Shown: piece by piece, positions 1-64,000 of the stretch
Numbering within the stretch: position 1 is the stretch's first letter
Layout of the letters: every line of letters begins with the position of its first letter
NCBI GenBank assembly: GCA_963845565.1
Contig: CAWJSJ010000002.1
Span: 1,568,001-1,632,000, forward strand
Source of the DNA: an uncultured Methylomirabilota bacterium
GTDB lineage: Bacteria; Methylomirabilota; Methylomirabilia; Methylomirabilales; 2-02-FULL-66-22
Reading direction: 5' to 3'
DNA: 64,000 nt
Made by a program: the position numbers and the translations under genes
The notes under the pieces: generated by a model
Database searches by the model: none
What the model was told of the DNA's origin: nothing
What the model saw: only the letters and a program-made list of their open reading frames with translations

Positions 1-2
1 CC

Positions 3-374
3 ATCATCGTGTCGGCGCCGGAGGGAGTGCCGCAGGCGCTGGCGGGCCAGCTTCGCGTCCTGGGGATCCTCGGCCCCGACCGACTGGACAAGTTCCCCAA
101 GGTGCCGACCGCCAAGGAGCAAGGGCTGAACTTCGCGATGACGATGTGGCGGGGTGTGATCGCGCCCAAGGACACGCCGCCCGCCGTCGTGAGCCAGCTG
201 CACGACATCCTGAAGAAGAGCATGGACGACCCCGAGTTCAAGAAGAAGGCGGACGAACTGTCCGTCGAGCTGCGCTACATGGGTCCGGAAGAGTTCGGGA
301 AGTTCATGGTGTCGGAGGATGCTCGCTACAAGGAATTGATCATGAGCGAGAAGATGGGCGATCGGTACAAGTAG
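3..374 (+). CDS. tctC: Tripartite tricarboxylate transporter substrate-binding protein (Bug/TctC), 5'-truncated by window edge
   Basis: C-terminal Bug motifs (LRVLGI...PKVPTAKEQG...WRGVIAPKDTP); upstream of tctB/tctA. Confidence 0.9.
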   Translation: MIVSAPEGVPQALAGQLRVLGILGPDRLDKFPKVPTAKEQGLNFAMTMWRGVIAPKDTPPAVVSQLHDILKKSMDDPEFKKKADELSVELRYMGPEEFGKFMVSEDARYKELIMSEKMGDRYK

Positions 375-384
375 CCGCAACCAG

Positions 385-576
385 CAGGCTGCTGAAAACG
401 GCCCAACTGCGGGGGCCCATCCTCCGGACGGATACCCCGCGTGCTCGGGCACTCGTTGCGGCGGACCTGGAGTACGCCTGGACCCACCTTCGGTGGGGAC
501 CCCGTCCATTGCCCGCCGCCTGGCATCTGGACCTATTTGAGCAGCCTGAGGAACAAGTGGGTCTTTTCGCATTCTG
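385..576 (+). mobile_element. Family A inverted-repeat element (MITE-like), copy with two extra hairpin inserts
   Basis: Starts CAGGCTGCTGAAAA, inner TTTGAGCAGCCTG, ends TTTTCGCATTCTG|TTAA; similar to about 10 other copies in the window. Confidence 0.8.
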
Positions 577-578
577 TT

Positions 579-615
579 AAACGTCGGGGAGCCCGCTCGG
601 GGCTCCTCGACGTTT
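579..615. other. GC-rich hairpin between tctC and tctB
   Basis: AAACGTCGGGGAGCCC-GCTCG-GGGCTCCTCGACGTTT, 16-bp stem with one G-U pair. Confidence 0.5.
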
Positions 616-640
616 GTTCATCGTCCCACGAGGCTGAGGC

Positions 641-1087
641 ATGAAACGCTTTGAGCGGGTCGCGGCGGGTACGCTGCTCGTGATCGGTGCAGGGTCGGCG
701 TACCTGGCCATCGAGATGGGATTCGGCTCGGTGCGTGTTCCCGGCCCCGGATTCCTGCCGTTCTGGCTGGCCGCCTCCTTGGCGGCGACCGCCGCGGTTT
801 ATCTCGTTCTGCGCCTTGGGCCAGACCCGGCGGCGCGGCCGTTATGGGATCCGGGTACCTGGCGCCGCCCGGCGCTTGCAGCCGTCGTCATGCTGAGCTT
901 CACCCTCCTGATGGGCGGAATCGGTTTCTTCGCCGCCACGTTCCTCCTCTATCTGGGATGGCTCATCCTGATCGAGCGGGCACGGTGGCTCACCGTCGGA
1001 GCGGTGTCGGTCCTGGGGACGCTCGGTGCGTACCTCCTGTTCGTCGTCCTCCTCAAGGTTCCGCTGCCGAAGGGCCTCCTTTTCTGA
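641..1087 (+). CDS. tctB: Tripartite tricarboxylate transporter small membrane subunit TctB
   Basis: About 4 TM segments, PGPGFLP motif, C-terminal LKVPLPKG. Confidence 0.88.
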   Translation: MKRFERVAAGTLLVIGAGSAYLAIEMGFGSVRVPGPGFLPFWLAASLAATAAVYLVLRLGPDPAARPLWDPGTWRRPALAAVVMLSFTLLMGGIGFFAATFLLYLGWLILIERARWLTVGAVSVLGTLGAYLLFVVLLKVPLPKGLLF

Positions 1088-1103
1088 CGGTGGAGTACTG
1101 ACC

Positions 1104-2612
1104 TTGGACGCCTTTCACGGGTTGCTGAGCGGTTTCGCGCTGGCCGTCACGCCGGTCAATCTGCTGTTCTGTCTGATCGGGTCCGTCCTGGGGACGGCCA
1201 TCGGGGTCCTGCCCGGCCTGGGGCCCGCGGCCACCATCTCGCTGCTGCTGCCGCTCTCCTACGCCCTGGGGAATCCGGTCACCTCCATCATCATGCTCGC
1301 CGGCATCTACTATGGGGCGATGTACGGCGGCTCGACCACCTCGGTGCTGCTGAACATCCCCGGAGAGGCGGCCTCGGTCGTCACGTGCATCGACGGCTAC
1401 AAGATGGCGAAGCAGGGACGGGCGGGCGCGGCGCTGGGGATGGCCGCCATCGGGTCCTTCGTGGCCGGGACGGCGGGGGTGGTCGGTCTCACCTTCGTGG
1501 CGCCGCCCCTGTCCGCTTTCGCCGTGAAGTTCGGCCCGGCGGAGTACTTCTCGCTCACCATCCTGGGACTGCTCCTGGCGACCTACCTCTCCGGCAAGTC
1601 GGTCGTGAAGGGAATCCTCATGGCCCTCCTGGGATTGCTCCTGGCCATGGTGGGGCGGGACCCGGTCACCGGGAACGAGCGGTACACCTTTGGGCTGTTC
1701 ATCCTGGAGGACGGGTTCGACTTTCTGACCCTCGGCATGGGGATCTTCGGCATCGGGGAGATCTTCATCAGTCTCGAAGAGCAGGTGAAGGCCGAGCTGG
1801 TCACCACGCGCATCACTGGGCTGTGGCCGACGGTCAGGGACTGGGCCATCTCCAGGTGGGCCATCGTACGCGGATCGCTGGTGGGCTTCTTCGTGGGGTT
1901 GCTTCCGGGCGGCGGCGCGGTCATCGCCTCGCTCCTCTCCTACGCCGTGGAGAAGCGGGTGTCGAAGCACCCCGAGCGGTTCGGCGAGGGGGCGCTGGAA
2001 GGCGTGGCCGGGCCCGAGTCGGCCAACAACGCCGCGGCCAGCGCGTCCTTCATCCCGATGCTCACCCTGGGTATCCCCGGGAACCCGGCCATCGCCATGA
2101 TCTTCGCCGCCCTGCTGATCCAGGGGGTGACCCCCGGGCCGTTCCTGCTGAAGGACCACCCCGACCTCTTCTGGGCGGTGATCGCGTCCATGTACATCGG
2201 GAACGTCATGCTGCTGGTCCTGAACCTGCCCCTGGTCGGTCTGTGGGTGCAGATGCTCAAGGTGCCGTACGCCATCCTCGCCCCCTCGATCGTCCTGATC
2301 TGCGCCATCGGCGTGTACAGCATGAAGAACAACATCGACGACGTGGTGATGATGGTGCTCTTCGGCGTCGTCGGCTACGTGCTGCGGAAGCTGCAGTTCG
2401 ATCTGGGGCCGATCCTGCTGGCGTTCGTCCTCGGCCGGATCCTGGAGCGCTCCCTCCGGCAGGCGCTCCTGATCTCGCGGGGCGACCTCTCGATCTTCGT
2501 CACCAAGCCGATCTCCGCCGCCCTGCTCGGGATCGCCGCGGCGATGATCCTCGGCACGATCTGCGTGTCGCTCTACCGGTACCTGGCGGCGAGACGGCCG
2601 GCCAAGGCCTGA
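1104..2612 (+). CDS. tctA: Tripartite tricarboxylate transporter permease TctA
   Basis: GVLPGLG, YYGAMYGGS, NIPGE, GPESANNA motifs; TTG start inferred after GGAG. Confidence 0.93.
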   Translation: MDAFHGLLSGFALAVTPVNLLFCLIGSVLGTAIGVLPGLGPAATISLLLPLSYALGNPVTSIIMLAGIYYGAMYGGSTTSVLLNIPGEAASVVTCIDGYKMAKQGRAGAALGMAAIGSFVAGTAGVVGLTFVAPPLSAFAVKFGPAEYFSLTILGLLLATYLSGKSVVKGILMALLGLLLAMVGRDPVTGNERYTFGLFILEDGFDFLTLGMGIFGIGEIFISLEEQVKAELVTTRITGLWPTVRDWAISRWAIVRGSLVGFFVGLLPGGGAVIASLLSYAVEKRVSKHPERFGEGALEGVAGPESANNAAASASFIPMLTLGIPGNPAIAMIFAALLIQGVTPGPFLLKDHPDLFWAVIASMYIGNVMLLVLNLPLVGLWVQMLKVPYAILAPSIVLICAIGVYSMKNNIDDVVMMVLFGVVGYVLRKLQFDLGPILLAFVLGRILERSLRQALLISRGDLSIFVTKPISAALLGIAAAMILGTICVSLYRYLAARRPAKA

Positions 2613-2642
2613 TGAGCCCATCGGCCGGACCCCCAACCTTTA

Positions 2643-2742
2643 GGAGCCGTTACGAAATAACCTGTACATCTCTTTCTATTTCGTTACGGCTCCTTATGCC
2701 GTTTCGGAATGTCTCCGCTCAACTTATTCTTTGACAACGGCT
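2643..2742 (+). mobile_element. Family B ~100-bp double-hairpin element
   Basis: GGAGCCGTTACGAAATA...TATTTCGTTACGGCTCC then GCCGTT...GACAACGGCT; near-identical to 11916-12015. Confidence 0.8.
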
Positions 2743-2801
2743 TACGCCGCTGGCGGTCCCGTTATGGCATCCGCGCAGCAGATTCATGAGATGGGGCATC
2801 C

Positions 2802-3428
2802 ATGTTCTCCAGTGAAACCCTGTTAACCTTCTTTGCCGCATCCGTCTTGCTCGCTCTCGCGCCGGGCCCCGACAACATCTTCGTGCTGACGCAATCCTCC
2901 TTGTATGGACGACGGGCCGGCCTGGCGGTCACGTGTGGGTTGTGCACGGGACTGATCGGTCACAGCACGGCGGTCGCGCTGGGTGTTGCGGTGGTTTTTC
3001 AACGGTCGGCGGCGGCATTCTCCGCCCTAAAATTCATCGGCGCCGCTTATCTGGTGTATCTGGCATGGCAGGCGTTCCGTGCCTCGGCGACACGCATTGA
3101 GACCGAGGGCCGCGGCGACGCCAATCTGCGCAAACTGTACGGTCGTGGCATCATCATGAATCTCACCAATCCTAAGGTGTCCATATTCTTCCTGGCGTTC
3201 CTCCCGCAGTTCGCGGATCCGTCCAGGGGGCCCATCTGGTTACAGCTTCTGCTGCTGGGCGGTGTGTTCATCCTGTCGACCATATTGGTCTTCGGCGGCA
3301 TCGCCCTCCTGGCGGGCACGCTTGGCCAATGGCTTCAGCGATCGGACCGAGTCCAAGGAATCATGAACAAAGTCGCAGGCGCTGTTTTCGTAGTCCTTGC
3401 CCTGAAGCTAGCAACCACCACGCGATAA
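2802..3428 (+). CDS. LysE/RhtB family amino-acid exporter
   Basis: APGPDN and NLTNPKV..FFLAFLPQF motifs; about 6 TM. Confidence 0.9.
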   Translation: MFSSETLLTFFAASVLLALAPGPDNIFVLTQSSLYGRRAGLAVTCGLCTGLIGHSTAVALGVAVVFQRSAAAFSALKFIGAAYLVYLAWQAFRASATRIETEGRGDANLRKLYGRGIIMNLTNPKVSIFFLAFLPQFADPSRGPIWLQLLLLGGVFILSTILVFGGIALLAGTLGQWLQRSDRVQGIMNKVAGAVFVVLALKLATTTR

Positions 3429-3716
3429 ATCCGGACCGCCGATGGCGCAATCTCTCAATGGACGCACCTTCCCGGACCCGATGGCGAGTGGCGTCGGCCG
3501 CCGGGCGGGGTGTGTCATGCCTCCCGCTCGCTCGACGCCTTGACACACGCACTCGGCATGGGCTAGGGTTGCATCGTGCCGGTGGTTCTCCGGCAGCCCC
3601 ACAGGAGGCCGGTCGAATGCGGGCGCCTGCGGATCACGAGACGAACGAATGACGGGAACGTCCGGTTCGGAGGCCGGCGTCCAGCGTTGCGACCGCGACT
3701 GCGCCTGGGGGCTGGG

Positions 3717-4710
3717 ATGACGGCCCCACGGTCCGTCGTGCTGGGCATCCTGATGGTTCGCCCTCCTCGCGACGCCTCTCGCCGCCGGGGCGCAGCCGGC
3801 GGAGAAGCGTTTCCGGGTGGGGGTGTTGTGCCCGTTAACGTGTGCCACCCCGCCATTTGAGGCATTGCGACAAGGCCTGCTGGCGCGCGGGTACGTCGAA
3901 GGACGGACCATCACCTTCGAGTATCGCGCGGCGGACGGCAAGTATGAGACGTATTTCGACCTCGCCGCGGATCTGGTCGGTCTCCAGGTCGATGTCATCT
4001 TCGCGAGCGGGGTGCTGCCCGGGGTGCTCGCCGCCAAGCGAGCCACCACGACCATCCCCATTGTGTTTGCGGGGCTCGGCGAGGATCCCGTGCATTACGG
4101 CCTGGTCCAGAGCCTGGCCAGGCCGGGCGGCAACCTGACGGGACTCGTCGCCCTCTATGCGGATCTGGTCGAAAAGCAACTGCAGCTCGTCACGGAGAAC
4201 GTCCCGGGAGCGTCGCGGGTGGTTGCGCTCTGGGATGTCGGCGTCGAGAAAGCCCTGGAGCCCAGCTTCAAGACCTTAGCGGTGGCCGCCGGGGCCTTGG
4301 GCGTGCACCCGCAGCCCGTGGCGGTGCGCGGGTCGGAGGGTCTCGCCCGTGCGTTTCGCGCCGCGGCCGACGCGCGCGCGGGCGCGATCATCCTTTTGCC
4401 GTCCCCGATCTTCTTCTGGGGTCGAGTCCGGGTCGCGCACCTCGCGGCGGAACACCGGCTTCCCACCATCTCCCCGTTCGTGGAGTTTGCCCAGGCCGGG
4501 GGCTTGATGGCGTACGGCCCGAACGTGACACGCATGTTCGGCTACGCGGCCGGCATCGTTGATCGGATTCTGAAGGGCGCCAAGCCGGCCGACCTCCCCG
4601 TGGAGCAGCCGACCGAATTCGACCTTACGATCAACCTCAAGGCGGCAAAGGCGCTTCGGCTGACGATACCGCCCGCGATACTCATGCAGGCGAATGAGGT
4701 GATTCGGTGA
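3717..4710 (+). CDS. ABC transporter substrate-binding protein (ABC_sub_bind type), frameshifted in the signal peptide near 3755
   Basis: TTTIPIVF, DPV..GLV.SLARPGGNLTG, ILKGAKPADLPVEQPT motifs; signal peptide is split between two frames. Confidence 0.82.
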
Positions 4711-4943
4711 CCCAGCGCGCAGTTACACTCGGCAGTTGCCGCCCGCAGGTCCACCAGCATCGCGACGCCACCACCTTGGGCAACGCCGCCCAACCGCCTG
4801 CGGGGGATGCGCCAAGAGCGGCACACCCCTGAAGGGGGTGACGCCGCCTCGGGCACGCGGGACGCCGAACCCCTCCATCGAGCGGCCAGTCGGCGGCTGC
4901 CAGTCGGGCCGCAACTGATGCTGCCGAACGAAAGGAACATCCC

Positions 4944-5393
4944 GTGAAGGACACTGCGAACCAAATCAGACGGACTGTCGATGAGGCGTCAGCCGCCATG
5001 GTGCGCATGAAACCCGATGAGGTCTCGTTGAGGCGGCGTCCGGATGGGTGGTCCAAAAAGGAGATCTTGGGCCATTTGATCGATTCCGCGGCCAATAATC
5101 ACCAACGGTTCGTGAGAGCCTCCTATCACGCTGCCGCCTCGTTTCCCACCTACGACCAAAACGCTTGGGTGCGGATTCAGCAGTACCATGCATCGGAATG
5201 GGCGGGACTGGTCACGTTGTGGTCCGCCTTCAATCGTCACTTGAGTGACGTCATCGATCGTATACCCGAAGACGCGAAGAGTTCGCCGTGTAACGTCGGC
5301 AAGGCAGAGCCGGTGACGCTGGAGTTCGTGGTAACAGACTACCTTCGCCACTTGCAGCATCACGTGAGTCAGATATTGGACCAAAAGGAATGA
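4944..5393 (+). CDS. DinB family protein
   Basis: WSKKEILGHLIDSA.NNHQRF and DYLRHLQHH motifs. Confidence 0.85.
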   Translation: MKDTANQIRRTVDEASAAMVRMKPDEVSLRRRPDGWSKKEILGHLIDSAANNHQRFVRASYHAAASFPTYDQNAWVRIQQYHASEWAGLVTLWSAFNRHLSDVIDRIPEDAKSSPCNVGKAEPVTLEFVVTDYLRHLQHHVSQILDQKE

Positions 5394-5860
5394 CCAGCGC
5401 ATGTGCGCGGAGGCGCCACTCGCGCGCCGGCGATGCGAGCCGTTCCGCCTGTCAGGGACCCCATGGCTACGTGTCGCCGAGTTGGTACGAATCGTCATCC
5501 GCGGTGCCCACGTGGAATTACGCGGTCGTGCACGCGACGGGGACACCGTGCATCCGCGATGAGGAAACCTTCGCGGCCGGCGTCGTGCGAGACTTGACGC
5601 ATCGGTATGAGGACTCTCGTCCCCACCCGTGGCGCGTCGAGGATCTGCCGCCGGAGTTTCACCGCACGCTCCTCGGCGCGGTGGTGGCCTTCGAAATGCC
5701 GATCGCGCACCTCGACGGGAAATTCAAGTTGAGCCAGAACCGCACGCCCGCCGACCGAGAAGGCGCGATCAGCGGGCTGGAACACGCCGATTCCGGTCCG
5801 GCGCGTGCTCTGGCGGCCCTCATGCGTGCGCGTAGTAGCGGAGTCGAGCCGGGCCGATGA
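5390..5860 (+). pseudogene. PaiB / FMN-binding negative transcriptional regulator, N-terminally truncated
   Basis: QGPHGYVSPSWY, VPTWNY.VVH and GKFKLSQN present, but the family N-terminus is absent. Confidence 0.65.
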
Positions 5861-5943
5861 CGCGGACGGGCTTCGCGCGCCGCTTGGCGCCCGATCGGTG
5901 ATGTCGCGTGGTGGTGTGTGACCCTCAGCATGGGAGGTCCGAA

Positions 5944-6858
5944 ATGTCTATTCGACCGATTAAGCGGATCGTTCGCGCCAAGCCGACGCTCGAAGGCGCC
6001 GGGGTGCACCTGCGCCGCGCATTCGGTTTCGGCAACACCTCCGACTTCGACCCGTTTCTTCTCCTCGACGACTTCCGGAATGACATCCCGGAGGACTATC
6101 TCGCCGGCTTTCCGTGGCACCCCCACCGAGGGATCGAGACGATCACCTATGTCCTCGCCGGAACGGTGGAGCACGGGGACAGCCTGGGGAACCGGGGCGC
6201 CATCGCCGCCGGCGACGTCCAGTGGATGACGGCGGGGAGGGGCATCATCCACCAGGAGATGCCGAAGGGCGACCCGGCGGGCCGGATGCACGGGTTCCAG
6301 CTGTGGGCGAACCTGCCGGCGGCGCTCAAGATGACGACGCCTCGCTATCAGGAGGTGAAGGCGGGCGACATCCCGGAGATCGCGGAAGACGACGGCACCC
6401 GGGTCCGGGTCATTTGCGGCCACGCCTTGGGGACGACCGGTCCCGTGGAGGGGGTCGCCGCCGATCCGATCTACCTCGATGTGTCGGTGCCGCCCGGCAA
6501 GCGGCGAACCCTCCCGGTCGAGACGACCCGTCACGCCTTCGCGTACGTGTTCGCGGGGGCGGGGAAGTTCTGCAACGCGTCGGGCCCCCTCGCGGTGCCG
6601 ACCGAAGGGGTCGGCTGGGCGGACACGACCCTCCCCCAGGACGCGGACAACCGCTCGCTCGTGCTCTTCGATCGCGGCGACGAGATCTCCGTGCAGGCCG
6701 GGGACGAGGGACTCCGATTCCTCCTGGTCTCGGGGAAGCCACTCGGGGAGCCGGTCGCGTGGTACGGCCCGATCGTGATGAACACGCAGGAGCAGCTCCG
6801 GCAAGCGTTCGAGGAACTTCAACGGGGGACCTTCCTGAAGGCGGAGGGACAGGGGTAG
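5944..6858 (+). CDS. Pirin family protein
   Basis: DPFLLLD, GFPWHPHRGIETITY, QWMTAGRGIIHQE, GPIVMNT. Confidence 0.95.
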   Translation: MSIRPIKRIVRAKPTLEGAGVHLRRAFGFGNTSDFDPFLLLDDFRNDIPEDYLAGFPWHPHRGIETITYVLAGTVEHGDSLGNRGAIAAGDVQWMTAGRGIIHQEMPKGDPAGRMHGFQLWANLPAALKMTTPRYQEVKAGDIPEIAEDDGTRVRVICGHALGTTGPVEGVAADPIYLDVSVPPGKRRTLPVETTRHAFAYVFAGAGKFCNASGPLAVPTEGVGWADTTLPQDADNRSLVLFDRGDEISVQAGDEGLRFLLVSGKPLGEPVAWYGPIVMNTQEQLRQAFEELQRGTFLKAEGQG

Positions 6859-7025
6859 GCGTGCCGTTCGTCGGTGGAGTCGACGGTGTCTCCGGCGTGG
6901 GCGAGGCGCAGTCCGTTTTGGAATAATCGCGGCAATGGACGGCGGGCGGCCGCCGCCAGATCCACCACACGTGCGCGCTCGCCCGTCGCCGCAAAGTGCA
7001 GGTGCCACACCCTTCAGGGGGGAAT

Positions 7026-7466
7026 ATGAAGAGCTTGCTTCCGATTGTGTTTGCCACCATCGCTGCAGTTGGGAATGCCATGTTCGCCCTCGGACAGAGG
7101 AAGTCTGCGGGTGTCGAGAATGGGTTATTGTTCGTCGGCGTATCCGCGCTGGTGGCGGTGCTCTTCGCACTGCTTTTCGCGCCGTTCGTCGGCGCATTCG
7201 ATATCGGGCACACATTGACGGGGCACTGGCCCGCCGTTCTCCTGAGCGGACTCGGTCTCTTCCTGACCTATCTCGGCTTCAATCTTCTCTATTCCAGATA
7301 CGGCGCCTCTCAGTACGTCCTCTATGCGGTGTTGTCCATCATCACGACAACGATCGTTGTTGGCATCCTGTGGTTGAAGGAGCCGGTCAATCTCTATCAC
7401 AAGATCGCCATCGCGATGGCCATCGCCGCGGTTGTCCTTTTTTCAATCGGCCAGTCGAAGGCGTGA
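7026..7466 (+). CDS. Small DMT/EamA-like membrane transporter
   Basis: 146 aa, about 5 TM, GILWLKEP..L..KI motif typical of a DMT repeat. Confidence 0.7.
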   Translation: MKSLLPIVFATIAAVGNAMFALGQRKSAGVENGLLFVGVSALVAVLFALLFAPFVGAFDIGHTLTGHWPAVLLSGLGLFLTYLGFNLLYSRYGASQYVLYAVLSIITTTIVVGILWLKEPVNLYHKIAIAMAIAAVVLFSIGQSKA

Positions 7467-7610
7467 CACACCAATCCGGCAGACGGCGTTCCGTTGCCGG
7501 TGCGCGGGAGGGTCAGGCCGTGGCCTCGCAGGGCGAGTCGGCGAGCATGGTGTCGCCGGGGTCCGTGTCCCCGGACGACTGACGGTCGGTTCCGGACAAG
7601 GAGAGAGGCA

Positions 7611-8636
7611 ATGGCAACGATCGGGGTAGCGGTGGCAGGCTGCGGGATGATCGGCGGGGTACACGTCACGGCGCTGAAGGAAATCCCGGACGCCCGCGTG
7701 GCCGGCGCCTGGAGCCGTTCGTCGGAGCGGACGCAGCAGTTCGCGTCGCAGCATCAGATCCGCGGTTATCGGAGCTACGAGGAGCTGCTGGCGGACCCGG
7801 GGGTCGAGGCGGTGATCGTCACGCTACCGTCCGGGTATCACGCGGAATACGGCATCAAGGCTGCCGAGGCCGGCAAGCACGTGATCGTCGAGAAACCGAT
7901 CGACGTCACGGAGGCCAAGGCTCGGACGTTGATCGAGGCGTGTCGGAAAGCCGGCCGGCACCTCTCCGTGGTCTTCCAGAACCGGTACTCTCCGGCCGCG
8001 CAGAAGGTTCGGAAGGCCCTGGACGCGGGGGTGCTGGGCAAGCTCGTCCTGGGGGATGCCTATGTCAAGTGGTGGCGCACCTCCCAGTATTACGCCTCCA
8101 GTCCCTGGCGCGGATCGAAAGCGGTTGACGGCGGGGGAGCGCTCATCAACCAGGCCATCCATACCATTGACCTGCTCCAGTGGTTCATGGGCGGGGCCAA
8201 GCGGGTCTCGGGCCTGGTCCGGACCTCGACCCATGCGATCGACAGCGAGGATCTCGGGGTGGCCACGGTGGAATTCCTGGGCGGCGCAGTGGGGGTCATC
8301 GAGGGGACCACGGCGGTCCAGCCGGCCTGCAAGGAACGGCTGGAGATCCACGGCCAGAACGGCTCCGTGACCCTGGAAGGGGGCTTCATCACCTCCTGGA
8401 AGGTCGAGGGCTGCGCCGAGGCGGATTACGTGGACCCCCAGCCGGTGTCCGTCGGGGGCTCGGCCTCGCCGGCGATTTCCCACGAGCGGCACCAGGCGCA
8501 GCTCGCCGACATCCTCGCGGCGATCCGGGCCGGCCGGCCGTCCCCGGTCAGCGGCGAGGAAGGGCTGAAGGCCCTCAAGATCGTCCTCGGCATCTATCAG
8601 TCATCGTCCACGGGGCGCTGGGTGGACGTGGGGTAG
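7611..8636 (+). CDS. Gfo/Idh/MocA family oxidoreductase
   Basis: GCGMIG Rossmann motif, AGKHVIVEKP, GGGALINQAIHTID. Confidence 0.92.
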   Translation: MATIGVAVAGCGMIGGVHVTALKEIPDARVAGAWSRSSERTQQFASQHQIRGYRSYEELLADPGVEAVIVTLPSGYHAEYGIKAAEAGKHVIVEKPIDVTEAKARTLIEACRKAGRHLSVVFQNRYSPAAQKVRKALDAGVLGKLVLGDAYVKWWRTSQYYASSPWRGSKAVDGGGALINQAIHTIDLLQWFMGGAKRVSGLVRTSTHAIDSEDLGVATVEFLGGAVGVIEGTTAVQPACKERLEIHGQNGSVTLEGGFITSWKVEGCAEADYVDPQPVSVGGSASPAISHERHQAQLADILAAIRAGRPSPVSGEEGLKALKIVLGIYQSSSTGRWVDVG

Positions 8637-8902
8637 AACCGGGAGCCGACCATCGCGAGCCAGGCTGGGTTTTTGTGTTTTTCCCTTCTGCGCTCTGGTC
8701 TATAATCCCGTCGCGCTGGCGGCCCGCGAACCCGCGGGTCGGTAGGACAGCGTGGCGGCCGCGCCGCGCCTTTGCGCCGCCCGCTCTTCGACGGGGAGCG
8801 TTCAGCGAGCACCTGCGCCACGGGGTGCCTGCGGGCTGCGTTCCCGGAACCGTCTTGCGTTCTCTCCTGAGCCGACCGCTGAGGGCCGACAGCTGAACGC
8901 TG

Positions 8903-9002
8903 AGCCGTTGTTAAAGAATAACGTGACCAGAGAAATTCGGGAACGGCATCAGGAGCCGTAACGAAATCGCAAACAATGGACACGGTATTTCGTAACGGCT
9001 CC
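8903..9002 (-). mobile_element. Family B ~100-bp element
   Basis: Reverse-complement copy immediately upstream of pcrA. Confidence 0.8.
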
Positions 9003-9027
9003 TAACCTCCAAGGACCCGATTACTCC

Positions 9028-11253
9028 ATGATCGACGATCCCATCCTGGCTGATCTGAATCCGCCGCAGCAAGCGGCGGTGCAGCACGGCGATGGTCCGC
9101 TCCTCATCTTGGCCGGCGCCGGATCGGGGAAGACGCGGGTCATCACCCGGCGGGTCGCGCACCTGATCGCGCGGTGTGGCGTCCAGCCCTGGCAAATCCT
9201 GGCGGTGACCTTTACGAACAAGGCCGCCAACGAGATGCGGAAGCGCGTGGAGCAGGTCCTGGGCGGGCGCGGGCTCGCCGTCTCCCTGGGGACGTTTCAT
9301 TCCACCTGCGTCCGGATTCTCCGGAAGTGGCACACGGAGCTGGGGTTCCACCAGAGCTTCGTGATCTACGACGATGCGGACCAGCTCGGCGTGATCAGAG
9401 ATTGCCTGAGGGATCTGAATCTGAGCGAGCGCGTGATGAGCCCGCGAGCGGTGGCGGCACGGATCAGCCGGGCCAAGAACGAGATGCAGACCCCGGGCGA
9501 GTACGCCGCCGCGGCGACCGACTTCACCGAGGAGCGGACGGCGAAGATCTACAGCATGTACCAGGAGCGTCTCAAGGCGAGCCATGCGGTGGACTTCGAC
9601 GACCTGTTGATGCTCACGGTCCTGCTGTTTCGCGATCATGCGCACGTCCTGGAGTACTACCAGAACCTCTGGCGATACGTTCTGGTGGACGAGTACCAGG
9701 ACACCAACCACGCGCAGTACCAGATCGTCAACTTCCTCAGCCGCCGGCACGGGAATCTGTGCGTGGTGGGGGACGACGACCAGTCCATCTACCGGTGGCG
9801 CGGTGCGGATCTCAACAACATCCTGGACTTCGAGCGGGATCATCCGGGCTGCCGGGTCATCAAGCTGGAACAGAATTACCGGTCCACGCAGAACATCTTG
9901 GACGCCGCGGGCGGGGTGGTGGCGAACAACCGGGGCCGGAAGGGGAAGGCGCTCTGGACCGAGAATCCGGAAGGCGAGCCGATCGTCGCGTACCAGGCCC
10001 GGGACGAGCAGGCCGAGGCCGAATTCGTCGCGCAACGGGTCCGGGAGATGGCAGCAGAGAACAGGCACTCGCTGGACGATTTTGCCGTCTTCTACCGAAC
10101 CAACGCCCAGTCGCGGGTCCTGGAAGACGCGCTGCGGCGCGACCTGACGCCCTACGTGATCGTGGGCGGCCTGCGCTTCTACGAGCGGAAGGAAGTCAAG
10201 GACCTGGTGGCCTACCTCCGGCTGGTGGCCAACCCGGACGACGCGCAGAGCTTCAAGCGCATCGTGAACGTCCCGCTGCGAGGGATCGGGGCGGCGACGG
10301 TGGAGAAGCTGGACGGGCTGGCGCAAGCCGAGCGCGTCTCGATCTGGGAGGCCTGCACGCGGATCGCCGACCGGAAGATTGTGGGCGCCAAGACCCTGAA
10401 GGCGCTTGCGGAGTTGGTCGGGCTGATCGAAAAGGCGCGGGCCAAGCTGAGCGTCCTGACGGTGCCCGAGCTGATCGTGGAGCTCCTGGAGAGCACGGGG
10501 TACCTGGTCGACCTGAAAAACGAGGGGACCGTCGAGGCCGAGACGCGTCAGGAGAACCTGCAAGAGCTGGTGTCCGCCGCCCGGGAGTTCATGGAGCGGA
10601 GCGAGGACCACAGCCTGCAGGCGTTCTTGGACAGCGTGGCGTTGATCGCCGATATCGACGAGATGGCCGAGGGGACGGGACAGGTCACGCTGATGACGCT
10701 CCACTCGGCCAAGGGGCTGGAGTTCCCGGTGGTGTTCATGACGGGGATGGAGGAGGGAGTCTTCCCGCATGCGCGCGCGCTCCATGACGACGCCGAGCTC
10801 GAAGAAGAGCGTCGGCTCTGCTACGTCGGCATGACCCGCGCCCGGCAGCAGCTCTTCCTCACCTCGGCGTTGTCCCGGCGGCTCTACAATAACGACAGCT
10901 ACAACCTACCGTCTCGCTTCCTGGACGAGCTGCCGGAGCGCCTGGTGCAGCGGTGGAACGGGATGGGGAGGGTTGAGAGGCGGGGTTTAGGGCTCAGGGA
11001 TCAGGGAGTCGGGATGCGTTCCCCGGTCCCCAGCCGTCAGCCCCCCGCCCCCAAACGCGATTTCCAGTATCAGCCGGAGACGCAGTTCGTGGACCATCTC
11101 CAGGTGGGAATGCGTGTGCGCCATCCGGAGTGGGGCGTGGGGACGATCAAGGAACGGATCGGCGAGGGCGAGGACCTCAAGGTGGTGATCACCTTCGCCG
11201 GCGTGGGGCGAAAGAAGCTGGCAGCCAGCTTCGTGCAGCTGGATCGCGCGTAG
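9028..11253 (+). CDS. pcrA: ATP-dependent DNA helicase PcrA/UvrD
   Basis: AGAGSGKT, VDEYQDTN, LEQNYRST, MTLHSAKGLEF, EEERRLCYV; C-terminal Tudor-like RVRHPEWG. Confidence 0.96.
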   Translation: MIDDPILADLNPPQQAAVQHGDGPLLILAGAGSGKTRVITRRVAHLIARCGVQPWQILAVTFTNKAANEMRKRVEQVLGGRGLAVSLGTFHSTCVRILRKWHTELGFHQSFVIYDDADQLGVIRDCLRDLNLSERVMSPRAVAARISRAKNEMQTPGEYAAAATDFTEERTAKIYSMYQERLKASHAVDFDDLLMLTVLLFRDHAHVLEYYQNLWRYVLVDEYQDTNHAQYQIVNFLSRRHGNLCVVGDDDQSIYRWRGADLNNILDFERDHPGCRVIKLEQNYRSTQNILDAAGGVVANNRGRKGKALWTENPEGEPIVAYQARDEQAEAEFVAQRVREMAAENRHSLDDFAVFYRTNAQSRVLEDALRRDLTPYVIVGGLRFYERKEVKDLVAYLRLVANPDDAQSFKRIVNVPLRGIGAATVEKLDGLAQAERVSIWEACTRIADRKIVGAKTLKALAELVGLIEKARAKLSVLTVPELIVELLESTGYLVDLKNEGTVEAETRQENLQELVSAAREFMERSEDHSLQAFLDSVALIADIDEMAEGTGQVTLMTLHSAKGLEFPVVFMTGMEEGVFPHARALHDDAELEEERRLCYVGMTRARQQLFLTSALSRRLYNNDSYNLPSRFLDELPERLVQRWNGMGRVERRGLGLRDQGVGMRSPVPSRQPPAPKRDFQYQPETQFVDHLQVGMRVRHPEWGVGTIKERIGEGEDLKVVITFAGVGRKKLAASFVQLDRA

Positions 11254-11423
11254 CAGGCCGCTGAAAACGGCCCACCTGCTGCGTTGGCTCGCTCAGGCAC
11301 TCGTTGCGGCGTACCTGGAGTACGCCTCACTCGGCCTCGGGTACCCATCCCCGGGATGGGTGCGCCGCCTTGCATCTGGTCCGTTTTGAGCGGCCTGGGG
11401 AAAACCGGGTTTTCCGTATCCTG
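11254..11423 (+). mobile_element. Family A element
   Basis: CAGGCCGCTGAAAA...TTTTCCGTATCCTG; begins at the base after the pcrA stop. Confidence 0.82.
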
Positions 11424-11435
11424 CTTGAAGGGGCG

Positions 11436-11520
11436 TCAGGCAACCCGGCACTTTGGCAATTCGGCAGGTGGGCACTCAGGACTTCCGAGTTGCCAAGTCG
11501 CCCAATTGCCTAATTGCCCG
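11436..11520. repeat. Degenerate octamer tract (GGCAAYYY / RRTTGCC)
   Basis: ggcaaccc ggcacttt ggcaattc ggcaggtg ... ttgccaag tcgcccaa ttgcctaa ttgccc. Confidence 0.6.
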
Positions 11521-11536
11521 TTCCGAGGAGGAAGCG

Positions 11537-11830
11537 GTGGCGAAGATCACGCGGGCGGAGGTCGAGCAGGTGGCGCGCTTGGCGCGGTTGGAGCTGGGCG
11601 AGGACGAGAAGGCTCAGCTGACGGCCCAGCTCGACGCCATCCTGGGCTACATGGAGACACTGAACACCCTGGATACGCGCGGCGTGGAGCCGACCACGAC
11701 CGTCATTCCCATGGTGAGCGTGATGCGCGACGACGTGGTGCGGCCGTCCCTGGATCGGGAGGACGCCCTGGCGAACGCCCCCAATCGGGAGGGCGCCTAT
11801 TTCCAGGTACCGCGGATCATCGAGGACTGA
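11537..11830 (+). CDS. gatC: Asp/Glu-tRNA amidotransferase subunit C
   Basis: VEQVARLARL, GVEPT, ALANAP....YFQVPRII; GTG start after GAGGAGG. Confidence 0.95.
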   Translation: MAKITRAEVEQVARLARLELGEDEKAQLTAQLDAILGYMETLNTLDTRGVEPTTTVIPMVSVMRDDVVRPSLDREDALANAPNREGAYFQVPRIIED

Positions 11831-11915
11831 CACTGGGGCGACAGGGAAATCCGACAGGGACAGCGGAACCCGGATCGTCCGATGTCCGCTGCCGGATGCC
11901 GCTGTCGGGTACTTA

Positions 11916-12015
11916 GGAGCCGTTACGAAATAACCTATACATCGCTTTCTATTTCGTTACGGCTCCTTATGCCGTTTCGGAATGTCTCCGCTCAATTTAT
12001 TCTTTGACAACGGCT
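11916..12015 (+). mobile_element. Family B ~100-bp element
   Basis: Near-identical to 2643-2742; lies between gatC and gatA. Confidence 0.82.
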
Positions 12016-12028
12016 TGGGAGACCGAGC

Positions 12029-13489
12029 GTGGATCTGTACCGGCTGACGATTCATGAGTTGCAGGACCTCATCCAGAGGGGCGACGTATCGCCGGTCGAG
12101 GCCGTGCAAAGCTACCTGGCTCGTATCGACGCCATCGAAGGGCGGGTGCAAGCCTTCAACCGCGTGACCGGGCAGGCCGCCTTGCAGGAGGCCGAACGGT
12201 ACGCGCAGTTGCAGGCGAGGAAGGTCGCCCTTCCGCCCCTGGCGGGGATTCCGCTGGCCATCAAGGACGTGATCTGCACGAAGGGGGTACCCACCACCTG
12301 CTCCTCCCGCATCCTGGAGGGATTTGTTCCGCCATACGACGCCACCGTGGTGAGCAAGCTCCGCGCCGCGGGAGCGCTCATCCTGGGCAAGACGAACATG
12401 GACGAGTTCGCGATGGGCTCGTCCACCGAGAATTCGGCGTTCCGGAACACGCGAAACCCCTGGAACCTGGCGTGTGTGCCGGGCGGCTCCAGCGGGGGCT
12501 CGGCCGCCGCCGTGGCGTCGGACATGTGCGCCGGCGGCCTGGGGACCGACACGGGCGGTTCCATCCGCCAGCCGGGCGGTTTCTGCGGGATCCCCGCCCT
12601 GAAGCCGACCTACGGCCGGGTCTCGCGATACGGGCTGGTGGCCTTCGCCTCCTCGCTCGACCAGATCGGCCCCATGACAAAAGACGTCCGGGATGCGGCG
12701 ATCCTCCTCGGCGCGATGGCGGGCCACGACCCGCTGGATTCGACGTCGGCCGAGGTTCCGGTGCCCGACTACGAGGCGGCGCTCACCGGCGACATCCGCG
12801 GTCTCAGGATCGGCATCCCGGCGGAATATTTCATCGAAGGCATGGCGCCCGAGGTGGAAACGGCGGTCCGCGCGGCCATCGCGACCCTGGAGGGGCTGGG
12901 CGCCGTCGCGGTCCCCGTGACGCTGCCGCATACCGCGTACGCCATCGCCACCTACTACCTGGTGGCGACGGCCGAGGCTAGCTCCAATCTCGGTCGCTAC
13001 GACGGGGTCAAGTACGGCTACCGGACGCCGGCCTCGGCGCACCTGATCGACATGTACATGAAGACCAGACGCGAGGGGTTCGGTGCCGAGGTGAAGCGGC
13101 GCATCATGCTGGGCACGTACGCGCTGAGCGCCGGCTACTACGACGCCTACTACCTGAAGGCGCTCAAGGTGCGCACGCTGATCCGGCGGGACTTCACGCA
13201 GGCCTTCGAGCGGTGCGAGTTGATCGTCACCCCGACCTCGCCGACCGCCGCCTTCCGGCTCGGGGAGAAAGTGGACGATCCGCTGCAGATGTACCTCGCG
13301 GACGTCTTCACGATCTCGGCGAACCTGGCCGGCGTCCCCGGGATGAGCGTCAACTGCGGGTTCACCGGGGCGGGATTGCCGATCGGGCTCCAGTTCCTCG
13401 GGAAGCCGTTCGACGAGGGCACGATCCTCCGAGCGGCACACGCCTACGAGCAGGCGACGCCGTGGCGGACACGGCGGCCGGACCTGTAG
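12029..13489 (+). CDS. gatA: Asp/Glu-tRNA amidotransferase subunit A
   Basis: [44 protein letters not shown]. Confidence 0.97.
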
Positions 13490-13506
13490 GAGAAGGACGG
13501 GCGGAG

Positions 13507-13866
13507 ATGCGACTCCACAGCCGAACGGGGAACGGTGTGTTGGTCGGGTTTCTGGTCGCCGTCGTTGTCGCGGCCGTGCTGTCGCCGGGCTGGGCGGCCA
13601 CGGGCAAGGGTCGCGACCTGGTGGTGCTCGATCACGAGCGATGGCTGGACACGCTGAAGGGGACGGTCAAGAACTACAGCAAGCGGCCGGCCCGCGAGGT
13701 GACGGTGGTCGTGAAGTTCTTCGACCGGAAGAAGAAGGCGCTGGGGACACAGCGGGTCAATGTGGGCGATCTCCGCTCCGGGGATTCGTCGTCCTGGAGC
13801 CTGCCCATCGCCGAGAAGAACCGCTCGGCCACACAGTACACGTTCGAGACGCACGCCATCTGGTAG
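13507..13866 (+). CDS. Small exported beta-sandwich protein (FxLYD-like)
   Basis: Signal peptide, then GTVKN...V.V.VKFFD...LG; RBS present. Confidence 0.65.
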   Translation: MRLHSRTGNGVLVGFLVAVVVAAVLSPGWAATGKGRDLVVLDHERWLDTLKGTVKNYSKRPAREVTVVVKFFDRKKKALGTQRVNVGDLRSGDSSSWSLPIAEKNRSATQYTFETHAIW

Positions 13867-13876
13867 TGAGGCAGCG

Positions 13877-13958
13877 ATGAGCGGTCAGCGTTCAGCTGTC
13901 AGCAATCAGTTCCTGCGGAAGGCCGAAGGCCCAGGGCTGACCGCTGACCGCTGAAAGC
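13877..13958. repeat. Inverted pair of heptamer tracts (TCAGCNN / NNGCTGA)
   Basis: cggtcag cgttcag ctgtcag caatcag ... gctgacc gctgacc gctgaaa. Confidence 0.65.
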
Positions 13959-13992
13959 CGTGTGCTGACCCGAATTCCCCCGGGGAGTGATC

Positions 13993-15435
13993 ATGCCCGA
14001 GTTCGAAGCGGTCATCGGCCTGGAGGTCCACGCCGAGCTCCTCACGCGGTCGAAGATGTTCTGCGGCTGCGGCACCACCTTTGGCGCTCCCCCCAACACG
14101 CAGACCTGTCCGGTCTGTCTCGGAATGCCGGGGGTTCTGCCGGTCATCAACCGGCGGGCAGTCGAGCACGCGATCCGCACCGCCCTGGCGCTGCACTGCG
14201 CCATCGCGCCGGTGTCGCGCTTTGCGCGCAAGAACTACTTCTATCCCGATTTACCCAAGGCCTACCAGATCTCCCAATACGAACTGCCGCTGTCCGAACA
14301 CGGCTACGTCACGTTCACACTGGAGGGGGACGAGAAGCGGGTGGGGATCCGCCGCGTCCACCTGGAAGAGGATACGGGCAAGCTGGTGCACGCGGGCGTC
14401 ATGGAGGAGGCGGATTCCAGCCTGGTGGACTACAACCGCTGCGGCGTGCCCCTGATGGAGATCGTGAGCGACCCGGACCTCCGCACCCCCGGCGAGGCGG
14501 CGGAGTATCTGCGGACGCTGCGGGCGGTCCTGGTCTATCTCGGCGTGTGCGACGGCAACATGGAGGAAGGCAGCTTTCGCTGCGATGCCAACATCTCGAT
14601 CCGGCCCATCGGCGCGACCGAGCTGGGGGTCAAGGTCGAAGTCAAGAACATGAACTCCTTCAAGAACGTCCAAAAAGCCCTGGAGTACGAGATCCGGCGC
14701 CAGGTGCGGGCGGTCGCGGAGGGGGAGCGGCTGGTCCAGGAGACCCGCCTGTGGAACGCCGACCAGGAGATCACCCTCTCCATGCGAAGCAAGGAGCACG
14801 CCCACGACTATCGCTACTTCCCCGATCCGGACCTGGTACCGCTGGCGGTCGAGCCGGCCTGGATCGAGGAGATCCGGGGCGGCCTGCCGGAGCTGCCGGA
14901 CGCCAAGCGCGAGCGATTCGTGCGGGAGTACGGCATCCCGGCCTACGATGCGGGCGTGCTGACCGCGAGCAAGGAGCTGGCAGCGTACTACGAGGCCTGC
15001 GTCAAGGCGCCGAGCGATCCCAAGGCGGCCAGCAACTGGGTCATGGTGGAGCTCCTGGGCAGGCTGAACAAGGACGGGAAGGGCATCGCGGAAAGCCCGA
15101 TCGCCCCCGAACGGCTGGGAGCCATGCTGGACCTCCTGGCCAAGGGGACGATCAGCGGCAAGATGGCCAAGGAGTTCTTCGACGAGATGTACGCGACCGG
15201 GGCGGACCCGGCCGAGGTCCTCAAGCAGAAGGGCGGCCAGATCACCGACGCCGGGGAGATCGAGGGCATCATCCGGGGCGTGGTCGGCCAGCACGCCGGG
15301 CCGGCGGCAGAGTACCTGGCGGGGAAGGAGACGGCCTTCAACTTCTTGATCGGCCAGGTGATGCGAGCCACCAAGGGGAAGGCCAACCCCAAGCTGGTGA
15401 ACGAGCTTCTCAAGAAGATCCTACAGGCCGGCTGA
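13993..15435 (+). CDS. gatB: Asp/Glu-tRNA amidotransferase subunit B
   Basis: [50 protein letters not shown]. Confidence 0.97.
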
Positions 15436-15571
15436 CCGTGGCACCGGCCCGACCGCACGCGGCCTCCGCGCGTGGAGGGCGCTGAACCGCTCGGCGCGCG
15501 GTCGTTGCGCTCTCTGTTGGTAACTGGAACGAATGTCCCCGTCGAACGTCCGCGAAATGGAGGTCCAGACC

Positions 15572-16990
15572 ATGGCCAGTACGGTTCACGTGCCCGACGA
15601 CCGGTATTTCGGCCCCGATCCTCGCCAGAAGGAGATCGCGCAGCGGCTCTACCAGACGGTCGCGAATCTCCCGCTGATCTGTCCGCACGGCCACGTGGAT
15701 CCGCGGATGTTTGCCGATCCCAACTATTCGCTGGGAACGCCCACCGACCTCCTGATCATCCCGGACCACTACGTCTTCCGGATGCTCTACTCGCAGGGCA
15801 TCCCCATGGAGTCGCTCGGCCTCGCCCGGAAGGACGGCGGTCCGGTGGAGACCGACCACCGCAAGATCTGGCAGACGTTCGCGGAGCACTTCTTTCTGTT
15901 CCGCGCCACACCCACCGGCATGTGGCTGAACCACGAGTTGCTGTCCGTCTTCGGCGTGGACGAGAAGCTCTGCGGGGAATCGGCGCAGCGGATCTACGAC
16001 CAGATCGCCGCCAAGCTGGCCTCTCCCGCGTTCCGGCCGCGGGCCCTCTTCGAGCGGTTCAACATCGAGGCGATGTCCACCACCGACTTCGCCACCGACC
16101 CGTTGGTGCACCATCAGGCGCTTCGCGCCTCGGGGTGGAAGGGGCGCATCGTGCCGTGCTTCCGGCCCGACGGCGTGGTGAACATCGACGCCCCCAACTG
16201 GCGCAAGAACATCGATGCGCTGGGCGCCGTAAGCGGGATCGAGGTGACGAGCGCCAAGACGTTGGTGAAAGCCCTGGAGAATCGCCGCGCCTTCTTCAAA
16301 AGCCTGGGCGCGACCTCGACCGACCACGCCGCCATGACCGCCCACACGGAGCACCTCGCAGCGCCCGAGGCGGAGGCGATCTTCCAGCGGGCGATGAGCG
16401 GCCAAGCCACCGCCAAGGACGCCATGCGATTCACGGGGCACATGCTCATGGAGATGGCCCGGATGAGCATCGAGGACGGCCTGGTGATGCAGCTTCACGT
16501 CGGCTCGTACCGGAATCACAACCCGCAGCTCTTCGCGCGCTTCGGAACCGACATGGGGGCGGATATCCCGATCGCCAGCGAATTCACCCGCAACCTGCGA
16601 CCGCTGCTCGTCAAGTACGGCAACGAGACGCGGCTCACCCTGATCCTGTTCAACCTGGACGAGTCCACCTACTCGCGCGAACTGGCCCCGCTGGCCGGCC
16701 ATTACCCGGCGCTGCGGTTGGGGCCGCCCTGGTGGTTCTTCGATAGCTTGAACGGCATGGAGCGCGCCCGCGAGTTGATGATCGAGACGGCGGGGCTGCA
16801 CAACACGGTCGGGTTCAACGATGATACCCGCGCCTTCCCATCGATTCCCGCGCGGCACGACCTGTCGCGCCGGGTGGACGCCAACTGGATCGCCGGGCTG
16901 GTGGTGCGGGGCATCGTGGACATGGATGACGCCGCGGAGATGATCCAGGATACCGCCTACCGGCTGGCGAAGAAGGCGTACAAACTGTGA
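15572..16990 (+). CDS. uxaC: Glucuronate (uronate) isomerase
   Basis: PHGHVDP, PDHYVFRMLYSQG, GPPWWFFDS, GFNDDTRAF. Confidence 0.94.
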   Translation: MASTVHVPDDRYFGPDPRQKEIAQRLYQTVANLPLICPHGHVDPRMFADPNYSLGTPTDLLIIPDHYVFRMLYSQGIPMESLGLARKDGGPVETDHRKIWQTFAEHFFLFRATPTGMWLNHELLSVFGVDEKLCGESAQRIYDQIAAKLASPAFRPRALFERFNIEAMSTTDFATDPLVHHQALRASGWKGRIVPCFRPDGVVNIDAPNWRKNIDALGAVSGIEVTSAKTLVKALENRRAFFKSLGATSTDHAAMTAHTEHLAAPEAEAIFQRAMSGQATAKDAMRFTGHMLMEMARMSIEDGLVMQLHVGSYRNHNPQLFARFGTDMGADIPIASEFTRNLRPLLVKYGNETRLTLILFNLDESTYSRELAPLAGHYPALRLGPPWWFFDSLNGMERARELMIETAGLHNTVGFNDDTRAFPSIPARHDLSRRVDANWIAGLVVRGIVDMDDAAEMIQDTAYRLAKKAYKL

Positions 16991-17142
16991 CAGGCTGCTG
17001 AAAAAGGCCCACCTGCGGCGTTGGAGCGCCTTGCCGCTCACTGCGGCGTACCTCCAGTGCGCCTCTCTCGGGCTTCAGCGCCCCGCCTTGCATCTGGGCC
17101 TTTTTGATCAGCCTGGGAAATGACGAAATCCTCAACGTCCTG
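16991..17142 (+). mobile_element. Family A element (152 bp)
   Basis: CAGGCTGCTGAAAA directly after the uxaC TGA; degenerate outer end. Confidence 0.8.
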
Positions 17143-17276
17143 GTGCGGAGAAAGTCGGAATTGAGGGGCGAGGGAGTGGGGAGCGAAGGAGATTGGATCC
17201 TCCGACGCCTGCTCTCTGGCCCCTCTTGTTCTTGATCTGGGGCTGAAGGCTGAGCGCTGACGGCTGATCGCTCGCC

Positions 17277-18485
17277 TCAGCGCCCGGCGGGCGGGGGATT
17301 CGGCCGGCGGGGAGCGGTGAGCCAGAGGAGCCCGGGCGTGAGGACGGTCGTGGCGAGCGCGATCCAGAGCGCCGCGGCATAGCTCCCGGTGACATCGAAG
17401 ATCTTCCCGGCGGACCAGGCGCCGGCGGCGAGCCCCAGGCAGATCACGCCGTAGAGCGTGCCGTAGATCGTGGAGAAGCCCGGCCCTGGGAACAGGTCGC
17501 GGGCGATGGCGGGAAAGACCGGCGACAGCACGCCGTACCCGAACGCGATCAAGACCGCGTACAGGAAGGGCAGCGCGGACGTCGGGTGCTGACCTGCCAG
17601 GACCAGTACCGCAATGCTGGCCGCCACGCAGCCGAAGGCCAGCGTGCAGGTCAGTTCGCGACCCGCACGATCCGAGAAGATGCCCCACCCCACCTTGGCC
17701 CCGATACTGGCCAGGCCGACGGCGCCGCCAACGGTGGCCGCGGTCATCGGCGAAACCCCATGATCCACCAGGTAGGCGACCTGGTGGATCATCAGCATCT
17801 GCGTCGCGAAATTCCCCGTGAAGTACACGGCCGCGACCCCCCAGAAACGCCAGGTTCGCGCGGCGGTCGCCAGGATCCAATGCGCGTCGTTGCTGGGCGC
17901 GGTCCGTGTTCCATCGCGCGAGGGCTCTGGTTTCCCGAAACCGGGAGGATCCCGGATCAGCCAGAGGGCGGCAGGAATCAGCCAGCCGACGGTCAGCGCC
18001 GCCTCCATCCGGAAGGCCCACTGCCAGCCCCAGCGATCGATCACGATCTGCGCCAGGGGGATCAGACCCAGGATCCCGACCCCGATCCCGGCCGAGGCGA
18101 CACCCATGGCGGTGCCGAAGCGCCGGGGGAACCATCCCTGAACCAGGATGACGGCCGGCACCCATCCGGCCAGGCTGATCCCCACCGCGGTGACTCCGGC
18201 GAATGCCAGGTACAGATGCCACCACACCCGCGTCTCCGCGGTGAGGGCGAGGCCGATTCCCATCACCACGCCGCCCGCCAAGAAGAGACGCCGCGGGCCG
18301 TACCGACGCGCCATCCAGCCGATGAGCGGACCCAGGCCTCCATGGACGAGGACCAGGAGCGAAAAGGCCCCAGCGACCAGCGAGCGGCTCCAGCCGAAAT
18401 GCTGGACCAGCGCAACCAGAAACACCGAGTAGGAGTACCAGACCCCGTAGGTGACCACCAGGGTGCCGAAGGTGACGGCGACCAT
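17277..18485 (-). CDS. MFS transporter (OFA/MCT-like), paralogue 4 of tandem array; start uncertain
   Basis: YSYSVFLVAL...FGWSRS, YGPRR, WFP.R.GTA.G motifs; ATG at 18485 overlaps the upstream TGA, but conserved RGW lies just 5' of it. Confidence 0.85.
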   Translation of the reverse strand: MVAVTFGTLVVTYGVWYSYSVFLVALVQHFGWSRSLVAGAFSLLVLVHGGLGPLIGWMARRYGPRRLFLAGGVVMGIGLALTAETRVWWHLYLAFAGVTAVGISLAGWVPAVILVQGWFPRRFGTAMGVASAGIGVGILGLIPLAQIVIDRWGWQWAFRMEAALTVGWLIPAALWLIRDPPGFGKPEPSRDGTRTAPSNDAHWILATAARTWRFWGVAAVYFTGNFATQMLMIHQVAYLVDHGVSPMTAATVGGAVGLASIGAKVGWGIFSDRAGRELTCTLAFGCVAASIAVLVLAGQHPTSALPFLYAVLIAFGYGVLSPVFPAIARDLFPGPGFSTIYGTLYGVICLGLAAGAWSAGKIFDVTGSYAAALWIALATTVLTPGLLWLTAPRRPNPPPAGR

Positions 18486-19828
18486 CAGCCAGCCGCGCGC
18501 GTCCTGGGGTTCCTCGACTGGGCCGTCTCGTTCCGCCGCGACCGTTTCGCCATTGGGCAGCGGGACGATCGTGCTCGTTTCGGCGGCGGATTCGGCCGCC
18601 GTGGGGCCACCACCCAGAGGAGCGCACACGAGAAGCAGGTCAACGCGGCGGCACCCCACATGGCCGCGGCGTAGCTGCCGGTGAGATCGAACACCTTGCC
18701 GCCCGCCCAGGCGCCGGCCGCCGTGCCGAGCCCCAGCGCGATGTGAATGGTGCCGAAGATCGTCGAAAACCCCCGCCCGCCGAAGAGGTCGCTGGACGCG
18801 GCGGGGGTAAACGGCGCCGTGATGGCATACCCGATCCCGAGGACGACGCCATAGAGATAGGGGATTATCGAGAGCGGATGTGCGCCGGCAAGGACCAGGG
18901 CTCCGATGCTCACCAGGACGCTCGCCGAGGCGAGGTTGTAGACCACCTCCCGCGGCTTTCGATCCATCAGGTATCCCCAGCCGGCCTTTCCGGCGATGCT
19001 GGTCAGCCCGACGATGCCGCCGACGGTCGCGGCGACCATGGCGGGGACCCCGTGATCCACCAGGTAGGCCACCTGATGGATCATGAAGAGGGTGACTGCG
19101 CTGTTGCCCGTGAAGAGGACGAGGCCGAGCCCCCAGAACTTCCACGACCGTACGGCGAGCGTCAGCGTCCAATACGGCGCATGCGGGGGCGACGTCGGCG
19201 GCGGCGACGCAGCCGTGCCGGCCGCCGGACCCGCGCCGCGGGGCCGCTCCCGTAGCAGCCAGAGGGTCGCCGGAACGAGCCAACTCACCACCGCGAGGCC
19301 CAGCGCCCGGTAGGCCCAGCGCCAGCCCACGTGGTCGATCAGAAGCTGACACACAGGGACCAGGATGGTGATACCCATGCTGATCCCGGCCGTGGCAATG
19401 CCGACCGCGGTGCCGATCCGCGCAGGGAACCAGCCCCGGATGAGGATCACCAGCGGGACATACCCGCTGAACCCAACCCCGACGGCCGTGATGACGCCGA
19501 AGCTCAAATAGAGCTGCCAGGGTTCGGCCGTCTCGGCGGTGAGCGCGAGGCCGAGCGCTACGATCCCGCCGCCGGCCATGATGACGCGGCGCGGGCCGAA
19601 CCGCTCGGCGATCGGACCGAAGAAGGGGCCGACCACCGCATGCACCAGCGCGAACACCGAGAACGCCCCGGCGGTCACCGACCGGCTCCAGCCAAACTCC
19701 TTGAGGAGGGCCACCAGAAAAACGGAAAAGCTGTACCAGAGCCCATACAGCAGGGCCATGGTGACGAAGGCCGCCCCGACGACGACCCAGCCCCACCGGT
19801 CTTGACTTGCCGACGGCGAATGGTTCAT
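18485..19828 (-). CDS. MFS transporter (OFA/MCT-like), paralogue 3
   Basis: Same motifs; starts MNHSPS with ATGA overlap to paralogue 2. Confidence 0.88.
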   Translation of the reverse strand: MNHSPSASQDRWGWVVVGAAFVTMALLYGLWYSFSVFLVALLKEFGWSRSVTAGAFSVFALVHAVVGPFFGPIAERFGPRRVIMAGGGIVALGLALTAETAEPWQLYLSFGVITAVGVGFSGYVPLVILIRGWFPARIGTAVGIATAGISMGITILVPVCQLLIDHVGWRWAYRALGLAVVSWLVPATLWLLRERPRGAGPAAGTAASPPPTSPPHAPYWTLTLAVRSWKFWGLGLVLFTGNSAVTLFMIHQVAYLVDHGVPAMVAATVGGIVGLTSIAGKAGWGYLMDRKPREVVYNLASASVLVSIGALVLAGAHPLSIIPYLYGVVLGIGYAITAPFTPAASSDLFGGRGFSTIFGTIHIALGLGTAAGAWAGGKVFDLTGSYAAAMWGAAALTCFSCALLWVVAPRRPNPPPKRARSSRCPMAKRSRRNETAQSRNPRTRAAG

Positions 19829-21090
19829 GGCTGACGGCTCGCGCTCGGCGGCGGATGCGGGTGGCGCGGGGCGGCGACCCACATCATCGCGGGGGCGATG
19901 ATCGCGTTGACCAAGGCCACCCAGAGCGCCCAGGTGTAGCTCCCGGTCCAGTCGAAGATCTTGCCTGCTCCCCAGGAGCCGAGCGCCGCGCCGAGGCACA
20001 GCAGCATGTGCAGGGAGCCGAAGATGGTCGAAAACCCCGGCCCGCCGAAGAGGTCGCTGGCCGCCGCCGGCGTCAGTGGCGCGGTCCCGGCGTACCCCAG
20101 TCCGATCAGGACGGCGTAGAGATAGGGCAGCAGCGTGGTCGGATACCACCCGGCCAACACCAGGGCTCCCACGCTGGCCGCGGTGCAGGTGAAGGAGAAG
20201 GTGTAGGCCAGCTCCCGTCCGGTCCGGTCCGAGAGCGATCCCCAGACGATCTTGCCCACGATGCTGGCCGCCCCCACGACGCCGCCCACCGCCGCTGCCG
20301 CGAGGGCGGAGACGCCGTGGTCCACCAGGAAGGCGACTTGATGGACCAGGAGCATCTGCGTGACGACGTTCCCGGTGAAAAAGACCGCGGCGAGGGCCCA
20401 GTAGCGCCCATCACGAAGCGCCAGCGCCAGCGTCCAATGCGTCGGCGGTTGCGAGATTCCCCGTGCGGTGTCGGCCGTGACCGGCGCCTCGAGAGACACG
20501 GGGTCGCGCACCAGCCAGAAGGTGGCGGGCAAGACCCAGCCGACGATCAGGACGGCCAGAATCCGGAAGGCCCAGCGCCAGCCCACCCAGCCAATGAGGT
20601 ATTGGGCAAGTGGGACCAGGCCGGAGATCCCGATGCCGATCCCCGCCGAGGCAATGCCCACCGCGGTGCCGACCTGGGAGGGGAACCACCCCCGCACGCA
20701 GAAGACCGACGGCAGCCATCCAGACATGCTGATTCCGGCGGCCGTGACGATGCCGAAGGCAAGGTACAGGTGCCACCAGGCTTGCGTCTCCGCCGCGAGG
20801 AGGAGCCCGCCGCCCAGGAGTAGCGTGCCGCACAGGATCAGGCGTCGCGGCCCCGTGCGGGCGGCCACCCAGCCGATCATCGGGCTCAGCGAGCCGTGAA
20901 AGAGGACGAAGAGCGAGAAGCCGCCGGCCACCACCGACCGGCTCCAGCCGAAGTCCTTGAGCAGGGCCACCAGGAAGACGGAATAAGAGTACCAGGCCCC
21001 GTACACCATGGCGAGGTTGACGAAGAGGGCCCACAAAATGATCCAGCGGCGCCGCTGCGTTGTTTCTATCGCGTTGCGAGTGGGTCCCAC
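19825..21090 (-). CDS. MFS transporter (OFA/MCT-like), paralogue 2
   Basis: Same motifs; GTG start at 21090 inferred from upstream GGAG. Confidence 0.86.
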   Translation of the reverse strand: MGPTRNAIETTQRRRWIILWALFVNLAMVYGAWYSYSVFLVALLKDFGWSRSVVAGGFSLFVLFHGSLSPMIGWVAARTGPRRLILCGTLLLGGGLLLAAETQAWWHLYLAFGIVTAAGISMSGWLPSVFCVRGWFPSQVGTAVGIASAGIGIGISGLVPLAQYLIGWVGWRWAFRILAVLIVGWVLPATFWLVRDPVSLEAPVTADTARGISQPPTHWTLALALRDGRYWALAAVFFTGNVVTQMLLVHQVAFLVDHGVSALAAAAVGGVVGAASIVGKIVWGSLSDRTGRELAYTFSFTCTAASVGALVLAGWYPTTLLPYLYAVLIGLGYAGTAPLTPAAASDLFGGPGFSTIFGSLHMLLCLGAALGSWGAGKIFDWTGSYTWALWVALVNAIIAPAMMWVAAPRHPHPPPSASRQP

Positions 21091-21175
21091 GTCTCGTGCA
21101 CTCCCGCCGCACACGTTCACGGGTCGCGGCGCACCGTAAGGGTCAGACGCGCGCGAGGACCCGCGCGATGCGTTC

Positions 21176-22432
21176 TCAGCCGCGACCCGCCGCCCGCCGT
21201 GGGGCAACGCTCCACATCAGCAGGGGCGACAGCACCGCCATGGCAAGCCCCAACCAGAGGGCTCCGGCGTAGCTCCCGCTGGCGTCGAAGATCAGCCCGG
21301 CGCTCCAGGTCCCGGTGGCGAGGCCGAGGCCACCAACCGTGTATATGGTGCTGAAGATCATCGAAAAGCCCGGACCGGCGAACAGGTCATGAGCAACAGC
21401 GGGCAGCAGGGGCGCCATGGCCGCATAACCGATGCCGATGAGGACGGCGTACAGGTGCGGGAAATAGGATGTCGGATACCAGCCGGCCAGGACCAACCCC
21501 CCGATGCTGGCGGCCACAAACGCGAAGGCGAGGCCGTATGCCAGCGGCCGGGTGGTCCGATCGGAGAGCGCGCCCCAGCCGATTTTCCCGCCGATACTGA
21601 CCAGCCCGACGGCTCCTCCAAGAGCTGCCGCGATCATGACGGGCACGCCGTGATCCACCAGGTAGGCCACCTGGTGGATCAAGAGCATCTGCGTGACGAA
21701 GTTGCCCGTGAAGTAGACGCCAGCCACCCCCCAGAACTGCCACGTTCGGACGGCGCCGGCGAGGGTCCAGTATCCAACCCTCGATCCCCCGCGCTCACCG
21801 TGCTTGGAGAAGGCGCCACCGACTTTGGGCTGATCGATGGGCGGCGGATCGCGAACCAGACATAGCGTCGCGGGCAGCACCCAGCCGACGACCGCCACCG
21901 CCAGGATGCGATAGGCCCAGCGCCAGCCGAACATTTCGATGAGCAGTTGGGCCAGAGGGATCAGCGCAAAGATGCTCACGCCGATGCCGCTTCCCATGAT
22001 ACCGATTGCCGTTCCGTATCGATTCGGGAACCAGCCGCCCACGAGGACGACCGACGGGATCCATCCAGCCAGGCTCATAGCGACAGCCGCGAGGATCCCG
22101 AATGCCAGGTAGAGGTGCCACCATTGCGTGGTTTCCGCCATGAGGAACATCGCGGTACCCATCAGCAGAGCGCCGGCGATGGTCAGGCGTCGTGGTCCAT
22201 ACCACCGCAGCAGCCACCCGATAACCGGCCCGAGGAGGCCGTGCACCATCACAAAGGTCGAGAAGGCACCCGATACGAGGGAGCGGCTCCAACCAAATTC
22301 GCGCAGGAAGGTGACCAGAAAGACCGAATAGCCATACCAGACGCCGTACATAAGGATCGTCGTGATGAAGGTCACGGCGAGGACGATCCAGCCGCGTTTG
22401 GCAGGGTGGGACACGCTAGGATCGAGCGGCAT
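21176..22432 (-). CDS. MFS transporter (OFA/MCT-like), paralogue 1
   Basis: RGWIVL, FGWSRS, HQVAYLVDHG, G.LSDR; about 12 TM. Confidence 0.9.
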   Translation of the reverse strand: MPLDPSVSHPAKRGWIVLAVTFITTILMYGVWYGYSVFLVTFLREFGWSRSLVSGAFSTFVMVHGLLGPVIGWLLRWYGPRRLTIAGALLMGTAMFLMAETTQWWHLYLAFGILAAVAMSLAGWIPSVVLVGGWFPNRYGTAIGIMGSGIGVSIFALIPLAQLLIEMFGWRWAYRILAVAVVGWVLPATLCLVRDPPPIDQPKVGGAFSKHGERGGSRVGYWTLAGAVRTWQFWGVAGVYFTGNFVTQMLLIHQVAYLVDHGVPVMIAAALGGAVGLVSIGGKIGWGALSDRTTRPLAYGLAFAFVAASIGGLVLAGWYPTSYFPHLYAVLIGIGYAAMAPLLPAVAHDLFAGPGFSMIFSTIYTVGGLGLATGTWSAGLIFDASGSYAGALWLGLAMAVLSPLLMWSVAPRRAAGRG

Positions 22433-22704
22433 CAGGGGTGAAATCCTCCGGCGTTTATCAGATCAAAACAATATATCATGAATCAAATCCCGAACAATGT
22501 CGAGCAACGGGGTGGAATTGATCGCCTGACCAGACGCCGTCGGTCTTTCCAGGGAGCGCCACGCCGAGAGGCAGCGAGCCCTCCAAGGGGGGTGCGCGGT
22601 CGCGTTGCCCGCGCGAAGCCTCTGGAAACTCCTCGCTTTTTACCGACTGCGCGGATTAGAATACACGCTATGTGTGCCCGACAGCAGCCTCAGGAAGCGC
22701 AGCG

Positions 22705-24657
22705 GTGACCCGCCTGGTCAAGTGGGGTGGCATCGTCCTCGGCGGGCTCCTGCTGCTGGCGGTCCTGGCCGCGGCAGTGTTGCCCTCGCTGGTGAACCTG
22801 GAGCGGTATCGCACCCTCCTGGCCCAGCGGGTCGGCAAGACGCTGGGTCGCGAGGTGACCCTGGGCGCTCTGCGGATCAGCCTGTGGCGGGGAGTCGGCG
22901 CCGAGGTCGAAGGCATCCAGGTCGGACAGGCGCCCGGGTTCGGCGCCGAACCGCTGCTGTCCGCGGAGGCCCTCCGGGTCAGCGTCCAACTGCTTCCCCT
23001 CTTGCAGGGCCAGGTGAAGGTGACCAGCGCCGTGTTGGAGCGGCCCCGAGTTCGCCTCGTGCACGCCCAGGACGGACACTGGAGCGTGGACGACCTGTTC
23101 AAAGGCCCCGCTCCCCAGGGCCCGGCCCGGCCGCAGGTCGAGGGTACGCGCCCCGGGAAGGCGCCGCTCTTGGGGGGGCTCGTCCTGTCCCAGCTTGCCG
23201 TTCGGAACGGGGAAATCACCCTGGTGGAGCAGTCCCAGTCCGCCCCCGTCAGCGTGACCCTCGCCGACCTCGATCTCACCCTGCGGCAGAGCAGCCCCTC
23301 CGACCCGATCGAGCTTCGGTCGCGCGCCCGCCTCGCGGGGGCGGTGATCGGCCAGATCGAGGCGAAAGCCCAGATCGTCCTTGGGGATAGGAATGGCCCC
23401 AGCCTGGATGGGACCGCAACCCTCGCCGGCGTGGAGTTCAAGGCCTGGCAAGCCGTCCTGGGCGGAGGTCAGGACGGACCTCCCCTCAAGGGGCCCTTCT
23501 CCGGCGAGGTCCGCCTCGCCGGACCGCTGGCGCGCACCGCCTTCAGCGGCAGCCTGAACCTGAAACCGACGGGGATCCGGATCGGCGGCGCGTTCCAGAA
23601 GTCCGCCGGGGAGGATGCGCAGGTCACGTTCCAGGGGCAGCGCGAGGATCGAGGGCTCCGTTTCACCAAGTTATCGGTGGCCTTCCGGGATATGACGCTG
23701 GAGGGGACCGTGCACCTGCCCGATGTCAGGGTTCCCCGGATCACCTTCACGGCCGCGTCGCCCCAGCTGCGCCTGGACCGATTGCTGGCGCCCGGGCCGG
23801 CCCCGCAGACCCGGACATCGTCGGGCCTGGCCTGGGCGGCGGCCCCGAGTCCGGACGTGTCCGCATCGGGAGGTGCGGCCGGCCTGAGCGCCCAGGGACG
23901 GGTGAACGTGGGCGAGCTGACATATAAGGGGCTCACCTGGAGCGGTGTGGAGGTGGCCGTTCGGTATCGCGACGGCGTGCTGCAGCTGCCCGACATCCGG
24001 GCGACGTTTGTCCAAGGGACGGTGCGGGCGAAGGGCGAGGTGGACCTCCGGCCGAAGATCCCGCACGTGTCGCTCACGTCGCGCTTGGAGAAGGCGGCCA
24101 CCGAGCCCCTGGTCAAGGCGCTGGCGCTCGGCTCGTGGAAGCTGACGAGCGGCCTGGACTTCGACGGCCAGACGGAATTCGCGGGCCTGGCCTGGCCCGA
24201 CGCACTGGGGACCGCCAGCGGGAGCGGGGCGATCCTGCTGCGTCAAGGACGCCTCACCGATTACCGGCCGCTCGACCGGCTGGCAGAGGCGATCGGGCCA
24301 TTCCTGGCGGCGCAGGGGGTACATGTCCGTCTCAACGAGTTCGATCAGCTCGGCGGCCATTACACCCTGGACAAAGGCGTGGTCCGGACGACGGATCTCA
24401 CCCTCACCAAGCCGGAAGGAACGATCACCGCAGTCGGCGCGCTCGGCCTCTTGGATCTGAGCCTGGACTTCGACGTCGTGGCGAAGTTCGGCCGGGCGAC
24501 GATGGAGGCGAAGGTGACCGGCACCACGGCGCAGCCGGTCGTCGTGCCCAAGACGGCGCGGCTCCAGCGTCGCTTCGAGACCGAGCTCGACAAGATCCTG
24601 CCCGAGGGGCAAAGCCGCCCTCTCAAGGAACTCTTCAAGGGTTTGTTCGGTCGGTAG
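22705..24657 (+). CDS. AsmA family protein
   Basis: N-terminal TM anchor, LGREVTLG, LLPLLQGQV.V, beta-rich body, C-terminal VTGT..QP. Confidence 0.82.
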   Translation: MTRLVKWGGIVLGGLLLLAVLAAAVLPSLVNLERYRTLLAQRVGKTLGREVTLGALRISLWRGVGAEVEGIQVGQAPGFGAEPLLSAEALRVSVQLLPLLQGQVKVTSAVLERPRVRLVHAQDGHWSVDDLFKGPAPQGPARPQVEGTRPGKAPLLGGLVLSQLAVRNGEITLVEQSQSAPVSVTLADLDLTLRQSSPSDPIELRSRARLAGAVIGQIEAKAQIVLGDRNGPSLDGTATLAGVEFKAWQAVLGGGQDGPPLKGPFSGEVRLAGPLARTAFSGSLNLKPTGIRIGGAFQKSAGEDAQVTFQGQREDRGLRFTKLSVAFRDMTLEGTVHLPDVRVPRITFTAASPQLRLDRLLAPGPAPQTRTSSGLAWAAAPSPDVSASGGAAGLSAQGRVNVGELTYKGLTWSGVEVAVRYRDGVLQLPDIRATFVQGTVRAKGEVDLRPKIPHVSLTSRLEKAATEPLVKALALGSWKLTSGLDFDGQTEFAGLAWPDALGTASGSGAILLRQGRLTDYRPLDRLAEAIGPFLAAQGVHVRLNEFDQLGGHYTLDKGVVRTTDLTLTKPEGTITAVGALGLLDLSLDFDVVAKFGRATMEAKVTGTTAQPVVVPKTARLQRRFETELDKILPEGQSRPLKELFKGLFGR

Positions 24658-24673
24658 AGGACCTTCGCGCGCT

Positions 24674-25708
24674 ATGATCCTGGCGCTCGTCACCCCACAT
24701 TACTTCCCCTCGGTGCGTGGAAACTCCATCACGGTACAGCGGATCGAGTCCGGTCTGCGGGACCACGGGGTTGAGGTGCAGGTCTTCTCCCTGGACCGGC
24801 AGAACGAGGCCGGCATCCTGGCCGCCCTCCGGCACGCCCGGCCGGACGTGGTGCACGGGTTTCACGCCACCGCCTGCGGGCCGCTGATCGGCGAGGCCGC
24901 CCGCGCCCTGAACATCCCGTCGGTGATCACCCTGACCGGGACCGATGTCAATCTGGATCTGTTCGATCCCGCCCGGAGACCGCGGGTCCTGGAGACCCTC
25001 CAGGCGGCGCGGACGGTCGTGGCCTTCCACGACACGATCCGGGCCAAGGTGCGCCGGGAGGCGCCGGCGCTGGCCGGGAAGATCGAGGTCATCGGCCAGG
25101 CGGTGCTGTGCGATGGGTCCCGCTACGATCTGCGCACCGCGCTGGGGCTGCATCCCGGCGATTTCGTGTTCTTCCAGCCGGCCGGCATCCGGCGGGTCAA
25201 GAACATCCCCTTCGTCCTGTCACCGCTCATGGCGCTGCACCGGCGCTACCCGGACATGAAGTACGTCCTGGCCGGCCCCGTCATCGAGCCGGACGAGGCG
25301 GCGCGGGTGACGGAGTTGCTGCGGGACCTTCCCTGGGCGAGCTACCTCGGGGCGGTGGACCACGACCAGATCTGCGCCAGCCTATCGGCCGTGGAGGTGG
25401 CCATCAACTCCTCGCATTCGGAAGGCGGGATGTCCAATGCCGTCCTGGAGGCGATGAGCAAGGGGGTTCCGGTGTTGGCCTCCGACATCGAGGGGAATCG
25501 CTCCGTCATCGCGGACGGCGAGGACGGGTTCTTGTTCGGAACGGCGGCGGAGTTTCTGGCAAAGGCCGAGCGGCTACTGGATGACCCGGCGCTCCGCGCG
25601 GTCATGGGGCGCCGCGCCCGCGTGAAGATCGCGACACAGTTCCGGCTCGAGGGGGAGATCGGCAGGTATCTGGAGCTGTATCGCGGCCTGGTCATCGGGA
25701 GGGGCTAG
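24674..25708 (+). CDS. Glycosyltransferase family 4 (GT-B)
   Basis: NSSHSEGGMSNAVLEAM..GVPVLASDIEGN; N-terminal VTP...RGN..T..RI and ITLTGTD. Confidence 0.88.
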   Translation: MILALVTPHYFPSVRGNSITVQRIESGLRDHGVEVQVFSLDRQNEAGILAALRHARPDVVHGFHATACGPLIGEAARALNIPSVITLTGTDVNLDLFDPARRPRVLETLQAARTVVAFHDTIRAKVRREAPALAGKIEVIGQAVLCDGSRYDLRTALGLHPGDFVFFQPAGIRRVKNIPFVLSPLMALHRRYPDMKYVLAGPVIEPDEAARVTELLRDLPWASYLGAVDHDQICASLSAVEVAINSSHSEGGMSNAVLEAMSKGVPVLASDIEGNRSVIADGEDGFLFGTAAEFLAKAERLLDDPALRAVMGRRARVKIATQFRLEGEIGRYLELYRGLVIGRG

Positions 25709-25712
25709 ACGC

Positions 25713-26639
25713 ATGGACCTCAAGACGCTGGAGGTGTTCTGCCGAATCGTGGAGCTCAAGAGCTTCACCCGGGCGGCGGAGGCCGTCTCCCTCACCCAGC
25801 CGACCGTCAGCGAGCACATCAAGGATCTGGAAGGCGAGCTGGGCTTGCGCCTGCTGGATCGGGCAGGCCGCACGGTGACACCGACCCGGGCGGGCGCCAT
25901 CCTGCACACCTATGCCCGACGGATCCTGGGGTTGCGGGCGGAGGCGGAGCGGGCGATCCGAGAGCACAAGGGGGGACTGACGGGGGAGCTTGCGCTCGGG
26001 GGGAGCAACATCCCCGGGGCGTATCTCTTGCCGCCTCTCATCGCCCTGTTCAAGCGCGACCACCCGGACGCCGTGATCGCGCTGGCCATCAAGGGCTCGC
26101 GGGACATCGTCCGCGGCGTCGGCGACGGAAGTGTCGAGGTGGGCATGGTGGGGGCTCGTTTCGAGGAGGGGCGCGTCCACTACGAGCGGTACGCCGAGGA
26201 CGAGCTCGTGCTGGCGGTGCCGACGGACCACCCCTGGGCCGGCCGGAATGCCGTTCGGCTGCGCGACCTGCTCGGCGAGCCGATCGTCATGCGCGAGCGG
26301 GGATCGGGGACGCGGAAGGTCATGGAGGCCGCGCTGGCCGAGCACGGCTTGGACGGCGACCGGCTGCGGGTGGTCCTGGAGGTCACCAGCAACGAGGCGG
26401 TCCGGCAGGCCATGAAGGCCGGGGCGGGAGTCGCCGTGATCTCTCGGCGGGCCGTCGAGGACGACATCCGCTGCGGCCTGGTGTCCGCGGTCCGCTTTCA
26501 GGGGGTTCGGCTGGTCCGGGACGTCTTCCTGGTGACGCACCGGACCCGGTCGCGGTCGCCGCTGGGCACGGCGTTCGTGGCGTTTCTCCAGGCATCGGCG
26601 GGACCCGCGGCGGGACGCGCGGGAGCGAGCATCCTCTGA
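25713..26639 (+). CDS. LysR family transcriptional regulator (CysL-like)
   Basis: SFTRAAE...[27 protein letters not shown]. Confidence 0.92.
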
Positions 26640-26752
26640 CGGGGGTGCGGGTTGGCATCCGCGGGTGGCCTCGGTACGATCCATTATCCCTTGCATGCGG
26701 CGCGAGCCTCCACTATTCTGACTCTCCAATTCCCCTTCGGAGGAGACGTCCC

Positions 26753-28153
26753 ATGGCGTGGATGAAGGTGGTTGAGGCATTTCGGACGGCGGTGGGCACG
26801 CCGCTCACGGTCAAGGGGTGGGTGCGGAGCCGTCGCGACTCCAAGGCCGACGGCGGACTGTCGTTTCTCACGGTGCACGACGGGACGTGCCAGGACCCCA
26901 TCCAGGTGGTGGTTCGGCGTGACCTGCCCAACTACGAGAGCGAGGTCGTGCGACTGTCCACCGGCTGCGCGGTGGAGGTGGACGGGACACTGGTGGCGTC
27001 CCAGGGCAGCGGCCAGGTCGTGGAGCTGGCCGCGTCGGCCGTCCGAGTGGTGGGTTGGGTGGACGACCCCGATACCTACCCGATCAGCCCCAAGCGGCAC
27101 AGCTTCGAGTACCTGCGCGAGGTGGCCCACCTGCGCGTCCGGACCAACACCTTCGGGGCGGTGGCGCGCGTCCGGCATACCCTCGCGGCCGCGATCCATC
27201 GCTTCTTCGACGAGCGGGATTTCTATTACGTCCACACGCCGATCATCACCGCCTCGGATTGCGAGGGGGCGGGCCAGATGTTCCGGGTGAGCACGCTGGA
27301 CTTCGTCAACCTGCCCCGGACCGAGACGGGTGGGGTGGACTTCGGTCAGGACTTCTTCGGCAAGGAAGCCCGGCTGACCGTCTCGGGCCAGCTCAACGTC
27401 GAGACCTACTGCTGTGCGCTGACACGGGTGTACACCTTCGGGCCGACCTTCCGCGCGGAGAACAGCAACACCAGCCGCCATCTCTCGGAGTTCTGGATGA
27501 TCGAACCCGAGATCGCCTTCGGGGACCTCGCGGACAACGCCCAGCTGGCCGAGGATATGCTGAAGTACTTGTTCGACGATCTGCTCACCCGGCGGCCCGA
27601 CGACATGGCGTTCTTCGACCTCCGGATCGAGAAGGGAGTTGTGGACCGCTTGAAGCACGTGATCCAGAGCCCTTTCCGGCGGCTGAGCTACACCGACGCC
27701 GTCGAGATCCTGCGGAAGTCGGGGCGGACCTTCGAGTTTCCGGTGGCGTGGGGCACCGACCTGCAGAGCGAGCACGAGCGGTTCCTGACCGAGGAGCATT
27801 TCAAGCAGCCGGTCATCCTCACGGATTACCCGAAGCAGATCAAGGCGTTCTACATGCGCATGAACGACGACGGCAAGACGGTGGCCGCCATGGACGTCTT
27901 GGTCCCGAAGATCGGCGAGATCATCGGCGGCTCCCAGCGCGAGGAGCGCCTGGAGGTGCTCGACCGGCGGATCGACGAGATGGGGCTCCGGAAACCCGAC
28001 TACTGGTGGTATCGCGACTTGCGGCGGTTCGGCACCGTCCCTCACGCCGGGTTCGGGCTGGGCTTCGAGCGCCTGGTCCAGTTCTGCACCGGGATGACCA
28101 ACATTCGCGATGTCATTCCGTTTCCCCGGGCGCCGCGGCAGGCGGAGTTCTAG
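26753..28153 (+). CDS. asnS: Asparagine--tRNA ligase
   Basis: [50 protein letters not shown]. Confidence 0.97.
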
Positions 28154-28299
28154 GCGGCCGCTGAAAACGGCCCATCTGCGGTGACCCATCCTGCGGATGG
28201 GTACCCCGCTTGCTCGGGCACTCGTTGCGGCGTACCCAGTGTACGCCTCACTCGGCCCATCGCGCGCCGCCTGGCATCTGGACCGCTTTGAGCGGCCTT
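28154..28299 (+). mobile_element. Family A element (outer end missing)
   Basis: GCGGCCGCTGAAAA directly after the asnS TAG; one hairpin insert. Confidence 0.78.
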
Positions 28300-28405
28300 G
28301 CGGAACAGGCGCAGAGGCGTGGAGGAGCGGGGGGCGCAAGGCAAAACGGCCAACCGACAACCGACAATGGACAGCATGGGTCGGTTTTCGATTGGAGGGG
28401 GAGCG

Positions 28406-29116
28406 GTGGAGCACATTCAGGAAGAGAGGTTGGATATCCGGGAGCGCGGGGCGGGGCAGCAGGTGTCCACCCGACGGCTCTTCGTCCAGCTCCAGGTCTT
28501 CAGTGGCTGCGCGGACGCCCGGCCGCTAATCTCCGCCCTGGAGCGGAGCGAAATCGAGGCGGTGCTCTACCTCGATGTCAACGACCCGCGCGGCGTCGGA
28601 GTCTTGGCCCTCAGCGAGGACCCTAACCTGTTCGTGACCGGCGTGCGGGACTTCTTCAACCTGCCCCCGTTCGCGGCACTCGCGCACCGGCCGGAGTTCA
28701 CCATGCTCGGTCGGACGTACGCCTCCGGCCATGAAGTGGATCTGGCGGACTGGCTGTTGGCGCGGCCGCGGCGTGTTCTGGCCGATCCCGCGCTCGCTTG
28801 GGCCGTTTGGTATCCGCTGCGGCGGACCGGCGCCTTCGCGCGCCTCGCGCCCAAGGAGCAGGGGGCCATCCTCCGGGAGCACGGGATCATCGGGCGGGCC
28901 TACGGAGACGCCGGGCTGGCCCACGACATCCGCCTGGTCTGCAACGGCTTGGATGCGAATGACAACGACTTCGTCCTCGGGCTGATCGGCCCCGATCTGT
29001 ACCCGCTCTCCCATCTCGTCCAGAGCATGCGCAAGACGATCCAGACCTCCGAGTACATCGAGAAGCTCGGCCCCTTCTTCGTCGGCCGCGCCTGCTGGCA
29101 GCACACCGCAGGGTAG
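28406..29116 (+). CDS. Chlorite dismutase / coproheme decarboxylase (ChdC/HemQ) family heme protein
   Basis: WYPLRR, LREHG..G, GLD..D.DF, MRKT, GPFFVG. Confidence 0.8.
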   Translation: MEHIQEERLDIRERGAGQQVSTRRLFVQLQVFSGCADARPLISALERSEIEAVLYLDVNDPRGVGVLALSEDPNLFVTGVRDFFNLPPFAALAHRPEFTMLGRTYASGHEVDLADWLLARPRRVLADPALAWAVWYPLRRTGAFARLAPKEQGAILREHGIIGRAYGDAGLAHDIRLVCNGLDANDNDFVLGLIGPDLYPLSHLVQSMRKTIQTSEYIEKLGPFFVGRACWQHTAG

Positions 29117-29295
29117 CCTGTTGGATCGGTAGTCCTCACAAATATTCCCGGCCCGGTGGACGCTCCTCCGACGCCGGGTGCCTGCACCCACCCTGCGGTC
29201 GAGTGCCCGATGTCGGCTCGCCCGTACCCCGGGTCGGTCCGCTCAGAAGCGGAACTCCGTGCCGGCGGGTACCCAGCCCCAGGCTAACTGCGGAA

Positions 29296-29499
29296 AGCCG
29301 GGTACCCGTCCGAAGGATGGGTCCCCGCAGATGGGCCCTTTTCAGCAACGCTTAGTGGAAAACCGCCTTTCGCCCAGGCCGCTCAAAACGGCTCCGATGC
29401 AAGGCGGCCCGCCAAAGGCTGAGCGAGACGTACTCCAGGTACGTCGCAGCGAGTGCCGAGGCGGGACAACGCCGCAGGTGGGCCGTTTTCAGCGGCCTG
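29296..29499 (-). mobile_element. Family A element (about 29355-29499) plus adjacent partial copy (about 29296-29351)
   Basis: Reverse CAGGCCGCTGAAAA abuts the glgC TAA; second head fragment follows TTAG. Confidence 0.75.
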
Positions 29500-30807
29500 T
29501 TAGATCACCGTGCCGTGGGGAATGACCACGTCCTTCGGGATGATGACGATGCCGTCGCGGATGAAGTAGAGGGGATGATCCACCGACTCGGGCTTGCCGT
29601 ACGGCGTGATCACGCAATGGTCGCCGATGCGGGCGTTCTTGTCGATGATGGCGGAATCCACGCGGGTGTACTTGCCGATCCCGATGCGCGGGCGGTTTTC
29701 GACCGCGTTGCTGCTGAGCGACTCCTCCGATTCGTAGTAGTCGGACCCCATCATCACCGTGCGCGTGATATGGCTACCGATATCCACCAGGGACCGGACC
29801 CCGATGACGCTCCGGGAAACGTGGCAGTGGCTGATGATGCAGCCGTCGGAGATGATGGCGTGGTCAATGGAGGCGCCGTTGATCTTGGAGGCCGGCAGGA
29901 AGCGCAGGCGCGTATAGATGGGGGCGCTCATATCGAAGAAGTTGAACCGCGGCAGCTCCGCGGCCAGGTCCAGGTTGGCCTCGTAGAACGAACGGATGGT
30001 CCCGATGTCTTCCCAGTAGCCCTGAAAGACATGAGAAAAGACGCGACGGTCCAGGATGGCCTGGGGGATGATGTGCTTGCCGAAGTCCGCCAACGAGTTG
30101 TCGAGGAGCTCGAACAGTACCGCGCGATTGAACAGGTAGATGCCCATCGAGGCGAGGAAGTATTCCTGTTCGTCTGGGATGCCGAGTTGGGCGTACGAGG
30201 CATGATCGAGTCTGAGACTATCGAGGAGGTCGGGCTCTTTGGGCTTCTCCACGAAGCGGACGATCCGCCGCTCGGCATCGGTGTGCATGATGCCCAGCGA
30301 TTGGGCGGCGCTCCGGCTCACCGGGATGGTGGAGATGGTGAGGTCGGCCTTCGCCTCGACGTGCTCCGCCAGGATTCTCCGATAATCCATCCGGTAGAGC
30401 TGATCGCCGCTCAGGATCAAGGCGTAATCGAAGTCGGCGCCGCGGAAGTGGATCAGATTCTTTCGCACGGCGTCCGCGGTGCCCTGGTACCACGAGGCGT
30501 CGGTGTGGCTCTGCTCGGCCGCCAGGATCTCCACAAAGCCCGGGGAGAAGTGATCGAACTTGAACGATCCGTACACGTGCCGGTGGAGCGAGGCGGAGAG
30601 GAACTGGGTGAGCAGGTAGATCCGCCGCATGCCGGAGTTGATGCTGTTGGAGATGGGGATGTCCACCAGCCGATACTTGCCCGCCAGGGGTACGGCCGGC
30701 TTGGCGCGCTCGCGGGTGAGGGGAAAGAGGCGGGCCCCCTGGCCACCCCCCATGATGATGGTGAGCACTCGGCTCGGATCGGCAGCATGACGCAGGGTGG
30801 CGGGCAT
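29500..30807 (-). CDS. glgC: Glucose-1-phosphate adenylyltransferase
   Basis: GGGQGARLFPLT..RAKPAVP, WYQGTADAVR, LSGDQLYRMDY, FVEKP, YWEDIGT. Confidence 0.96.
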   Translation of the reverse strand: MPATLRHAADPSRVLTIIMGGGQGARLFPLTRERAKPAVPLAGKYRLVDIPISNSINSGMRRIYLLTQFLSASLHRHVYGSFKFDHFSPGFVEILAAEQSHTDASWYQGTADAVRKNLIHFRGADFDYALILSGDQLYRMDYRRILAEHVEAKADLTISTIPVSRSAAQSLGIMHTDAERRIVRFVEKPKEPDLLDSLRLDHASYAQLGIPDEQEYFLASMGIYLFNRAVLFELLDNSLADFGKHIIPQAILDRRVFSHVFQGYWEDIGTIRSFYEANLDLAAELPRFNFFDMSAPIYTRLRFLPASKINGASIDHAIISDGCIISHCHVSRSVIGVRSLVDIGSHITRTVMMGSDYYESEESLSSNAVENRPRIGIGKYTRVDSAIIDKNARIGDHCVITPYGKPESVDHPLYFIRDGIVIIPKDVVIPHGTVI

Positions 30808-30817
30808 GGCGGCCTCC

Positions 30818-31996
30818 TCAGCTCCACGAGGTGCGCAGGAAGCGGACCAACCGGTCCATGGCGGGCTCCAGGATGGCCCGCTCGGCAGCGTAGCAAATCC
30901 GCAGGGACCCTTCTCCCCCCGCCCCGAAGGCGACGCCGGGGGCGATCCCGACCTTGGTCTCGTGCAGGAGCCGCCAGCAAAACGCGAAGGAGTCGGTCAG
31001 CCCCGCGATCCGCGGAAAGACGTAGAAAGCCCCATCGGGCGAGGGGACCGTCACCCCCGGAACCTCCCGCAGGGCGGCCAGGCAAAAATCCCGGTTGTCT
31101 TTGAGCCGCGCCAGCATCCGCTGCAGATCGTCCTCGCCCTGCGCCAGGGCGTCCTGCGCGGCGCGCTGGATGAAGCTGGCGGCGTGGGACACGATGAACT
31201 CATTGAGCTGCGCCGCCTTGGCCGCGAGGTCTTGGCGAGCGACCAGCCAGCCCACCCGCCAGCCCGTCATGCAGAAGGTCTTGGAAAAGGACTGGGCCAC
31301 CACCACCGCGTCCTGGCGGGTGGCCTTGCGCAGGATGGACGCGGCCGGGGCGCCCAGTGACGAGCCGGCGTAGTAGAGGCGGTCGTACACCTCGTCGGCG
31401 AGGAGCCACAAGTCGTGGCGCCGCGCGAACGCGAGAAGCTGATCCTGCTCGTGTTCCGTGGCCACCCACCCGAGCGGATTCGAGGGGGAGGTGTACACCA
31501 GGAGACGCGTCCGGGATGTCACGGCCGCTTCCAGCGCCGCGAAGTTCACGCAGAACCGGTCGCCCTGAAGCAGGAAGGGGATCTCCACCGGGACCGCGCT
31601 GTCCATCCGGATGATGGCGGCGCCGTTCGGCCACGCGGGGGTGAGCACGAGGGCCTCGTCGCCGGGGTTCAGGATGCAGCGGATGGCGACGTTCAGCGCC
31701 TGGACACCGGAGGCGGTGACGACGATCTCGGAGCGCGGGTCGAGCTCCACCGTCTGAGTCCGCCGGTAGTAGGCGGCCAGGTCTTCCCGCAACCCCGGCA
31801 GGCCGGCGTTCTCCGAGTAGAAGGTGTAGCCGTCCTCCAGGGCTTGGGCGGCGGCCCGCTTGATATGCCCCGGGGTCGGCAGGTTGGATTCGCCGAAGTA
31901 CAACTTGAGGACGCCGTCCATCTTCATGGCGGCATCGGCGATTTCGCGGATGCGGGACGGCGGCACCAGTCGGGCGGACGAGGCGATGGTCGGCAT
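30818..31996 (-). CDS. PLP-dependent aminotransferase class I/II
   Basis: SPSNPLG, LADEVY, SFSKTFCMTGWRVG, PG.AFG..GEG.LR. Confidence 0.93.
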   Translation of the reverse strand: MPTIASSARLVPPSRIREIADAAMKMDGVLKLYFGESNLPTPGHIKRAAAQALEDGYTFYSENAGLPGLREDLAAYYRRTQTVELDPRSEIVVTASGVQALNVAIRCILNPGDEALVLTPAWPNGAAIIRMDSAVPVEIPFLLQGDRFCVNFAALEAAVTSRTRLLVYTSPSNPLGWVATEHEQDQLLAFARRHDLWLLADEVYDRLYYAGSSLGAPAASILRKATRQDAVVVAQSFSKTFCMTGWRVGWLVARQDLAAKAAQLNEFIVSHAASFIQRAAQDALAQGEDDLQRMLARLKDNRDFCLAALREVPGVTVPSPDGAFYVFPRIAGLTDSFAFCWRLLHETKVGIAPGVAFGAGGEGSLRICYAAERAILEPAMDRLVRFLRTSWS

Positions 31997-32287
31997 GGTC
32001 GTGTCGTGACTCCCGGAAGAGGGGTGACGGCGCGCGGGGAAGGCGCCGCGCGCCAGGTCGCGTACGTGGGCTACATTATCCGTTGATCGGGCCCCGGGCG
32101 TCAAGGAGGTCGCATCCAGCGGTCTGCCCGGGGGCCCCGCAGCGGCATTTCCGCTTGACAGGGGGTGGCCGTTGCCAGACCATCCCGGCGGACGGGCAGT
32201 TGCCGAGCGGCACGGCGCACCCCGCGAAGGCCACCCGGGGAGACGAGACCAATGGCGCGAAGAACGCACGCTACTCCCGAGGATGCC

Positions 32288-32989
32288 ATGCGGGCCGTGA
32301 CGGAGGATATCCTGCTCCGTGCGATCAGGCGGGCCCGGAAGACGGGGCGGACCGTCTCCATCAGCAAGACGGGCCGGGGGAAGGGAGTGGATGTGACCAC
32401 CCTCGACCCACGGACGCCGGAAGGCCGAACGCGGCTCGAGGCGTTTCTCACCCCCATCCACCGGCACTACACCGTCTCGGGCCTGGGGGCGCCCGAGGAG
32501 CGGGACGCCATCAGTTGGCGATCGCTGAACCTTCCCGTCTGGCGGCGCGCCTTGGTGGGGCTGCAGGTCGCCGTGTCCTTCCTGATGAAGGGCACGCCCC
32601 GCAAGAACGCCCTCTACCGCTGGATGGGGGTGCACGTCGGCAGGAACGTCGAGATCATGCAGATGGCCTGGCTGGACCACTACCGGCCGGAGCTGATCTG
32701 GATCGGCGACAACACGCTGATCGGCGCCTTCACGCGGATCACCGTCCACGCCTACGAGGGGCAGGGCCGTTTCCGCTACGGTCTGGTCACGATCGGGAAA
32801 CACTGCACCATCGGGGCAGGCACCGGGATCGGCCCGATCCGGATCGAGGACGGGGTCCGCACGCTACCGGGCGCCACGCTCTCCCCCTACCTCGCGCGCA
32901 TCAAGGCCGGATCGGTCGTCGGCTACGCCCCACCCCCCGTGCGACGGCCCGAGCACGAGCCGTCCGGAACCCCCGCGTCCGAATCGTGA
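32288..32989 (+). CDS. Left-handed beta-helix (hexapeptide) acyltransferase-like protein
   Basis: KNALYRWMGVHVG, PELIWIGDNTLIG, V.IGKHCTIGA; start uncertain (32252 or 32288). Confidence 0.7.
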   Translation: MRAVTEDILLRAIRRARKTGRTVSISKTGRGKGVDVTTLDPRTPEGRTRLEAFLTPIHRHYTVSGLGAPEERDAISWRSLNLPVWRRALVGLQVAVSFLMKGTPRKNALYRWMGVHVGRNVEIMQMAWLDHYRPELIWIGDNTLIGAFTRITVHAYEGQGRFRYGLVTIGKHCTIGAGTGIGPIRIEDGVRTLPGATLSPYLARIKAGSVVGYAPPPVRRPEHEPSGTPASES

Positions 32990-33029
32990 GGGTGCAGTCC
33001 GGTCACGCTAGTCTGTGACAACGGCTTAA

Positions 33030-33180
33030 CAGGCTGCTGAAAACCCGTTTTCGCCCAGGCTGCTCAAGAAGGTCCAGATGCCAGGCGGAACGCGCAAGGC
33101 CGAGTGAGGCGTACTCCTGGTACGCCGCAATGAGTGCCTCAGCGTTCCAACGCCGCAGATGGGCCTCCTTGCGCAGCCTG
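33030..33180 (-). mobile_element. Family A element
   Basis: Flanked TTAA/TTAG; abuts TAA of the TPR gene; preceded by a family B terminal fragment TGACAACGGCT. Confidence 0.8.
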
Positions 33181-33648
33181 TTAGTGGCCGACGCGGATCG
33201 CCTCGTCGAGTTCCTTAGCGCGAGCGGCATCCAGCGGCGTGAGCCGCTCCAGGATGACGCGGGCGTCGGCCAATCGGCCCAGCTTCACGTAGGTCTCGCC
33301 CAAATATTCCAGGGCCTCCGGGAAATTCGGCCGAAGCTTGAGTGCCTGATCGTAAGCGCCGAGGGCGTCATCGTACTTCCCGGTCTGCCGGAGGGCGAAG
33401 CCAAGCTCGTTCCAGGCTTCCGGGTAATCCGGGCGGGACTCCACCGCGCGGCGGAAGCTCACGATGGCGTCAGGATAGCGCTTGGCGGCCTTGGCCTGGA
33501 GGCCGGCATTGTACTGCGCCTCGGCGGAGCGCGGAGCCGCCGGCGTCGGCGCCGGCCCGCTGCCCACCGCCGACGCCACAGCAGGCAGGGCAAGCAGGAA
33601 ACCCAAAACGAGAGACAGGGCACGCCCCGATCGGGTGCGACTGACCAT
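33181..33648 (-). CDS. Secreted tetratricopeptide-repeat protein
   Basis: Signal peptide plus about 3 TPRs (EAWNELGFAL, EALEYLGETY); GGAGGT RBS before ATG. Confidence 0.85.
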   Translation of the reverse strand: MVSRTRSGRALSLVLGFLLALPAVASAVGSGPAPTPAAPRSAEAQYNAGLQAKAAKRYPDAIVSFRRAVESRPDYPEAWNELGFALRQTGKYDDALGAYDQALKLRPNFPEALEYLGETYVKLGRLADARVILERLTPLDAARAKELDEAIRVGH

Positions 33649-33663
33649 GGGACACCTCCTTGG

Positions 33664-33813
33664 AAGGCTGCTGAAAAAGACCCATCTGCGGCGTTGGCCG
33701 GCCTCAGCGCTCGCTGCGGCGTACCTCCAGTACGCCTCGCTCGGCCGTCGGCCCGCCGCCTTGCATCTGGGCCCTTTTGAGCAGCCTAGGAAGAACGGGT
33801 TTTCCAGCACCCG
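33664..33813 (+). mobile_element. Family A element
   Basis: AAGGCTGCTGAAAA...TTTTCCAGCACCCG. Confidence 0.8.
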
Positions 33814-33816
33814 TTT

Positions 33817-33915
33817 AGCCGTTGCGAAATACCTTGTCCATGTGTGGTAATTTCGTTACGGCTCCTGCTGCCGTTTCCGGAATTTCGCCGGTCAAGTCAT
33901 TCTTCGACAACGGCT
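33817..33915 (+). mobile_element. Family B element (diverged), adjoining family A copy
   Basis: AGCCGTTGCGAAAT...ATTTCGTTACGGCTCC...GACAACGGCT. Confidence 0.75.
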
Positions 33916-33981
33916 TGAGTATGGGGTTCTGCCTGTCTCAACCGGCGGGAGGTGCGAATGGTTCCCGGGGGCGGGAACGAC

Positions 33982-34762
33982 TCAGGCCGGCCCTGTCGGG
34001 GTGACCGTCCACCAGATCACCGCGCTCTGCCGCCGCATCGGTGCGATGAGGCTAGGCGCCGGCCGGGCGTAGCCTGTTCTCTAGAAACTCGACGAGCGTC
34101 CGGCGCTGGGTGGGCTCGGTGAGTTCCATCTGTTGGACCCAGAACTCCGTGGCTTCCCGCATTGTGGCGAACGGCTGATCGAATTCGTAGCCGATGATCT
34201 GGACATTGGCGTAGATGCCGAGGCTGTGGAGCAGGTTGAGAGTGTGGAGGTAATCGTCGCGGGCGGGGTAGGGTCGGCCGAGGAGCAGGGGGTACAGCTC
34301 GCCGAGGTAGAATTTCTCCGCGCCGGGGCCCACGTTCTGCACGAACGCCATCGCACGGCACGCCAGGGGCTCCGCCGCCGTCAGGAAGCCCAGCAGATCC
34401 TTGAAGATGGGGGCCACGTTGGCCACCAGGACCAGGTCGTGGGGGGCGAGTGGGGACTCGCCCCAGGCGGCCTGCAGGCAGGTCACGTTCTCGAGGTGGT
34501 TCCGAGCGAGATTTGCCTGAAGCTCCTCCATCATGGTGGGAGAAGGTTCGAGGGCCGTGACCTGTTCGACCCGTTTGGCCAGCGGCACCGTGAGCGCTCC
34601 GACGCCGGCCCCGACGTCCAGGACGCTGCGGCAGTCCGCCAAGGCGGACTCGAGCGCCTTGATCGCCCGGGCCGGGAAGTCGCTCTGCTGGATGGCCTGG
34701 CTGAAGAGTCGAGCGCGATGCGGCGTCCAGTAGTCTTGCCCGCGATCCGAGTCGGAAGTCAC
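33982..34762 (-). CDS. Class I SAM-dependent methyltransferase, frameshifted near 34056
   Basis: VLDVGAGVG, TALEPS; ORF stops at 34052 but the shifted frame continues SLIAPMRRQSAVIWW to TGA at 33982-33984. Confidence 0.75.
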
Positions 34763-34772
34763 CGGGAACTCC

Positions 34773-35453
34773 TTAGCAGGCGCGGACCTTCCGGGCGATG
34801 GTCAGCCATTCGCGATGGGTCACGGGGCCGCTGTCGGGTACCTCGGCCAGGTCCACGATTTCGCAGGTGAGCAGGTCGAAGCGGTCCGGCGGCAGGAGCG
34901 CCGCGATGTCGTCGGCGTCGAAGAAATGCATCCGCTTGCCCTTGGGATCGATGCGGGTGTTGGGTTCCGGGTGCGGTTCCCAGGTGGAGAATCCCGCCTC
35001 GTCCGTCGAGAAGTTGGTCATGGCAATCAGCCCGCCGTCCCGGGTGAGGCCCCAGAGGCGGTTCACCATGGCGCGCCGAACCGGCTCGGGCTGCAGGTGG
35101 ATCAGGTGCACGGCCACCGCGGCATCGAACGATCCCTGGGGGAGGTCGGCCGCCAGGAGGTCCCCGGCGATGAAGTGGACCGACAGGCCGTCGCGGACGG
35201 CCTGTTCCTCCGCCCATCGGAGCGCGTTCGCGCTCAGGTCGAGACCGGTGACGGCAAATCCCTCACGCGCGTAGAAGAGGGCGTCCCGACCGGAGCCGCA
35301 GCCGGCCTCCAGGAGTCGCACCACCTTCTCGCGCCGGAAGAGCGCGCCGAGCCGGCGGGCAACGGAGGTCGGCTCGGTCCCGTAGAGCCGCGCCTCCGCG
35401 TACCGCGCGTCCCAGAACGCCGCCGCATCCTCCGGCTCCACCGCGCGCACCAT
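34773..35453 (-). CDS. Class I SAM-dependent methyltransferase
   Basis: FWDARY, LLEAGCGSGRD, VTGLDLS, SFDA. Confidence 0.88.
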   Translation of the reverse strand: MVRAVEPEDAAAFWDARYAEARLYGTEPTSVARRLGALFRREKVVRLLEAGCGSGRDALFYAREGFAVTGLDLSANALRWAEEQAVRDGLSVHFIAGDLLAADLPQGSFDAAVAVHLIHLQPEPVRRAMVNRLWGLTRDGGLIAMTNFSTDEAGFSTWEPHPEPNTRIDPKGKRMHFFDADDIAALLPPDRFDLLTCEIVDLAEVPDSGPVTHREWLTIARKVRAC

Positions 35454-35520
35454 GGGCATTCTCCAACGGCATACGACATTCATGACCAAAGGCGAATGAC
35501 CCAATCGACCAATTGACTAA

Positions 35521-35672
35521 CAGGATGCGGAAAATCCCGCTTTTCCCCAGGCTGCTCAAAAAGGTCCACATGCAAGGCGGCGAACGCAGGGCCGAGTGAG
35601 GCGTACTCCAGGTACGCCGCAATGAGCGCCCAAGTGAGCCAACGCAGCAGATGGGCCTTTTTCAGCAGCCTG
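35521..35672 (-). mobile_element. Family A element, complete 152-bp copy with CTAA direct repeats
   Basis: CTAA|CAGGATGCGGAAAA...TTTTCAGCAGCCTG|CTAA: 14-bp imperfect terminal IR plus 4-bp flanking duplication. Confidence 0.88.
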
Positions 35673-36164
35673 CTAATGCCCCTGTCTTTTCCGTGCGGCG
35701 GCCAGTGCCAGCGCCACGGCCTCTTTGGCGTCGCGGGCCTGCTGGATCGGCACCTCCTCCTGTCCGGTGCGCCGCAGGTCCCAGGTGTCGAGGCCGATCA
35801 CGGGGGTGCCCTCGATCTTGGCGAAGGCGATCTCGGACAGGGTACCGTACTTGCCCCCGACGGCGATCACGGCGTGGGCGCTGCGCGCCACCAAGAGATT
35901 CCGGGCGTGACCCAGGCCGGTCGGGATCGCATAGGTCACGTAGGGGTTGGCTTCTCCGTGGCGCGAGCCCGGCAGGATGCCGATGGTCACCCCGCCGCGG
36001 CTGTGGGCGCCACGGCAGGCGGCCTCCATGGCTCCCCCCAGCCCACCGCAGATCAGAACCGCGCCGGCCGCCGCGATCTCCGCCCCCACCGCCTCTGCGA
36101 GGGCCGCCAGGCGGGGCGACGGATCGTTCTCACCGATCACCGAGATGAAGAGAGGACGGTCCAT
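35673..36164 (-). CDS. TIGR00725 / LOG-like (SLOG) family protein
   Basis: CGGLGGAMEAA.RGA, TIGILPG, TGLGHARN, GG.YGTLSEIAFA. Confidence 0.9.
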   Translation of the reverse strand: MDRPLFISVIGENDPSPRLAALAEAVGAEIAAAGAVLICGGLGGAMEAACRGAHSRGGVTIGILPGSRHGEANPYVTYAIPTGLGHARNLLVARSAHAVIAVGGKYGTLSEIAFAKIEGTPVIGLDTWDLRRTGQEEVPIQQARDAKEAVALALAAARKRQGH

Positions 36165-36202
36165 GGGTCGCCTCCACGCTCAGTTGGGTCGCCCGTTCTT
36201 AG

Positions 36203-36272
36203 CAGGATGCTGAAAAACCCGTTTTTGCCGTTTCCAGCATATCTCTGGTCAAGTCATTCTTTGACAACGGCT
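36203..36272 (+). mobile_element. Chimeric fragment: family A outer end fused to family B right half
   Basis: TTAG|CAGGATGCTGAAAAACCCGTTTTT joined to GCCGTTTCC...TTCTTTGACAACGGCT; overlaps the JAB stop codon. Confidence 0.7.
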
Positions 36273-36820
36273 CACTCCGGTCGCACCTCGACCGACGTGG
36301 GGCCCTTGGTCTTGGCCATGAAGCCGACCGCGTAGGGGCAGACCAGGGGGACGCGCGACACTGTCCCTCCGTTCTTGTGGTAGGCGGCCAGGCGGATCGA
36401 GTAGCCGTTGATGCTCCCCGAGATGAGGCCGCCCTTGACGTTTCCCCACCGCTGCTGTCGGTGCCCGTCGTTGATGGCGACGATGATGGACGTGCCGTCG
36501 TCGCGAAAGTCCTGGTGATCGGTGCGGGACAGCTTGGTGGTGGCCTTCTTTTCGCCGTACATCGGGTGGGAGTGATAGTCGCCCACCAGCTCCCAGCGGG
36601 AGGTGGCCCGCACGGCCTCGGCCACCCGCTGCCCGCGGTGCCAGTCCATGTGCACCTCCTGGAACTTCCGGACGGCCGACTGGTAGGGGACCACGAAATC
36701 CACCATGATCCGATCGGGCTCGCGGTGGCCCAGCAGGATTCCAAAGCACTCGCGCCGGTACACCTCGACCGTGGACACCAGGAGCCCGACGAAGGCGTTC
36801 TCGCTCAGGTACACTTCCAT
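36272..36820 (-). CDS. JAB/MPN+ (Mov34) metalloprotease domain protein
   Basis: ECFGILLG and GDYHSHP...LSRTD match the JAMM pattern E...HxH...S..D. Confidence 0.85.
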   Translation of the reverse strand: MEVYLSENAFVGLLVSTVEVYRRECFGILLGHREPDRIMVDFVVPYQSAVRKFQEVHMDWHRGQRVAEAVRATSRWELVGDYHSHPMYGEKKATTKLSRTDHQDFRDDGTSIIVAINDGHRQQRWGNVKGGLISGSINGYSIRLAAYHKNGGTVSRVPLVCPYAVGFMAKTKGPTSVEVRPE

Positions 36821-36884
36821 GAATTCCGACTCCGTCGTACTATCTCACCCCGAGCCCCGGGCCCGGGAACGAAACCGATCCTAG

Positions 36885-37246
36885 CAGAATGCTGAAAACT
36901 CCTCTTTCAATCAGGCTGCTCAAGAAGAACCAGCGATCAGCACTCAGCTGGAGCCCACGCGACCGACCCTTCGCCGCTGATAGCTGAACGCGTACAACGC
37001 TCTACGTTCAGCGACCAGCCGAGACCGCACGTACTTGCTCAGGTTTCGCTGAGCGCCGCTGATAGCTAACTTCTTTTCGCCCAGGCCGTTCAATACGGTC
37101 CAGATGCCAGGCGGCGCGCCGAAGGCCGGGGTACCCAGCGGAGCTGGGTCCAGGCGTACTGGAAGTACGTCGCAACGAGTGCCGAGGCGGGCGGGGTACC
37201 CGTCCGCAGGATGGGTCGCCGCAGATGGGCCGTTTTCAGCGGCCTG
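36885..37246 (-). mobile_element. Family A fragment (36885-36927), heptamer tract, and family A copy (about 37070-37246) with two hairpin inserts
   Basis: CTAG|CAGAATGCTGAAAA at left, TTTTCAGCGGCCTG|TTAG at right; cagcgat cagcact cagc / gctgata gctgaac between. Confidence 0.72.
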
Positions 37247-38021
37247 TTAGGAGCGTGGTGGCCTGACTCCGGACTTCCTCCCGGCGGTCGCTGGCCGACA
37301 GGGCCCGCAAGTCCTGGCGCATGAGATACGGCAACAACCCCAGCGCGATGCGGACCGGCGTGGCCGGATTGTTGGCCAGGGCCACCTTCACCGGGTACCG
37401 CGCGATCCAGCGGTCGTCCTGTGCGACGATCGCCAGGGCCTGGGGGTCGGCCCGCCGCGAGGCGGCGAGTTTGACCACCTCGGCTTCGGTGACCCGCGGA
37501 TTGCCGAGCAGTGCTCGCACGACCCGGGGGTCGGGATCGAAGAGCAGGCGCTCTACCGCCCCCGCGATCGCGCGTCGGGCCAGCGAGATGCGGTATCCGA
37601 TGGGCTCGGTGGGTCGCGGCAGGACGCCGTCCTCCGCCTCCGGTCCGCGTCGTGGGGCATCGGCGAAGAGGGCCGCGCCCGGGTGGCCGCGCCTCCGCAG
37701 CGCCTCGGCGGCCGCCGTCAGGTGGGCCGACGACAGGACCTGTTCCAACCGGCCCCGATCCAGCAATCCGAAGCCGATCTGCCGTGCTCGGACGTCCCCC
37801 TCCGCCACCCGCGCCAGGAGGCGGGCGAATGTCCAGGCCGTCTCCTCGACGGAACGGGACCGCAGGTGCTCTCCGAACCGGTGCAGCCTGAGCGTCGGGT
37901 CCACGACCCCGACCAGGAGGTCCAGCACGCGGTCGGCCTCCCGCTCGGTCCGCAGTCGTCGGCACGCGAGCAGATAGGCCTGGAACGTCGAGTCGAGCCG
38001 GAGCCCGATGGCATGATCCAT
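37236..38021 (-). CDS. Hypothetical helical-repeat (LRV-like) protein
   Basis: LLFDPDPRVVRALLGNP, YPVKVALANNPATP; stop codon lies inside the family A terminal IR. Confidence 0.65.
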   Translation of the reverse strand: MDHAIGLRLDSTFQAYLLACRRLRTEREADRVLDLLVGVVDPTLRLHRFGEHLRSRSVEETAWTFARLLARVAEGDVRARQIGFGLLDRGRLEQVLSSAHLTAAAEALRRRGHPGAALFADAPRRGPEAEDGVLPRPTEPIGYRISLARRAIAGAVERLLFDPDPRVVRALLGNPRVTEAEVVKLAASRRADPQALAIVAQDDRWIARYPVKVALANNPATPVRIALGLLPYLMRQDLRALSASDRREEVRSQATTLLTGR

Positions 38022-38161
38022 ACGCGGTGGTTACGAGGTGCAGCGGAGCGTGCCGTCAGACAGCGACACAGCCGAACGAGAGGGCGATTACCTCATTCCG
38101 CGCGGAGGGGTGAGGAATGTACGTCCCCCGCGAGATCAGCGATCTTGAAACCAGACACATC

Positions 38162-38237
<76 letters not shown>

Positions 38238-38327
38238 GTCCGGCTGTCCTTCCGGGGCGATGTCCGCGCCCGGTCTGGCGTCACTACCCCCTGGGTTTCA
38301 ACCGCCCCAGTGCGACCCAGCCTGCTG

Positions 38328-38356
38328 ACTATAGACAATGCACCGTGACCTGTCCA
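38328..38356 (-). promoter_or_regulatory. Probable sigma70 promoter of tRNA-Ala
   Basis: Minus strand TGGACA-N17-TATAGT about 90 bp upstream of the tRNA. Confidence 0.6.
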
Positions 38357-38531
38357 GGGATTTTTGGGGGTTCTGGCGAATCGTTTCGACGATGTTCGGC
38401 ACGACCAAAGTGCTGTAACACTCTACGAAGAAAGGCTTCTTGAGTCAAATCTGGCAGACATGGCGAAAATGAATTTGGGACACATTGACCCAAATCAGTG
38501 TCCGCCACGAGTTGGCGGAACACTCCCAGAG

Positions 38532-39194
38532 TCAATCGTCCGCGTCCTCACCTTCTGGTCCAGCCCAGCTCATCTCGCGATTGACCGGGATCGCCTGCCG
38601 GCACATGGGGCATTCGGATGGCGTATACGTCGGGACATCCTGCGAGACGATCGTGAACACGGGATACTTGAACGGCGTCCCACGGCTCCGGCGCCAGATC
38701 GCCCCGATGCCGACCACCTGCCCCCCCATACTCTCTACCAGCCGGATGAGTTGCTGAACGGTTTCGCCGGTGGTCAGAATGTCCTCGATGATGAGCACGC
38801 GGCCGCCTTCGGCGAAGAAGACGCGGTACTCCGCGGGGAGAGAGACCTCCGTCTGGCTGCCGACGCGCTTCTCCTTGGTGGCGAAGATGGATCGGGGGCG
38901 TGCCGGATGGGCGCGGGCCACGCAATGGCCGAGGAGGCCGGCGCTGTAGCCGGTGGTCAGCACCAGGTCCACCGGGGAGCGGCTGAAGTGCGTGGCAATG
39001 ATGTCGCCCAGGCCCGCGGTGAAGGTGGGCTCGGTCGTGACCAGCGTCTTGGCGACGTACTCCGAGGTGTGGCGGCCCGATCGCAGGACGATGTGGTCGT
39101 CGGTCCGATAGGCGCCGGTGCGAAGCAGGATTCCCCGGTTGAGCCGCTCCCGGATGACATCATCGATGGGTATGGATTTGTCATGATACGGCAT
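38532..39194 (-). CDS. pyrE: Orotate phosphoribosyltransferase-like type I PRTase
   Basis: LRSGRHT..Y, VLIIEDILTTG PRPP loop, C-terminal CPMC. Confidence 0.75.
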   Translation of the reverse strand: MPYHDKSIPIDDVIRERLNRGILLRTGAYRTDDHIVLRSGRHTSEYVAKTLVTTEPTFTAGLGDIIATHFSRSPVDLVLTTGYSAGLLGHCVARAHPARPRSIFATKEKRVGSQTEVSLPAEYRVFFAEGGRVLIIEDILTTGETVQQLIRLVESMGGQVVGIGAIWRRSRGTPFKYPVFTIVSQDVPTYTPSECPMCRQAIPVNREMSWAGPEGEDADD

Positions 39195-39216
39195 GCTGCC
39201 ACCCCTCCGACTGGTT

Positions 39217-39954
39217 TCAGGGTGAACGCTTGGACCGTCGCCGATATTCGGCGATCAGGCCGTGATCGGCGAAGCTGTAGTGGTCGCTCCGCCCGATGAT
39301 GACGTGATCCAGCAGCGGGACGTGCAGCAGGTCGCCGGCCAGGACCAGCTCCTCGGTCAGGGCCCGGTCGCCGGCGCTGGGCTGGGCATGGCCGGACGGG
39401 TGGTTATGGACCAGGATGGTCGCCGCCGCATGGTGCCGGTTGGCCAGGTCCAGGATGGTGCGCACGTAGACGGGGCTCTCCGTGAGCGAACCCTCGCTCA
39501 GCGTCTCGAGCGCCACCACGTCGTTGCCCCCGTTCAGGAAGAGCATGTCGCACCGCTCGTGCTGCAGGCCGCGCAGCCGGGGCACGCACAGGGCCAGAAC
39601 GTCCTGCGAGCTGGCGACGCGGTGATGGGTGTCCCGCTCGACCTCTGCGAGAAGTCGTCGGCCCAGCTCCAGCGCCGCCTTGACCTGGGCTACCTTGGCC
39701 GGGCCGACGCCGGGAGTTTCGGTGAGGATGTCGGGGGTGGCGGCCTCCAGCCCCGCGAGCCCGTGCTGATCCCGGAGCAGGGCGCGGGCGACGTCCACGG
39801 CACTCCGCCCCCGCGAACCCGTCCGCAGGACGATGGCCAGGAGTTCCGCGGTGGTCAGGTGGCGCGCCCCCTCGGCGAGCAGTCGCTCGCGGGGCCGTTC
39901 CCCTTCGGGCCAGTCGCGGATGGCGTACCGTTTTGGCGGGACCCCGGGTGCCAT
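39217..39954 (-). CDS. radC: RadC (UPF0758) JAB-domain protein
   Basis: ERPRERLL..G, ELLAIVLRTG, GVGPAK, VHNHPSG...PS..D, LLDHVIIG. Confidence 0.95.
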   Translation of the reverse strand: MAPGVPPKRYAIRDWPEGERPRERLLAEGARHLTTAELLAIVLRTGSRGRSAVDVARALLRDQHGLAGLEAATPDILTETPGVGPAKVAQVKAALELGRRLLAEVERDTHHRVASSQDVLALCVPRLRGLQHERCDMLFLNGGNDVVALETLSEGSLTESPVYVRTILDLANRHHAAATILVHNHPSGHAQPSAGDRALTEELVLAGDLLHVPLLDHVIIGRSDHYSFADHGLIAEYRRRSKRSP

Positions 39955-39984
39955 CGGCCGCTCAATAGGTGGGGGGTTGGGGGT

Positions 39985-40250
39985 TTCGGCAACTTGGCGA
40001 CTGGGCAACTTGGCGACTGGGCAATTTGGCAATCAGGTAATTCGGCAACTCCAAATTGCCAAATCGCCTAATCACCAGATTGCCTATCTCTCCCAATTGC
40101 CAGGTGGCCTGATCGCCGAAAGTCGCGGCCGAGGATACCAGGATTCCCCAGACGGGCCAACGCAATTCTCTTAGCAATCAGCGATCAGCTTTCAGCTCTC
40201 AGCGGTCAGAAGTCAGAGGTCAGCAATCAGAAATCAGCGATCAGCGAACA
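39985..40250. repeat. Octamer tract (GGCRAYTK then inverted ATTGCC) followed by heptamer tract (CAGCRAT/TCAG)
   Basis: ggcaactt ggcgactg ggcaactt ggcgactg ggcaattt ...; tcagcga tcagctt tcagctc tcagcgg tcagaag tcagagg tcagcaa. Confidence 0.75.
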
Positions 40251-40252
40251 GA

Positions 40253-40395
40253 CAGACTGCTCAAAAAGGTCCATATGCAAGGCGGCGAGCGCAAGGCGGG
40301 GTACCCACCGAAGGTGGGTCAAGGCGTACTCCGGGTACGCCGCAACGAGTGCCTAAGCGAACCAACGCAGCAGATGGGCCTTTTTCAGCAGCCTG
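40253..40395 (-). mobile_element. Family A element (outer end missing)
   Basis: Reverse CAGGCTGCTGAAAA abuts the NRAMP TGA; one hairpin insert. Confidence 0.8.
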
Positions 40396-41634
40396 TCACA
40401 CGACGCTGGTGATCAGCAGGAGAACGCTCAGCGCCGTCATGACGGCCGCGGTGCCCCAGGCGACGAGATTGAACGGCACCGTATTCACGTGGCGTCCCAT
40501 CAGGCCGGGGTCGTTGATCAGCTTCAGCATGACCATCAGGACCAACGGGAGAAGGACGCCGTTGAGGGTTTGCGACCAGAACATGATCGCGACGAGCGGT
40601 GCGCGAGGGAGGAGGATCGGGATCGCCCCCACCAGGATCATCAGGGTGAAGATGGTGAAGAAGCCGGGCGCCTCCTTGGGGCGGCGGTCCACGCCGGTCT
40701 CCCAGCCGAGCGCCTCGCAGACGGCGTAGGCGGTGGACAGAGGAAGGATGGCGGCGGAAAAGATCGAGGCGTTGAGCAGGCCAAAGGCGAACAGGATCGT
40801 GGCGTACCGGCCGGCGAACGGCTCCAGGGCGAGCGCGGCGTCCTTGGCGCTCTCGACCCGGATCCCGTTCGGATACAGGGTGGCGCCGCAGGCGACGATG
40901 ATGAAGAAGGCGATCAGGCCGGCCGCGACGCTGCCGATGTAGGCGTCCAGCCTGGCCCAGCGGAGGTCGCGCAACCGGATGCCCTTGTCCACGATGGCGG
41001 ACTGCAGGTAGAACTGCATCCAGGGGGCGATGGTGGTTCCGACGATGGTGATCAGCGTGGTGAGGTAGCCGCCTTGGAGCGAGAAGGTCGGCCGGACGGT
41101 CTGACGCAGGATCGTCGCCCACGGCGGATCGGCCAGGAAGGCGGAGAGGAAGTACACCGCGTAGACCGCGCTGGCCACCAGGAAGATCCGCTCGATGGCC
41201 TTGTAGGTGCCTTGCGCGACCAGGCAAAAGACCAAGACCGCGGCGAACGGGACCGACCAGAGACGGCTGATGCCGAAGATCTCAAGGCTGGCGGCGACGC
41301 CCGCGAACTCGGAGGCGGTGTTGGCCACGTTCGCCAGCACCAGGATCGCCATGGCGATCAAGGTGAACCGAACCCCAAATCGCTCGCGGATGAGATCGGC
41401 CAGTCCCCGGCCGGTTACCACGCCCATCCGGGTGCCCATCTCCTGGACCACGGCCAGGGCCAGGATGATGAGCGGCAGCGACCAGAGGTGCGTGTAGCCG
41501 AACTGCGCCCCGGCCACCGAGTAGGTGGTGATCCCGCCGGCGTCCTGGTCCACGCTGGCGGTGATGATCCCCGGCCCCATCACCGCGAGGAAGAGGAGGA
41601 TCCGGCGTCGGATGCGAGTCATTCGGACCGGCAT
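40396..41634 (-). CDS. NRAMP-related divalent cation (probably Mg2+) transporter
   Basis: GPGIIT...D.DAGGITTYS, QEM..R.G.VTG.GL..LIRE.FG, GTTIAPW. Confidence 0.88.
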   Translation of the reverse strand: MPVRMTRIRRRILLFLAVMGPGIITASVDQDAGGITTYSVAGAQFGYTHLWSLPLIILALAVVQEMGTRMGVVTGRGLADLIRERFGVRFTLIAMAILVLANVANTASEFAGVAASLEIFGISRLWSVPFAAVLVFCLVAQGTYKAIERIFLVASAVYAVYFLSAFLADPPWATILRQTVRPTFSLQGGYLTTLITIVGTTIAPWMQFYLQSAIVDKGIRLRDLRWARLDAYIGSVAAGLIAFFIIVACGATLYPNGIRVESAKDAALALEPFAGRYATILFAFGLLNASIFSAAILPLSTAYAVCEALGWETGVDRRPKEAPGFFTIFTLMILVGAIPILLPRAPLVAIMFWSQTLNGVLLPLVLMVMLKLINDPGLMGRHVNTVPFNLVAWGTAAVMTALSVLLLITSVV

Positions 41635-41739
41635 GGCGTACCGCGCACTCCCGACGCCCGGCAACCGAACGCCAACGAGGCCGCGCCCTGAACGCTCGGG
41701 GCGGCCGCGGCCGCGAATCGACGAGCGACCCCGCGACCG

Positions 41740-43011
41740 CTAGATGAATTTTCGTACTGCCCGCTTCTTCCATATCATCGGCAGGATGAGGTTCAGGACA
41801 TCGTCCACGGTGATGATCCCGAGCAACTCACCCTCGCCGCCCACCACCGGCAGGGCCAACAGGTTGTACTTGGTCTGAAGCTCCGCGACCTCGCGCAGTG
41901 CGGTGTCCGGTCGGACGCTGACCACCTCGGCGTGCATGAGCTGCTCCAGGCGCTGGCCCGGATCGGCCAAGATCAGCTCGCGAAGGCTGAACACGCCCAG
42001 CAAGCGTTCCTGATGGTCCGTCACGTACAGGTAGTAGATGGTCTCGGCGTCCTTGGCCTCCTCGCGGATCCGCTTGATCGCCTCACCCGCCGTGAGCGCC
42101 GGGCGGAAGGCCACGTGTTCTGTGGTCATCAGGCCGCCGGCGGTGTCCTCCTCGTGTTCGAGGAGCTCCTCGACCTCCTGGGCCTCGGCCGGTTCCATGG
42201 TCTCGAGCAGCTCCTCGGCCTTGGCCTCTGGCAGGTCGCTCAGGATGTCCGCCGCCTCGTCCGGCTCCATCTCCTCCAGGATGTCCGCCGCCTTTTCCGG
42301 CTCCATCATCTGGACCATGGAGGCCTGGACCTCGGGCTGGGCCTCGGTGATGGTCTCGGCCGCGGTGGCTTCGTCCAGCGTCGCCAGCACGGCGGCTCGC
42401 TCGCCGGGCGTCAGCTCTTCCATGATGTCGGCGATGTCGGCGGGGTGAAGCTTGGCCAGCTTGGTGTACACCGCGTGCCGCTTGGCCCGGCTGAGCTCGG
42501 TCTCGATCGGGTCCACCACCTCCCAGGGGACCACGTCGTGGGGGAGGGGCTTCCCGAACAGGCCGGCCAACCGTTCGGCGAATCCCTCGGAGCGGAGGTG
42601 CCGCAGGATGCCCCGCAGACCCCCTTCGATCCCCGTGACCTGGAGGCCGCCCTCGAATTCGGCGAGCTCGATGTCGTTGACCCGGACCACCTTCTTTCGC
42701 GCCGTGTCCACGACCTTCTTGTCCAGGACGGTCTTTCCCAGGGGAACCTCCTCGGCCCGGAGTGCCACGGGGCTGAGGCCTGCGAGGGGATTCCGCAACC
42801 GGACGGGCCGGTCGGTGGTCTCGGGCACCTCGGCGACGCTGGCCCAGGGGAGAATCCACTCGTCGCGATCCGGCCGGCGGAGGCTGAATTTGGTCACCTG
42901 CGGCCGGGTCCCGAGCGGGAGGACAAAGAGATCCTCGAGGCGCCCGATCTCGGTCCCCTCGGAATCGTGGACGGGGCGGTGCCGGAGCTGGGTGAAGGAC
43001 AGGGAAGGCAT
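41740..43011 (-). CDS. Soluble MgtE N-terminal + CBS-pair protein with PRC-barrel-like N-terminus
   Basis: LHPADIAD, MEPDEAADIL, EDTAGGLMTTE, YNLLALPVV...GIITVDD; no TM domain. Confidence 0.88.
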   Translation of the reverse strand: MPSLSFTQLRHRPVHDSEGTEIGRLEDLFVLPLGTRPQVTKFSLRRPDRDEWILPWASVAEVPETTDRPVRLRNPLAGLSPVALRAEEVPLGKTVLDKKVVDTARKKVVRVNDIELAEFEGGLQVTGIEGGLRGILRHLRSEGFAERLAGLFGKPLPHDVVPWEVVDPIETELSRAKRHAVYTKLAKLHPADIADIMEELTPGERAAVLATLDEATAAETITEAQPEVQASMVQMMEPEKAADILEEMEPDEAADILSDLPEAKAEELLETMEPAEAQEVEELLEHEEDTAGGLMTTEHVAFRPALTAGEAIKRIREEAKDAETIYYLYVTDHQERLLGVFSLRELILADPGQRLEQLMHAEVVSVRPDTALREVAELQTKYNLLALPVVGGEGELLGIITVDDVLNLILPMIWKKRAVRKFI

Positions 43012-43022
43012 GGCGGTCCGAT

Positions 43023-43661
43023 CTATGCGTCCGGTGGTTGAGAGGCGTGACGGTCGGTGGACTGAATCTCGTCCCAGGAGACTCGCAGGCGAATCCAGCC
43101 GCGGGCCGGCTCGACCCGGTCCACACACTCCCACCGGATCACGTGGTGGTGGAGCCGCGTGTGCAGCGGCCGCAGCAGAGCCAAGAGGCCCCAGTGAAAA
43201 CCGAGGCGGGTCAGGAATCCGCGGATGCCGGTGTCCATCCCCCAGAGGCACAGCGTCCCGTCGGAGAACGCCATGGTGATGTCGTTCACCCGCTGGAGTT
43301 TGGACCCGCGGCAATCCACGATCTGCTGGTCCAGGATGTGTTTGTGGAGCAGGACCTCGGTACCGCCCAGGGTGGCCGGGCCAAGATCCTGGCTGGTCTG
43401 CCGCAGGCGGATGGAACGGGGCTCCAGCGAGGCGACCAGCGCCCAGGGGACGACAAGTGGCTTCCCGGTACCATTGGCCGGAACCTGTCGTCCGAATCGG
43501 TGGGGCCGGACGACCAAATGCCGAACGCAGGCGTGTTCTGGGGTGGGGTTGACCGGGTCGGTGGACAGATCCAGCAGGGCGCCGATCGGAAAGCCGTCGC
43601 AATCCACCACTGGCTTGTGGAGAAGATCTCGATAGAAACTGACGTCGCGGCGGCTGGCCAT
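43023..43661 (-). CDS. PRC-barrel-like protein homologous to the N-terminal half of the downstream MgtE-N protein
   Basis: EVLLHKHILDQQIVD..G.K..RVNDI aligns with EVPLGKTVLDKKVVD...K..RVNDI. Confidence 0.72.
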   Translation of the reverse strand: MASRRDVSFYRDLLHKPVVDCDGFPIGALLDLSTDPVNPTPEHACVRHLVVRPHRFGRQVPANGTGKPLVVPWALVASLEPRSIRLRQTSQDLGPATLGGTEVLLHKHILDQQIVDCRGSKLQRVNDITMAFSDGTLCLWGMDTGIRGFLTRLGFHWGLLALLRPLHTRLHHHVIRWECVDRVEPARGWIRLRVSWDEIQSTDRHASQPPDA

Positions 43662-43747
43662 GCCGTTGACAACCCTTCCGATGCATCGGCCCCGGGAAAC
43701 GTGCCCAGGGCAGGCGATTTTACATGCCGGGATCACCCATGCGATTA

Positions 43748-43847
43748 GGAGCCGTTACGAAATACCTTGTCCATTTTTTGGAATTTCGTTACGGCTCCTT
43801 ATGCCGTTTCGAAATTTCTCCGGTCAAATTATTCTTTGGCAACGGCT
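43748..43847 (+). mobile_element. Family B ~100-bp element
   Basis: GGAGCCGTTACGAAAT...ATTTCGTTACGGCTCC...GGCAACGGCT. Confidence 0.8.
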
Positions 43848-44451
43848 CAGGAAGGCGAGATGCCCTCCGATTGGTCCCTTGTACCGCCCCACTTCAGACC
43901 TGTCAACCCCCATTCTGGCCGTTTCCGGCCCGATGCGAGAATTCTCTCGGGCCCCGTGGCCTGAAAGCTGGCGCACTGAGATCCAACAAGGCGTCACCAC
44001 TGTTCACGAGAATCCGAGCGTACGACTGAAGCACAGAAGGTGTCGGAAACTTTCATCGCAAGGTCGGGACCGTCCGTCGAGTTTACACCTCCTGTTTTTA
44101 CGACGCGCCTAACGCGCAACGAATCATCAAGATTGCGTTCCACGTCAGTAGATGGGCGCGAAGGCGTCTCGGGTCGTCAGAGACGGCGTCGGGTTTTCTT
44201 ACATTTCTGGAATCATACGGAAACCAGGCCTCGTGCGCTGCGCATCGAGAAAATCCAGATAACACGTATAGTTGCATCACGCCAGAAGCGTCCCTGAACG
44301 CTATCGCATGAAATATGCATAACGAATGGTTGATTTCTCGTCAACGGACGACAGATGGTGGAGCGTTCGTAACTATAGGTCTTTGAGGTTATCAAGAAGA
44401 TTGGGGAACCGAAAAAAGGCATGGACGGATAGCCGCGAAGAGGAGAACGCC

Positions 44452-45093
44452 ATGAGACGGGCCCTGACGGCGGCCATGTTCGTGTCGTTGATGCTGGCTA
44501 TTGCGGCGCCTTGGGCGGAAGCGCTCTTCTCATGCGAACCGTATATTGCAATCAACTTTGTGCCCTCGTCGCAGACTGTTAACGTCGGCGACCCCCTCAG
44601 CGTTGCACTGCAGATATCCGGATTATCATCTCGACTATGGGGGACCGGCGCCCCATCACTCGGCGGGTTTGACCTCGACGTCACGTTCGACCCAAGCATC
44701 TTGAAGTTGAGCAATGTTGTATTCGGCGACCCCAAACGTGGAGATCAACTCGATCTCTTCGGGTTGGGGAGTATCAAGCTTACCGATCTCGGCGTTGGCA
44801 CCGTGAACCTCTTCGAGCTCTCCGTGAACTCGGCGTCAGTTCTGAATTGGCTTCAGGCCCCAAAGTTCACATTGGCCACGCTCTACTTCGATCCCATCTC
44901 GGTTGGATACAGCCCGCTTGAGTTCTCCGATTTTCTATTCGCCGACGCCCAAGGCTCGAAACTCGTCCCCGACCATGTGGGCCACGGGTCTGTCAATGTC
45001 GCCCCCGTCCCCGAGCCCGCCACGCTCCTGTTGCTCTCATCCGGACTCGCGGGATTAGGCCTCGCGGCCTGGAAGCGTCGTCGCCAGGGCTGA
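44452..45093 (+). CDS. PEP-CTERM protein with cohesin-like beta-sandwich domain
   Basis: Signal peptide; PSSQTVNVGD..SV.L.I, GFDLDVTFDPSILK, TLATLYF.....G.SPL.F; C-terminus VPEPATLLLL-TM-KRRR. Confidence 0.85.
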   Translation: MRRALTAAMFVSLMLAIAAPWAEALFSCEPYIAINFVPSSQTVNVGDPLSVALQISGLSSRLWGTGAPSLGGFDLDVTFDPSILKLSNVVFGDPKRGDQLDLFGLGSIKLTDLGVGTVNLFELSVNSASVLNWLQAPKFTLATLYFDPISVGYSPLEFSDFLFADAQGSKLVPDHVGHGSVNVAPVPEPATLLLLSSGLAGLGLAAWKRRRQG

Positions 45094-45487
45094 GGCCCTG
45101 GTTTTTCGTACCCCAAGGGAATGATCGAAACTGCCGGTTCCGCCGCCCAGCGTTCGTGCTGCTGCACGGCAGGCGGGAATGGGGTGCGTGTGTGTCTTCG
45201 CGGTGTTCGTGCCGCGTGGCGCAAGCCCTTGAAGACAGCTGGCGGCTGGTAGGGCGAGTTTTTTCTTCTTCACGCAGTTCCTCGGAAGGTCCTTCCCCTC
45301 ACCATTACTCCCATTCCACGGACCGTTTTCCGATCGGCGCACACCCCTTTGGGCTAGGGCAATCTCATACACGTCGCCACGTGGGTGCCTTGTTCTCCAG
45401 GCTCGTCAGGAATAGGTGTGGCATGAACGGATGAAGCCTGTCGACCATTTCATCATTGGCCGAACAGCGTTGTAAGGGGAGACGGCA

Positions 45488-48400
45488 ATGGATACCACCG
45501 GGAAATTCAGCTTGCGCGTCATTCTCTTGGTCATGCTACTGGGGCTGTTCGGTCAAGCTGCCCACGCGGCGGTCGTCTGCGACGTCAATAACGACGGCGT
45601 CATCAACCTCACCGACATCAATCTTATCATCGCGGCTCGCAATAAGCCCGCAACGGGTCCGAACGATCCGCGCGATGCCGATCACGATGGGACAATCACG
45701 GTGCTGGACGCCCGTATCTGCGTGACCAGGTGCACCCTCCCCGGGTGCGCCGTCAGTGGGAATAGCCCGCCAACAGCAAATGCGGGCCCGGACCAGACGG
45801 TCGCATTGGGAGCGACCGTTACCCTGAACGGCTCCGGTTCGAGCGACCCGGATGGCAACTCGCTGGTCTATTCGTGGTCCTTCGTTTCCACGCCTGCCGG
45901 GAGCTCCACCTCGCTCCAGAACCCCACTTCAATCAACCCCCGCTTTGTCGTTGACGTTGCCGGCCCGTATGTTGTGCGACTCATCGTCAATGATGGAACT
46001 GTCGACAGCGCGCCCGATGATGTCCAGATCTCGACGATCAACTCGCGGCCGATCGCGAACGCCGGACCACATCAGACCGTGTTCGTCGAGACGACCGTGA
46101 CCTTGGACGGCTCGGGTTCGAGTGATCCCGACGGCGACCCACTCACGTTCACATGGTCGCTGGACAGCCTGCCGCTGGAGAGTACGACGACACTTCAGAA
46201 TATCCACAGCGTCAACCCGACGTTCGTTGCCGATACGCCGGGCACGTATATCGCCCAACTGATCGTCAACGACGGCAAGGTCGATAGTGCCCCGGCAACG
46301 GTCACCATTGATACGCAGAACTCTGCCCCGGTCGCCAATGCCGGGCCGAACCAGACGGTCGCGGTGGGCGCGACCGTGCAATTGAACGGCGCGAACTCCA
46401 CGGACGTCGACGGCGACCCGCTCACCTACAAGTGGTCGCTCACCACCAAGCCGACCGGAAGCACGGCGGCGCTGTCGGCGACCAGCATCGTCAACCCGAC
46501 GTTCGTTGCCGATACGCCGGGCACGTATATCGCCCAACTGATCGTCAACGACGGCAAGGTCGATAGTGCCCCGGCAACGGTCACCACCACGACACTCAAC
46601 ACCCCGCCGGTCGCCAATGCCGGGCCGAACCAGACGGTCGCGGTGGGCGCGACCGTGCAATTGAACGGCGCGAACTCCACGGACGTCGACGGCGACCCGC
46701 TCACCTACAAGTGGTCGCTCACCACCAAGCCGACCGGAAGCACGGCGGCGCTGTCGGCGACCAGCATCGTCAACCCGACGTTCGTTGCCGATACGCCGGG
46801 CACGTATATCGCCCAACTGATCGTCAACGACGGCAAGGTCGATAGTGCCCCGGCAACGGTCACCACCACGACACTCAACACCCCGCCGGTCGCCAATGCC
46901 GGGCCGAACCAGACGGTCTTCACGGGTAACATAGTCCAACTCAACGCCAGCGCCTCCGCCGATGCGGATGGCAATCCGCTGACCTACCAGTGGTCCTTCG
47001 CCAGCGCGCCAACAGGCAGCACGGCTATCCTGTCCAATCCGACCACGATCAGCCCGACCTTCACGGCCGACGTCTTCGGTACATACGTTGTCCAGTTGAT
47101 TGTGAACGACGGGTTCGTCAATAGCGCCCCCGTGACGGTCACGATCTCCACCCAGAACTCCGCCCCCGTCGCGAACGCAGGACCAAACCAGACGGTCGCA
47201 GCCGGCGGCACCGTCCAACTTGACGGCAGTGCCTCCTCGGACGTGGATGGCAACGCACTCCGCTTCAGATGGTCTCTACTCAGCACGCCGGCTGGAAGTT
47301 CGGCCACGCTGTCTGCGACCAATCTCGTCAACCCAACCTTTGTCACCGATCTAACTGGAACCTACGTCGCGCAACTGATCGTCAACGACGGGTTTGTCGA
47401 AAGCATCCCGGCGACCGTGACGGTTACGGTGACGGCGGGCACGCCGCCCCTGGCCGCCACGCTAGTGAGTCCGAACGGGACCGTGAGTACGGCCACCCCG
47501 ACCTACACCTGGAACGCCGTATCCGGCGCCACCTGGTATGAACTCTGGGTGACCGACAGCGCCCAGGCGGGGAAGGTCAAGCAGTGGGTGACCGCCGCCC
47601 AGGCGGGGTGCGCGGCCGGCACAGGGGCCTGCAGTTATACGCCCAGCACGGCCCTCGCGACCGGCGCGGCGACGTGGTGGATCCAGACGTGGAACAGTCT
47701 GGGCTACGGGCCGTGGAGTACCGGGATGGCCTTCACGGTGACGGCGGGCACGCCGCCCCTGGCCGCCACGCTAGTGAGTCCGAACGGGGCCGTGAGTACG
47801 GCCACCCCGACCTACACCTGGAACGCCGTATCCGGCGCCACCTGGTATGAACTCTGGGTGACCGACAGCGCCCAGGCGGGGAAGGTCAAGCAGTGGGTGA
47901 CCGCCGCCCAGGCGGGGTGCGCGGCCGGCACAGGGGCCTGCAGTTATACGCCCAGCACGGCCCTCGCGACCGGCGCGGCGACGTGGTGGATCCAGACGTG
48001 GAACAGTCTGGGCTACGGGCCGTGGAGTACCGGGATGGCCTTCACGGTGACGGCGGGCGCCCCCGTTATCACCCTCGTGAATCCCAACACCGGTCCGCAG
48101 GGCGCGACCAACCTCAACGTGGCCGTCACCGGCCAGAACACCAACTGGGTCCAGAATACCACCACGGCGAGCGTCGGCGCCGGGATCACGGTGAACAGCG
48201 TCACGGTGGCTAGCGTCACCAGCCTGACGGCCAACCTCACCATCGCGGCCGACGCGGCGACGGGTGCCCGCAGTCTCACCGTCACCACCAACGCCGAAAT
48301 CGTCACCCTGGCCAACGCCTTCACGGTGACGGCGGGGCCATCCGACCTCACAATCACCAAGACCCACACCGGCACCTTTTCCCAAGGCCAGGACGGAGCG

Positions 48401-51400
48401 ACATACAGCATCACGGTGAGCAACATCGGCCCCGGCCCCACGGCTGGAACCGTGACGGTGACCGAGACCGTGCCGACCGGTTTGACCGCGACGGGCATCG
48501 CGGGCACCGGCTGGACCTGTGCGCAGCCGGCGGGCCCCTGCACCCGAAGCGACCTCCTGGCCAGTGGCGGCAACTATCCCCCGATCAATCTGACGGTGAA
48601 TGTGGCCAATAGTGCGCCGGCCAGCGTGACCAACACGGCGACGGTGGCGGGAGGCGGGGAACTCAACACTGCCAACAACGCGGCGAGTGATGTGACGACG
48701 ATCGGAAGCGGGCCCGATCTCACGATCGCAAAGACCCACACTGGGAACTTCACGCAGGGCCAGACTGGGGCAACTTACGCCATCACCGTGAGAAACGTCG
48801 GCGCAGGTCCGACCGCCGGAACCGTGACGGTGACCGACACACTCCCGACCGGCCTCACGGCGACCGCCTTCGGCGCCGGCCCCACCGACGGCTGGAACTG
48901 CACCCTGACGCCGCTGTCCTGTGAGCGGAGCGGCGCCCTGGCCGCGGGGCAGAGCTATCCCGCGATCACCCTCACCGTCACCGTCGCCAGCAACGCCCCG
49001 GCCAACGAGACCAACACGGCAACCGTGGCGGGCGGCGGAGACGTGAACCCGAATAACAATACGGCCACGGACCCAACGACGATTCTTCCGGCGGCCAACC
49101 TGGCGCCCACCCTCGACCTGATCGCCGACCGGTCGATCCTCGAGGATGCCGGTCCGCAGACCGTCAACCTCACCGGCATCAGCGCGGGTCCGAACGAGAC
49201 CCAGGTTCTGACGGTGAGTGCCACTTCGAACAACCTGGCGCTGATCCCAAATCCCACGGTGACCTACACGAGTCCGAATGCCACGGGCAGCCTCGCCTTC
49301 ACCCCGGTGGCGAACGCCAGTGGGGCGGCTACGATCACGGTAACTGTCCAGGATAACGGCGGGACCGCCAACGGCGGCGTGGACACGTTCGTCCGCACCT
49401 TCACCGTGACCGTCACCGCGGTCAACGACGCCCCGACCCTCGACGCGATCGGCAACCTGAGCATCGCCGAGAACGCCGGCCCACAGACGGTCAACCTCAC
49501 CGGCATCAGGGCGGGCCCGAGGGAGACCCAGTCCTGACGGTGACCGCGACCTCGAACAACCTGGCGCTGATCCCCGATCCCACGGTGACCTACACCAGCC
49601 CGAACGCCACCGGCAGCCTCGCCTTCACCCCGGGGGCGGGGCAGAGCGGCAGGGCCACCATCACGGTGACGGTGCGACGACGGCGGCACGGCCAACGGGG
49701 GCGTGAACACCGTCACCCGCACCTTCACGGTGAGCGCGGTGCGGTCAACGATCCGCCGATCCTCGACCTGATCGCCGACCGGACGGTCATCGAGGACGCC
49801 GGCCCGCAGACGGTCACCCTCACCGGCATCAGCGCGGGCCCGAACGAGACCCAGGTTCTGACGGTGACGGCGACTTCGAACAACCTGGCGCTGATCCCGG
49901 ATCCCACGGTGACCTACACCAGTCCGAACGCCACGGGCAGCCTCGCCTTCACCCCGGTGGCGAACGCCAGTGGGGCGGCTACGATTACGGTGACTGTCCA
50001 GGATGACGGTGGCACGGCCAACGGCGGGGTGGACACGTCGTGCGGACGTTCACGGTGACGGTGACTGCGGTCAACGATCCGCCGACGCTGGATCTCGTCG
50101 GGCCCCTGACCGTCAACGAGGACGCCGGCCCGCAGACGGTGACCCTCACGGGCATCAGCGCCGGGTCCGCAACGAGAGCCAGACGCTGACCGTGACGGCG
50201 ACGTCCGAGCAACCCGGCGCTGATCCCGAACCCGACGGTGACCTACACCAGCCCGAACGCGACCGGCACCCTGACCTTCACCCCGGTGGCGAACGCCATT
50301 CGGGGCGGCGACGATCACGGTGACGGTCACCGATGACGGCGGAACGGCCAACGGCGGCGTGAACACGGTCGTCCGCACCTTCACGGTGACGGTGACGGCG
50401 GTCAACGACGCCGCCGACGCTGGATGCGATCGGCAACCTGAGCATCGCCGAGAATGCCGGCCCGCAGACGGTCAACCTCACCGGCATCAGCGCGGGCCCG
50501 AACGAGACCCAGGTCGCTGACCGTGACCGCGACCTCGAACAACCTGGCGCTGATCCCCAACCCCACCGTGACCTACACCAGCCCGAACGCGACCGGCAGC
50601 CTCACCTTCACCCCGGTGGCGGGCCAGAGCGGTAGTGCCACCGTGACGGTGACCGTGCAGGATAATGGCGGCACGGCCAACGGGGGCGTGAACACTGTCA
50701 CCCGGACGTTCACGGTGACGGTGACGGCGCTGCCCGTCGTCACGATCACCGCCACGGACGCCAACGCCGCGGAGACCAATTTGGATCCGGGGGTGTTCAC
50801 GGTGAGTCGAACTGGCTCGACGACGAGCGCTCTTACCGTAAGCTACACGATCGGGGGCATGGCGACTAACAGCACCGACTATCAGAACCTGACAGGGACC
50901 GTTACCATCGCTGCCGGACAGGCTTCCAATACCATCACGATCACGCCAATCGACGACAGCGTCTTCGAAGGTCCGGAAACCGCCATTCTCACCCTTGCCG
51001 CGAACGCGGCGTACACTATTGGCGCACCGAGTGCTGCGACCGTGACGATCGCAGACAACGATACGCTGGGGACCATCACGTTGCCGACCCTGCCAACCGA
51101 CGTCGGGGCGGGGCTCCAGCGCGGTGCCTTCACGGGGGACCTGGGCGCGCCGGCCCCAACTGGAGGGGTGACCGTCCGAATCCAGAGCAGTAACGCCGCC
51201 GTGGTCCTGGTTTCACCCAACGCCACCACCGCGGGCACGGCCTTCATCGACATCGCGAGGACCGCAGGGCAACAGAGCTTCACCTACTACGTCCAGGGAG
51301 TGGAGGGGCAGGCGGGGAACGCCGCGACGCTCACCGCGTCGGCCACGAACTTCACGAGTGGCACCGGTGGCGTGAACGTGCGCCAGCCAGGGGTGGATAT

Positions 51401-54400
51401 CCTTGACCTGTCGGAAACCCCGACCACGCTCTCCGCCGATGACCCGTTCTACGTGCGCCTCGGTTGGGCCGAGCCAGGCGATACCACGGTGCGCAACGTC
51501 CAGGAAATCCGCGCCGGCGGGGTGCCCATCACGGCGAACCTGAGTCTCATCAACAGCAACCCGGCCGGGGTAGCCCAGCTCACGACCTTGGCCGGCTCCG
51601 CCCAGACGCGCACCGTCACCATCGCCGTCGGGTCGGCGACGTCTCCCGGCACCGTGGCTGACGGCGGTGTAGCCTTCGACGCGCTCCTTCCCGGAACCGT
51701 CCAGGTCCAGGCCACCATCCCAGGTTTCGTGACCACCGGTGTGGGGACGAGAAGTATCACGGTGACTGGCCCCGACCTGGCGATCTCCAAGGCCCACACC
51801 GGCAACTTCACTCAGGGCCAGACGGGGGCCACGTACACGATTACGGTCTCCAACAGCGGGAGTGCTGCCACGAGCGGAACAGTAACCGTGACCGATACGC
51901 TGCCGACGGGCCTGACCGCAACGGCTATCGCAGGAACGGGTTGGAGTTGTACGCTCGGCACGCTCACCTGTACCCGCAGCGACGCCTTGGCGGTCGGCGG
52001 GAGCTATCCGGCCCTCACCCTCACCGTGAATGTGGCGGCCAACGCTCCGGCCAGTGTGACGAACACGGCGACTGTTTCGGGGAACGGCGACACCAACGCG
52101 GCCAACAACACCGCCAGTGACGTGACGGCGATCACGCCAGTTGCCGACCTGACGATCACCAAGACCCACACGGGCAGCTTCACGCAGGGCCAGACTGGGG
52201 CGACGTACACGATCACCGTGGGGAACGCCGGCCCCGGCCCGACAAGCGGGACCGTGACCGTGACCGATACTCTTCCGACGGGACTCACGGCCACGAACAT
52301 CAGCGGCGGATCCGGCTGGAACTGCACCCTCGGGACCCTGACATGCACTCGTAGCGACGTTCTGCAGCCGGGTACCAATTACTCGCAGATTCTTCTAACG
52401 GTGAACGTCGCCAGCAACGCCCCGGCCAGCGTGACCAACACGTGCGACCGTGGCGGGCGGCGGGGAAGCCAACACCGCAAACAACACGGCCACGGATCCA
52501 ACAACGGTGACGCCGGTCGCCACGGCCGACCTGGCGGTGACCAAGACCGCGAGCACCCTGACCCCCTCGGTGGGGCAGAACGTCACCTTCACCGTGACCG
52601 TGACGAATAGTGGCCCCGCCAACGCCACCGGGGTTGCGGTGACGGATTTGCTCCCGTCTGGGTACACCTTCGTTGGGGTCGCCCCCAGCGTAGGGACTTA
52701 CAACAGCACCACCGGGTTCTGGAGCCTGGGGTCTCTGGCCAACGCCGCGAGCGCCACGCTCGGGCTCACCGGCACGGTCCTCGCCACGGGCACCTACATC
52801 AACACGGCCACCATCACCGCGTCGACCCCCACGGACCCGAACGCGGCGAACAACAGCGCCACCGTGACGGTAACGCCGGTCGCCCAGGCCGACCTCACGA
52901 TCTCGAAGACCCACACCGGTAACTTCACCCAGGGCCAGATCGGGGCCACCTACACGCTCGCCGTGTCCAACATCGGCTCCGGCCCGACCACCGCACCCGT
53001 GACGGTGACCGACACCGTGCCGACCGGCCTGACGGCGACCGCCCTCGCGGGCACCGGTTGGACCTGCACGCAGCCGGCGGGTCCCTGCACCCGGAGCGAC
53101 GCCCTCGCTGCCAGCGCCAGCTATCCGGCGATCACGTTGACGGTCAACGTGGCGGCCAACGCTCCGGCCAATGTAACCAACACGGCAACCGTGGCGGGCG
53201 GCGGGGACGCGACTCCCGGCAACAACACGGCGAGCAACCCGACGACGATCCTTGCGTCGTCCGCCGATATCGCCGTGACCAAGACGGTCAACAATCCCGT
53301 TCCCGTAGTCGGAACGAACGTCACGTTCACTATCACAGTCACCAACACCGGTCCGTCGAACGCCACGGGAGTGCAGATCACCGATCAGCTTCCGAACGGT
53401 TATCTGTTTGCCTCATCGACCGCGAGTCAGGGCGCGTACACCAATACCACCGGGATTTGGAGTGTCGGGAATCTGAACGCCGCACAAAGCGCATCGCTGC
53501 AGGTTGTGGCGACGGTCGTAGCCGGTGGGACGTACACGAATACAGCAACCAGGACCGCATCTTCTCCGACGGATACCAACGCCGGAAACGACGTTGCGAC
53601 GGCAACCGTCGCTCCGTCGTATCGCGGGCCCACGGCTGTCCCCGGCTCGAACCAGACCGCTAACGAGGGTGCGCAGGTTTGCTTTAACGGGAGTGGGTCA
53701 ATACCTGGCGATTGGCCGATCACGACATACTCCTGGAGCTTCGGCGACGGCGGCACCGCTTTCGGGTTAACTCCGTGCCACATCTATGCGGATAATGGCG
53801 TCTACACCGTCACCCTCACGGTGACCGACTCCATCGGGGCCATCAACAGCGCCGGACTTACGGTTACGGTCAATAATGCCGTACCGACCGTCAATGCCGG
53901 ACAAGATCGGGTGGTTGCGGTGGAGACCCCTCAACTTTAACGGCACCTTCACCGATCTCGGAACGAACGACGGCCCGTATACCGTTAGCTGGGATTTCGG
54001 CGACGGCACTGCGCCGGTCACCGGAACGCTCACCCCAACGCACGAGTTCGAGACAGGCGGCACGTACACGGTGACCTTGTCAGTCACCGACAAGGACGGC
54101 GGCGTCGGAACCGATACAGCCACAGTCAAGGTCATGAACACCGGTCCCCAGTTCTTCTTCTCCGGCCAGGCGGGCACCTACACCACGCCGCTCAACGCCG
54201 GGACCGGGACCCGGGTCCAGGGCTACGTACAGCTCGCGGCCAACCCCACCGCCCCGGTAAACGTCACCCTCACCTCGGCGAACCCGGCGGTGCTGACGCT
54301 GGCCCCCTCCAACACCACCACGGCCGGGACCGGGAGCCTCACCGTCACCATCCCGACGAATAGCAACTACGTCCTCTTCGACCTCGTCGGCGGCCCCACC

Positions 54401-57400
54401 GCCGCGGAGCCCCCGAAGTTGCACGGGCCCACGGCCGTCGCCCGCGATACGGCCGGGAACCTCTACATCGCCGACCGCGACGGCTACCGGGTCCGCAAGG
54501 TCACCGCCGCCGGCATCCTCTCCACCATCGCCGGCACCGGCACGGCGGGCTACAGCGGCGACGGCGGCCTCGCCACCGCCGCGCAGTTCCAGTACCCGAT
54601 GGGCATAGCGGTGGACGGGAGCGGCAACGTCTACATCGCCGACTACAACGACCACCGGGTCCGGAAGATCACTGCGGCCACCGGGATCATCTCCACCATC
54701 GCCGGCACCGGCACGGCGGGCTACAGCGGCGACGGTGGCCAAGCCACCAGCGCCCGGCTCTACAGCCCCAACGGGGTCCGCGTCGCCGCCAGCGCCCTCT
54801 ACATCGCCGACTCCAACAACGACCGGATCCGGAAGGTGGACCTCGCCACCGGGATCATCACCACCGTGGCCGGCACCGGCACGGCCGGCTACAGCGGCGA
54901 CGGCGGCCTCGCCACCGCCGCCCAGCTCTACACCCCGTACAATGTCGCCCTGGATGCGGCGAACAACCTGTACATCGCGGACTACGGCAACCAGCGGATC
55001 CGCAAGGTCGACGCCGCCACCGGGATCATCACCACCATCGCCGGCACCGGCACGGCGGGCACCACGGGGGACGGCGGCCCGGCCACCAGCGCCCAGATCT
55101 ACTACCCGACCGGGGTGGCGGTAGCCGAGGGCGGCACCGTCGTCTACCTCGCCGACTACTACAACGACCGGATCCGGAAGGTGGATGCCACCGGCACCAT
55201 CACCACCTATGCCGGCGGCGGCAACAAGCTGGGGGACGAGGGGCCGGCCACCGAGGCGTACGTCAACGGCCCCTACAGCCTCAGCGCGGATACCGCCGGC
55301 AACCTCTACATCGCCGCATACGGCGAATCCCGCATCCGCCAGATCGACACCGGCGGCTTCATCCACACCCTGGCCGGCACCGGGGAGGCGGGCTTCAGCG
55401 GGGACGGCAGCGTCGCCACGGGGGTGACGCTCACCGCCACGGCGGGCGGCTTCACCGACGCGATCATCCCGGTCCGGGTGGGGCAGACCACGTGGACGAT
55501 CAGCGTCGCCACCGACCTCACGACCTTGACCACCACCACGCCCGTCACCGTCCAGGCGTCGATCCCCAACGTCGGCAGCGGGCAGCGGCTGGCGGCTGCC
55601 ACCACCGTTACGCTCGGCAGCACCAACGCGGCGGTCCTGACGGTGCCGACCAGCGTGGCCATCGCCAATAACGCGACCTCCGGGGCGGTCACCGCCAGCA
55701 CGCACAACGTCACCGGCACGGCCCAGATCACCGCCGGTGCCGCCAACGGGATCGCCGCCGGCATCTCGCCCGTCGTCAACGTGCGGGGTCCCCAGTTCTT
55801 CTTCTCCGGCCAGGCGGGCACCTACACCACGCCGCTCAACGCCGGGACCGGGACCCGGGTCCAGGGCTACGTACAGCTCGCGGCCAACCCCACCGCCCCG
55901 GTAAACGTCACCCTCACCTCGGCGAACCCGGCGGTGCTGACGCTGGCCCCCTCCAACACCACCACGGCCGGGACCGGGAGCCTCACCGTCACCATCCCGA
56001 CGAATAGCAACTACGTCCTCTTCGACCTCGTCGGCGGCCCCACCGCCGCGGAGCCCCCGAAGTTGCACGGGCCCACGGCCGTCGCCCGCGATACGGCCGG
56101 GAACCTCTACATCGCCGACCGCGACGGCTACCGGGTCCGCAAGGTCACCGCCGCCGGCATCCTCTCCACCATCGCCGGCACCGGCACGGCGGGCTACAGC
56201 GGCGACGGCGGCCTCGCCACCGCCGCGCAGTTCCAGTACCCGATGGGCATAGCGGTGGACGGGAGCGGCAACGTCTACATCGCCGACTACAACGACCACC
56301 GGGTCCGGAAGATCACTGCGGCCACCGGGATCATCTCCACCATCGCCGGCACCGGCACGGCGGGCTACAGCGGCGACGGTGGCCAAGCCACCAGCGCCCG
56401 GCTCTACAGCCCCAACGGGGTCCGCGTCGCCGCCAGCGCCCTCTACATCGCCGACTCCAACAACGACCGGATCCGGAAGGTGGACCTCGCCACCGGGATC
56501 ATCACCACCGTGGCCGGCACCGGCACGGCCGGCTACAGCGGCGACGGCGGCCTCGCCACCGCCGCCCAGCTCTACACCCCGTACAATGTCGCCCTGGATG
56601 CGGCGAACAACCTGTACATCGCGGACTACGGCAACCAGCGGATCCGCAAGGTCGACGCCGCCACCGGGATCATCACCACCATCGCCGGCACCGGCACGGC
56701 GGGCACCACGGGGGACGGCGGCCCGGCCACCAGCGCCCAGATCTACTACCCGACCGGGGTGGCGGTAGCCGAGGGCGGCACCGTCGTCTACCTCGCCGAC
56801 TACTACAACGACCGGATCCGGAAGGTGGATGCCACCGGCACCATCACCACCTATGCCGGCGGCGGCAACAAGCTGGGGGACGAGGGGCCGGCCACCGAGG
56901 CGTACGTCAACGGCCCCTACAGCCTCAGCGCGGATACCGCCGGCAACCTCTACATCGCCGCATACGGCGAATCCCGCATCCGCCAGATCGACACCGGCGG
57001 CTTCATCCACACCCTGGCCGGCACCGGGGAGGCGGGCTTCAGCGGGGACGGCAGCGTCGCCACGGGGGTGACGCTCACCGCCACGGCGGGCGGCTTCACC
57101 GACGCGATCATCCCGGTCCGGGTGGGGCAGACCACGTGGACGATCAGCGTCGCCACCGACCTCACGACCTTGACCACCACCACGCCCGTCACCGTCCAGG
57201 CGTCGATCCCCAACGTCGGCAGCGGGCAGCGGCTGGCGGCTGCCACCACCGTTACGCTCGGCAGCACCAACGCGGCGGTCCTGACGGTGCCGACCAGCGT
57301 GGCCATCGCCAATAACGCGACCTCCGGGGCGGTCACCGCCAGCACGCACAACGTCACCGGCACGGCCCAGATCACCGCCGGTGCCGCCAACGGGATCGCC

Positions 57401-59074
57401 GCCGGCATCTCGCCCGTCGTCAACGTGCGGGGTCCCCAGTTCTTCTTCTCCGGCCAGGCGGGCACCTACACCACGCCGCTCAACGCCGGGACCGGGACCC
57501 GGGTCCAGGGCTACGTACAGCTCGCGGCCAACCCCACCGCCCCGGTAAACGTCACCCTCACCTCGGCGAACCCGGCGGTGCTGACGCTGGCCCCCTCCAA
57601 CACCACCACGGCCGGGACCGGGAGCCTCACCGTCACCATCCCGACGAATAGCAACTACGTCCTCTTCGACCTCGTCGGCGGCCCCACCGCCGCGGAGCCC
57701 CCGAAGTTGCACGGGCCCACGGCCGTCGCCCGCGATACGGCCGGGAACCTCTACATCGCCGACCGCGACGGCTACCGGGTCCGCAAGGTCACCGCCGCCG
57801 GCATCCTCTCCACCATCGCCGGCACCGGCACGGCGGGCTACAGCGGCGACGGCGGCCTCGCCACCGCCGCGCAGTTCCAGTACCCGATGGGCATAGCGGT
57901 GGACGGGAGCGGCAACGTCTACATCGCCGACTACAACGACCACCGGGTCCGGAAGATCACTGCGGCCACCGGGATCATCTCCACCATCGCCGGCACCGGC
58001 ACGGCGGGCTACAGCGGCGACGGTGGCCAAGCCACCAGCGCCCGGCTCTACAGCCCCAACGGGGTCCGCGTCGCCGCCAGCGCCCTCTACATCGCCGACT
58101 CCAACAACGACCGGATCCGGAAGGTGGACCTCGCCACCGGGATCATCACCACCGTGGCCGGCACCGGCACGGCCGGCTACAGCGGCGACGGCGGCCTCGC
58201 CACCGCCGCCCAGCTCTACACCCCGTACAATGTCGCCCTGGATGCGGCGAACAACCTGTACATCGCGGACTACGGCAACCAGCGGATCCGCAAGGTCGAC
58301 GCCGCCACCGGGATCATCACCACCATCGCCGGCACCGGCACGGCGGGCACCACGGGGGACGGCGGCCCGGCCACCAGCGCCCAGATCTACTACCCGACCG
58401 GGGTGGCGGTAGCCGAGGGCGGCACCGTCGTCTACCTCGCCGACTACTACAACGACCGGATCCGGAAGGTGGATGCCACCGGCACCATCACCACCTATGC
58501 CGGCGGCGGCAACAAGCTGGGGGACGAGGGGCCGGCCACCGAGGCGTACGTCAACGGCCCCTACAGCCTCAGCGCGGATACCGCCGGCAACCTCTACATC
58601 GCCGCATACGGCGAATCCCGCATCCGCCAGATCGACACCGGCGGCTTCATCCACACCCTGGCCGGCACCGGGGAGGCGGGCTTCAGCGGGGACGGCAGCG
58701 TCGCCACGGGGGTGACGCTCACCGCCACGGCGGGCGGCTTCGTCACCGGTGTCATCCCGGTGAGGGTGAATCAAACACAATTTGTCTTCTCGGGGTTGAG
58801 TACGACGATAAACAACGGGGTCACCGACACTTTCAATATCTATATCAATCACCCCAACATCGGGAATGTGCGAGCCGCAGCGACAACCGGTGTGGCCTTG
58901 ACGAGCAGCAATACCTCGGTTCTTGCCGACCCCGTGGCTGTGACCATCGCAAACAATACCACCAATGTGGCGGCATCGGTGACGGCAGCCGGACCAGGAA
59001 CGGCGACGCTGACGGCAAGCTCACCCGGCTCGGGGATCAATGCCGCCGGTTCGGCGACCATCACGGTGCCGTAA
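45488..59074 (+). CDS. Giant (~4,500 aa) secreted repeat protein / putative adhesin, split by frameshifts into ORFs 45488-49537, 49540-50058, 50454-52610, 52450-53940 and 53876-59074
   Basis: Signal peptide, dockerin-like module, 6 PKD-like, 2 FN3-like, Ig/IPT, 7 DUF11, 5 cadherin-like, Calx-beta, 2 PKD, 3 x (Ig + 6 NHL), terminal Ig; domain text continues across each frame change. Confidence 0.8.
46209..46918 (+). repeat. 279-bp tandem repeat (about 2.5 copies, PKD-like units)
   Basis: CCGGTCGCCAATGCCGGGCCGAACCAGACGGTC recurs every 279 bp. Confidence 0.9.
47427..48058 (+). repeat. 309-bp tandem repeat (2 near-identical copies)
   Basis: Shadow ORFs at 47584 and 47893 begin identically; protein differs at NGTVS/NGAVS. 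Confidence 0.9.
54143..58741 (+). repeat. 1,644-bp tandem repeat (about 2.8 copies)
   Basis: GGTCCCCAGTTCTTCTTCTCC at 54143, 55787 and 57431; shadow ORFs identical in each copy. Confidence 0.95.
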
Positions 59075-59110
59075 CAGGCAACCGTCACGCGAAGGGCTCA
59101 ATGCAAAGAA

Positions 59111-59149
59111 AGACACGAAAGGCCTCCGTTACGGAGGTCTTTCGTGTCT
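59111..59149. terminator. Strong hairpin downstream of the giant gene
   Basis: AGACACGAAAGGCCTCCG-TTA-CGGAGGTCTTTCGTGTCT, 18-bp stem; no clear U-tract. Confidence 0.6.
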
Positions 59150-59246
59150 AGTGATCTTCGACAAAAGGAGTTGACAGTCCGGGCGCGTGGGGGCTAGCGT
59201 GCCGTCTGCCGCTCCGGGCTATTCCCGGGGGTCGGAGGAGCGCAAC

Positions 59247-59615
59247 GTGGAGATCGTCAATCGAAGAGACAGCGCGCCGTTCGTCACCAAGGACGGGTCG
59301 GAGATCCGCTCGATTTTGGATCGGACCAATTCGAGCGCGGTCCACCAGAGCCTGGCGGAAGCCACGCTCCCGCCCGGCGCCGCCACGGAGGCGCACCGGC
59401 ATCCCCACACCGAGGAGATTTACTATATCCTGCGGGGCGCCGGCCAGATGACACTTGGGGCCGAGCAGCGAGAGGTCGGGCCGGGCGACGGCATCTTGAT
59501 CCCGCCGGGCACCCGCCACACGATCCAGAACGTCGGTCAGGAGCCACTGACGTTCCTCTGCTGCTGCGCACCGCCTTATGCGGATGAGGATACGGTGATG
59601 GGGCGTGAGGCGTGA
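59247..59615 (+). CDS. Cupin domain protein
   Basis: HRHPHTEEIYYILRG.G, IPPGTRH; GGAGGAG RBS before GTG. Confidence 0.9.
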   Translation: MEIVNRRDSAPFVTKDGSEIRSILDRTNSSAVHQSLAEATLPPGAATEAHRHPHTEEIYYILRGAGQMTLGAEQREVGPGDGILIPPGTRHTIQNVGQEPLTFLCCCAPPYADEDTVMGREA

Positions 59616-59650
59616 GAGCGTGAAGGGTGAGGCGTGAAACGTGAGGTGGG
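59603..59650. repeat. Heptamer tract (CGTGARR)
   Basis: gcgtgag gcgtgag agcgtgaa gggtgag gcgtgaa acgtgag. Confidence 0.6.
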
Positions 59651-59688
59651 AGGCGAGAAGGCGTTAGGAGCAAGGATCCTGACTTCCA

Positions 59689-59919
59689 TCAGGTTGCGCC
59701 CTGTTCGATGCGCGCGAAGACATCCATGACCGATCTCGCCGCGACCTCACCCCGATCATACGCGTCGATCCGGTCTTCCGCCTCGGCGGACCAGTGTTCG
59801 TCGATCGCCTTGCGTTCCGGGAGCAAGAACGTATCCAGGATTCGTTCGACCAGTTCGGCTTTCTCAAGGGGGGACAATTTCAACGCCTGAGCGAGAACCT
59901 CATGGGCCTGGGGTGACAT
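59689..59919 (-). CDS. Putative addiction-module component (TIGR02574-type antitoxin)
   Basis: 76 aa; ALKLSP.EKAELVERIL..., W..EAE.RI.AY.RGE. Confidence 0.8.
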   Translation of the reverse strand: MSPQAHEVLAQALKLSPLEKAELVERILDTFLLPERKAIDEHWSAEAEDRIDAYDRGEVAARSVMDVFARIEQGAT

Positions 59920-60002
59920 TTGCGCTCCCTTGTCCTCCGACGCCGCTCAAGGATGCGCGCCCAATTTCGCAACGCCATCCAACCGCGCCTGTCGGAACCT
60001 AG

Positions 60003-60154
60003 CAGGATGCGGAAAACCTCGCTTTTCCCCAGGCTGCTCAAAAGGGCCCAGATGCAAGGCGGAGTGCCGATGGCCGAGCGAGGCGTACTGGAAGTACGCC
60101 GCAGCGAGCGGCAAGGCGCTCCAACGTCGCAGATGGGCCTTTTTCAGCAGCCTG
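60003..60154 (-). mobile_element. Family A element, complete 152-bp copy
   Basis: CTAG|CAGGATGCGGAAAA...TTTTCAGCAGCCTG|CTAA. Confidence 0.87.
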
Positions 60155-60323
60155 CTAAACGGCGCCTTCATGGTACGGGCAGCGCCGGCAATTGTCCAGT
60201 GTCTTGCGGAGAGAGGCCCCCGCAAGTGGGAGACCGGGAGATCGGGTAATTGGGGAGCTTAGCAATCTGGCGATTGGGCGATGCAGCCTCTGCCAGTCCG
60301 GGCCGCATGTCGTGCTTCTCGCG

Positions 60324-61709
60324 TTATCGCTGCTTCAAGAGCCAATCGATGATTTCGGAGCCATCCCGTGGCCCCCTCTTCGTCCCGGGCGCGACGTCTT
60401 GCGGGGGCGCGGGAGGTCGGGTCCTCCGGGAGGATTTGACCTTCCCTTCCGTCGGGGGGGACGTGGGTTTCGTCTCTCCCAGCCCCTCCCTCTCCTTGGG
60501 CGGAGGTTCCGGAAGCACCCGTTCCGGACGCGGCTGTGCCTGCGAAGGTGGAGCCGGCAGCTCCGGCGCCCTCTTTTCGGATTCTTCCGCAGGCGCCGGT
60601 TCAGGGATCACCGTCTGACGTGGTTGCGGTTGGGGCGGCGGCTGGTACGTGTCCTCCGGGGCCCACCGAGGGTAGAGCACCCAGAATGACGCGGCGGCGA
60701 GCACGAGGAGCACGCCGACGATCGCGGTGACGATCCACCGCGTGCCCACCCGCGGACGCTGCGAGGGTTGTCCCCCGGCCTTGGCCGCCGTGGCCACGGG
60801 CCGACGTCCGCTGGTTGGCTTCCCCACTCGCCCCGCCCCTACCCGTTGCAGGAACTCGTGGACCACCTCGTTCGCGCTGTTCTGGCGCCATTTCGGCGCT
60901 TTCTCCAGCGCCCGCAGGATCTGGGCCTCGATCTCGACCGGGATCTCCGCCCGCAATGCCTTGGGTGGAGTCGGCGCGACCGAGAGGTGCATGGCCAGGA
61001 CGGCCTCGGACGTGGACCCGCGGAAGGGGACGACGCCTGTCAGCATTTGGTAGAGGACGATCCCGAAGGCATAGATGTCCGTCTGTTTGGTGATCTCCCG
61101 TCGTTGGATCTGCTCCGGAGCCGCATACGCCGGCGTGCGCGTGAGTTGCGTCGCGGGAACGAGGTGATCCATGGCCCCCGCGTTCTTCAACCGCGCCCGC
61201 TCGAAGCCGATGAGCTTCACGGTGTCCTTGTCCCCCAGGACCAGGACGTTCTTCGGGTGCACGTCCGTGTGGACAAGACTCGCATCATGGGCCGCGGTCA
61301 ATCCCTCGGCCATCTGGACGGCCACGGACAAGGCGCGGTCGATCTGGAGGACCCCTTTCTCCTGCCGCAGCACGTCGTGCAGGGTCCGTCCCTCGATCTG
61401 CTCCATCACGATGAAGAGGCTGCCATCGTCCGCTTGGTCGCAGTCGTACACTCTGACGATATGGGGTTGCGTCTTCGAGAGGGCTGCGACGGCCATCATC
61501 TGTCGATGGAGCCTCTCCACAAACTCCTTTCCCTTCGTAAACTCGCCCCGGAACAGCTTCACGACGAGCCCGGCCCCCGTCCCGTGCTGCTGGGCAAGGT
61601 ACGTCACCCCCAGGCTGCCCGTCGCGAGCCGGCGCGTCACGTGGTACTTGCCCTTGATCACCTGGCCGACCAAGGGGTCCGCGGCTCCCCCATCCCCCGT
61701 CCGCTCCAC
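60324..61709 (-). CDS. Membrane-anchored Hanks-type Ser/Thr kinase-like protein with degenerate catalytic motifs
   Basis: PHIVRVYD, FIVME, HTDVHPKN, AYAAPEQ, TDIYAFG; one TM; Pro-rich tail; GAGGAGG before GTG at 61709. Confidence 0.85.
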   Translation of the reverse strand: MERTGDGGAADPLVGQVIKGKYHVTRRLATGSLGVTYLAQQHGTGAGLVVKLFRGEFTKGKEFVERLHRQMMAVAALSKTQPHIVRVYDCDQADDGSLFIVMEQIEGRTLHDVLRQEKGVLQIDRALSVAVQMAEGLTAAHDASLVHTDVHPKNVLVLGDKDTVKLIGFERARLKNAGAMDHLVPATQLTRTPAYAAPEQIQRREITKQTDIYAFGIVLYQMLTGVVPFRGSTSEAVLAMHLSVAPTPPKALRAEIPVEIEAQILRALEKAPKWRQNSANEVVHEFLQRVGAGRVGKPTSGRRPVATAAKAGGQPSQRPRVGTRWIVTAIVGVLLVLAAASFWVLYPRWAPEDTYQPPPQPQPRQTVIPEPAPAEESEKRAPELPAPPSQAQPRPERVLPEPPPKEREGLGETKPTSPPTEGKVKSSRRTRPPAPPQDVAPGTKRGPRDGSEIIDWLLKQR

Positions 61710-61903
61710 GGTGCTCCTCCTCTTCTCACACCGGTGCGTCGGGGCCGCCGGGCACTGTGTGTCTTGCCCCGACCCGGCGGTCCGGGAATATACTACCTCA
61801 CCCCCTTCCATAACTCCAGTGGACGCACCGGGGACGGGAGGCGGGAGAGCGTGAGGCGAGCGAGCAGAGGACAGTGCGGCAGCGGGACAGGGGAGGGGTG
61901 GGG

Positions 61904-63106
61904 CTAGGTCAGCGTGAGGAGCACGACCTCGGGCGGGGCGTTCAGGCGAATCGGGGTCCAGGCGGTGCCGATGCCGCGGGTCCCGTACGCGTGGGAGGCG
62001 TTGAGGCGATAGAGGCCCCCAGGGTACGGGCTCAGGAGGTGGGCCACGCTCAGCTCCAGGCCGGGGAGGTTCACCCGGATCTGGCCGCCATGCCAGTGAC
62101 CGGCGAGCGTCAGGGGAACCCCGTGACAGGCCGCATCCGGGAAGATCTCGGGGTAATGCGATAAGAGGAGCGTCGGGGTGGACGGATCGAGTCCGTGCAA
62201 CGCCGCTCCAAGATCCGGCCGCCCGCTCTCGAGGTCGTCTATCCCGGCAACGGCGAACGGCCCCTGGTCCGTCTGGATGACGCGATGGGCATTGTTCAGC
62301 AGCGCGATCTGCTGCGCGCGAAAGACGGCCTCGATCTCGCGCGGGTTCCCGTACCAGTGCTCGTGGTTTCCCAGGACGGCAAAGGTGCCGTAGCGGGAGC
62401 GCACCCGCGCCAGCTCCTCGGCGCACCCGTACAGGAACGACATCGCGTTGGAGATGAAATCCCCGGTGAGGACGAACAGGTCCGGCTGGAGGGTATTCGC
62501 CAGGTCGGCATAGTCTTTCACTGCATCGCGCGTCATGTACAATCCGGCGTGGATGTCGCTGAGGTGGACCACGCGCAGCGAGCGGCCGAACGGCACGGAG
62601 AGCTCGGTGACCCGATACGCCCTGGTGGCGTATGCCGAACGGTATCCCACAAACACGAAAGGGGCCGAGGCGAGGCCGGCCAAGCCGGCCTGGAGCAACC
62701 GACGCCGGTGGATGTCTCTCGGCGCCGGCGGCGCGGCCCCCGCCGCACGCCTCGAGAGCCGGGAGGCGAGATGGCGCAGGCGGCTGGCGGCTCGAAGCAG
62801 GCACAGCACCACGGCGGAGAGTATTGACCCGTAGTTCCACACCACCGCCGGAAACAGCAGGCCGACCTGGGCGGCGAACGGGGGCTCCACCCAGGGCAGG
62901 CGGGCGAGCACGACGTAGGCGTGGAGCACCCACAGGCACGCGATGGCGGCGCCGACGTACCACGTCGCCCGCGACCGGAATCGCGCGGACCACGCCGAGG
63001 CCCGGAGGGCCCGGCGGACCTGGAGGAAGAGGTAGATTTACGCCAGGGCCCCGACCAGCAGGATGGCCGGGCGAAAGAGCAAGAGAGCGGCACCAAGCGC
63101 GTGCAT
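61904..63106 (-). pseudogene. Membrane-associated metallophosphoesterase (YkuE/YaeI-like) with in-frame TAA at codon 23
   Basis: SDIH, TGDF, LGNHE, LLSH, GHWHGGQ; ATG 63106 with GGAG is in frame, stop at 63038-63040. Confidence 0.7.
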
Positions 63107-63207
63107 GCGGCGGACTCCGGTTCAAATGCTTGCTGCGACCCGGAAGATATGAGAACCTCCGGGCATGCGCAAGCGCCTCTGTCTGGAAGCCATGCGAAGG
63201 AACGGAT

Positions 63208-63663
63208 ATGCAACCGGAACCGGATGTGAGCAAGGCCAGGCAGCTCCGCCCATCGGTGGCGGCGATCATCCCCAACGACGACGGGCACGTCCTGTTGCAG
63301 CGCCGATCGGATAACGGCCTGTGGGGCCTCCCCGGCGGCGGGGTGGAGATCGGGGAATCCGTCTCGACCGCCATCGTCCGGGAGGTCCAGGAAGAGACGG
63401 GGCTGACCGTGATGATCGAACGCCTGGTGGGGGTGTATTCCGACCCGCGGTTTCAGGTGGTCCGGTACGCGGATGGGAATGTCGTGCACTACATCAATAC
63501 CCTCTTCGTCTGTCGCATCGCGGGAGGGACGCTCCAGACCTGCGAGGAGACCCTGGATCTCCAGTTCTTCGACCCGGCGCACCTCCCCGAAGGAATGCTT
63601 CTCTCGCACCGGATCCGGGTCCAGGACGCCGTGGCCAACCGCCCCGAGGGGTTTATCCGGTGA
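63208..63663 (+). CDS. NUDIX hydrolase
   Basis: WGLPGGGVEIGES...AIVREVQEETGL Nudix box. Confidence 0.93.
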   Translation: MQPEPDVSKARQLRPSVAAIIPNDDGHVLLQRRSDNGLWGLPGGGVEIGESVSTAIVREVQEETGLTVMIERLVGVYSDPRFQVVRYADGNVVHYINTLFVCRIAGGTLQTCEETLDLQFFDPAHLPEGMLLSHRIRVQDAVANRPEGFIR

Positions 63664-63670
63664 ATCCGGT

Positions 63671-63808
63671 AGCCCGCATCATTCGCGAACACAACTCGAG
63701 AACAATGCGGGCTTAATAAGAACCCTGCATCCTCCCGCTGCAGGCGGGAATGGCTGCTCGTCCGGTAAGCCCGGATTATTCACGACGGAGTCGTGAATAA
63801 TCCGGGCT
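63671..63808. repeat. Two related palindromic units (63671-63713 imperfect; 63768-63808 perfect 19-bp stem)
   Basis: AGCCCGCATCATTCGCGA...TCGAGAACAATGCGGGCT and AGCCCGGATTATTCACGAC-GGA-GTCGTGAATAATCCGGGCT. Confidence 0.75.
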
Positions 63809-63925
63809 GGGCAGTTAGGCCGGTTTCGAGCCGGCGGGCTTGCCCGCTGACACCGCACGGTCCGCGCGGTCTCTGGCGATCCCGATTCCTCTCGTTGCTT
63901 CCTGTCCCCCCTCGCCCTTTTGGTT

Positions 63926-63954
63926 TTGACAGACCATTTCCGCTATGGTATCTA
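63926..63954 (+). promoter_or_regulatory. Possible sigma70 promoter for a gene beyond the window
   Basis: TTGACA-N17-TATCTA with TG extension; -10 imperfect. Confidence 0.4.
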
Positions 63955-64000
63955 ATTGCCTCGTTTGTTTATCCTGATAACCATACAGGACCGCCGCGGG

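Follow-up and report, generated by a model that had tools for sequence, protein, structure and literature searches.

A PEP-CTERM protein with a predicted cohesin fold adjoins a dockerin-tipped, adhesin-like gene: a candidate envelope tether recurring across Gram-negative phyla

Among the anchoring scaffoldins ScaE, OlpA, OlpC and SdbA, which are assigned either to sortase or to SLH anchoring, ScaE is sortase-anchored. PEP-CTERM proteins are common in bacteria of sludge, sediment and biofilms. To our knowledge, a molecular function has been assigned to few of them, and most cohesins and dockerins from outside cellulosomes have no known partner. A targeted literature search found no publication on a PEP-CTERM cohesin paired with a dockerin; Peer et al. 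2009, reportedly the main survey of non-cellulosomal modules and a work that may bear on novelty, lay outside its scope. In the portions of the literature available to us, Gram-positive scaffoldins are described as anchored by SLH domains or by sortase (PMC9012536) and cellulosome scaffoldins as carrying two or more cohesins (PMC13487519). According to the same portions, a lone cohesin has been shown to bind the lone dockerin encoded next to it in Cellulosilyticum lentocellum (PMC13487519), binding has been verified for archaeal non-cellulosomal pairs (PMC9012536), and surface attachment has been suggested for archaeal and ANME cohesin-dockerin proteins (PMC9012536, PMC5244752).

The window analysed here is a 64,000-nucleotide stretch of DNA from an uncultured Methylomirabilota bacterium, and all features described lie on its + strand. 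Gene 1 (44452..45093) encodes 213 aa in which every part named in the preliminary description (signal peptide, cohesin-like text and VPEP-TM-KRRR) was recovered. A likely Sec signal peptide (44452..44523; residues 1-24, assigned by eye, with a modelled helix at 2-26) is followed by a single cohesin-fold domain (44539..45006; residues 30-185) and a PEP-CTERM tail of VPEP, transmembrane helix and basic end (45004..45090). The tail scored over the cut-offs of both PF07589 (27.2 bits against 20.7) and TIGR02595, and over none of those of the named NCBIfam PEP-CTERM subfamilies. The proposed cohesin assignment held for the fold but not for the direct family match, as the score against Pfam Cohesin PF00963 was below cut-off (13.5 bits against 24.1, E 0.084). 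The AlphaFold2 model of the domain (pLDDT 92.9) matched known structures in Foldseek with a best E of 6.5e-11. In VIA-align, the top 20 of 48,161 chains were all cohesins (Z 16.7-11.4, against 10.2 for the next fold), the best with an rmsd of 2.1 over 138 aligned residues. A total of 102 homologues were collected, and the family profile found the ScaB type II cohesin with E 3.3e-7; type II cohesins ranked first by sequence profile and type I by structure. Of 90 family members, 54 matched PF00963 at E <= 0.1 (best 9.1e-9). Because the direct Pfam match is weak, the prediction that gene 1 adopts a cohesin fold is based on family profile and modelled structure.

Gene 2 (45488..59074), 395 bp from gene 1, is a giant adhesin-like gene spanning 4,529 codons. 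The preliminary description had treated it as one protein of about 4,500 aa; a single intact ORF of that size is excluded by 12 frame changes in the assembly, which divide the gene into ORFs at 45488-49537, 49540-50058, 50454-52610, 52450-53940 and 53876-59074. Ten uncompensated indels crowd into 49531-50515 and two further frame changes lie near 52445 and 53935; as assembled, the first frame would give a 1,349-aa protein that retains the dockerin. A likely Sec signal peptide (45488..45568; residues 1-27, by eye, hydropathy 2.98) precedes a dockerin with two Ca-binding loops and four Cys (45578..45748), six PKD (K319L-like) domains (45764..47437; PF22352, six stretches) and two Trp/Cys-containing repeats of about 104 aa with one further beta domain (47438..48343; delimited by sequence, no Pfam match). 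These are followed by two DUF11 domains (48344..49075; PF01345), five cadherin-like/Big_9 repeats that contain 10 of the 12 frame breaks (49106..50744), a Calx-beta domain (50739..51062; PF03160, E 1.2e-11), five more DUF11 domains (51774..53600) and two PKD domains (53631..54133), the last two groups each including one of the further frame changes. Three near-identical 548-aa modules complete the gene (54136..59071), in each of which beta-rich domains flank an NHL beta-propeller (TEN_NHL E 1.4e-101; DNA identity 99.6% and 100%), and the last closes with a plain beta domain. The anchor-less end reported earlier was confirmed: the 3' terminus, ATITVP-stop at 59074, lacks any hydrophobic stretch (highest hydropathy over 17 residues 1.02), and no sorting-tail, autotransporter, T9SS, LPXTG or PEP-CTERM family was reported in the last ORF. 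No catalytic family exceeded its cut-off in gene 2 (Pfam, NCBIfam).

The two Ca-loop repeats, placed by the preliminary description immediately after the signal peptide and bracketed by Cys, lie between Cys31 and Cys87, and their assignment as a dockerin survived both sequence and structural comparison. With a cut-off of 22.9, Dockerin_1 (PF00404) scored 23.0 in the whole ORF and 29.3 bits when the domain was taken by itself. The 65-aa model (pLDDT 94.4) gave 16 top VIA-align rows that were all dockerins (Z 7.0-2.9, against 2.3 for the next; best row rmsd 2.0 over 53 aligned residues), the Z-scores being modest because the domain is small; Foldseek probabilities were 0.85-1.00, yet its E-values were all 0.05 or worse. 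Across 143 family sequences, Cys4 and Cys51 covaried without exception and the Asp at loop position 12 was invariant in both repeats. Conservation of Cys55 and Cys60 was imposed by the sequence filter and was discarded as evidence. Among 45 family members, 25 matched PF00404 at E <= 0.01. Most members of both the cohesin and the dockerin family are near or below the Pfam cut-offs, a possible reason for their having escaped annotation. No X-module precedes the N-terminal dockerin. At what we take to be the recognition-pair positions, the type I Ser/Thr pair is missing from both repeats (Leu-Thr and Val-Leu here), and the corresponding family columns are R40%/mixed and V66%/L63%. The Ser/Thr pair is given as the criterion for a type I dockerin with dual binding mode in the available text of PMC13487519.

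Upstream of gene 1, a degenerate sigma-54-like (-24/-12) element of putative function (44304..44319) forms a conserved island in comparison with the relative L023, the rest of the upstream region having diverged; its -24 GG is CG here and GG in L023. The GG/GC pattern of PEP-CTERM promoters is set out in the Fig. 5 legend of PMC1569441. A terminator-like hairpin at the gene 1 stop (45083..45102) has a stem kept in L023, and is not above chance (one found against 2.1 +/- 1.6 in shuffles); the spacer between the genes has no notable fold. Downstream of gene 2, a 17-pair hairpin (59111..59149) is a likely terminator (z -4.75; none of 200 shuffles folded equally well). Rfam returned zero matches over 43000-60500.

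The host is a diderm, as three Omp85 matches and two secretins indicate. In its 5.36 Mb genome the gene 2 dockerin is the only dockerin and gene 1 the only cohesin-like match, and their neighbouring exceeds chance. The other dockerin clients for which the preliminary description suggested a search are therefore lacking, and no exosortase was found: PF09721, TIGR04178, a home-built profile and tblastn all returned none in this 98.7%-complete assembly of six contigs. A proven exosortase route in this genome was dismissed. Exosortase occurs in 8 of 20 same-genus genomes, and five genes here have PEP-CTERM tails. No protein exceeded the PrsR (TIGR02915) cut-off (best 437.7 against 502.6), and a type II secretion-like cluster is present, yet below every GspD/E/F/G cut-off. 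The tether route in this genome is thus incomplete as assembled, with exosortase not found and the cargo gene frameshifted, and the pair in the window is a weaker example than many of its relatives.

The pairing itself recurs across phyla, as the preliminary description required of a conserved adjacency. The cohesin profile for the locus count was built from gene 1 homologues regardless of dockerins; for the locus search, the dockerin alignment was a closer one than the overly varied A2. A cohesin was present in 53 of 79 dockerin loci (73 genomes), within 1 kb and on the same strand in 47 of them, against a rough estimate of about 0.1% expected per locus. Whichever end of the cargo carries the dockerin, the cohesin gene adjoins that end: near N-terminal dockerins all 21 cohesins were upstream, and near C-terminal dockerins 24 of 27 were downstream. 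The tails of the 53 neighbouring cohesins ended in a PEP-like motif, hydrophobic stretch and basic end in 49 cases (40 passing a strict filter and nine just missing it), the other four looking broken. A hydrophobic C-terminal tail was absent from all 14 complete cargoes with an N-terminal dockerin. Exosortase was matched in 32 of 35 other pair-bearing genomes, full-length in 30. Among 32 other cargoes no catalytic match was found at E <= 1e-12, and 13 had no match of any kind at that level. Adjacent pairs are carried by the cultured strains Janthinobacterium sp. FT68W, Duganella callida, Methylocaldum sp. GT1BB and Lentisalinibacter salinarum.

Evenly drawn genomes gave a similar association. 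Among 250 Desulfobacterota, the cohesin occurred in nine and the dockerin in seven, all seven shared (hypergeometric p 3e-12, with kin not independent), even where the two genes lie far apart; one genome has 23 dockerins for two cohesins, and G757, G218 and G594 each have one or two cohesins alongside many dockerin cargoes. Among 299 Gammaproteobacteria, the corresponding counts were nine and seven, with four shared and all four adjacent (p 1.3e-5). A metagenome scan with close gene 1 relatives yielded four loci: L023, which is closely related (92% identical), has the same synteny; L024 is truncated; and L025 and L026 lack a downstream dockerin and extend only a little way upstream. Leads from the ESM Atlas all stayed below 0.9. 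Cohesin and dockerin distances correlated in a mirror-tree comparison (Spearman 0.31, 0 of 5,000 permutations), a result discarded as evidence of binding since shared ancestry accounts for it equally well.

The association has exceptions. No nearby cohesin was found at 26 of the 79 dockerin loci, and when 22 genomes with such loci were searched whole, 13 had no cohesin match and two had weak ones only. In Gammaproteobacteria, three of eight small cohesins had no dockerin within 1.5 kb, and three of seven dockerin genomes had no cohesin, one being the unpublished G296. At four loci the place of the cohesin is filled by a different PEP-CTERM family, whose four sequences gave no match to the cohesin profile (probability 0.2) or to PDB sequences. 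At least three of 150 dockerin proteins (P0142, P0206 and P0211) have a membrane tail of their own.

We propose that the gene 1 cohesin probably binds the gene 2 dockerin through calcium and so would tether the adhesin-like protein to the envelope or to a polysaccharide matrix. Both proteins, given their signal-like N-termini, would reach the periplasm by Sec. There the dockerin would take up two Ca ions as it folds, with disulfides acting as a clasp, as its loops and the covariation of its Cys residues suggest. The cohesin would be held first by its C-terminal helix and, where exosortase is present, be cut and passed to the outer envelope or matrix, as in the published PEP-CTERM hypothesis. 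The anchor-less cargo could then clip on by its dockerin, its Ig-like stalk and three NHL propellers pointing away; we infer that such a tether would be releasable and surface-exposed. As an interpretation of the locus, this tether is supported in part, by the folds, the adjacency and the want of another anchor, but not by an exosortase or an intact giant gene in this genome. The preliminary description understated the scope: rather than being a one-off pair, the cohesin gene and dockerin-coding segment appear to form a mobile cassette fused to many cargoes, and in some genomes one or two cohesins may serve numerous tagged cargoes. Because pairs of socket and plug genes occur repeatedly in many Gram-negative phyla, they are likely to represent a means, not described before, by which secreted proteins are clipped onto the envelope or slime matrix. 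A broader claim, which we hold somewhat more firmly than we doubt it, is that Gram-negative bacteria use the Cys-clasped dockerin as a portable sorting tag at either terminus, allowing proteins of 200 to more than 4,000 residues to ride on a PEP-CTERM cohesin, that this general route of non-covalent display extends to at least nine phyla, that one anchor serves more than 20 giant clients in some Desulfobacterota, and that a widespread PEP-CTERM family thereby gains a molecular job.

The domains might instead bind for another purpose, the cohesin being a periplasmic inner-membrane holder or escort that captures its cargo for folding or passes it to an export machine, the cargo then being released. 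Such an escort would suit PEP-CTERM topology, which keeps the domain periplasmic until cleavage (PMC1569441, in its available text), the one or two cohesins serving many cargoes in G757, G218 and G594, and a genome in which exosortase was not found, yet the pair and the type II secretion-like cluster were kept. Arguing the other way are the exosortase matches in most pair-bearing genomes, the fact that cohesin-dockerin pairs of solved structure form stable tethers, and the stalk-like cargoes, which lack another anchor and would need one; we judge this role improbable. It is very improbable, in our view, that the two do not bind at all, the dockerin-like module serving as a Ca- and disulfide-stabilised cap and the cohesin-like protein binding, for example, polysaccharide, while the genes co-travel through regulation or a mobile element. 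Orphans of both kinds, replacement of the cohesin by another PEP-CTERM family, the missing Ser/Thr pair and the lack of known function for most non-cellulosomal modules (PMC5244752, in the text available) are consistent with that idea. However, the PEP-CTERM family that adjoins 47 of the 79 loci has the known partner fold of the dockerin, other PEP-CTERM genes lying directly downstream in five cases; the cohesin gene tracks the dockerin end of the cargo; and the co-occurrence in Desulfobacterota holds even when the genes are far apart.

A further question is whether the locus in this strain is a decaying relic, its cargo gene truly broken and its sorting machinery lost, with the tether working elsewhere. 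This is compatible with the calcium-dependent tether at the level of the family, and for this strain we regard it as unlikely, if deserving of some weight. The 12 breaks, the failure to find either exosortase or PrsR, and the changed -24 GG, intact in L023, all point towards decay, and simple polishing failure in repeats would not explain why the near-identical NHL repeats have no breaks. Nevertheless, a 1 kb stretch of tandem repeats holds 10 of the 12 breaks, the frame stays open over 5.1 kb at the 3' end, and at 8 of the 12 sites short-read contigs of related strains show an indel in the opposite sense; the breaks are likely to be assembly errors. Both gene 1 and the beginning of gene 2 are unbroken, and a relative conserves them. 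Since the assembly comprises six contigs, an exosortase island could be absent from it, and 8 of 20 same-genus genomes have an exosortase.

If the tether is real, the pairing offers PEP-CTERM proteins a job and non-cellulosomal cohesins and dockerins a partner. It would account for the attachment of anchor-less giant adhesins in diderms, and would provide surface display with a cohesin-dockerin pair that is at home in Gram-negative envelopes and possibly stabilised by disulfides.

Compared with known systems, membership of a cellulosome is excluded: the genome has one cohesin, as opposed to the two or more of a scaffoldin, and the dockerin is joined to no glycoside hydrolase or other catalytic family. 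The pair resembles the C. lentocellum proteins ClcC/ClcD (PMC13487519), likewise the only cohesin and only dockerin of their genome in adjacent genes and likewise with asymmetric dockerin repeats; there, a CBM accompanies the cohesin, a cellulase serves as cargo and the available text mentions no PEP-CTERM tail. The 'Planctosome' of freshwater Planctomycetes (PMC6461901) is, according to the text available, a proposed, hypothetical non-cellulosomal cohesin-dockerin tether on a diderm surface with a 2,210-aa lamin-tail anchor, an adaptor and peptidases in one lineage, unlike the 200-aa PEP-CTERM cohesin and two-gene cassette found here across phyla. Cohesin-dockerin display outside Firmicutes has also been inferred for the cellulosome-like complex of Ca. 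Stygibacter (Cloacimonadota), which differs in the multi-cohesin 3,755-aa scaffoldin, C-terminal attachment domain and enzyme cargo described in the available part of PMC8542988. The floc protein PepA shares with gene 1 a signal peptide, one domain, a PEP-CTERM tail and a sigma-54-like upstream element (PMC1569441, PMC9850573); in the accessible text of these sources PepA-type proteins have no described cohesin or dockerin partner, the word 'dockerin' being absent from that of PMC1569441. PEP-CTERM/exosortase systems such as that of PepA also differ from this genome in that exosortase was not found here. The Archaeoglobus fulgidus cohesin (PDB 2xdh) has the same fold as gene 1 (Z 15.7), whereas archaeal and ANME pairs belong to an archaeal envelope and, in the available text of PMC9012536 and PMC5244752, cohesins are linked neither to a PEP-CTERM tail nor to a two-gene cassette.

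A further close parallel lies in anchoring scaffoldins, namely Ruminococcus flavefaciens ScaE (PDB 2zf9) and Clostridium thermocellum OlpA, OlpC and SdbA (3ul4, 4dh2, 2bm3), which combine one cohesin with an envelope anchor and catch a large dockerin-tipped protein, the role proposed for gene 1. The predicted fold agrees with ScaE, OlpA and OlpC at Z 11.7-15.5 (2zf9, 3ul4, 4dh2) and with SdbA (2bm3) at a Foldseek E of 4e-8. Those proteins occupy the Gram-positive wall and share 15-16% identity with gene 1, whereas here a PEP-CTERM tail is used in diderms, the cargo consists of Ig, PKD and NHL domains without a catalytic Pfam match, and the dockerin contains Cys pairs. The locus is best read as encoding a putative calcium-dependent cohesin-dockerin tether, a Gram-negative counterpart of sortase-anchored ScaE.

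Gene 1 (44452-45093, plus strand) encodes a protein of 213 aa whose translation and family matches bear out the make-up read in the preliminary description: a signal-like N-terminus, a single beta domain and a PEP-CTERM tail. The assignment of this domain as a cohesin was left weak by direct comparison with Pfam Cohesin (E 0.084) but was upheld by the family profile and the predicted fold. Pfam Cohesin was matched at E ≤ 0.1 by 54 of 90 aligned homologues, and the profile of the gene 1 family detected the ScaB cohesin (E 3.3e-7). Foldseek with an AlphaFold2 model of the domain (pLDDT 92.9) gave cohesins only among the matches listed (best E 6.5e-11). With VIA-align against 48,161 chains, the top 20 were all cohesins (best match Z 16.7, rmsd 2.1, 138 aligned) and the next fold followed at Z 10.2. 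A sigma-54-like element lies 5' of gene 1, intact in a close relative's locus (L023) and altered in the window. Upstream, on the minus strand (41740-43736), stands a CBS/PRC-barrel gene of magnesium-transporter-like type together with another gene built along similar lines, their order conserved in L023 and with no visible tie to the cohesin-dockerin cassette.

Gene 2 starts at 45488 on the plus strand, 395 bp past gene 1. Its first 65 mature residues contain two calcium-loop repeats and four cysteines and pass the Dockerin_1 cut-off; together with the predicted fold, this confirms the proposed N-terminal dockerin. When the dockerin model (pLDDT 94.4) was compared using VIA-align, the first 16 rows were dockerins (Z 7.0-2.9; next 2.3), a ranking with which Foldseek agreed, but at E ≥ 0.05. 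The domains that follow, by kind as listed, are six PKD, seven DUF11, five cadherin-like, one Calx-beta, two more PKD and three NHL-propeller modules. The last three (54136-59071; 1,644 bp or 548 aa each, 99.6-100% identical, in frame) stem either from recent amplification in tandem or from the assembly. As had been suggested, the protein has no anchor of its own, ending in a plain beta strand without a hydrophobic tail. Beyond a terminator-like hairpin 3' of gene 2 lies a cupin gene (59187-59615) that is probably unrelated.

The single protein of ~4,500 aa originally envisaged was not recovered: the 4,529-codon span is not one ORF as assembled, with 10 uncompensated indels in 49531-50515 and two further frame changes near 52445 and 53935. 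The opposite indel was found at 8 of the 12 break sites in short-read contigs of other public runs; these derive from related strains, and possibly from other repeat copies, and so show that intact versions exist rather than the state of the sequenced strain. We consider the breaks quite probably an assembly error; as assembled, gene 2 would still yield a dockerin-bearing protein of 1,349 aa.

The gene pair recurs in other genomes. A scan of GTDB genomes for the dockerin yielded 164 confirmed matches, the best 79 of which (73 genomes) were taken as loci and searched with a cohesin profile made from gene 1 homologues alone. The cohesin family was present at 53 of the 79 loci, within 1 kb and on the same strand at 47, and 49 of these 53 cohesins possess a PEP-like tail. 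For N-terminal dockerins (n=35) the cohesin was upstream in 21 and absent in 14; for C-terminal dockerins (n=37) it was downstream in 24, on the far side in 3 and absent in 10; five of seven internal dockerins also had one. Since its position switches with the dockerin end, the cohesin gene keeps beside the dockerin-coding segment at whichever end of the cargo this lies, and we infer from gene order that the two may constitute a cassette fused to new cargoes. By our own phylum assignments from record titles, adjacent pairs occur in Pseudomonadota, Desulfobacterota, Nitrospirota, Acidobacteriota, Myxococcota, Planctomycetota, Methylomirabilota (the window's genome G000, and G162) and, resting on one MAG each, Verrucomicrobiota and Bacteroidota.

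When 1.84 billion representatives were searched for the dockerin, 2,123 matched at E ≤ 0.001. Identity across the domain is mostly 55-75% among the best 150, and the domain usually follows a signal peptide directly or occupies the extreme C-terminus of unrelated proteins, in the manner of a movable tag. In 143 aligned dockerins, the first cysteine and a last-helix cysteine were both present in 109 and both missing from 34, with zero exceptions, a strict co-presence and co-absence suggestive of a disulfide clasp. The two repeats are unlike each other and lack the Ser/Thr pair described in PMC13487519 as the criterion for the dual binding mode of type I dockerins; a single binding mode is thus likelier for the predicted dockerin. 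Nineteen of 32 cargoes scanned match Ig-like, PKD, DUF11, IgGFc-binding, laminin G, PASTA or similar non-catalytic families, while the remaining 13 had no family match at E ≤ 1e-12. Four proteins (P0107, P0108, P0111, P0126) carry two of the dockerins each, some with little else, and are possible cross-linkers. In P0142, P0206 and P0211 the dockerin precedes a Cys-Gly-Leu motif, a hydrophobic helix and a basic end, resembling a Cys-type sorting tail; here the anchored part would be the dockerin (plug), not the cohesin (socket).

Co-occurrence was assessed in reverse using a cohesin alignment built from paired loci, which may favour paired cohesins; all counts are floors because scoring covered a subset of each genome's candidates. 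In 250 Desulfobacterota genomes, the centre excluded, at least nine had the cohesin and at least seven the dockerin, all seven being common to both (p 3e-12, or 9e-11 minus the previously known G218, significance overstated because kin are not independent), and 6 of 11 tailed cohesins adjoin a dockerin gene. Dockerin matches numbered 23 vs 2 cohesins in G757, where the large tagged frames reach 4,758 aa (loci L172-L200 in part), and 5 vs 2 in G218 and G594; a local dockerin subtype in these genomes has extra cysteine in the linker. In 299 Gammaproteobacteria, the cohesin was found in at least nine and the dockerin in at least seven (the dockerin-only count including the unpublished G296), with four having both, all adjacent (p 1.3e-5, likewise overstated by kinship); a fifth cohesin genome has a weaker dockerin, also adjacent. 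Of 201 Methylomirabilota genomes, three had the cohesin and three the dockerin, two having both, adjacent; the third dockerin borders the end of its contig, and the remaining cohesin lies upstream of a more classical dockerin-like repeat. In genome G031 (L005:3-2058), a divergent PEP-CTERM cohesin lies immediately 5' of a gene whose dockerin repeat looks classical and falls outside this subfamily. The cassette is patchy in its distribution, since 20 same-genus genomes yielded no relative of gene 1 over its full length.

The cohesin and dockerin of genes 1 and 2 were the only ones found in G000 (5.36 Mb, 6 contigs, 98.7% complete, 6.4% contaminated). The EF-Tu of this genome clusters at 90% identity with one named from candidate division NC10, a name for Methylomirabilota. 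Of the public runs that carry a label, those with the best match are wetland metagenomes. The contigs of G000 carry five PEP-CTERM genes, whose tails closely resemble one another, at C1:293614, C2:1613004, C2:1925641, C3:27292 and C5:615925. The weightiest contrary result is that the exosortase expected in the same genome was not found using PF09721, TIGR04178, a profile from 15 exosortases or tblastn, nor was PrsR found over cut-off. An exosortase match was obtained in 8 of 20 same-genus genomes and in 32 of 35 pair-bearing genomes, the latter figure standing without a matched background. Three explanations present themselves: an island absent from the assembly, a tail that remains uncleaved in the inner membrane, or decay of the system in this strain. 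G000 also encodes Omp85 proteins and two secretins, one being PilQ over cut-off. The other, below all Gsp cut-offs, belongs to a type II secretion-like cluster (L202:9603-18297; G000:C2:2675603-2684297) of F, E, PilM-like, secretin and two pilin-like genes, all under family cut-offs, through which the giant protein might leave the cell.

Several results run against the pairing. No cohesin was nearby at 26 of the 79 dockerin loci, and whole-genome searches of 22 genomes with such loci found none in 13 and weak matches only in 2. Three small cohesins had no dockerin within 1.5 kb, and a membrane tail is present on some of the dockerin proteins themselves. Directly after C-terminal dockerins at four loci (L070:8603-9388, L076:7046-7843, L091:10132-10941, L095:3261-4070), a second PEP-CTERM family of ~265 aa takes the cohesin's place; its four sequences matched neither the cohesin profile nor PDB sequences, and it may act as the dockerin's receptor in the cohesin's stead. 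We regard it as highly improbable that the two proteins do not bind. Separately, gammaproteobacterial frames of 430-490 aa with an N-terminal dockerin and no cohesin near were seen at L034, L040, L041, L048, L049, L081 and L101, six of the seven genomes giving no cohesin match at all, and a dockerin with a diverged second repeat at L128, L129 (G296) and L130, in three cohesin-less genomes.

We favour a reading in which the pair tethers the cargo to envelope or matrix, which we judge likely. Its direct basis is two predicted folds, the PEP-CTERM tail, the absence of another anchor and gene linkage. Both proteins would be exported by Sec, the dockerin would acquire disulfides and bind the cohesin in a calcium-dependent manner, and the cohesin would be processed by exosortase and reach its final location. 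The fate of PEP-CTERM proteins in general is known only in part: PMC1569441 proposes transfer past the inner membrane and PMC9850573 links PepA to bound exopolysaccharide. That the cohesin serves as a periplasmic escort rather than a final tether appears unlikely. Whether the locus is decaying in the window's strain is a question separate from tether, escort or lack of binding; the frameshifts and missing exosortase compromise this copy, intact versions exist in related strains, and decay seems a lesser, though real, prospect. Across the family the case is strong, and testing it would cost little.

The pairing is real and widespread, and apparently new to print. No description of a PEP-CTERM cohesin-dockerin pairing was found in the literature searched, most subscription journals lying outside its scope, and no named NCBIfam subfamily covered gene 1 or the dockerin part among the proteins scanned. 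A cellulosome was rejected because there is neither a multi-cohesin scaffold nor a hydrolase. Cohesins or dockerins have been proposed in diderms for the planctosome (PMC6461901), Ca. Stygibacter (PMC8542988) and the dockerin repeats of Omnitrophota giants (PMC10066038); unlike gene 1, no PEP-CTERM cohesin is described in the passages of these papers that were consulted. The arrangement resembles that of ScaE, OlpA and SdbA, with a single cohesin, a single envelope anchor and a single dockerin-tipped client.
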